Assembly (NCBI GenBank): GCA_964396175.1
Contig: CAYNEK010000026.1
Location: forward strand, 37,361 to 58,047
Direction: 5' to 3'
Source: an uncultured Polyangiaceae bacterium
GTDB lineage: Bacteria; Myxococcota_A; Polyangia; Polyangiales; Polyangiaceae
Length of the DNA: 20,687 nucleotides
The notes below the pieces were generated by a model that saw nothing but the letters and a program-made list of their open reading frames with translations, made no database searches and was not told the DNA's origin. The number at the start of each line of letters is the position of its first letter. Positions within the stretch are counted from its first letter, which is position 1. Position numbers and translations under genes: made by a program. Shown here piece by piece: positions 1 to 20,687 of the stretch.

Positions 1-159
1 GTCGCCGCCGTGGTCACTCCGCCCCCCGCGCGCACGTCGCTGCGCCGCCTCGCGTCGCCGCCGTGGTCACTCCGCCCCCCGCGTGCACGTCGCTGCGCCG
101 CCTTGCGTCGCCGCCGTGGTCACTCCGCCCCCCGCGTCCACGTCGCTGCGCCGCCTCGC
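1..159. repeat. Three perfect-length tandem copies of a 53-bp direct repeat (1-53, 54-106, 107-159). Copies differ only at unit positions 31-33 (cgc/tgc/tcc) and 51 (c/t/c). The array may continue left of the window.
   Basis: Direct reading: gtcgccgccgtggtcactccgccccccgcgNNcacgtcgctgcgccgccYcgc occurs three times head-to-tail. The 53-nt period is not a multiple of 3. It lies downstream (3') of the minus-strand oxidoreductase. Confidence 0.85.
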
Positions 160-162
160 ATC

Positions 163-308
163 ACCGCGCCGCCCTTCACATCGCGGCCACCGGCGTCCAC
201 CATCACTCTGCCGCCGCGCGCCGCCGCCTCGTGTCGCCGCGCCGCCCTTCACGTCGAGGCCCCCGGCGTCCACCATCACTCTGCCGCCGCGACCGCCGCC
301 TCGGGCCC
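163..308. repeat. Two tandem copies of a second repeat of about 73 bp (period measured from ccgcccttcaca at 169-180 to ccgcccttcacg at 242-253). Shared core is ...ggcgtccaccatcactctgccgccgcg... The second copy overlaps the last codons of the oxidoreductase gene.
   Basis: Direct reading of 160-310; two about 55-nt near-identical cores separated by similar GC-rich linkers (cgccgccgcctcgtgt / accgccgcctcgggcccg). Confidence 0.7.
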
Positions 309-2546
309 GAAGACGCCGTCCGCGAGGATCTCGGCGATGTCGCGCTGTTGGATGTCTCCCTCCTTCTCCTGGCTCTTCAAGCCGTCGGAGAGCATGGTCA
401 TGCAGAAGGGGCAGCCGCTCGCGATCGTCTTCGCGCCGGTGTCGATGAGCTGGAGCGTCCGCTTCACGTTGACGCGATCCTTGTTCTGCTCCTCCATGTA
501 CATCTGGGCGCCGCCCGCGCCGCAGCAGAGCCCCTTGTTGCGGCTCCACCCCTCGACCTCGACGAGCTCGACGCCCGGCACTCGCCTCAAGACCTCGCGG
601 GGCGCCTCGTAGACGCCGTTGTGACGACCCAGGTAGCACGAGTCGTGGAAGACGATCTTCTCGCGCACGGCGTGCTTGGGCGTGAGCTTCCCGGCCGCGA
701 GCAGCTCGAGGAGATACTCCGAGTGGTGGACGACGTCGTACGAGCCACCGAAGTCGGCGTACTCGTTCTTCAGCGTGTTGTAGCCGTGGGGGCACGCCGT
801 CAGGATCTTGCGGAGGCCCTTCTCTTTGTAGCCGTTCAGGGTCGCGATGTTCTGCTCGGCGAGCGTCAGGAAGAGGTACTCGTTGCCCGCGCGGCGCGCT
901 GGGTCGCCGGTGCAGGTCTCCTCGCTCCCGAGCACGGCGAAGTCGACGCCCGCCTCCTTCAGGAGCTTCGCGACCGAGCGGGCGACCTTCTTCGCGCGGT
1001 CGTCGTAGCTCGCGGCGCAGCCGACCCAGTAGAGGATCTCTGCGTCGGGGTGGTCGGCGAGGGTCTTCAGGTCGAGCCCGTCGCTCCACGCGGTCCGGTC
1101 CATGCGCGAGAGGTTCCAGGGGTTGCCGTTCGTCTCCATGCCGTTGAAGGGCTTCTGGAGCTCGGCCGGGAATTCTCCCTTGATGGTGACGACGTTGCGC
1201 CGCATGGCGACGATCTTGTCGACGTAGCTGATCATCACGGGGCACTGCTCCTCGCACGCGCGGCAGGTCGTGCAGGCCCAGATGACGTCGGGGTGGATGA
1301 CGTTGCCGATGAGATCCGTCGGAGAGAGCGTGGGGCGCGCGGGGTACGCGGGGTCGTCGCCCTCCTCGGCGAGGCGGTCGCCCGACCAGTCCCCGCGTCC
1401 GAGCGCCGACTTCGTGCGGAGGGCCTCGTCGCTCTCCAGCATGAAGTTGCGCAGATCGATCGTAAACTGCTTGGGTGAGAGCATCTTGCCCGTCTTGTGC
1501 GCGGGGCAGTTGTCGCTGCAGCGACCGCACTCGGTGCAGGTGTAGAAGTCGAGGATCGCCTTCCACGTGAAGTGATCGGCGCGCGCGACGCCGACCGGGG
1601 CCTCGAGCGGATCGTCCTTCTCGCTCGCCGCGCCGACGATCTCCATCAGCTCATCGCTGGAGCTCGCCATCTTCGGGAGGTTCCCGTACGGCTCGAGGTT
1701 GCGGAAAAAGACGTTCGGGATGGCCGTGATGATGTGGAAGTGCTTCGAGTGAGGGAGCACGTTCAAGAAGACGAGCACGAGCGCGGCGTGCACCCAGAAG
1801 CCGAGGTGCGCGGCGAAGACGAGCGCGCCCGCGGGGAGCGCGGCGACGGCGAAGGCGACCAGGGAGCTTACCGGCGCGAACCAGTGGAAGTCGAGGTGCC
1901 CGACCGTGAGCGCCTCGGGGCCGAGGGGCGCGACGAGGGTCTGTGCGGCGCCGCACACGCCGACGAGCTCCCCGTAGCGCGCGTCGCAGCCGAGCGTCGG
2001 CCAGCGCGCGGCGAGCGCCATCATCGAGCCGTTGTAGAGGAGATCGCCGATCATCATCGCGAGGATGATCCCGAGGATGACGAGGCCCTCGGTCGAGAGG
2101 CTCATCCGGCGTTGGACGCGGATCTTGCGGAGGTAGATGAAGGTGCTCGCGCCGGCGATGACGAGGACGATGAACACGTCCTTCAGCAGCTCGTAGAGCC
2201 TGCCGACGAGCGTGTCGTGGCCGAGGAAGAAGAAGTTGAACGGCGCGTAGAACCCGCGGCCCCAGAGGATGAGCGTGTTGACGAGGAGGACGAGGAAGCC
2301 GAGGAAGATGAGGTGGTGCGCGAGGCCCGCGGTCCGGTAGTAGTGGAGCCGCTTCTGCCCGAGCGCGTACTCGATGACGCCCTCGATCCGCTCGGGGATG
2401 CGGTCCCACCGGACCTCGAAGCGCCCGACCGAGAGGAGCTCGAGCCGGCGCGCCATGCTCACGACGAACACGACGTGGAGCCCGATGATGAGGAGGCCCA
2501 TCGCGATGGGGTTCATGTCGCGGCGGGGTGTAGGTGCCCTTGGCAC
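276..2546 (-). CDS. Membrane-anchored Fe-S oxidoreductase. The N-terminal domain is polytopic and His-containing, like DsrM/HmeC/NarI di-heme cytochrome b. It is fused to an HdrD/GlpC/DsrK-like domain with two 4Fe-4S ferredoxin motifs and two CCG cysteine-rich domains. The track start at 2546 is a GTG; an in-frame ATG at 2516 (MNPIAMGLLIIGL...) is an equally plausible start.
   Basis: 756-aa ORF. Hydrophobic helices with conserved His (HVVFVV, HHLIFLGFLVLL, HLGFWVHAALVLVFL, HSKHFHI). CxxCxxCxxxCP twice (CTECGRCSDNCP; CTTCRACEEQCP). CCG domains (GSEETCTGDP...; LCCGAGGAQ...PFC). Confidence 0.85.
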   Translation of the reverse strand: MPRAPTPRRDMNPIAMGLLIIGLHVVFVVSMARRLELLSVGRFEVRWDRIPERIEGVIEYALGQKRLHYYRTAGLAHHLIFLGFLVLLVNTLILWGRGFYAPFNFFFLGHDTLVGRLYELLKDVFIVLVIAGASTFIYLRKIRVQRRMSLSTEGLVILGIILAMMIGDLLYNGSMMALAARWPTLGCDARYGELVGVCGAAQTLVAPLGPEALTVGHLDFHWFAPVSSLVAFAVAALPAGALVFAAHLGFWVHAALVLVFLNVLPHSKHFHIITAIPNVFFRNLEPYGNLPKMASSSDELMEIVGAASEKDDPLEAPVGVARADHFTWKAILDFYTCTECGRCSDNCPAHKTGKMLSPKQFTIDLRNFMLESDEALRTKSALGRGDWSGDRLAEEGDDPAYPARPTLSPTDLIGNVIHPDVIWACTTCRACEEQCPVMISYVDKIVAMRRNVVTIKGEFPAELQKPFNGMETNGNPWNLSRMDRTAWSDGLDLKTLADHPDAEILYWVGCAASYDDRAKKVARSVAKLLKEAGVDFAVLGSEETCTGDPARRAGNEYLFLTLAEQNIATLNGYKEKGLRKILTACPHGYNTLKNEYADFGGSYDVVHHSEYLLELLAAGKLTPKHAVREKIVFHDSCYLGRHNGVYEAPREVLRRVPGVELVEVEGWSRNKGLCCGAGGAQMYMEEQNKDRVNVKRTLQLIDTGAKTIASGCPFCMTMLSDGLKSQEKEGDIQQRDIAEILADGVFGPEAAVAAAE

Positions 2547-2746
2547 ACGGCGTCAACCCGCGGCGCGGGCCGAGGACGAGCCACGGAATCCCGCGAGGTT
2601 CGCGGCGACGCACCCCCCGTGGGGAAAGGGACGCGGAGCGTCACGCGCGCGCTCCGGGCGGCCAGCTCGTCGAGACGGCCGACCTCGCCCCCGCTCGCGT
2701 CCCTTGGTGCGACGGGGGCTCTCCTGTACCCTCGCCGGGACGCATC
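2547..2746. promoter_or_regulatory. Divergent intergenic region between the oxidoreductase (minus) and the Ser/Thr kinase (plus). Presumed bidirectional promoter region; no confident -35/-10 or -24/-12 elements identified.
   Basis: 200-bp non-coding gap between divergently oriented starts. Confidence 0.3.
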
Positions 2747-4696
2747 ATGACGATCTCCGATCCTCGGCTCCGGCAGCTCCGCGACGAGCTCGCGCGCTCG
2801 ACGGTGGACGGGACCAGCAGGGTCGTCTTCCACCTCCGGGAGCTGCTCGGCGAGGGAGGGCAGGGTTGGGTGTACCGCGCCAGCTACGACGACCCGGACG
2901 GTCCGCCGATGGTCGTGAAGCTGCTTCGCCCGGACGTCGTATCGAACGACGCGCTCGCCCGGTTCCTCCGCGAGGCGGAGGTGCTGAAGAAGCTGTCCAC
3001 CCTGGCCCCGTCCCCGAGCCTCATCCGCTTCTTCGATCACGGGATCCACCGGATCACGATGCCGGACCGAGAGGCATACTCGATGCCGTTCATCGCCCTC
3101 GAGTATGTGCAAGGCACGAACCTGCAGAAGATCCTGGCCGAGCAGCCCGGCAAGGGGCTCCCGGCGGGGCGCACAAGGAGGCTCTTGCGCCAGATCGTCC
3201 GCGCCGTCTCGATGGTGCACGGCGCGCAGATCGTCCACCGAGACATCAAGCCATCGAACATCCTCGTCACGACCGAGGCGGGCGTCGAGGTGGCGAAGCT
3301 CACCGATTTCGGGCTCGTCAAGCGCTACGATATCGATGTCCGCGGCACCTTGATGATGGCCGGCGCGAGCACCGGCTACGCGCCGCCGGAGCAGTTCGAG
3401 GCCGGGAACAAGCGCGTCTCGGCGCGCACGGACGTCTTCTCGCTCGCCGCGGTGACGTACGAGTGTCTGACGGCGAGCGCCGCGTTCCCCGTCGCCGCTG
3501 CCGAGAGCGGGCTCCTCGTGCTGTCTCGCATGCTCTCCGGGGAGCGCCCCACGCTCGCCGCGAGCGGCACCACGTTGGCGCCCGAGCTCGCGGGGCGCGC
3601 GGATCTGATCGCCGCCATCGACCGCGAGCTCACCCGCGCGCTCTCAGCCGATCCCGATCAGCGACACGCCACGGTCGAGGAGCTCTGGGCTGCCATCGAG
3701 GAGTCGCTCCGGCAGGCCGAGCGCCCGTTCGGGTCGACCGCGCGCCTCGCGGCGGGTCCCCGCTCGAAGGCCCCTGGATCAGCGCCGTCGGCGGCCGCCG
3801 TGGCCCCGGTGACCCGCGCGCCCGACGTGCGCGTCGTCAGCTCGAGCCTCTTGCCCGAGACGGCGCGCGCGATCGCCTTCGCGCCCGACGGCCACACTGC
3901 CTACGCGCTCGGTCGGACCGCGCTCTTCCGCTTCCGGGGCGGGGTCTGGGCCCACGTGGTGCTCCCCGCGGGCTTCGACACGGCGGCGCTCACGGGCCTG
4001 CTCGTCTCGCCCGCGGCGGAGGTCGTGCTCTTCGGGCAGCGCGGCGCGCTCTTCGGGCTCTCGCCAGACGGCTCGCTGCGCCCGTGGGCCGCGGCGGATC
4101 CCGATCTGTCCTGGGTCGGCGGCGTGGTCGAGCGGAGCGAGATCCTCCTCGTCGGGACGAGCGCGATCCGCCGGGTGCCCGTCGTGGGGATCCTCCGGCA
4201 GGGCGGATCGCTCTCGACGGCGACGGTCGAGGGCTCTTCGCGCCTCCTCGCCGCGACGCGGCTCGAGAGCGGAAACATCCTCGCGTGCGGAGAGGCGGGT
4301 GAGCTCGCGGTGCTCGGCGCCGGACCCGCGCGCGGCCTCCCGTGGGGCCGGACGGGGCACCTCTTCGCGCTCGCGAGGACCGACGACGGTGTGCACATCG
4401 TCGGCACTGGCGGCCACGCGCTCCTCGTCGCCCGCGATCTCGGCGTGCGGCTCGAGCCCGTCCAGACGACGCGCGACCTCTTCTGCGTGACGGCGGAGGG
4501 AGGCCAGGTGCTCGCCGGAGGCACCGAGGGTCGCCTCGTCCGACGCACCCCCTCGGGCTGGACCCGCGTCCCTTTGCCGAAGGAGGCGACGGGCACCGTC
4601 CGCGCCATCACGATCGGCGACACGCACTTCACCTGCGCGCACGACGATGGCCTCGTCGTCGCCGGGAGGCTGGACGCCCTCGCACAGCGGGCGTGA
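2747..4696 (+). CDS. Hanks-type (eukaryotic-like) Ser/Thr protein kinase with a roughly 330-aa C-terminal Gly/Ala/Val/Leu-rich, beta-rich repeat region, possibly a beta-propeller. Start chosen at ATG 2747 (MTISDPRLRQ...); the track ORF begins further upstream at 2534.
   Basis: Gly-loop GEGGQGWVY, VAIK-like MVVKLL, catalytic loop HRDIKPSNIL, DFG (TDFGLV), APE-like GYAPPEQ. The start sits about 25 aa before the G-loop. Confidence 0.85.
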   Translation: MTISDPRLRQLRDELARSTVDGTSRVVFHLRELLGEGGQGWVYRASYDDPDGPPMVVKLLRPDVVSNDALARFLREAEVLKKLSTLAPSPSLIRFFDHGIHRITMPDREAYSMPFIALEYVQGTNLQKILAEQPGKGLPAGRTRRLLRQIVRAVSMVHGAQIVHRDIKPSNILVTTEAGVEVAKLTDFGLVKRYDIDVRGTLMMAGASTGYAPPEQFEAGNKRVSARTDVFSLAAVTYECLTASAAFPVAAAESGLLVLSRMLSGERPTLAASGTTLAPELAGRADLIAAIDRELTRALSADPDQRHATVEELWAAIEESLRQAERPFGSTARLAAGPRSKAPGSAPSAAAVAPVTRAPDVRVVSSSLLPETARAIAFAPDGHTAYALGRTALFRFRGGVWAHVVLPAGFDTAALTGLLVSPAAEVVLFGQRGALFGLSPDGSLRPWAAADPDLSWVGGVVERSEILLVGTSAIRRVPVVGILRQGGSLSTATVEGSSRLLAATRLESGNILACGEAGELAVLGAGPARGLPWGRTGHLFALARTDDGVHIVGTGGHALLVARDLGVRLEPVQTTRDLFCVTAEGGQVLAGGTEGRLVRRTPSGWTRVPLPKEATGTVRAITIGDTHFTCAHDDGLVVAGRLDALAQRA

Positions 4697-4902
4697 GCCG
4701 CGGTCACCACGCCGCGACCCGCTCCAGGCCTCGTGGATCGGCGCGCTCCACCGACAGACGCCGCACGAGGACACGCGATCGTCGAGGTGCGCCGCGCTGC
4801 GCGCGCCACGAGGCTCGCCGAGCCGCTCCTGCCTCCCGCCCCATACGCTGTCCACCTGGGACGGAATGCCGAATTTGCTTCTCAGCGGACCCGAGGGAGG
4901 TC

Positions 4903-5364
4903 ATGAGAGCCGTAATGATGGGCGACCGCCTTCTCGCGTCGACAGCGGCTCTGGCGGCGTGTGCGGCGCTCGTGTCGCCGGGCGCGTCCCCCGCGCGGGA
5001 GCTCGAGGCGCGTCTCCGCGCGGCCGCCGACGAAGACCCGATGGGGACGATGGCGACGGCGCTGCTCCTCGGCGGCGCGATCTTCTTCGCCGCCGAGCGC
5101 GGGGAGAACCCCAAGGTCACCTCCTTCGCCGACGCGCTCTATTTCGTCTCCACGAGCATGAGCGTCGGCTACTCGGACATCTTCCCGCGCACCGAGGCGG
5201 GCAAGCTCCTCTCGACGGTCCTCGCGGCGCTCGGGCCCGCGCTGACGGCCCGCGCGCTCGCCGACGCCAAGGCCCCCACGCGCGAGGACGACCGCGACGC
5301 CGCCCTGCTCGCCAAGCTCGACGAGATCCTGGTCGCGCTGAAGGACAGGCCCCAAGCGCCATGA
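4903..5364 (+). CDS. Small (153 aa) KcsA-like single-pore cation channel subunit (2 TM plus pore helix). The selectivity filter reads SVGYSD rather than TVGYGD. The stop TGA (5362-5364) overlaps the next gene's ATG as ATGA.
   Basis: GGAGG 7 nt upstream of ATG 4903. TM1 MATALLLGGAIFFAAE, pore FADALYFVSTSMSVGYSDIFP, TM2 GKLLSTVLAALGPALTA. Confidence 0.75.
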   Translation: MRAVMMGDRLLASTAALAACAALVSPGASPARELEARLRAAADEDPMGTMATALLLGGAIFFAAERGENPKVTSFADALYFVSTSMSVGYSDIFPRTEAGKLLSTVLAALGPALTARALADAKAPTREDDRDAALLAKLDEILVALKDRPQAP

Positions 5365-6152
5365 CGGAGCTCCTCCGCCTGGCGACCACCTTCCCGACGG
5401 TGGTCTTCACGGTGCTCGTCGGCGTCGTCCTCGTCTACTGGGCGTTCGTCATGCTGGGCGCGCTCGAGCTCGACGCGCTCGGCGGCGCCCACCACGCGCA
5501 CCTCGGCGACGTGGGGCACGACCTCGGTGACGTGGGCCACGGGCTCTTGCACGGGGGCCACGACGTCGGCTGCGCCGCACACGGCGCCCTGGACGCCGGA
5601 CACGACGTCGGAGACGCGAGCGACGGGGACACGCACGGCGACCACGGAGGCCAGGCGGCGCACGCCGCACACAGCGCCGGGCTGCTCGAGGCGCTGCGTC
5701 TGCGCTCCGCGCCGGTCACCGTCGTCGCGAGCCTCGTCGTCGTCTTCGCGTGGCTCGCGTCCGCGCTCCTCTCGTCGTGGTTCGGCTCGCCCCTCTGGCT
5801 CGCCCGCGCCGCGATCTTCGCGGGCTCCTTCGTCTTTGGCGTCCTCGCGACGTCGGTCGCGGTCCGCCCGCTCGCGCGGCTCTTCGTCACGCGCAAGGCG
5901 CGCGGCAACGCAGATCTCGTGGGGAAGGTGTGCGTCGTGCGCACCGGCGAGGTGACCGAGAGCTTCGGCGAAGGGGTCCTCGACGAGGGCGGCGCCTCGC
6001 TCGTCCTCCGCATCCGCCTCTCGGAGGGCGAGAGGCTCGCGCGCGGCGAGGAGGCGCTCATCCTCGAGTGGGACGCGCGCCGCGAGGCGTTCTTGGTCGC
6101 GCCCTTCGGGGACGTCCTCGCGCGCTCGGAGCGGCGCCCACCCAAGCGCTGA
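5361..6152 (+). CDS. YqiJ/NfeD-like inner-membrane protein: N-terminal TM helix, a His/Asp/Gly-rich repetitive loop ((L)GDVGH(D/G) repeats), further TM helices, and a C-terminal soluble beta (OB-fold-like) domain. It is the typical partner of flotillin/SPFH proteins.
   Basis: MTELLRLATTFPTVVFTVLVGVVLVYWAFVML (TM); HHAHLGDVGHDLGDVGHGLLHGGHDVG...GHDVGD; TMs VTVVASLVVVFAWLASALL / AAIFAGSFVFGVLATSVAV; C-terminal GKVCVVRTGEVTESFGEGVLDEGGASLVLRIRL. Architecture matches E. coli YqiJ-type NfeD short homologues; position immediately upstream of a flotillin gene. Confidence 0.75.
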   Translation: MTELLRLATTFPTVVFTVLVGVVLVYWAFVMLGALELDALGGAHHAHLGDVGHDLGDVGHGLLHGGHDVGCAAHGALDAGHDVGDASDGDTHGDHGGQAAHAAHSAGLLEALRLRSAPVTVVASLVVVFAWLASALLSSWFGSPLWLARAAIFAGSFVFGVLATSVAVRPLARLFVTRKARGNADLVGKVCVVRTGEVTESFGEGVLDEGGASLVLRIRLSEGERLARGEEALILEWDARREAFLVAPFGDVLARSERRPPKR

Positions 6153-6322
6153 GCTCCCCTCGGGCCCCGGCCGAGCCGTCGACCACCCAGGCCACTTCGC
6201 TTAGATCGTCGCTGTCGTCCCCTGCTCCGCGCGAGCGCGGCGGCGATCGTGACGGGGCTCCAAAGTTCGCTTATGCCTACATCGTCCGCTCGCCTCTTCC
6301 ATCCTCGGGATCCTCTGCTGCC

Positions 6323-8194
6323 ATGCCCAACATCCTCCCCATTCTCGTCGTCGTGGGCGTCCTCGCCTTCGTGCTGCTCGGCGTCATCACGCTCGTCAGC
6401 CGGTTTTATCGGCAGGTCGACCAGGGCAAGGCGCTCATCATCAACACGCTCCGCTCCGAGCCGGTCGTCACCTTCACGGGGGCGGTCGTCTACCCGGTCA
6501 TCAACCGCGCCGAGGTGATGGACATGTCCGTCAAGATCATCGAGATCGATCGACGCGGGAAGGAGGGGCTCATCTGCAAGGACAACATCCGCGCCGACAT
6601 CAACGTCAACTTCTTCGTGCGGGTGAACAAGACCGAGGAGGACGTCCTCAAGGTCGCGCAGTCCATCGGCTGCCAGCGCGCCTCCGACCCGGCGACGCTC
6701 TCGTCGCTCTTCGCCGCGAAGTTCTCCGAGGCGCTGAAGACCGTCGGCAAGCACTTCGACTTCCAAGAGCTCTACAAGATGCGCGAGGAGTTCAAGGACC
6801 AGATCATCAAGGTGATCGGCAAGGATCTCAACGGGTACATCCTGGACGACGCGGCCATCGACTACCTCGAGCAGACGCCGCTCGAGTCGCTCGATCGCAA
6901 CAACATCATGGACGCCGAAGGCATCCGAAAGATCACGGATCTCACCGTCGTACAGAACCTCCAGACCAACGAGCTCCGCCAGAAGGAGCGCATGGAGACC
7001 GGCAGCCAGAACCTGAACGCCGACGAGGCGATCTTCCGTTTCGAGCAGCGGCGCGCCGAGGCGGAGGCCAAGAAGAACAAGGAGATCGCCGTCGCTCAGG
7101 CCCGCGAGGAGAACGAGGGCGCGCGCATCGCGAGCGAGGAGCAGAAGAAGACCGCGCTCGTCTACGAGAAGAACCAGGAGGAGGCGCTCGTCGCCGCCGA
7201 GACGAAGACGCGCGGCGTCGCCATCGCCCAGAAGAACCGCGAGCGCGAGATCGGCGTCGAGGAGGAGCGCGTGCAGAAGGCCCGGCAGCTGGAGGCCATC
7301 CAGCGTGAGCGCGAGGTCGCCCTCGTCAGCATCGCCAAGGAGAAGGACGTCGAGGTCGAGAAGAAGGCCATCGCCGACGTCATCCGCGCCCGCATCGCCG
7401 TCGACAAGACCGTCGCGACCGAGGAGGAGAGCATCAAGGATCTCCGCACCGTCGCCCAGGCGACCCGCGAGAAGGACGTCATCCGCCTCGCCGCCGAGGC
7501 CCGCGCCGAGGAGATCCGCGTCCGCACCGTGAAGTCCGCCGAGGCCGAGGAAGAGGCCGCGAAGTTCGAGGCGCGGAAGAGGGTCTTGCTCGCGGACGCC
7601 GAGCTCGAGACCGCCGACAAGACCGCGCGGGCGAAGCAGCGGCTCGCCGAGGGCATCCAGGCCGAAGAGGCCGCCTCCGGGCTCGCGAAGGCCCGCGTCC
7701 GCGAGGCCGAGGCGGTCGCGATCGAGAAGACCGGGCAGGCAGAGGCCTCCGCCCTCCGCGAGCGCATGGTCGCCGAGGCCGAGGGCCTCACCCAGAAGGC
7801 CAACGCGATGCACGCGCTCGACGCGGCCGGCCGCGGCCACGAGGAGTTCCGCCTCCAGATCGAGAAGGAGAAGGCGGTCGATCTCCGCGCGCTCGACGTG
7901 AAGAAGGAGCTCGCGGTCGCTCAGGCCGAGGTGCTCGGCAAGACCCTCGGCAACGCGAAGATCCAGATCATGGGTGGGGACGGGCAGTTCCTCGAGCGCT
8001 TCGTGAAGGCCGTGTCGGTCGGCCAGTCGATCGACGCCTTCGTCGACGAGAGCAAGACCGTGCAGGGGATGCTCGCCGAGGTCGTGAAGGAGGGCTCCCC
8101 CGCCGCGAAGAAGGTCGCCGAGGTCCTGCGCACCGTCGCCGAGGCCGATCCGAAGCTCCGCGCGAAGCTCGGTGAGACCCCCGCCGATCGATGA
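6323..8194 (+). CDS. Flotillin family (SPFH/Band-7, YqiK/FloT-like) protein, 623 aa: N-terminal TM anchor, SPFH domain, long Ala/Glu/Lys/Arg-rich coiled-coil flotillin region. Start chosen at ATG 6323 (MPNILPILVVVGVLAFVLL...). Its stop overlaps the next gene's start as ATGA (8191-8194).
   Basis: TM MPNILPILVVVGVLAFVLLGVITLV. SPFH core KALIINTLRSEPVVTFTGAVVYPVINRAEVMDMSVKIIEIDRRGKEGLICKDNIRADINVNFFVRVNK. EA-rich heptad region from about aa 240 to 520. C-terminal KIQIMGGDGQFLERF. Confidence 0.88.
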   Translation: MPNILPILVVVGVLAFVLLGVITLVSRFYRQVDQGKALIINTLRSEPVVTFTGAVVYPVINRAEVMDMSVKIIEIDRRGKEGLICKDNIRADINVNFFVRVNKTEEDVLKVAQSIGCQRASDPATLSSLFAAKFSEALKTVGKHFDFQELYKMREEFKDQIIKVIGKDLNGYILDDAAIDYLEQTPLESLDRNNIMDAEGIRKITDLTVVQNLQTNELRQKERMETGSQNLNADEAIFRFEQRRAEAEAKKNKEIAVAQAREENEGARIASEEQKKTALVYEKNQEEALVAAETKTRGVAIAQKNREREIGVEEERVQKARQLEAIQREREVALVSIAKEKDVEVEKKAIADVIRARIAVDKTVATEEESIKDLRTVAQATREKDVIRLAAEARAEEIRVRTVKSAEAEEEAAKFEARKRVLLADAELETADKTARAKQRLAEGIQAEEAASGLAKARVREAEAVAIEKTGQAEASALRERMVAEAEGLTQKANAMHALDAAGRGHEEFRLQIEKEKAVDLRALDVKKELAVAQAEVLGKTLGNAKIQIMGGDGQFLERFVKAVSVGQSIDAFVDESKTVQGMLAEVVKEGSPAAKKVAEVLRTVAEADPKLRAKLGETPADR

Positions 8195-11100
8195 CCGACG
8201 AGGCGAAGCCCGCCGAGCCCGCCCAGAAGGCCGCGTCGGACAGCGGGGGAGGCTCGGTCCTGCGCCGTCGGCGAGAGGCCGCCGCGCGCGAGGTGCTCGA
8301 GAAGGCCCGGGCGCTCGACGAGAAGCGGAAGGGCCTCTTCGGCGGCCAGGAGCAGAAGTTGCTCGGCGTCACGCGGACGCGCACGGAGCAAAACGCCGTG
8401 CCGCGAGACATGGCGCGGGTCGGCGAGACGATCCTCGTCGGGTACGAGGTCTTCCTCGGTCTGTCACGCGAGATCGACGTCGCCCAGGTCTTCGGGCTGA
8501 GCCAGCTCCTCCAGGCGGACGGCGGCTTCGAGCTGTCCCCGGTGCCCATCGCGTCGCACGCGCCTTACCTCGCCGACGAGGCCTTCGTCCGCGACTTCAC
8601 GAGCACCTTCCGCTACGCGACGGGCGCGCGGGTCACGGAGCTTCGCCGCACGGACGAGCGGCTCCTCGTCGTCGTGCGGTCCGGTCGAGACGACGCGGAT
8701 CGCAAGGTCTTCCGCTGGGTCATCGACGGCAAGGGCAACGTCAAGTACCTGGACGCGCGCGGAGAGGAGGATCTCACTCCGCCAGCGGCGCACCCCTTCG
8801 CGTGGAAGCAGACGACGCGCGACGATCAGGTCGGCGGGAAGTTCCCGCACATCGCGATCGACGACACGCTCTTCGTCGAGACGATCGGCGGCGACCTCAC
8901 CGTCAAGATCGAGAACAACACCACGACCGGGCTCGGCGTCTACTCGGAGCCCGTCGACGACCCGAACCAGACGCTCGATGACGCGGACATCGCGTGGGCC
9001 AAGGTGGGCGGGCTCTACGTCGTCAAGCTGCGGCCCTTCCGCGAGACGGTCACGCGCTACCTCGTCTTCGATCCCATCACGAGGTCCATCCGCCGCGTCG
9101 ACGCGCTCGGCGTCGCGTGCCTGCCGCTCCCGGAGGACCAGGGGCTCATCTTCCCGGGCGGGCTCGCCCTGCGCGGGGTCGGGGCCAAGGTGCTCGACGG
9201 CGTCCCGTCGGATCTCATCCCCATCGCGCGCGTCGCGTCGCCCAACGGCGAGGACGTGCTCTTCGCCTTCTTCCGCGAGAAGGACGGGCTCTACCTCCTC
9301 CTCCCGTACAACGCGCTCCGCAAAGAGCTCGCGCCAGCGATCGTCTGTCACGGCTACACGCTCCTCGACGACGGGACGCTCCTCTCCTTCCGCGCAGGGG
9401 ACGAGCCGGCGCGCGTCCACCCCGTGCAGGTCTGGCAGACGCCCTTCGGCTCGGCGGACGCCGAGGCCGATCGACCGCTCACCGGGAGCTTCCTCGAGAA
9501 GATCGGCAACCGCGATCTCGTGCGCGGCCTCGCCGACGCGCTCTCGGTCGGCAAGGCGGGGCTCGTGTGCGACACGCGCGAGCGGCTCCTCGAGCTGGTC
9601 CGCGCCGTCGGGCGCGCCGCCGACTCCCACCACTGGCTCGGCCACGCCGAGGCCGGGGATCTGCTCTCGTCGCTCGTCGCGCTCCGGAGCGCCGCCGAGG
9701 CCGCGATGGACGAGATCGAGCGCGATCTCGCCCTCGCGCGTGAGGCCGAGGCAGAGACCGCGAAGATTGAGGCGGCGATCGAGGCCGGCCTCCACGACCA
9801 CGCACCCGAAGCGCTCCGCGATCTCGACGCGGTCACCAAGGCGCTCGTCTTCGTGCGCTCCCAGCGCGGCAAGCTCGTCGCGCTCGGCGAGCGGCGCGGC
9901 GCGTCCAAGGAGCGCCTCGTCGCGGCGCTCGAGCGGCTGAAGGAGCACGAGGCCGGCGTCAGCAAGACGGCGGCGAGCTTCCTCGCCGAGGGCGAGGCGT
10001 TCGCCCCGCTCTTGAAGGGTTTCGACGCGCTCGAGCGCGAGGCCCAGGGGGTGACGACCGTGCTCGGGCTCGCGCCGCTCCGCGAGGCGCTCGATCGCGG
10101 CGCCGAGGGGCTCGTCGCGTTGCAAGAGCTGTCGGCGGGGCTCGCCGAGGACGACGCGCCGCTGCGGACCAAGATCGCCCAGGGGCTCGGCCACGCGCTC
10201 GCCGCGAAGAACCGCGCCGACGCCGTGCTCACGGGGCGGCGCCGCGAGCTAGCGATGGCGGAGGGGCGCGCCGAGCTCGCCGCCGAGCTCTCGCTCTTTG
10301 GACAAAACGCCGCGGCCGAGGTCGCCCAAGCCGACAGCCCCGAGGCCTGCGACGCCGCGATCGCCCGGCTCGGCACGACGCTCGCGACGATCGAGGCTCG
10401 CTTCGCCGAGCTCGTCGATCTGCTCCCCGGCGTCGAGGAGAAGCGCGAGGAGGCCGTCCGCGCCCTCTCCGACAAGAAGAAGCGGCTCGTCGAGGAGCGC
10501 GCGCGTCGCGCCGAGGCGCTCTTCGAGGCGGCGTCGCGCCTGTCGAAGGTGGTGCTCGAGAAGGCGAAGTCGCTCCCCGAGGCCGACGCCCTGCACGGCT
10601 TCTTCGCCGCCGATCCGATGGTCGAGAAGCTCCGCGGCCAGATCCGCGCGCTCGCCGCGCTGGGTGATGGCGTGCGGTCGGCGGAGCTCGAGACGCGGCT
10701 CGCGGAGGCGAAGGAGGAGGCGTTCCGCGCGCTCCGTGATCGGGCGGATCTCTTCGAGGACGGGCAGCGGCTCATCCGGCTCGGGGCGGCGCGCTTCCTC
10801 GTGCACGAGGGCAAGCCCGAGCTGGTGCTCGTCCCGCGCGGCGATGGGGTCTCGGCGCACGTGCTCGGCACCGATCTCTACGTCCCGGTGCGTGACGAGG
10901 CGCTCGTCCGCGAGCGCGCGCTCTTCGCGTGGGAGGTGCCGTCCGAGACGCCCACGATGGCGCGCGCGGCGTTCCTTGCGGGCTCGCTCCTGCTCGCGCG
11001 AGGAATCCTCACGCCCGTCGACGACTCCGCCATCGACGATCTCGTCCGCGAGGCGGCGATGGCGCGGCTCGACCAAGGCTACGATCGCGGCGTCCACGAC

Positions 11101-13587
11101 GTCGACGCGGCCGCGATCTTCCGCGCGCTCGTCGGCGTCGCGAAGCTCGGCGGGCGGCTCCTCCACCGGCCCGACGTCCGCGCCTTCGCGTGCATGTTCT
11201 TCGCGGGCCTCGCGCCCGAGGCGCGCGAGCCGTGGGTGGTGCGCAGCCGGAGCGCAGGACGGCTCACGCGCACCTACGGCGCCTACGACGCCGAAGAGCA
11301 GCTCGCGAGGGAGCTCTCGGGCGCGCTCCGTGAGGCCGCGGCGTCGCTCGGGTTCGATCCTTCGCTCGCCGAGGAGGCCGCCACGTACCTCGTGGTCGAG
11401 CTCGGTCTCGACGAGCTTCGCTTCGTCCTCTCTGGAGAGGCCTCGGCGCTCTCGCAGGCGCTCCTCGCCGATCTCGACACGCGCGGGGCGCGACGCGCCT
11501 TCGAGGCGGATCTCCGCGCGCTCGACGCGCGCCCGAAGGATCGCCTCGAGGTGGCCGAGAGCCACGTGCGCGCCTTCCTCGCGGCGCGAGAGGACTCCGA
11601 GCACACGCGCTGGGCGAAGGAGGCGGCCGTGTCGCTCGCGACGCCGCGCCTGTCTCGCGCCGTCTCGTCCGCGCGGACCGCCTTCGCCGTCGAGGGGTTG
11701 CTCTCGCTCCACCCGACCATCGAGGGGCGCGCGCTGCGCGGCTACGCGGACGAGCTGCTCGCCGAGGTGCGGCGCCACGAGCGCGACGATCTCCCGAGGT
11801 TCCGCGCCTTCGCCGCGAAGAAGGGCGAGGTGCTGGCGAGCGAGGAGAAGCGGCTCGGGACCAAGGCGTTCGCGCCGCGGGTGCTCTCGACCTTCGTCCG
11901 CAACCAGCTCGTCGACGAGGTCTACCTCCCGCTCATCGGGAAGAACCTCGCGAAGCAGATCGGCGCCGTGGGCGACGGGGCGCGCACCGATCGCATGGGC
12001 CTGCTCATGCTGCTCTCGCCGCCCGGGTACGGCAAGACGACGCTCCTCGAGTACGTCGCCGACCGGCTCGGTCTCGTCTTCGTCAAGGCGAACGGCCCGT
12101 CCCTCTCGTCGAAGACGACCTCGCTCGATCCCGCCGCGGCGCCCGATCGCACCGCGCGCGAGGAGGTGCAGAAGATCGCGCTCGCCCTCGAGATGGGGAA
12201 CAACGTGATGCTCTGCCTCGACGACATCCAGCACACGAGCCCCGAGCTGCTCCAGCGCTTCGTGTCGCTCTGCGACGGGCAGCGGCGCATCGAGGGCGTC
12301 TTCGACGGCGAGCCGCGGACCTGGGACTTGCGCGGCAAGCGCTTCTGCGTGGTGATGGCCGGCAACCCCTACACCGAGTCGGGCGAGCGCTTCCGCGTGC
12401 CCGACATGCTGGCCAACCGCGCCGACACCTACAACCTCGGCGACGTGCTCGAGGGGCGCCGCGAGGTCTTCGAGCGCTCGTACATCGAGAACGCGCTCGC
12501 CTCGCACCCGCTCCTCGCGCCGCTCACCGGCCGCACGCGCGGCGATCTCGACAGGCTGCTCCGGCGCGCGGCGGGCGAGGAGATCGCGGTGTCGGCCTTC
12601 GATCATGCCTTCGGCGAGGCCGAGGTGGCCGAGCTCGAGGCGCTCCTCCGGCACATGATCCGCGTCGAGAAGACGCTCCTCATGGTGAACGAGGCGTACG
12701 TGCGCTCGGCGTCGCAGGCGGACGCGTACCGGACGAGCCCGCCCTTCAAGCTCCAGGGCAGCTACCGCAACATGGCGAAGATCGCGGACAAGCTCTCGCC
12801 CGCCATGACGGCCGAGGAGGTCGAGCGGGTGATCGACGATCACTACGCGAGCGAGTCCCAGACGCTCACGCAGAGCGCGGAGGAGAACCTGCTCGCCCTC
12901 CGCGAGCTGCGCGGGCGCCTCGACGAGAAGGGCAAGGCGCGGCTCGAGGCGATCCGGGCGGCCTTCGTGCGGCGTGTGCGTCAGGGCGGCGCCGAGGCCG
13001 ATCCGGCGACGCGCGTGACCGGCGGGCTCGAGGGGATCGAGACGGAGCTCGCGAGCCTCGGCAAGACACTGACGACGCTCGCGCAGCCCAAGGAGGCTCC
13101 TCCCGCGGCGCCCGCCACCGACGGCGCGCTGAACCTCGCGATGAGGGAGCTCGCCGTCTTGGAGCAGCTCGTCCAGAACATGCCCCCGCCCGCGACCGCC
13201 GCCGCCAGCGACCCGCGAATCGACGAGATCTCCGCGGCGATCCGGCGGGTCGAGGCGTCGTTCTTCACACTGCCGCGCGGCGAGACGACGGACATCGAGC
13301 TCGGCCCCGCGACGGAGTCGAACTTTTACGACGGCATGGGCGGGGTCTTCGTGGACGGCGGGGTCTTCGTCGCGACGTACGCGAAGGCGCCCGCGGTGGG
13401 GGCGCGGGTGTCCTTGCGGCTGGCCTTCCCGGACGGCGTCGTCGAGGCGAGCGGGATCGTCGCGTTCGTGCGCGAGATGCTCGCGGGGGGTGGGATCCCT
13501 GGGTACGGGGTGCGGCTCGCCGAGACGCCGGAGCTTCGAGCGCGGGTCGAGCACTTCACGAGGCTCCGAGCGCCCGACGTCGTGTGA
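8191..13587 (+). CDS. Giant (1798 aa) multidomain protein, translationally coupled to the flotillin gene. It has an N-terminal roughly 450-aa globular region of unknown function and extended Ala/Glu/Leu/Arg-rich coiled coils (about aa 480-1000). A MoxR-class AAA+ ATPase module sits at about aa 1260-1420 (Walker A SPPGYGKTT, Walker B VMLCLDD, sensor region FCVVMAGNPYTESGERFRVPDMLANRA). A PilZ-like domain (TIGR02266-type) forms the C-terminus.
   Basis: Uninterrupted ORF with strong GC3 bias. P-loop at nt about 12019-12045; Walker B at about 12214-12235. The NPxxExG...LPDxLxxRx signature resembles MoxR/AAA_3-AAA_5. The C-terminus has FYDGMGGVFVDGGVFV...GARVSLRLAFPDGVVEASGIVAFV...GYGVRL, like PilZ beta-barrel strands ending in a G-hydrophobic-G motif. 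Confidence 0.8.
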   Translation: MTDEAKPAEPAQKAASDSGGGSVLRRRREAAAREVLEKARALDEKRKGLFGGQEQKLLGVTRTRTEQNAVPRDMARVGETILVGYEVFLGLSREIDVAQVFGLSQLLQADGGFELSPVPIASHAPYLADEAFVRDFTSTFRYATGARVTELRRTDERLLVVVRSGRDDADRKVFRWVIDGKGNVKYLDARGEEDLTPPAAHPFAWKQTTRDDQVGGKFPHIAIDDTLFVETIGGDLTVKIENNTTTGLGVYSEPVDDPNQTLDDADIAWAKVGGLYVVKLRPFRETVTRYLVFDPITRSIRRVDALGVACLPLPEDQGLIFPGGLALRGVGAKVLDGVPSDLIPIARVASPNGEDVLFAFFREKDGLYLLLPYNALRKELAPAIVCHGYTLLDDGTLLSFRAGDEPARVHPVQVWQTPFGSADAEADRPLTGSFLEKIGNRDLVRGLADALSVGKAGLVCDTRERLLELVRAVGRAADSHHWLGHAEAGDLLSSLVALRSAAEAAMDEIERDLALAREAEAETAKIEAAIEAGLHDHAPEALRDLDAVTKALVFVRSQRGKLVALGERRGASKERLVAALERLKEHEAGVSKTAASFLAEGEAFAPLLKGFDALEREAQGVTTVLGLAPLREALDRGAEGLVALQELSAGLAEDDAPLRTKIAQGLGHALAAKNRADAVLTGRRRELAMAEGRAELAAELSLFGQNAAAEVAQADSPEACDAAIARLGTTLATIEARFAELVDLLPGVEEKREEAVRALSDKKKRLVEERARRAEALFEAASRLSKVVLEKAKSLPEADALHGFFAADPMVEKLRGQIRALAALGDGVRSAELETRLAEAKEEAFRALRDRADLFEDGQRLIRLGAARFLVHEGKPELVLVPRGDGVSAHVLGTDLYVPVRDEALVRERALFAWEVPSETPTMARAAFLAGSLLLARGILTPVDDSAIDDLVREAAMARLDQGYDRGVHDVDAAAIFRALVGVAKLGGRLLHRPDVRAFACMFFAGLAPEAREPWVVRSRSAGRLTRTYGAYDAEEQLARELSGALREAAASLGFDPSLAEEAATYLVVELGLDELRFVLSGEASALSQALLADLDTRGARRAFEADLRALDARPKDRLEVAESHVRAFLAAREDSEHTRWAKEAAVSLATPRLSRAVSSARTAFAVEGLLSLHPTIEGRALRGYADELLAEVRRHERDDLPRFRAFAAKKGEVLASEEKRLGTKAFAPRVLSTFVRNQLVDEVYLPLIGKNLAKQIGAVGDGARTDRMGLLMLLSPPGYGKTTLLEYVADRLGLVFVKANGPSLSSKTTSLDPAAAPDRTAREEVQKIALALEMGNNVMLCLDDIQHTSPELLQRFVSLCDGQRRIEGVFDGEPRTWDLRGKRFCVVMAGNPYTESGERFRVPDMLANRADTYNLGDVLEGRREVFERSYIENALASHPLLAPLTGRTRGDLDRLLRRAAGEEIAVSAFDHAFGEAEVAELEALLRHMIRVEKTLLMVNEAYVRSASQADAYRTSPPFKLQGSYRNMAKIADKLSPAMTAEEVERVIDDHYASESQTLTQSAEENLLALRELRGRLDEKGKARLEAIRAAFVRRVRQGGAEADPATRVTGGLEGIETELASLGKTLTTLAQPKEAPPAAPATDGALNLAMRELAVLEQLVQNMPPPATAAASDPRIDEISAAIRRVEASFFTLPRGETTDIELGPATESNFYDGMGGVFVDGGVFVATYAKAPAVGARVSLRLAFPDGVVEASGIVAFVREMLAGGGIPGYGVRLAETPELRARVEHFTRLRAPDVV

Positions 13588-13608
13588 GCGGAGGGGTCGA
13601 GCCAGCTC

Positions 13609-13651
13609 GGCGACGCGAGCGCCCCTCGACGCAGCGTCTCGCGGCGTCGCC
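13609..13651. terminator. Possible stem-loop in the convergent intergenic region: ggcgacgc (13609-13616) pairs with gcgtcgcc (13644-13651), enclosing a smaller cgacgc/gcgtcg hairpin. No U-tract. It could act as a bidirectional terminator for the giant gene and the histidine kinase gene.
   Basis: Inverted repeats read directly in 13588-13860; GC-rich, no downstream T run. Confidence 0.25.
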
Positions 13652-13860
13652 CCTCGTGCGGACGCCCAGGCTCGACGCTGGGGACGCGCGCGGCGATCTG
13701 GCTGGAAGGCGGTCGATCCGGTCGATCGCGAGATCCCAGCCTCGAGTCCGGTGACGCAGGGGGGGCGCGCCTTGGCCGGGGCCGAGCGCCGCCTCTCGCG
13801 CGGACTTCCGGCACGGAGACGCGTCTCGCTCGGTTCGGATCGCTCGACCGACCGGCGCCG

Positions 13861-15978
13861 CTACGGTGTCTGCGCCGTCACGTCCGCCGTCACCACCCCC
13901 TCCGGTCGTGGCGTCGCCTCACCCTCCTCACACGCCGGCAACACCACGCGGAAGCTCGAGCCGCGATCGAGCTGGGTCGTCACCTCGATCGCCCCCCCAG
14001 CCGCCTCCACGATCCGCTGCGAGATCGCGAGACCGAGCCCCGTGCCGCGGGGCTTCGTCGTGAAAAAGGGCATAAAGAGGCTCTTCTCGACGGACGGCGC
14101 CATCCCGGGCCCCTCGTCCGTCACCGCGATCTCGACCGACGCCCGTCCCGCCTGCTCCCCGAAGGCGCGCGACAGGACCCGCCCGCGCGACGAGATGGTC
14201 ACCATCCCGCGACCTCCCATCGCCTGCTGCGCGTTCTGCACGAGGTTCAAGATCACCTGGCGGAGCTTCTCGGGATCGATGCGCACCATGGGCAAGTCAT
14301 CGGCAAGATCGGCCGTGACCTCGATGCCCGCGAGGTCGGGCGTGAGGATCTGCAGCGTGCGACGAAGGACGCCGTTCGCGTCGATGGGTGGGGACGGGCC
14401 GGCGGGCGGACGCGCGTAGTCGAGGACGTTCGTGACGACGGTGTTCAGCCGATCGACCTCTTCGAGGATGACGCCGAGCAGATCCTTCGTCCCGAGGTCG
14501 AGGGGCTTGCCCTCCTCGGGATCGGCGAGCAGCTCCGCCGCGCCCTTGATCGCGCCGAGCGGGTTCTTGATCTCGTGCGCGAGGCCCGCGGAGAGCTGCC
14601 CGAGCGCCGCCAGACGATCCTTGATCTTGAGGCGGACGAACGCGCGCGAGTTTTCGAGCGCCACCGTGAGCTGCGCGGCGAGCGCGTCGAGCAAGCCGAC
14701 GTCCTCCGGCGAGAACGCGTCGCGGACGCGCACGTCGGCGATGACCCACAGCCCGACCGGCTCGCGCGGATCTCCGAGCGTGAAGATCACGCCCTCGGCG
14801 AGCGGTCCGAGCGTGCCGGCCGCCGCGAGGATCCCTGCGACCGCCGCCTCCCCACGCTCGTCACGCTCGCGCAGCACCTCGTCGAGGACGACGGGCCCTC
14901 GAGCCCGCGCCCGCTCGAACAGCGGCGCGAGGGCCGCGATCTCGACGAGCCGGGGCGGCTCGCACCCCGCCGCGAGGCTGAGATCGAAGGTGACGCCGTC
15001 GGGCGCGCGGAGGTAGAGCGCGGCCCCGGTGATCCGCCGCGACGCGGTGAGGCCCACCGTGACGATCGTCGCGATCTGGTCCACCTCGACCGCGCGCGCG
15101 AGCCGCCCGCGCACGTCGTGGGCCGTCTGCTCGAGATCGAAGCGCTCGCGGAAGAAGGTCCGATGGATCTGCTCCTCGACCCTCTGCCGCATCGGCTCGA
15201 AGAGGACGAGCACGACGACCGCCGCGAGGATGGCGTTCAGGTACATCGTCGAGAAGCGCCCGATGACCGTGACGCAGAGGTAGAAGATCCCCGCGAGCAA
15301 GAAGGCGAGCAGCGTCGCGACGACGATGCGCCCGAAGAGCTCGTAGAGGCCGAGGAGCCGCTCCTCGATGAGCGCCTGCGCGATCGCGAACAGGAAGATC
15401 ACCGACAGGGCCGATCCCACCGGCGGCAGCTCCGCGCCGATGAACCACAAGAACTCGGCGAGGCTCGTCCCGAGCGCGAGCGCGCCCGTCGTCACCAGGT
15501 ACTGGACGCGGCGCTTGATGGCCCGCGACGTCGAGCGCTGCCCTCGACGTGCAAGCGCGTAGAGCCCCGCCGCGAAGAACCCGCCGACATACGCGTACAC
15601 GATCCCACGCGCCCAGCCCTGCCCGTGCCAGTCCGAGAGCACGAGCAGCGTGACCGGGATCGCGATGAACATCGCCGCACGTCGCAGCCGGGGTGGCACG
15701 CTGCGGGGCGTCGGGAGGATCGCCTCGAAGAGCTCGAGCGACAGGATCGGCAAGAAGACCGACAGGATCGCCGTGAAGCGCGCCCAGATGCTCGCCTGGA
15801 AGAAGCCATAGAGCGCCTGCGCCGAGTACCAGAGCGCGAGATCTGCAGCGAAGAGCGAGAAGACGACGTGCGACCGGCGCGACCGCGCACGGAGCAGCAC
15901 CGCCCCCGCGATGGCGAGCGCGAGCGCGGCGCAGAGGACGAGGGTTCTCTTGCGGACGTCGGAGCCGAAGTCGACCAC
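13861..15978 (-). CDS. Sensor histidine kinase, 705 aa: N-terminal polytopic membrane domain (about 8 TM), GAF-like domain, HisKA dimerisation/phosphoacceptor domain, and HATPase_c. The start is probably GTG at 15978.
   Basis: H-box LAHEIKNPLGAIKGAAELL; N-box LNLVQNAQQA; G1 DEGPGM; G2 GTGLGLAIS. Hydrophobic N-terminus (LVLCAALALAIAGAVLL, FIAIPVTLLVL, IVVATLLAFLLAGIFYL etc.). Confidence 0.88.
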   Translation of the reverse strand: MVDFGSDVRKRTLVLCAALALAIAGAVLLRARSRRSHVVFSLFAADLALWYSAQALYGFFQASIWARFTAILSVFLPILSLELFEAILPTPRSVPPRLRRAAMFIAIPVTLLVLSDWHGQGWARGIVYAYVGGFFAAGLYALARRGQRSTSRAIKRRVQYLVTTGALALGTSLAEFLWFIGAELPPVGSALSVIFLFAIAQALIEERLLGLYELFGRIVVATLLAFLLAGIFYLCVTVIGRFSTMYLNAILAAVVVLVLFEPMRQRVEEQIHRTFFRERFDLEQTAHDVRGRLARAVEVDQIATIVTVGLTASRRITGAALYLRAPDGVTFDLSLAAGCEPPRLVEIAALAPLFERARARGPVVLDEVLRERDERGEAAVAGILAAAGTLGPLAEGVIFTLGDPREPVGLWVIADVRVRDAFSPEDVGLLDALAAQLTVALENSRAFVRLKIKDRLAALGQLSAGLAHEIKNPLGAIKGAAELLADPEEGKPLDLGTKDLLGVILEEVDRLNTVVTNVLDYARPPAGPSPPIDANGVLRRTLQILTPDLAGIEVTADLADDLPMVRIDPEKLRQVILNLVQNAQQAMGGRGMVTISSRGRVLSRAFGEQAGRASVEIAVTDEGPGMAPSVEKSLFMPFFTTKPRGTGLGLAISQRIVEAAGGAIEVTTQLDRGSSFRVVLPACEEGEATPRPEGVVTADVTAQTP

Positions 15979-15996
15979 GCGCCGCCGCTCGACCGG

Positions 15997-16358
15997 CTAC
16001 TTCTTCGTGGTGCCCCTGTCGGCGCCCGCGCCGGGGCTCCACGGATCAGGCTCGGGCTTCGAGACCTCGGTGCCCGGCGCTTCGGGTGCGGGCGCGGCCT
16101 CGGCGGGATCGTCGCCACGCCACGGGCTCGGCGCAGCCTGGGCGACGTCCGTCTTCGTGATAGGGCTCGAGCCGTGGATCGGATGCTTCCACGGATCGGG
16201 CTCGGGCTTCGCGACCGGTGCGCACGGAGACGGCGTCGTGGTGAGCGCCTCGGACGTCGAGGCGACGTCGACCTCGTCGCGCGTCGCCTCGTCGACGTCG
16301 GTCACGCACCCGCCGACGAGGAGGGCGAGGAGAACGAGCAAGGGACCAGCCAGACGCA

Positions 16359-16359
<1 letters not shown>
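15997..16359 (-). CDS. Small (120 aa) Pro/Ala/Asp-rich lipoprotein with a lipobox signal peptide (MRLAGPLLVLLALLVGGC) and an internal duplicated KPEPDPW motif. Its ATG overlaps the stop of the upstream EBP gene (TGATG), and it ends 19 nt before the histidine kinase start.
   Basis: Lipobox L-V-G-G-C after a hydrophobic h-region and an N-terminal Arg. GGAGG about 10 nt upstream of the ATG, inside the EBP 3' end. The track ORF 15997..16971 is in this frame, but only the last 120 codons are non-overlapping and credible. Confidence 0.6.
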
Positions 16360-19872
<3,513 letters not shown>

Positions 19873-19895
<23 letters not shown>

Positions 19896-20687
19896 GGCGT
19901 GATGCCCACGCCTCGAGGTAGAGCTGCTGGTACGCGAGCGCCGCGCGATCCCAGCCGAAGGGCTGACCCATCGCTGCCGCGCGCATCTTCGCGAGATCGT
20001 GCGCGCGCTCGTGGAACACGTGCGCGGCCTGGCCCATCGTGTCGAGGAGCGCGCGCGGCGACGGCTCGTGGAAGACGAACCCCGTACCCCTCCCCGTCGC
20101 GCCGTCGTAGCCCCACACCGTGTCGGCGAGCCCGCCCGTCGCGCGGACGATGGGGAGCGTCCCGTACCGCAGGCTGTACATCTGGTTCATCCCGCAGGGC
20201 TCGTAGCGCGACGGCATCACGAAGAAATCCGCCCCCGCCTCGATGCGGTGCGCGAGCCCGTCGTCGAAGCGGAGCGCCGCCCGCAGCCTGTCCCCACGCA
20301 TCGCCGCCGCCGCGCCGAACGCGCGCTCGAGCCCAGGATCGCCGCTGCCGAGGACGACGAGCTGGACGTCCGCGTCGAGCAAGGTGGGGAGGATCGAGAC
20401 GAGGAGGTCCATCCCCTTCTGGCTCGTCAGCCGTGTCACGACGCCGAAGAGCGGCACGTCCGCGCGCTCGGGGAGCCCGACCTCGCGCTGGAGAGCCGCC
20501 TTGCACCCCGCCTTGCCGCGCATGTCCTCGGCGGAGTAGCGCGCCGGGAGGTGCGGATCGGTCGCTGGGTCCCACACGCGCTCGTCGACGCCGTTCAAGA
20601 TCCCGACGAGGTCGCTGGCCCGCGCGCGCACGACGCCGTCGAGGCCCGCGCCCTGCTCGCGCGTCTGGATCTCACGCGCGTAGGTCG
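19873..20687 (-). CDS. glgA: Glycogen synthase (ADP-glucose-type GT5), C-terminal roughly 270 aa only. The gene continues beyond the right edge of the window, so its N-terminus is missing.
   Basis: [13 protein letters not shown]..., VVLGSGDP..., [36 protein letters not shown]: the conserved GlgA C-terminal motif block. Confidence 0.85.

Follow-up and report, generated by a model that had tools for sequence, protein, structure and literature searches.

When the window (the whole stretch of DNA analysed, 20,687 nucleotides from an uncultured Polyangiaceae bacterium) was examined, four co-directional genes with products of 153, 263, 623 and 1798 aa were observed. The genes, the one gap between them and the domains of the largest product are as follows.

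4903..5364, plus strand, two-TM K+-channel-family pore protein of 153 aa (Pfam Ion_trans_2)
5361..6152, plus strand, YqiJ/NfeD-like membrane protein of 263 aa, flotillin partner (hhalign against E. coli YqiJ)
6153..6322, no strand, intergenic gap of 170 nt between the YqiJ-like and flotillin genes (read from the sequence)
6323..8194, plus strand, YqiK-type flotillin of 623 aa (hhalign against E. coli YqiK)
8191..13587, plus strand, soluble giant ATPase of 1798 aa, DUF3686 family (Pfam DUF3686, DUF7902, AAA)
8296..9633, plus strand, N-terminal DUF3686 domain of the giant ATPase (aa 36-481), which is a beta-propeller; a helical bundle comes next and extends to about aa 560
9994..10248, plus strand, DUF7902 helical segment (aa 602-686) within the long helical middle region (Pfam PF25472, E 3.7e-13)
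11893..12510, plus strand, AAA+ ATPase domain (aa ~1235-1440; invariant columns, Pfam, PDB profile search)
13309..13554, plus strand, PilZ-fold domain (aa ~1707-1788), TIGR02266 / Xanthomonas-PilZ type (NCBIfam, PDB profile search)

All four ORFs are true coding frames. The flotillin and giant frames have a third-position GC of 0.87-0.94, and three metagenomic contigs with an identical locus, on which genes had been called independently, gave the same four product lengths. A ribosome-binding site of the GGAGG type lies 5 nt 5' of the ATG at 4903. ATGA overlaps join the channel-like and YqiJ-like genes (5361-5364) and the flotillin and giant genes (8191-8194). The YqiJ-like gene ends with a stop codon at 6150-6152 and the following ATG is at 6323; no promoter, terminator or Rfam match was found in the 170-nt gap between them, and its length differs between orthologous loci. 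The tight packing described in a sequence-only reading of this DNA was thus confirmed for the ORFs, both overlaps and the gap. This packing exceeds chance, since the flotillin/giant order is kept in related loci. In close Polyangia relatives the flanking genes are wholly different and the four genes remain together. We concluded that the cluster is a genuine operon, in which the giant gene is translationally coupled to the flotillin gene.

For comparison, 80 loci related to the window locus were collected from five phyla. In 76 of them the giant gene is immediately preceded by the flotillin gene, and three of the four exceptions have less than 100 nt of DNA upstream. The two genes overlap by 4 nt in 13 loci and are separated by no more than 150 nt in 64, and a YqiJ-like gene is found upstream of the flotillin gene in 68-71. 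The triad (YqiJ-like protein, flotillin, giant ATPase) is kept across Myxococcota, Actinomycetota, Gamma- and Betaproteobacteria, Planctomycetota and Acidobacteriota. The neighbourhood test that the sequence-only reading had proposed therefore showed a non-random flotillin/giant pairing (76/80 loci, five phyla), which supports its view of one coupled cluster. In Proteobacteria the triad is extended on both sides, being preceded by DUF2170(CesT/Tir)-PspA and followed by a PLD hydrolase (DUF2170 2.5e-50, PspA_IM30 2e-49, PLDc_2 1.9e-31), and the proteins of these full-form operons share 38-47% identity with those of the window.

The first gene was correctly read as encoding a K+-channel-family pore protein, as Ion_trans_2 was matched at residues 50-121 with an E-value of 2.2e-12 (47 bits; Pfam cutoff 22.5 bits). 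The pore helix, filter and inner-helix region resemble KcsA-type two-TM K+ channels. However, KcsA-type channels have a TVGYGD filter, whereas the filter here is SVGYSD (SVGYSD or SVGYDN in 7/7 orthologues); in further contrast to them, the protein has short TM helices rich in Ala and Gly, and it lacks an RCK or any other ligand domain. The gene persists, overlapping the next one, in closely related Polyangia contigs whose flanks are unrelated, and its neighbourhood is retained, even when inverted, in Labilithrix and Kofleriaceae. The Kofleriaceae loci have the channel-like gene and lack the PilZ domain. Because it occurs in only 7 of the 80 loci, and on the opposite strand in five of those seven, the channel-like gene is a lineage-specific, accessory fourth gene outside the core. 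Its absence from 73 loci leaves no room for a general role of the channel.

In the case of the second and third genes, Pfam (and, for the second, NCBIfam) gave no match, and the identities anticipated from the sequence were established by profile-profile comparison. Besides three hydrophobic TM segments, the YqiJ-like protein has a loop rich in His, Asp and Gly and, at its C-terminus, a beta domain; a profile built from 23 orthologues matched E. coli YqiJ (hhalign 92.8%, E 4e-7), collinear across TM2, TM3 and the C-terminal domain. The flotillin consists of a single N-terminal TM segment (residues 1-30), the SPFH domain and an extended helical part rich in Glu, Ala and Lys, and its profile matched E. 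coli YqiK across SPFH region 22-215 (hhalign 99.5%, E 3.4e-22). More than 7900 homologues were found, some with PF01145 and many called YqiK by JGI. The order of a three-TM, C-terminal-beta protein followed by an N-terminally anchored flotillin recalls the E. coli yqiJK and B. subtilis yuaFG (floT) dyads. The window proteins are, however, highly divergent from such dyads, with no match to the Pfam Band_7, Flot, NfeD or YqiJ models, and E. coli yqiK is followed by the sibD/ibsD RNA-toxin pair and not by a giant ATPase.

The giant protein has no TM segment. Pfam matches were DUF3686 (8e-152), DUF7902 (3.7e-13) and AAA (1.5e-5), and the DUF3686 domain is a beta-propeller by AF2 (pLDDT 90) and fold searches. 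The family comprises 608 cluster representatives at 50% identity among 1.84 billion proteins, and when the genomes of 185,579 species were scanned by pattern, at least 585 stretches encoding a relative were found. The module is patchily distributed over the phyla.

An AAA+ domain is present, as had been claimed. When 29 diverse homologues were aligned, Walker A (SPPGYGKTT, aa 1276-1284) was followed by Walker B (LDDIQH) with an invariant DD, and the conserved N1392 (MAGNPYT) and R1410 (LANRAD) are candidate sensor-1 and arginine-finger residues. Matches to Pfam AAA, AAA_22 and AAA_5 were weak. The matches listed for the AAA+ profile against the PDB included Rix7/NVL, VAT, p97/Cdc48, AFG2 and NSF (E 5e-7 to 1e-4) and no MoxR protein, and there was no Pfam AAA_3 match. 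In sequence, the domain is therefore closest to the classical Cdc48/Rix7/NSF clade, and its assignment to the MoxR class had to be abandoned. The residue aligned with the Cdc48/VAT pore loop is not aromatic (SSKTTS here, GHxVxS in the family consensus), and Walker B carries DD, not DE; a classical threading-unfoldase mechanism is therefore uncertain. Overall, the proposed HMM checks recovered Ion_trans_2, AAA and TIGR02266 directly, and SPFH and YqiJ through profile-profile comparison only; the MoxR type was not recovered.

The C-terminus of the giant protein is indeed PilZ-like, of the TIGR02266 / Xanthomonas-PilZ type. TIGR02266 was matched with an E-value of 7.7e-11 (42 bits, under the 68.7-bit cutoff) and by 6/6 orthologues (best 2.5e-15), two orthologues have weak or faint precomputed Pfam PilZ matches, and the C-terminal profile matched the Xanthomonas type IV fimbriae assembly protein PilZ (3dsg, 3cnr, 4f48; E about 1e-6). 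In sequence, the C-terminal domain is best matched by this XAC1133-type protein and by the myxobacterial TIGR02266 domain, with which it shares the core GGxFVxT ... G ... lPgg ... GfGvrF. Xanthomonas PilZ stands alone, whereas here the fold is fused to a 1700-aa ATPase. The domain is limited to Polyangia/Labilithrix members (6/80 loci, 1/68 full-length cluster representatives). It lacks the RxxxR motif, its DxSxxG motif is degenerate (Ser missing in 6/6 sequences, Asp missing in the window protein), and a comparison with the PilZ domain of YcgR, which binds c-di-GMP, revealed no similarity. Xanthomonas PilZ acts as an adaptor for FimX and for the PilB ATPase and is not known to bind c-di-GMP. 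Thus, with neither motif intact and with Xanthomonas PilZ as the nearest solved relative, the suggested c-di-GMP control was not upheld, and the domain is more likely a protein-protein adaptor than a c-di-GMP sensor.

The arrangement had been put forward as undescribed. However, the YqiJ / band-7-flotillin / beta-propeller-AAA+ operon, whether or not it includes CesT/Tir-PspA and a PLD hydrolase, was already reported by Ravi et al. 2024 (mSystems 9:e00847-23, PMC11237479). In that comparative genomics study, gene context ties the YqiJ/flotillin/AAA+ module to the PspA (phage-shock, ESCRT-III-like) envelope-stress system, and abbreviated operons without PspA are 'more widely distributed'. Relative to the published operon, the window has none of the CesT/Tir, PspA and PLD genes (no PspA gene was found in its 20.7 kb) and adds the upstream channel-family gene and the C-terminal PilZ-fold domain of the ATPase; the text of that study mentions neither of these additions nor Myxococcota. 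According to one report (PMC8581546), PspA is recruited by SPFH proteins in B. subtilis. Our literature search found no experimental study of the operon or any of its members.

It was proposed that the K+ channel is the centre of a flotillin/NfeD scaffold, with the giant ATPase gating or remodelling the channel under c-di-GMP control via PilZ. The overlap of the channel and YqiJ-like genes, seen both in the window and in closely related Polyangia whose flanks are unrelated, the neighbourhood kept even inverted in Labilithrix and Kofleriaceae and the genuine PilZ fold are consistent with this, and SPFH proteins regulate animal ion channels (stomatin/MEC-2, podocin). However, we consider it unlikely. 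The channel (7/80 loci, opposite strand in 5 of 7) and the PilZ-like domain (6/80 loci, 1/68 full-length representatives) are rare, and therefore the triad works without either; a microdomain organised around the channel was accordingly not supported. The Kofleriaceae channel without a PilZ domain, the filter that is not TVGYG, the missing RxxxR motif, the degenerate DxSxxG motif and the resemblance to Xanthomonas and not YcgR PilZ also argue against it.

An anti-phage or abortive-infection system, in which the ATPase senses infection and the channel or PLD hydrolase is the membrane or nucleic-acid effector, appears less probable still. The patchy phyletic spread (at least 585 stretches, genomes of 185,579 species), the PLD/HKD hydrolase of the proteobacterial versions and a caspase-like peptidase inserted inside the cluster of one relative would fit such a role, and defence systems commonly include large ATPases with repeat domains. 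Against it, PADLOC gave no significant match for the four proteins (best mad8, E 0.0067, P-loop only), no mobile-element or defence-island genes lie beside the locus, here or in relatives, and the steady partners (PspA, CesT/Tir, flotillin, YqiJ) are membrane-maintenance proteins. That the giant protein is a DNA-repair ATPase beside flotillin by accident is very improbable and was already disfavoured. The sole points for it are the PF12458 label 'ATPase involved in DNA repair' and weak RuvB P-loop matches, but the labelled domain, DUF3686, folds as a beta-propeller, the RuvB matches are confined to the Walker A region, and no nuclease, helicase or DNA-binding domain was found. Linkage to flotillin in 76/80 loci, with frequent start/stop overlap, is not incidental.

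The explanation we favour, and regard as reasonably probable, is a Polyangia version of a membrane module that uses ATP for remodelling at a flotillin scaffold when the membrane is under stress. The flotillin, held by its N-terminal TM anchor, would oligomerise at the cytoplasmic face of the inner membrane, and the YqiJ-like partner may bind it via the C-terminal beta domain, by analogy with known SPFH-NfeD complexes. The giant ATPase would be produced in a fixed ratio with flotillin and dock on the scaffold by its propeller or helical regions, a physical contact that we infer from gene coupling only. It would then spend ATP to remodel, disassemble or clear scaffold-held proteins; it might act on the scaffold, on damaged membrane proteins or on PspA-type polymers whose genes lie elsewhere in the genome.

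Such action would parallel that of HflK/C with FtsH and of ESCRT-III with Vps4. As in HflK/C-FtsH and, more generally, where SPFH cages pair with AAA+ machines, an SPFH scaffold is paired, genetically or physically, with a classical-clade-like AAA+ ATPase. However, the giant ATPase is soluble, has no TM segment, no protease domain and no aromatic residue at the pore-loop-aligned position, and carries a beta-propeller; flotillin faces the cytoplasm, whereas HflK/C is periplasmic. The second parallel, with ESCRT-III/Vps4 and PspA/Vipp1 (IM30) polymers, is seen in the resemblance of the ATPase sequence to the Cdc48/Vps4-type clade and in the PspA_IM30 gene that shares an operon with it in proteobacterial relatives. 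The channel-family protein, whose gene is translationally coupled to the YqiJ-like one, probably serves as client or effector for ion flux under membrane stress. The YqiJ-like / flotillin / giant ATPase core is a widespread bacterial module, represented in the window by its Polyangia version, and what is specific to this myxobacterial lineage is confined to the additional channel-like gene and the PilZ-type tail.

Because the window is about 72 % G+C, reading frames were picked by third-position GC. By this measure the four plus-strand genes read earlier from the sequence are real frames, and identical products were obtained from independent gene calls on three metagenomic contigs with an identical locus. 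The cluster and its flanking genes are listed below.

Genes of the cluster and flanking genes (coordinates, strand, product)
276-2546, minus, Fe-S/CCG oxidoreductase (flanking)
about 2747-4696, plus, Ser/Thr kinase (flanking)
4903-5364, plus, gene 1, channel-like protein of 153 aa, with a GGAGG ribosome-binding site ahead of the first ATG
5361-6152, plus, gene 2, YqiJ-like protein of 263 aa
6323-8194, plus, gene 3, flotillin of 623 aa
8191-13587, plus, gene 4, giant protein of 1798 aa
13861-15978, minus, histidine kinase (flanking)
16359-19895, minus, TPR-sigma54 activator (flanking)
19873-20631, minus, glycosyltransferase (flanking)

Translational coupling ties the four genes into a single cluster. 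When the sequence was read again, ATGA start/stop overlaps were confirmed at 5361-5364 and 8191-8194, as was the gap of 170 nt at 6153-6322. The upstream Ser/Thr kinase and the downstream histidine kinase and sigma-54 activator were rejected as members of the operon, since in the loci sampled and in close relatives they are not conserved beside the triad, that is, the YqiJ-like gene, the flotillin gene and the gene for the giant ATPase. A sigma-54 promoter was also looked for, given the TPR-sigma54 activator downstream and given that the classic psp regulator, PspF, belongs to the sigma-54 activators. No match above chance was found near the operon and none upstream of it. Sigma-54 activators of this kind are numerous in myxobacteria, and in Labilithrix luteola (locus L006, 4865-5845) a homologue adjoins the channel gene as well. 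The promoter and terminator scan of the intergenic regions returned nothing informative, and Rfam detected no RNA family anywhere in the window.

A scan of one genome per species with a 29-sequence alignment gave at least 585 pattern-matched stretches coding for a relative of the giant protein. From these, 80 loci from Myxococcota, Actinomycetota, Gamma- and Betaproteobacteria, Planctomycetota and Acidobacteriota were retained. In 76 of the 80 loci a flotillin gene precedes the giant gene, and three of the four remaining loci have less than 100 nt of upstream DNA. The gap between the two genes is 150 nt or shorter in 64 loci, with the exact 4-nt overlap in 13. The YqiJ-like gene is directly upstream of the SPFH gene in the window and in 68-71 of the 80 loci. 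Homologues of the giant protein are thus clearly not distributed at random with respect to flotillin and NfeD-type genes, and the linkage of the three genes proposed from the sequence is real.

The triad is conserved across phyla and, in Proteobacteria, is linked to PspA, CesT/Tir and PLD genes. DUF2170 (2.5e-50) comes first in 11-12 proteobacterial loci, then PspA_IM30 (2e-49), in some of them a small ORF, and next the YqiJ-like, flotillin and giant genes; about nine of these loci have a PLD/HKD hydrolase gene after the giant gene. In Gamma- and Betaproteobacteria a gene for a single-HKD protein of the PLD family (PLDc_2, 1.9e-31) directly follows the giant gene, at 15185-15874 in L062 and at equivalent places in L061, L064, L065, L070, L073, L078 and L080. 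The window itself contains no PspA/IM30 gene. In one Polyangia relative (L085/L086, 19744-19902) the giant gene is followed at about 3 kb by a gene for a ClpB-type disaggregase, probably by coincidence.

This proteobacterial form, recovered independently from the sampled loci, agrees with the operons described by Ravi et al. 2024 (mSystems; preprint 2020; PMC11237479), in which CesT/Tir-PspA is joined with three partners and, in some Proteobacteria, with a phospholipase D hydrolase. The cluster had been put forward as an undescribed system; its core is instead a published, computationally defined, PSP-associated module (PMC11237479), and the locus very probably belongs to that operon family. 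As both the operon and its general reading have been published, no new category is opened here. The text of PMC11237479 mentions neither PilZ, nor an ion channel in the operon, nor Myxococcota, and our literature search found no experimental work on any member of the triad or operon. The new part is a lineage-specific variant, to which a channel-family gene of non-canonical type and a C-terminal domain of PilZ fold have been added.

The giant protein was identified by DUF3686 (PF12458; E-value of 8.3e-152, profile positions 3-448 of 448), and Pfam also reports DUF7902 and weak AAA, AAA_22 and AAA_5 matches. It combines an N-terminal DUF3686 domain of beta-propeller fold with a C-terminal P-loop AAA+ domain in a single protein of about 1600-2000 aa, the build of the 'novel AAA+' of Ravi et al.; no TM segment was found in it. 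With 608 representatives of 50 %-identity clusters among 1.84 billion proteins, DUF3686 is a small family, and its full-length relatives have 1550-2036 aa. Within the ATPase domain the Walker A motif SPPGYGKTT is invariant, the MAGNPYT and LANRAD motifs are conserved with candidate sensor-1 and arginine-finger residues, and Walker B is an invariant DD (LDDIQH; window 12220-12240, giant aa 1344-1348) in place of the usual DE.

When the ATPase domain was compared with solved structures, by single sequence and by profile, the nearest were Rix7/NVL, VAT, p97/Cdc48, AFG2 and NSF, and also RuvB; the PDB alignment takes in the segment immediately before Walker A. No MoxR was present among the PDB matches listed, Pfam gave no AAA_3 match, and no VWA protein was found in the window or among the conserved neighbour clusters of the related loci. 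On these three grounds the earlier assignment to the MoxR class is not supported. The Cdc48/VAT pore loop SKYYG aligns with SSKTT in the giant protein, and the family consensus has no aromatic residue among the pore-loop-aligned residues (aa 1303-1312). A threading mechanism should not be assumed with SSKTT at this place, and classical substrate threading may not be how this ATPase works.

Gene 3 encodes a YqiK-type flotillin (SPFH/band-7), in agreement with the first assignment. The profile of its orthologues matched E. coli YqiK over residues 22-215, the SPFH domain (hhalign 99.5 %, E-value of 3.4e-22, 32 % identity). A single hydrophobic segment at residues 1-30 forms the N-terminal anchor, and long helices rich in Glu, Ala, Lys and Arg extend from about 233 to 544 (AF2, low confidence, mean pLDDT 57). 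With 19 close homologues as input, the AF2 model had a pLDDT below 50 in the SPFH region and was not good enough for use. More than 7900 proteins make up the family of the gene 3 product, some carrying PF01145 and many named YqiK by JGI; PF01145 is recorded on some orthologues 58-70 % identical to the window protein. Pfam Band_7 did not match the window flotillin itself, and sequence searches of the PDB, single and profile, returned nothing. The flotillin gene (6300-8100) has a G+C of 0.64-0.65 compared with about 0.72 and an AT skew that is strongly positive relative to its neighbours, up to +0.39. As third-position GC remains at 0.91-0.98, these features probably reflect the coding of a Lys/Glu/Ala-rich coiled coil and not a foreign origin.

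In the case of gene 2, no Pfam or NCBIfam match was obtained. The product has three hydrophobic segments, read as three TM segments followed by a C-terminal beta (OB-like) domain, and a profile of 23 orthologues aligned collinearly with E. coli YqiJ (hhalign 92.8 %, E-value of 4.1e-7, 139 columns spanning TM2, TM3 and the C-terminal domain). Profile, hydrophobic segments and gene position together bear out a YqiJ/NfeD-type SPFH partner; the kinship to YqiJ is distant, because Pfam models match none of the 23 members. Overall, when the window proteins were scanned directly with Pfam and NCBIfam, no match to Band_7, Flot, NfeD, YqiJ or PilZ came up even at an E-value of 10; the assignments were recovered through orthologue profiles.

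Between TM1 and TM2 the YqiJ-like protein carries a His/Asp/Gly-rich low-complexity loop (HHAHLGDVGHDLGDVGHGLLHGGHDVG...DGDTHGDHGG; aa about 38-105, window 5470-5680). This loop, which could bind metal ions, is long in Polyangia and Labilithrix; in Actinomycetota and Proteobacteria it is short or missing, and a short equivalent containing His is present in E. coli YqiJ. In eight Nonomuraea loci (L032, L034, L036, L041, L042, L045, L048 and L071) extra ORFs lying about 1 kb ahead of the YqiJ-like gene group with the same family (cluster 3 duplicates, overlapping cluster 30; the longer ORF lacks a Pfam match). These ORFs point to a second YqiJ-like paralogue immediately before the triad.

The product of gene 1 matched Pfam Ion_trans_2 (PF07885) well above threshold (E-value of 2.2e-12; 47.1 bits against a 22.5-bit cutoff). 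The earlier K+-channel-like label therefore stands for the family but not for the filter, as T(V/I)GYG is absent. All seven orthologues have SVGYSD (window, L005 and L006) or SVGYDN (four Kofleriaceae loci) and none has TVGYGD, and with such a non-canonical filter K+ selectivity should not be assumed. The gene was found by HMM search in seven of the 80 loci, five of which have it on the opposite strand; all seven are from Polyangiaceae, Labilithrix or Kofleriaceae. A count of 27 loci from all-against-all clustering (cluster 8) was discarded as an artefact of over-extended ORFs merged with the flotillin N-terminus. A candidate lipoprotein signal, LAAC, in the channel N-terminus was also rejected because its Cys is not conserved among the orthologues.

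In closer Polyangia relatives the channel gene is co-directional with the YqiJ-like gene and overlaps it, while the surrounding genes are entirely different. Kept there despite differing flanks and present in 7/80 loci overall, it is a real yet lineage-specific addition. One Polyangia contig retains the channel/YqiJ-like pair intact, with a 5.7-kb insertion before the flotillin/giant pair. The five genes inserted between the two pairs (contig of P0110, JGI 3300050046, 3226-8887) are two unannotated ORFs and genes for a caspase-like peptidase C14, an ECF-type sigma factor and a Kelch beta-propeller protein.

The last 85 or so residues of the giant protein were rightly described as PilZ-like. 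The tail matches NCBIfam TIGR02266 (E-value of 7.7e-11, below the curated cutoff), as do all six orthologues, it matches structures of Xanthomonas PilZ proteins in the PDB (E-value of about 1e-6), and Pfam PilZ (PF07238) has weak or faint precomputed matches on two orthologues and none on the window protein. The proposed control by c-di-GMP is not borne out by the binding motifs. In the six-orthologue alignment RxxxR is absent, with one conserved Arg preceding the first strand, and the (D/N)xSxxG position reads D-V-V-x-x-G-G, the window protein having V-F-V-D-G-G, so that Ser is missing from all six; nor did hhalign match the PilZ-like profile to the c-di-GMP-binding YcgR domain. The XAC1133-type PilZ protein, which as an adaptor links FimX to the PilB ATPase, is not known to bind c-di-GMP.

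The PilZ-like domain is limited to Polyangia/Labilithrix members (6/80 loci; one of 68 full-length representatives). Two PilZ-bearing loci depart from the usual arrangement. In L007 a 6.3-kb insertion separates the flotillin gene (1317-3608) from the giant gene (9971-15754). In L056 (Labilithrix sp.) no flotillin gene is found within 10 kb upstream of the giant gene (9935-15724), and this homologue is possibly a second paralogue.

The literature describes SPFH proteins as forming membrane-attached cages, sometimes together with NfeD partners, the AAA+ protease FtsH as enclosed by HflK/C, and an SPFH protein of B. subtilis as bringing PspA to the membrane (PMC8581546). ESCRT-III has the AAA+ ATPase Vps4 as its partner in archaea and eukaryotes (PMC11237479). 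On the reading proposed here, the flotillin and YqiJ-like proteins would build a scaffold at the cytoplasmic face of the membrane, on which the giant ATPase would dock through its propeller or helical regions and spend ATP in remodelling or clearing cargo; damaged membrane proteins, PspA-type polymers or the scaffold itself could be its targets. For Polyangia, the channel-like protein would be a probable client or effector of the module and the PilZ-fold tail a probable protein adaptor. The docking and remodelling mechanism as such is tentative, with somewhat less than an even chance of being correct. Membership of the published operon family and scaffold remodelling, taken together, make the reading that we consider reasonably probable.

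Other explanations were weighed against it. A channel-centred module under c-di-GMP control, as the sequence-only reading had it, is unlikely. An anti-phage system is a poor candidate: PADLOC gave no match for three of the proteins and only a P-loop-level match to mad8 for the giant one (E-value of 0.0067), and the locus has no defence-island context. That the giant protein is a DNA-repair ATPase is suggested by a Pfam label but finds no supporting domain, and we regard it as highly improbable. A more specific form of the scaffold-remodelling reading, which we hold to be doubtful, is that the DUF3686 AAA+ protein would be the missing ATP-driven remodeller of bacterial membrane-repair scaffolds, a Vps4- or FtsH-like partner in the assembly or disassembly of flotillin cages, PspA/ESCRT-III polymers or both, and that Polyangia would have captured an altered-filter channel and a non-c-di-GMP PilZ adaptor. 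The channel-like pore protein would then act as membrane effector or client, and the PilZ adaptor would serve recruitment.

According to Ravi et al. (PMC11237479), it is unknown how assembly is regulated for PspA homologues without an associated AAA ATPase, and the wider question is how bacterial PspA/Vipp1 and flotillin assemblies are dismantled or regulated. The triad was found in tractable genera (Pseudomonas, Streptomyces, Corallococcus and Myxococcus). Being broad and tightly coupled as well, it is therefore a candidate for ATP-dependent control of SPFH/ESCRT-III-like scaffolds. The Polyangia variant, with its candidate client or effector (the channel-like protein) and candidate adaptor (the PilZ fold), could give experimental handles.

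Follow-up and report, generated by a model that had tools for sequence, protein, structure and literature searches.

In a genome fragment from an uncultured Polyangiaceae bacterium, a small gene resembling the pore of a potassium channel precedes genes for an NfeD/YqiJ-like protein and a flotillin, and the segment corresponding to its selectivity filter reads S-V-G-Y-S-D. This locus raises the questions of what the small gene encodes, whether the altered filter is peculiar to one organism, and what the flotillin has to do with it. We addressed them in the window, which is the whole 20,687-nucleotide stretch of DNA that was analysed, and in homologues from other genomes and metagenomes. All features described below lie on the + strand, and positions are those of the window.

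The reading frame of the channel-like gene (4903..5364) and its 153-residue translation were as the first-pass annotation had given them, and so was the ATGA overlap (5361..5364, read from the sequence) that couples its stop codon to the start of the NfeD/YqiJ-like gene. Close spacing of these two genes recurs in four loci (L027, L028, L038 and L154). The start codon is uncertain, because a Shine-Dalgarno-like GGGAGG (4895..4900, also read from the sequence) lies only 2 nt before the ATG at 4903, and homologues begin at M6, the ATG at 4918. The same GGGAGG is 14-17 nt before the ATGs at 4915 and 4918, and the protein may be 148 residues long if translation starts at 4918. The region is at 72% GC and is overlapped by many long spurious open reading frames, which in a genome so rich in GC raises the suspicion that this gene too is a spurious frame or a pseudogene, or that its unusual serine arose from a sequencing or assembly error. 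Against a spurious frame, third-position GC was 0.93 in the channel frame and 0.715 in the antisense frame, with neighbouring genes at 0.95-0.96, and the Pfam match given below exceeds its gathering threshold. The codon for S91 is TCG, which is two substitutions from any glycine codon (GGN) and thus not the product of a single-base error. In addition, a protein identical in sequence is present on 13 independent contigs, and the filter motif is conserved across homologues. The codon, the contigs and the family-wide motif rule out a pseudogene or a sequencing error, and we regard an artefact of any of these kinds as next to impossible. A scan of positions 4600-8400 for sigma-70 promoters and terminators yielded a single promoter-like site, in antisense orientation, and no more terminator-like sites than chance would give.

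Profile searches placed the protein among potassium channel pores. Residues 50-121 matched Pfam Ion_trans_2 (PF07885) with E=2.2e-12 and a score of 47.1 bits, where the gathering cut-off is 22.5, and the PDB sequences matched by phmmer were only K+ and NaK pores (KCNQ2, Kv4, KcsA and NaK). An hhalign alignment to KcsA had a probability of 92% and spanned the whole pore. An AlphaFold2 model (pLDDT 78.5) contained helices at residues 46-65, 75-88 and 98-119 and a C-terminal helix, and its best 50 Foldseek matches were all K+ channel pores. The layout of TM1, pore helix, filter and TM2 that had been proposed from the first reading is backed by the Pfam match, the KcsA alignment and the model together. 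In the monomer model the pore helix runs on through S87-V88, where an extended filter would be expected. From the profile matches and the predicted fold, we conclude that the product is one subunit of a 2-TM pore protein of the KcsA kind.

The N-terminal region (aa 4-44; 4912..5034) is predicted to form two helices (residues 4-24 and 30-44, pLDDT 55-76). It ends at the conserved R39 and D45-P46, all three of which are invariant in an alignment of the 24 closest relatives. The outer helix M1 (aa 46-65; 5038..5097; pLDDT 83-94) aligns to M1 of KcsA and ends in the invariant E65. A short turret follows (aa 66-74; 5098..5124), with the signature N69-P70-K71-V72; N69 and K71 are invariant in the close-homologue alignment, and among 239 family sequences the asparagine is found in 100% and the proline in 94%. 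The pore helix (aa 75-86, D77-A78-L79 ... T84; 5125..5160) lacks one residue compared with KcsA, KCNQ2 and NaK, and so departs from canonical K+-selective channels, in which the stretch from the aromatic cuff to the filter has a fixed pore-helix length. The phmmer alignment to KCNQ2 and the hhalign alignment to KcsA each place the gap after F81, whereas for NaK the deletion was found by manual comparison only; within the family the length of the pore helix is constant. The inner helix M2 (aa 98-119; 5194..5259) is predicted at about 22 residues, eight fewer than M2 of KcsA. It carries G100-K101 and G111-P112 (5233-5238), all four invariant, and G111 aligns to the KcsA hinge glycine G99, with the eight-residue deletion directly after G111-P112 in the hhalign alignment. 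A predicted C-terminal amphipathic helix (aa 127-147; 5281..5343; pLDDT 85-89), with conserved L139, D140 and L146, is paired by hhalign with the helix at the C-terminus of KcsA. We also considered that LAAC (aa 17-20) could be the lipobox of a lipoprotein signal peptide, which would invert the topology. This reading was rejected, because the motif is shared with the closest homologue only, and in the other family members charged residues break up what is a short hydrophobic stretch.

The protein can be set beside two kinds of known minimal channel. With KcsA, the 160-residue 2-TM K+ channel of Streptomyces lividans (fold match 1k4c), it shares M1, pore helix, filter and M2, a G-[KR] after the filter, and the hinge glycine, and its predicted C-terminal helix aligns to the one that forms a four-helix bundle in KcsA. 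It differs from KcsA in that its filter reads SVGYSD instead of TVGYGD, its pore helix and turret are each one residue shorter, and its M2 is without the eight post-hinge residues that form the region of the bundle-crossing gate in KcsA. The N-terminal region, about 45 residues long, differs as well, and the linkage to a flotillin gene is conserved. Viral Kcv-type K+ channels (82-94 aa) are minimal 2-TM pores whose TM helices are very short and which lack a canonical bundle-crossing gate on the cytoplasmic side. Likened by description, they resemble the window protein in their minimal pore and short helices, whereas they keep the canonical G-[YFL]-G and have neither the cytoplasmic N- and C-terminal helices nor the flotillin context.

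Canonical K+ channels require the second glycine of the filter, and this position is a near-invariant glycine in selective channels. The filter homologue of the window protein, S87-V88-G89-Y90-S91-D92 (5161..5178), departs from the canonical signature T-[VI]-G-[YF]-G at the first residue, which is serine, and at S91, which replaces the second glycine of GYG. It is not a NaK-type filter (T-V-G-D-G-N) either, since the tyrosine is kept and the change sits elsewhere. The motif, read correctly at the first pass, recurs in homologues: all 24 close relatives have SVGY[S/A/H]D, with SVGY..D invariant in their alignment, and the orthologues, far from lacking any filter-like motif, conserve S-V-G-Y-x-[DN]. 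Among the best 150 members of the family, SVGY is kept in roughly 90%, and seven residues (S, A, D, G, H, C and T) occur at the fifth position of the filter. In a sample of the family drawn without bias, roughly 90% likewise retain T84 and the hinge glycine. A neighbour-joining tree of 239 sequences implies at least 37 changes at position 91, while P46, E65, N69, DAL, T84, GK and GP are near-invariant across the family and GYG members are otherwise like GYS and GYA members. The first-pass annotation was right that GYS is non-canonical in having lost the second glycine, but serine is just one of the residues found at this evolutionarily labile position, and GYS is no unique oddity.

Altered filters of other channels give an indication of what such a change could do. 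A filter loses its selectivity when it has fewer than four contiguous sites, and in NaK from Bacillus cereus (filter TVGDGN), considered here with its variants NaK2CNG and NaK2K, an altered outer filter lowers the number of contiguous sites and abolishes K+ selectivity (PMC3082925). NaK, one of the PDB sequence matches, is likewise a prokaryotic 2-TM tetrameric cation channel with a changed outer filter. In NaK, however, the tyrosine and the residue after the second glycine are altered and both glycines are kept, whereas the window protein keeps the tyrosine and has the second glycine replaced. The same glycine-to-serine change at the second glycine of hERG, G628S, drastically reduces the current (PMC11974032).

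The gene that follows (5361..6152) encodes a 263-residue NfeD/YqiJ (DUF1449)-like membrane protein that has a linker rich in His, Asp and Gly and an OB-fold at its C-terminus, and the next (6323..8194) a 623-residue YqiK-type flotillin of the SPFH class. For both neighbours, searches of Pfam, NCBIfam and PDB sequences (phmmer) gave no match, so their identities come from BLASTP to E. coli YqiK, profile-profile comparison and fold search. The AlphaFold2 model of the 263-residue protein (pLDDT 76.8) has a beta-barrel at residues 190-248, and its best Foldseek matches were YbbJ in the QmcA-YbbJ complex (8z5g), 1510-C (3wwv; TM 0.77, rmsd 2.3) and YuaF (2k14). Its hhalign comparison to E. coli YqiJ reached a probability of 76% (E=2e-5), four of 32 relatives match Pfam YqiJ_N, and relatives are named "DUF1449 family protein" in the source databases. 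The flotillin is 28% identical to E. coli YqiK over 430 residues (E=1e-34, BLASTP), and 30% identical over its full length to a protein annotated with Band_7/Flot (E=9e-49). These results support the YqiJ/NfeD and SPFH identities assigned to the two genes from the letters of the sequence, and they expose a blind spot of annotation, in that Pfam Band_7 misses the flotillin of the window. Downstream, and overlapping the flotillin stop by an ATGA, a gene at 8191..13587 encodes a 1798-residue protein with DUF3686 (Pfam, E=8e-152), DUF7902 and an AAA ATPase domain; the pair of flotillin followed by DUF3686 recurs in at least nine other loci.

We then asked how regularly the channel family and flotillin occur together. 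Loci from 69 species representatives were compared, of which five were uninformative. A flotillin gene was nearby in 47 of the 64 informative loci, in three arrangements: directly upstream on the same strand (40 loci), divergent (4 loci), or in the window's order of channel, yqiJ, ..., flotillin and DUF3686 (3 loci). Linkage was found at all seven informative Chloroflexota loci and all three Planctomycetota loci, although identity between the flotillins of these two phyla and the flotillin queries from Myxococcota is no higher than 32-36%. Relatives bearing GYG were equally linked (33 of 39 informative metagenome loci), which rules out that the link is particular to the glycine-to-serine change. 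At about a quarter of the informative loci, no flotillin gene lies within 10 kb. In 12 flotillin-less loci, a four-iteration jackhmmer search for a divergent SPFH gene found none, and the neighbours there, judged from translations read by eye, look unrelated (an MgtE-like gene, a 248-residue protein, secreted proteins). The channel gene had been described as heading the flotillin cluster, which holds at the window but is a minority arrangement, most family members lying directly downstream of flotillin. Likewise, the suggested survey of channel genes near yqiJ-like genes uncovered strong linkage across phyla, with flotillin and not NfeD as the constant partner. We conclude that the linkage of the family's genes to YqiK-type flotillin is conserved and tolerates rearrangement; an NfeD/YqiJ protein is often encoded as well, and the window's type of module additionally has the DUF3686/AAA ATPase.

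When 1.84 billion representative sequences were searched with a profile (E<=1e-10), about 220 clusters at 50% identity were collected, from Myxococcota, Chloroflexota and Planctomycetota. Literature searches on the GYS filter, DUF3686, Ion_trans_2/Band_7 and flotillin-potassium channel operons found no prior description, and this bacterial family of flotillin-associated mini-channels is previously undescribed. As a separate matter, PADLOC defence-system models did not match the channel, the NfeD protein or the flotillin and gave only a marginal AAA match for the ATPase (E=0.0067), and an anti-phage defence system was set aside for want of a PADLOC assignment.

Several known systems combine some of these features. 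One group comprises the SPFH/NfeD operons of E. coli (yqiJ-yqiK, qmcA-ybbJ) and B. subtilis (yuaF-floT) and the HflK/C-FtsH cage. Like such operons, the window has genes for a YqiJ-like NfeD protein and a YqiK-like flotillin, and it differs in adding a channel gene and a DUF3686/AAA ATPase translationally coupled to flotillin; SPFH/NfeD operons are not known to contain a channel gene, and a 2009 survey of prokaryotic SPFH operons mentions none. Among eukaryotes, SPFH proteins pair with ion channels in stomatin-ASIC, MEC-2-MEC-4, podocin-TRPC6 and STOML3-Piezo. The likeness is the coupling of an SPFH protein to an ion channel, which in the window is suggested by operon-like adjacency. The eukaryotic channels are of other families and genetically unlinked to their partners, and the SPFH partner in the window is a YqiK-type flotillin. 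A parallel in gene arrangement is the FArhodopsins, a divergent rhodopsin clade defined by a conserved flotillin gene cluster, with key residues that are degenerate or, in some members, lost (PMC10308929). Both are offshoots of a membrane transport family with a flotillin cluster and decayed functional residues; the FArhodopsins are 7-TM proteins of SAR11, HIMB59 and Pseudothioglobus, whereas the window family has a 2-TM K-channel pore domain and occurs in Myxococcota, Chloroflexota and Planctomycetota.

Taken together, the explanation we favour, at a probability of roughly 0.55, is that the protein is a flotillin-partnered, tetrameric KcsA-like pore with a weakened K+ filter. SPFH proteins build cages that confine a membrane patch (PMC12478178) and enclose clients with it (PMC12478178, PMC2636767). 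The channel tetramer would sit in such a patch, enclosed on the cytoplasmic side by a flotillin cage, and its cytoplasmic N- and C-terminal helices would touch the flotillin/NfeD assembly; we infer this contact between channel and flotillin from gene neighbourhood only. Because the shortened M2 would leave the protein with no KcsA-type bundle-crossing gate of its own, the activity or placement of the pore might be set by the flotillin assembly. In the filter, the preserved carbonyl and hydroxyl layers of S-V-G-Y (sites 2-4) could still bind cations, while a residue other than glycine at position 91 would perturb the outermost site or sites, so K+ would be expected to pass with reduced K+/Na+ selectivity, low conductance or both. 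The family may have begun with a GYG filter or may coexist with GYG forms, and it would be drifting away from strict K+ selectivity.

The filter could also be a decaying relic. On this account, which the first-pass annotation had named as a non-conducting alternative, a former K+ pore domain now serves as a structural subunit that does not conduct; as a tetramer it would anchor the assembly of flotillin, NfeD and in some cases the DUF3686 ATPase in the membrane, or act as its adaptor or nucleator. The second-glycine position is unconstrained, the equivalent hERG change strongly impairs conduction (PMC11974032), and there is a precedent in flotillin-associated rhodopsins, which apparently lost the ability to bind retinal and have kept their flotillin linkage (PMC10308929). 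Its weight is increased by three clusters whose filter is gone (P0134, SGGSAS; P0137, AASSTD; P0168, GAAPSS). They retain P46, E65, N69, DAL, T97, GK, GP, the leucines of the C-terminal helix and the same length, and all three lie in the window's type of module, in which the channel-like gene is followed by a yqiJ-like gene and a flotillin 71-76% identical to that of the window. Where a filter is lost and the protein kept, the module's need for the protein may not be ion conduction. Fully filter-less members are few, however, at about six of 173. A mere anchor would not explain why S-V-G-Y, T84 and the hinge glycine are kept in most of the family and are invariant in the 24 closest relatives, and members with a fully canonical GYG filter core are linked to flotillin just as often. 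We therefore treat a purely structural role as possible but doubtful.

If instead the one-residue-shorter pore helix, common to all members, lets Ser91 be tolerated, the protein could be an ordinary K+-selective housekeeping channel, and its adjacency to flotillin could be inherited synteny or co-localisation of no regulatory meaning. The general likeness of GYG and GYS/GYA members would fit this, as would the 12 species loci with no flotillin nearby. Passive synteny is not expected to behave as the adjacency does, which has outlasted both the deep divergence of the flotillins across phyla and three gene orders, one of them divergent. A position that is near-invariant in selective K+ channels has, moreover, changed repeatedly here. 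For these reasons we consider an ordinary channel improbable.

Returning to the flotillin-partnered pore with a weakened filter, a broader and more speculative extension is that several phyla carry a hard-wired pair, consisting of a cage built from flotillin (SPFH) and a minimal pore that is tetrameric and has no gate of its own. In such a pair the cage might gate or position the pore, or the pore might nucleate the cage, making it a prokaryotic, genetically linked prototype of stomatin/MEC-2/podocin-type regulation. The channel would then be caught in conversion to a structural component of the cage, from GYG through GYS/A/D/H to no filter. We hold this possibility only tentatively. The locus bears on what bacterial flotillins and SPFH cages hold and do, and on how animal SPFH proteins modulate ion channels. 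A small channel-like protein without soluble domains, whose gene travels with flotillin across three phyla, is a defined candidate client in a system of two or three components, and the pair is suited to testing how flotillin-type proteins act with ion channels. The family also offers a mutational scan made by nature at the second filter glycine: while the minimal scaffold and its shortened pore helix stay constant, the position is S, A, D, H, C, T or G, or the whole filter is gone, and this variation bears directly on the number of sites needed for K+ selectivity.

The channel gene lies at 4903-5364 on the + strand of a window with a GC content of 72%, in which overlapping ORFs are abundant. 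The GC3 of this ORF was 0.93, matching the neighbouring genes (0.95-0.96) and unlike the antisense ORF on the same DNA (0.715), a codon bias that marks it as a real gene. It encodes the 153-aa protein described in the first-pass annotation, and 13 contigs from several sequencing runs record the identical protein. Reading the sequence, we also found the reported filter-like stretch, S87-V88-G89-Y90-S91-D92, at nt 5161-5178 (+), and the reported ATGA coupling at 5361-5364 (+), where the TGA stop of the channel gene (5362-5364) overlaps the ATG (5361-5363) of the NfeD/YqiJ-like ORF. S91 is encoded by TCG, and reaching any glycine codon would take two substitutions. Translation could start at either ATG 4903 or ATG 4918: a gap of only 2 nt separates the SD-like GGGAGG (4895-4900, +) from ATG 4903, and in homologues the protein starts at the residue equivalent to M6 (ATG 4918), so the protein may be 148 aa long instead of 153. 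Directly upstream, a gene at 2747-4696 (+) encodes a Ser/Thr protein kinase whose long C-terminal region lies outside the kinase domain; this adjacency is not conserved in other loci.

All comparisons agreed with the original identification of a K+-channel pore. Residues 50-121 matched Pfam Ion_trans_2 at 47.1 bits (E=2.2e-12; gathering score 22.5). A phmmer search of every PDB chain returned only K+/NaK channel pores (KCNQ2, Kv4, KcsA, NaK), aligned with a one-residue gap in the pore helix of the window protein, and profile comparison with KcsA gave 92% probability. An AlphaFold2 model with 24 homologues as input (pLDDT 78.5; >90 over residues 51-80) predicts helices at residues 4-24, 30-44, 46-65 (M1), 75-88 (pore helix), 98-119 (M2) and 127-147, and the top 50 Foldseek matches of this model in the PDB were all K+ channel pores. 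G100-K101 aligns with KcsA G88-R89, G111 with the gating-hinge G99, and the C-terminal helix with that of KcsA. Relative to KcsA, the window protein lacks one turret residue, one pore-helix residue and the eight residues that directly follow the hinge. With these three deletions, M1 (~18-20 residues) and M2 (~22 residues) are predicted to be very short, and the region of the KcsA bundle-crossing gate is absent. The protein has short helices like the viral Kcv mini-channels and a non-canonical outer filter like NaK, although the Kcv and NaK motifs are both absent. We conclude that it belongs to the K+-channel pore-domain superfamily and would work like the other members. It departs from canonical K+-selective channels in two of their defining features, the second glycine of GYG and the pore-helix length, and from KcsA-type channels in one, the long gate-forming M2.

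A word-indexed search identified 24 relatives (41-100% identity, all ~140-165 aa). The filter-like motif that orthologues had been expected to share was present in every one as S-V-G-Y-[S/A/H]-D, and GYG in none. Searched with a profile, 1.84 billion cluster representatives yielded 1914 hits at a cut-off of E<=1e-3, of which 220 reached E<=1e-10 and 75 reached E<=1e-30. Roughly nine in ten of the best 150 keep the S-V-G-Y core, and about six have no recognisable filter; S or A is commonest at the fifth filter position in this set, followed by D, G, H, C and T. We placed 239 family sequences on a neighbour-joining tree, computed with the column for this position left out, and on that tree the residue changed at least 37 times. 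These 239 sequences were drawn by motif-based scans, which makes their S-V-G conservation a matter of construction; also invariant, and not by construction, are P46, F61, E65, N69, D77-A78, T84, G100-K101 and G111-P112. The pore helix is one residue shorter in every family member, GYG members included. Because the fifth position is labile across the family, GYS is one state of a position that has a preference for small or polar residues but is otherwise unconstrained, and no private oddity of the window gene.

The 263-aa and 623-aa products encoded after the channel had no match in Pfam, NCBIfam or PDB-sequence searches. By BLASTP, the 623-aa protein (6323-8194, +) was 28% identical to E. coli YqiK over 430 residues (E=1e-34), and it was 30% identical over the full length to a protein annotated with Band_7 and Flot (E=9e-49). 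Relatives of the 263-aa protein are named 'DUF1449 family protein' by source databases, 4 of 32 match Pfam YqiJ_N, and the family profile matched E. coli YqiJ with 76% probability. Its AF2 model combines TM helices and a C-terminal beta-barrel with a disordered linker rich in His, Asp and Gly, and its best PDB fold matches were YbbJ in the SPFH-NfeD complex QmcA-YbbJ (8z5g), the OB-fold of 1510-C, a stomatin operon partner (TM 0.77), and NfeD YuaF. Given these matches, the labels first assigned to the two neighbours, flotillin and YqiJ/NfeD, are correct.

Individual homologue look-ups revealed three gene arrangements: channel, NfeD, flotillin, DUF3686 (the window and locus L014); NfeD, small SPFH, channel, flotillin, DUF3686 (L008 and L011); and channel directly after flotillin (L005). 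The motif [ST]T[SC][ML]SVGY[SA]D occurred at 69 loci in a scan that represented each GTDB species by a single genome. Most of these loci are from Polyangiales and other Myxococcota; Chloroflexota contributed nine, Planctomycetota three and a MAG labelled Alphaproteobacteria one. Flotillin was sought nearby by tblastn and four-iteration jackhmmer. Flotillin was directly upstream of the channel on the same strand in 40 of the 69 loci, three had the order channel, yqiJ, ..., flotillin, DUF3686, and in four the channel was divergent from a yqiJ-flotillin-DUF3686 unit. Elsewhere the channel stood behind a DUF8575 gene (three loci), was followed by yqiJ without flotillin in range (two) or was without flotillin within 10 kb (12), and five locus sequences were too short to judge. 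Flotillin-linked loci are therefore 47 of the 64 informative ones, including 7/7 from Chloroflexota and 3/3 from Planctomycetota, phyla whose flotillins are only 32-36% identical to the Myxococcota queries. A metagenome scan for GYG-bearing members (SVGYGD[IT][FY]A; 66 loci, 39 with enough upstream sequence) found flotillin immediately upstream on the same strand in 33 of the 39 assessable loci. Since GYG-bearing members are also linked, flotillin linkage is a property of the whole family, whatever the filter state. The first-pass annotation had suggested that the channel is the client of an SPFH/NfeD pair; of these two, it is flotillin and not the NfeD protein that is the constant partner.

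Several loci carry additional genes. In L008 (1588-2136) and L011 (8041-8592), an extra 182-aa protein between the yqiJ-like gene and the channel is weakly similar to the N-terminal SPFH part of flotillin. Chloroflexota loci have a ~150-aa, apparently coiled-coil ORF between flotillin and channel (L047 4953-5465, L048 6667-7101, L051 9402-9896). In the minority not beside flotillin (L012 1247-2620, L017 8530-9885, L019 and L020; L049, L070, L073 and L074 around 8500-11200), some channel genes immediately follow the gene of an HExxH-containing DUF8575 protein, and others have an MgtE-like gene, divergently transcribed, and the gene of a conserved 248-aa protein as their flanking neighbours.

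Three family protein clusters have lost the filter completely, with S-G-G-S-A-S (P0134), A-A-S-S-T-D (P0137) or G-A-A-P-S-S (P0168) in place of S-V-G-Y-S-D. The genes are at L151/L152 192-653, L154 606-1070, L156 4405-4803 and L157 464-862, and independent sequencing runs record P0134. All three clusters keep the same length, P46, E65, N69, D-A-L, T97, G-K, G-P and the C-helix leucines. A yqiJ-like gene follows in 3/3 clusters, and in P0134 and P0137 a flotillin comes next that is 71-76% identical to the window flotillin; the P0168 contigs stop short of any possible flotillin position. The protein is thus retained in the window-type module even where the filter is gone, and its role there must be filter-independent at least in part.

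SPFH proteins (HflK/C, QmcA, flotillin, prohibitin) form cages that confine a membrane patch (PMC12478178). From the fold, near-fixed S-V-G-Y, labile fifth position, shortened pore helix and M2, and flotillin/NfeD linkage shown above, we propose that the channel protein forms a tetramer in a membrane patch that a YqiK-type flotillin cage encloses from the cytoplasmic side, where its N- and C-terminal helices would be free to touch the cage or NfeD. Because the protein is without a bundle-crossing gate, its control or placement would depend on the flotillin assembly. The retained S-V-G-Y layers would still bind cations, and a non-glycine residue at 91 would perturb the outermost site, so the pore is expected to be poorly K+-selective or of low conductance. 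K+ selectivity in tetrameric cation channels needs four contiguous filter sites, and filters with two or three are non-selective (PMC3082925). We give this composite reading, a caged, flotillin-dependent tetramer with such a pore, a probability of about 0.55.

Alternatively, the protein could serve the flotillin module as a structural subunit that does not conduct, or could be on the way to that role. The filter-less members favour this, as do hERG G628S, in which serine replaces the second filter glycine, current is drastically reduced and the outer filter widens in simulations (PMC11974032), and the flotillin-associated rhodopsins, whose retinal binding has apparently been lost (PMC10308929). 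However, S-V-G-Y, T84 and the hinge glycine are strongly conserved in ~90% of the family, and we regard this alternative as somewhat unlikely. An ordinary K+ channel whose synteny is merely inherited is a quite improbable account. A typical genome probably has only a handful of SPFH genes among thousands, and passive synteny can hardly account for adjacency this frequent, found across phyla and in several gene orders. That the gene is an artefact or pseudogene is exceedingly improbable.

Prokaryotic SPFH genes are described in operons with NfeD genes, with no channel mentioned (PMC2636767), and our full-text literature search found no paper on a channel gene in flotillin/NfeD operons, on a GYS filter or describing DUF3686. 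Conceptually, the flotillin-associated rhodopsin family comes nearest as a precedent. The window gene on its own is a modest finding. More interesting is the family, in which flotillin and a pore protein form a pair that is hard-wired across phyla and the selectivity filter shows a natural series of apparent decay; this makes questions of SPFH clients and SPFH-channel coupling directly testable.

The flotillin at 6323-8194 escapes Pfam Band_7/Flot, NCBIfam and PDB phmmer despite its YqiK match, so standard annotation would overlook this subfamily, which is always followed by DUF3686. In the window, the 1798-aa DUF3686+DUF7902+AAA ATPase (8191-13587, +) starts at an ATG that overlaps the flotillin stop (ATGA), and the flotillin-then-DUF3686 pair occurs in at least nine other loci (L008, 5257-11478; L014, L022, L027, L028, L038, L062, L064 and L066). 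The pair recalls HflK/C-FtsH, where an SPFH cage is combined with an AAA+ client. The low-complexity linker of the YqiJ-like protein, HHAHLGDVGHDLGDVGHGLLHGGHDVG... (5484-5657, aa 42-99), is predicted to be disordered (pLDDT <50) and could bind metal; it is His/Asp/Gly-rich, and the equivalent linker in L008 is Gly/Ala/Glu-rich instead.

What the first reader, a model, noticed from the sequence alone, without database searches (positions are those of the whole stretch)
13200..13587. C-terminal PilZ-like domain with degenerate c-di-GMP motifs
The last about 110 residues (…IRRVEASFFTLPRGETTDIELGPATESNFYDGMGGVFVDGGVFVATYAKAPAVGARVSLRLAFPDGVVEASGIVAFVREMLAGGGIPGYGVRLAETPELR…) have the PilZ/TIGR02266 strand pattern (G..v.l.l.lP.G...a.G.Vv.v....G.GvrF). 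The canonical RxxxR and D/NxSxxG c-di-GMP contact motifs are replaced by IRRVEAS and YDGMGGVF. Either c-di-GMP is bound through a divergent mode, or this is a non-binding PilZ adaptor domain of the type common in Myxococcales. Whichever applies decides whether the whole system is second-messenger controlled.
Basis: partly seen in the sequence, partly recalled or inferred. Interest (0 to 1): 0.6.

Follow-up and report, generated by a model that had tools for sequence, protein, structure and literature searches.

The report
Non-canonical PilZ domain on giant ATPase
The last ~100 residues of a 1798-residue ATPase form a real PilZ-fold domain that has lost every residue normally used to bind the bacterial signal c-di-GMP, so it is most likely an ordinary non-sensing docking module.

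Summary
Window 13285-13584 encodes a six-stranded beta-barrel plus C-terminal helix (AlphaFold2 pLDDT 89.5). It ends a 1798-aa DUF3686-DUF7902-AAA protein (8191-13587, + strand).

- **Homology:** TIGR02266 gives E 1e-10 but falls below its curated cutoff.
- **Motifs:** an alignment with true TIGR02266 members, which carry RxxxR and [DN]xSxGG, puts T1693/G1697 at the two Arg positions and V1719/V1721 at the Asp and Ser positions. Both motifs are gone.
- **Distribution:** the domain is an accessory. It is present in 115 of the 120 closest homologues, in 9 of 30 complete Myxococcota genes and in 0 of 34 actinomycete genes.
- **Core system:** a membrane protein, an SPFH/YqiK protein and the ATPase form a module conserved across phyla without the domain.

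Best reading: a tethered protein-docking module that does not sense c-di-GMP itself. This is a new member of a known kind, of modest interest.

The parts
8191..13587 (+). Whole gene: 1798-aa DUF3686 - DUF7902 - AAA - linker - PilZ-like protein
   Evidence: ORF with GC3 0.94. Pfam: DUF3686 aa 36-481 (E 8e-152), DUF7902 aa 602-686, AAA aa 1273-1395. An identical protein is on record as P0001.
11980..12375 (+). AAA+ ATPase core (Walker A GYGKT, Walker B LDDIQH)
   Evidence: Pfam AAA/AAA_5/AAA_22. Nearest solved relatives are VAT/Cdc48/p97/Rix7, E ~1e-6. The core is 72-79% identical across phyla.
12982..13284 (+). About 100-residue linker: short helices separated by Pro/Ala-rich stretches (QPKEAPPAAPATDG, NMPPPATAAASDP).
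   Evidence: Sequence read directly. In the model the helix is residues 5-22 and pLDDT is 68-74 here, against >95 in the barrel.
13267..13281 (+). Positions equivalent to the RxxxR c-di-GMP motif: T-L-P-R-G. T1693 and G1697 sit where the two Arg would be.
   Evidence: MAFFT alignment with true TIGR02266 domains that carry RRVHER, RQHER, RTYPR or RAFPR. No R...R pattern occurs anywhere upstream of strand 1.
13285..13584 (+). PilZ-fold domain: six beta-strands plus a C-terminal helix (aa 1699-1798)
13345..13362 (+). Positions equivalent to [D/N]xSxGG: V-F-V-D-G-G. Asp is replaced by V1719 and Ser by V1721. The GG is kept.
   Evidence: Alignment (canonical NDISEGG, ADISQGG, GDVSEGG). Pfam calibration gives PA4608 7-103 = profile 1-101 and this domain 53-118 = profile 33-98. 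The GG is conserved in 114 and 115 of 115 homologues.
6323..8194 (+). Upstream partner gene: 623-aa membrane-anchored SPFH/flotillin (YqiK-type) protein. Its stop overlaps the ATG of the ATPase gene (ATGA).
   Evidence: Homologues are named YqiK or SPFH domain-containing protein, and some carry PF01145. It is syntenic and 44-65% identical in nearly all loci that have enough upstream DNA. The overlap was read. The window protein itself has no Pfam hit.
5361..6152 (+). 263-aa membrane protein, first gene of the conserved module. 'NfeD-like' rests only on its position and architecture and is unconfirmed.
   Evidence: 41% identical to the Sorangium gene in the same position. Present in most loci. 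No Pfam hit even at E 10.

Best explanation
The C-terminal ~100 residues (aa 1699-1798) form a non-canonical PilZ-fold domain. It is tethered by a ~100-residue flexible linker to a giant classical-clade AAA+ ATPase of the DUF3686 family. That ATPase is encoded directly downstream of an SPFH/flotillin gene, with the stop and start codons overlapping.

The domain descends from the Myxococcota-expanded TIGR02266 branch of PilZ domains. [quoted passage not shown]

By analogy with its closest solved relative, Xanthomonas PilZ XAC1133, it most likely acts as a protein-protein docking module. XAC1133 binds no c-di-GMP and clamps onto the hexameric PilB ATPase through its barrel surface and C-terminal tail. 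The domain here could dock onto another part of the same machine or recruit a lineage-specific partner. It modulates the machine and is not essential to it.

- **Shown:** fold, homology, absence of both motifs, accessory distribution, operon context.
- **Inferred:** no c-di-GMP binding, from residue loss.
- **Speculative:** the docking role and the identity of the partner.
For: **Fold and homology**.
- Direct BLASTP against XC1028 gives 31% identity over 74 residues.

**Motif loss.**
- Those members score 138-195 bits and carry both motifs.
- The Pfam matches checked in the family (the window protein and three homologues) all begin at profile position 30-33, i.e. after both motifs.
- Literature: PA2960, XCC1028, XAC1133 and PXO_02715 lack the motifs and show no c-di-GMP binding (10.1101/2020.02.11.943704; 10.1101/814665).
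- RxxxR point mutants were used to test the role of c-di-GMP binding in M. xanthus PixA and PixB (PMC8316039).

**Docking precedent.** XAC1133 binds the PilB N-domain through its C-terminal 'motif V' (PMC8389850). The DUF3686 family has its own conserved C-terminal tail, R-E/D-P-L/M-L/V-R, with R in 108 of 115 and P in 110 of 115 sequences. The window protein keeps R-A-P.

**Accessory status.**
- The domain is present in 115 of the 120 closest homologues.
- It is present in 9 of 30 complete Myxococcota genes, 0 of 34 actinomycete genes and 0 of 3 others.
- The three-gene core is conserved regardless.

**Lineage habit.** Kuzmich et al. report four M. xanthus PilZ proteins fused to DnaK or DnaJ domains and one fused to a kinase (PMC8316039).
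Against: - No binding experiment exists, and residue loss is only indirect evidence.
- No partner has been identified.
- The XAC1133 residues that contact FimX (F49, L51) correspond to S and R here, so the analogy concerns the mode of action and not the specific partners.
- The window protein has also lost residues that the rest of its own family conserves. These are the Arg before strand 1 (102 of 115; here T), the Asp of 'DVVxHGG' (109 of 115; here missing along with two loop residues) and Trp to Phe. That pattern could mean relaxed constraint.
- No orthologue closer than 47% identity was found, so purifying selection could not be measured.
Confidence: 0.62

Rival explanations
1. The domain still binds c-di-GMP, but through a divergent set of contacts, so the ATPase is directly controlled by the second messenger.
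For: - The fold is PilZ.
- Its close sequence relatives include canonical-motif domains.
- The rest of the DUF3686 family, and a large family of 250-450-aa proteins, conserve an alternative 'SNFY(R)...DV[VI]xHGG' signature that might be a ligand site.
- 19 family members have RGMxRPER plus DVCSLGG.
Against: - The window protein has neither the canonical residues nor the family's alternative signature. It has no Arg at either RxxxR position, V and V at the Asp and Ser positions, and no conserved Asp, His or Arg.
- The N-terminal loop that wraps c-di-GMP in canonical PilZ is replaced by a helix and a short TLPRG turn.
- The motif-less PilZ proteins reported so far (PA2960, XCC1028, XAC1133, PXO_02715, XCC6012) show no c-di-GMP binding (10.1101/2020.02.11.943704).
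Confidence: 0.07
2. The domain is a decaying remnant. It was acquired by an ancestor and keeps its fold, but it no longer has a function in this lineage.
For: - The domain is dispensable for the system: it is absent from most orthologues.
- The window copy is the outlier of its family. It alone has T at the conserved Arg position, lacks the conserved Asp, and has a diverged C-terminal tail.
- It is only ~40% identical to any relative.
Against: - All fold-determining residues are intact: GG, F, V, T, P, G, V and G-Y-G.
- The model is very confident.
- There is no frameshift or premature stop, and codon usage matches the rest of the gene.
- Its divergence (~40%) is close to that of the whole protein (44-50%), so it is not evolving faster than the rest.
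Confidence: 0.2
3. The barrel binds a different small ligand, such as another nucleotide or a lipid head group near the flotillin membrane domain, and not a protein.
For: PilZ-like barrels are versatile. The protein is encoded next to, and probably works with, a membrane-anchored SPFH protein.
Against: No conserved polar or basic pocket residues are evident in the window sequence. None of the PilZ papers consulted here describes a non-c-di-GMP small-molecule ligand for this fold. This rival is pure speculation.
Confidence: 0.08

Closest known systems
Xanthomonas PilZ XAC1133 / XC1028 and P. aeruginosa PilZ PA2960 (eponymous, non-c-di-GMP-binding 'divergent' PilZ; PDB 3CNR, 3DSG, 7LKM, 4FOU)
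   Same: - The loop before the GG has the same length, and both c-di-GMP motifs are lost.
- It works together with a hexameric ATPase.
- It scores about the same against TIGR02266 (44.7 bits against 41.9).
   Different: - XAC1133 is a stand-alone ~117-aa protein of the type IV pilus system. This domain is fused to a DUF3686-AAA protein, and the window has no pil genes.
- The FimX-contact residues F49 and L51 correspond to S and R here, and motif V (the tail ending in Met117) is absent.
- The model here keeps six strands. According to Galperin and Chou (10.1101/814665), XAC1133 has strand 2 converted to a helix.
- It is not an orthologue.
TIGR02266 (Myxococcus xanthus paralogous PilZ-type domain)
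   Same: It is the only curated profile that matches significantly (E 1e-10). All 63 homologues tested match it. The SNFY, GGxFVAT and GxGxRF signatures are shared.
   Different: The score of 41.6 bits is below the curated cutoff of 68.7. The true members examined (138-195 bits, summed over their two or three tandem domains) carry RxxxR and [DN]xSxGG, and this domain has neither.
Canonical c-di-GMP-binding PilZ domains (PA4608/MapZ, YcgR, Alg44, PlzD, MrkH, MotI, BcsA)
   Different: The N-terminal RxxxR loop is missing and there is no Asp or Ser in the second motif. The Pfam score is below the gathering threshold. PA4608 and this domain align only over strands 5-6 in hhalign.
Myxococcus xanthus PilZ fusions (DnaK- or DnaJ-PilZ proteins, Pkn1 kinase-PilZ)
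   Same: It follows the same lineage habit of attaching PilZ-type domains to ATP-driven chaperone-like proteins and to kinases. Pkn1's PilZ domain is also predicted not to bind c-di-GMP (PMC8316039). One homologue, P0003, is DUF3686-AAA-PilZ-like fused to a Ser/Thr kinase.
   Different: The host protein is different. The Myxococcus and Corallococcus DUF3686 orthologues actually lack the PilZ-like domain.
HflK/C-FtsH and prohibitin-m-AAA (an SPFH scaffold paired with an AAA+ machine)
   Same: The gene context pairs a membrane-anchored SPFH protein with a classical-clade AAA+ ATPase.
   Different: No protease domain was detected. The ATPase is a 1600-1900-aa soluble-looking protein with an N-terminal DUF3686 domain. 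The parallel is an inference about the surrounding system and was not tested.

Membership tests
PilZ superfamily (fold level) | [quoted passage not shown] | tested here: met
   [not shown]
Pfam PF07238 PilZ | Score at or above the gathering threshold (22.5 bits) | tested here: not met
   The window domain scores 12.4 bits, E 0.21. 57 of 63 homologues match at E<=1 (best 1.6e-8), and three tested homologues score 30-33 bits.
NCBIfam TIGR02266 | Score at or above the curated cutoff (68.7 bits) | tested here: not met
   41.6-41.9 bits, E 1e-10, matching HMM positions 11-93 of 96. The domain is homologous but outside the curated family. True members score 138-195 bits.
Canonical c-di-GMP-binding PilZ | RxxxR motif in the loop before strand 1 | tested here: not met
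   T1693 and G1697 occupy the two Arg positions. No R...R pattern occurs upstream of strand 1.
Canonical c-di-GMP-binding PilZ | [D/N]xSxxG motif at the strand 2-3 turn | tested here: not met
   The equivalent hexamer is V-F-V-D-G-G. Only the glycines are kept.
Canonical c-di-GMP-binding PilZ | Measurable c-di-GMP binding | not testable with these tools
   This needs ITC, DRaCALA or MST on the purified domain.
PA2960/XAC1133 orthologous group (type IV pilus PilZ) | Conserved C-terminal motif V, PilB- and FimX-contact residues, and a stand-alone protein in a type IV pilus context | tested here: not met
   The domain is fused to an AAA protein. S and R sit at the F49 and L51 positions (PMC8389850). 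The tail is RAPDVV, not motif V. No pil genes are in the window.
DUF3686-AAA C-terminal PilZ-like subfamily (defined here, alignment A1) | C-terminal position after the AAA module, plus GGxFVAT, P..G, V, GFG and a conserved R-E-P tail | tested here: met
   phmmer E 1e-9 to 1e-22 against 115 of 120 homologue C-termini. The invariant columns are kept. However, the family's conserved Arg, Asp and His are not kept.

The most novel reading that the evidence does not exclude
The PilZ-like domain could be the handle through which a lineage-specific regulator switches a flotillin-associated, Cdc48-like AAA+ machine on or off, or relocates it. By analogy with PilZ-FimX-PilB, that regulator could be a c-di-GMP-loaded degenerate EAL/GGDEF protein, or a Ser/Thr kinase as in the P0003 fusion. 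This would give indirect second-messenger or phosphorylation control over an uncharacterised, widely conserved membrane-quality-control module. A related possibility is that the conserved 'SNFY...DV[VI]xHGG' variant in sister proteins is a new ligand-binding mode that the window copy has lost.
Probability: 0.12. Interest if true: 0.6.

Novelty: new member of a known kind. Interest (0 to 1): 0.3.

Why it matters
The result settles, as far as sequence and structure prediction can, that this ATPase should not be counted as a direct c-di-GMP effector. This guards against over-annotation, because several homologues are auto-annotated 'Tfp pilus assembly protein PilZ'. It also shows that non-binding PilZ modules are reused as add-ons to ATP-driven machines outside type IV pili.

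The more interesting by-product is the host system. A membrane protein, an SPFH/YqiK protein and a giant DUF3686-AAA ATPase form a module conserved from Myxococcota to Actinomycetota and Bacteroidota. Its ATPase core is 72-79% identical across these phyla. The full-text searches for DUF3686 and PF12458 run here found no paper.

Tried and rejected
- **Word-indexed homologue search** with the C-terminal 121 aa alone found nothing. Homologues came from the full-length search.
- **Single-sequence phmmer against the PDB** found nothing. The profile of 63 sequences was needed.
- **hhalign of the family profile against PA4608 alone** aligned only strands 5-6 and did not help with the motifs. The mapping was obtained instead from Pfam coordinate calibration and from an alignment with true TIGR02266 members found in the representative search.
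- **An early idea was dropped.** I first thought TIGR02266 might be the non-binding, eponymous-PilZ branch, because XC1028 hits it and PA4608 does not. Its true members turned out to carry both motifs.
- **A second idea was dropped.** The family's conserved Arg before strand 1 is not a vestige of the second RxxxR arginine. It lies two columns downstream in the alignment.
- **Genome scan with the domain alignment** failed because it has no sufficiently conserved stretch. The AAA core was used instead.
- **SPFH identity of the upstream protein.** Pfam, NCBIfam and a PDB profile search gave no hit for the window protein. Its identity rests on source names and PF01145 hits in homologues.
- **The 'NfeD-like' label** for the 263-aa protein could not be confirmed.
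- **PADLOC** gave no defence-system hit.
- **Literature searches** for DUF3686, PF12458 and TIGR02266 returned nothing.
- **The afdb50 fold library** was unavailable.
- **A close orthologue for a dN/dS test** was not found. The nearest relative's contig ends before the C-terminus, and no domain exceeds 47% identity.
Full report
**1. Observation.**
The quoted peptide is the translation of window 13240-13584 (+), followed by a TGA stop at 13585-13587. It is the C-terminus of a 1798-aa ORF (8191-13587). This is the only frame there with coding-like codon bias (GC3 0.94). Pfam finds DUF3686 (aa 36-481, E 8e-152), DUF7902 (aa 602-686) and an AAA module (aa 1273-1395) in the protein. Nothing in Pfam reaches significance in the last 141 residues. 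NCBIfam TIGR02266 matches them at E 1.1e-10 and 41.6 bits, which is below its curated cutoff of 68.7.

**2. Is it a PilZ domain?**
- The full-length protein has 1505 homologues with E <= 1e-10 among the scored candidates. Of the best 120, 115 end with a homologous domain (phmmer E 1e-9 to 1e-22). In one of them (P0003) a kinase follows it.
- I aligned 63 non-redundant copies as A1. All 63 match TIGR02266 (best E 1.5e-15), and 57 match Pfam PilZ at E <= 1 (best 1.6e-8). The window copy itself reaches only E 0.21 in Pfam.
- The A1 profile hits the Xanthomonas PilZ structures 3DSG, 4F48, 7LKQ and 3CNR at E 1e-6 to 1e-5. No other solved protein matches convincingly.
- AlphaFold2 with A1 gives pLDDT 89.5 and pTM 0.74. 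The model has a less confident helix (residues 5-22 of the 128-aa segment), six strands and a C-terminal helix.
- The top 11 Foldseek hits are all XAC1133 or XC1028 (E 6e-4, target-normalised TM-score 0.67). YcgR, MrkH, PP4397 and Alg44 follow.
- The fold is therefore PilZ. [quoted passage not shown]

**3. Where the c-di-GMP motifs would be.**
- A search of 1.84 billion representative proteins with A1 found 6237 proteins at E <= 1e-3.
- Among the best 150 are tandem-domain proteins (P0249, P0292, P0263). They are true TIGR02266 members, scoring 138-195 bits over the full HMM. They carry RxxxR (RRVHER, RQHER, RTYPR, RAFPR) and [DN]xSxGG (NDISEGG, ADISQGG, GDVSEGG).
- Aligned with them, the window domain has T1693 and G1697 at the two Arg positions. 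It has V-F-V-D-G-G (aa 1719-1724) where they have D-I-S-E-G-G.
- An independent calibration agrees. PA4608 residues 7-103 match Pfam PilZ positions 1-101, which puts D35, S37 and G40 near positions 29, 31 and 34. The window domain matches from residue 53 at position 33, so G54 (aa 1724) is the motif glycine.
- The Pfam matches of the three other family members checked also begin at positions 30-33, after both motifs.
The verdict of degeneracy is right, but the positions are wrong.

**4. The window copy within its family.**
- Most DUF3686-type copies share a variant signature: an Arg just before strand 1 (102 of 115), SNFY(R), and 'D-V-V-x-H-G-G' with a two-residue insertion (Asp in 109 of 115).
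- A large family of 250-450-aa proteins carries the same signature. They have an N-terminal 'ALQ...AEPIA' helical region and a C-terminal PilZ-like domain.
- The window copy has T at that Arg position and lacks the Asp, the His and the insertion. Its loop has the canonical length, the same as in XC1028.
- It keeps every fold-defining residue: GG, F, V, T, P, G, V and G-Y-G.
- The family also conserves a C-terminal tail, R-E/D-P-L/M-L/V-R. The window copy has R-A-P-D-V-V.
- No relative exceeds 47% identity in the domain.

**5. Distribution.**
- A scan of one genome per species with the AAA core found at least 590 relatives. The AAA core is 72-79% identical in Myxococcota, many Actinomycetota, a Bacteroidota genome (Zhouia), an Acidobacteriota MAG and a Clostridia MAG.
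- The PilZ-like domain is present in 9 of 30 complete Myxococcota genes. These include Sorangium, Polyangiaceae, Polyangiales, a Nannocystis MAG, a MAG labelled Myxococcaceae and the '68-20' MAG.
- It is present in 0 of 34 actinomycete genes, which end ~293 residues after Walker B, and in 0 of 3 others.
- Myxococcus, Corallococcus, Archangium and Cystobacter have a helical, low-complexity tail instead.
- The domain is therefore a lineage-specific accessory.

**6. The system.**
- The ATPase gene's ATG overlaps the stop of a 623-aa gene (6323-8194). Homologues of that protein are named YqiK or SPFH domain-containing protein, and some carry PF01145.
- Upstream of it lies a 263-aa membrane protein (5361-6152), which is 41% identical to the Sorangium gene in the same position.
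- Both genes are syntenic with the ATPase in almost every locus that has enough upstream DNA, across phyla.
- The AAA module is nearest to VAT, Cdc48, p97 and Rix7 among solved structures.
- No GGDEF, EAL, HD-GYP or pil genes are in the window. The neighbours are a CCG/Fe-S protein, a Ser/Thr kinase, an Ion_trans_2 channel, a histidine kinase, a sigma-54 activator and a glycosyltransferase. There is no second PilZ-like domain and no defence-system hit.

**7. Mechanism.**
- *Shown:* a PilZ barrel without c-di-GMP contact residues sits at the end of a ~100-residue Pro/Ala-rich linker. The linker has pLDDT 68-74, against >95 for the barrel.
[quoted passage not shown] The motif-less PilZ proteins reported (PA2960, XCC1028, XAC1133, PXO_02715, XCC6012) do not bind it (10.1101/2020.02.11.943704).
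- *Proposed:* it is a docking module, as in XAC1133. That protein binds the N-domain of the hexameric PilB ATPase through its C-terminal tail and bridges it to FimX (PMC8389850). Here the conserved R-x-P tail and the barrel surface would contact another part of the machine or a lineage-specific partner.
- The FimX-contact residues F49 and L51 correspond to S and R here, so the partners must differ.
- M. xanthus likewise has PilZ domains fused to DnaK- or DnaJ-domain proteins and to the kinase Pkn1, whose PilZ domain is predicted not to bind c-di-GMP (PMC8316039).

**8. Rivals.**
- Divergent-mode c-di-GMP binding: 0.07.
- A functionless remnant: 0.20. The window copy has lost family-conserved residues and the domain is dispensable, but the fold residues and reading frame are intact and its divergence matches the rest of the protein.
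- A different small ligand: 0.08.

**9. Verdict.**
[quoted passage not shown] It is not a c-di-GMP switch for the system. Interest is modest (0.3). The conserved SPFH-DUF3686-AAA module around it is the more intriguing object and is recorded under things noticed in passing.

Noticed in passing
window 5361-13587 (+); loci L002-L082: A three-gene module is syntenic in Myxococcota, many Actinomycetota, a Bacteroidota genome (Zhouia) and a Clostridia MAG. It consists of a 263-aa membrane protein, a 623-aa SPFH/YqiK-type protein and a 1600-1900-aa DUF3686-AAA ATPase. The AAA core is 72-79% identical across these phyla. The ATPase is auto-named 'DNA repair ATPase', but no paper was found under DUF3686 or PF12458. 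It resembles an SPFH-plus-AAA pairing such as HflK/C-FtsH, but without a protease domain.
   Followed up: partly
window 4903-5364 (+); L083 365-805: A 153-aa Ion_trans_2 (K+ channel-like) gene ends 4 nt inside the start of the 263-aa gene. It is also present upstream of the module in the nearest relative's contig. It may be a fourth, lineage-specific member of the operon.
   Followed up: no
proteins P0257-P0390 from the representative search: A large family of 250-450-aa proteins has an N-terminal helical region ('MSDPV..AK.ARE.L..AL.ALQ....VP..L..AEPIA'), a Pro/Gln-rich linker and a C-terminal PilZ-like domain. That domain carries the same variant signature 'SNFY...DV[IV]EHGG' as the DUF3686 family. 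The strict conservation of this non-canonical motif in two architectures hints at a shared, unknown binding function.
   Followed up: partly
homologue P0003 (2511 aa); window 2534-4696 (+): One homologue is DUF3686-AAA-PilZ-like with a Ser/Thr kinase fused after the PilZ-like domain. The window encodes a separate Ser/Thr kinase two to three genes upstream. This may be a fusion-based hint of a functional link between the kinase and the PilZ-like domain. The kinase is not conserved in the Sorangium locus.
   Followed up: no
homologues P0097, P0076, P0110, P0078, P0114 and others (19 of 115): A sub-clade of the DUF3686 C-terminal domains has 'R-G-M-x-R-P-E-R-V-D-V' (an RxxxR three residues upstream of the family Arg) together with 'D-V-C-S-L-G-G'. 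These are the family members most likely to have kept or regained some c-di-GMP affinity, so they would be natural comparators in binding assays.
   Followed up: no
protein P0386 (127 aa): This is a stand-alone domain. Its N-terminal half is canonical (RxxxR, NISEGG) and its C-terminal half closely resembles the DUF3686-type copies. It is either an assembly chimera or evidence of recombination between the two kinds of PilZ domain.
   Followed up: no
loci L003-L008, L014, L016, L062 (Myxococcus, Corallococcus, Archangium, Cystobacter): In these genera the DUF3686-AAA orthologue carries a ~180-residue helical, low-complexity tail in place of the PilZ-like domain. The tail has repeated 'DL.PYL..L...L' units and a conserved terminal helix. 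Different lineages have thus attached different C-terminal appendages to the same core.
   Followed up: partly
window 13861-15978 (-) and 16359-19895 (-): A membrane histidine kinase and a 1178-aa TPR-containing sigma-54 activator lie immediately downstream on the opposite strand. No link to the ATPase module was tested.
   Followed up: no
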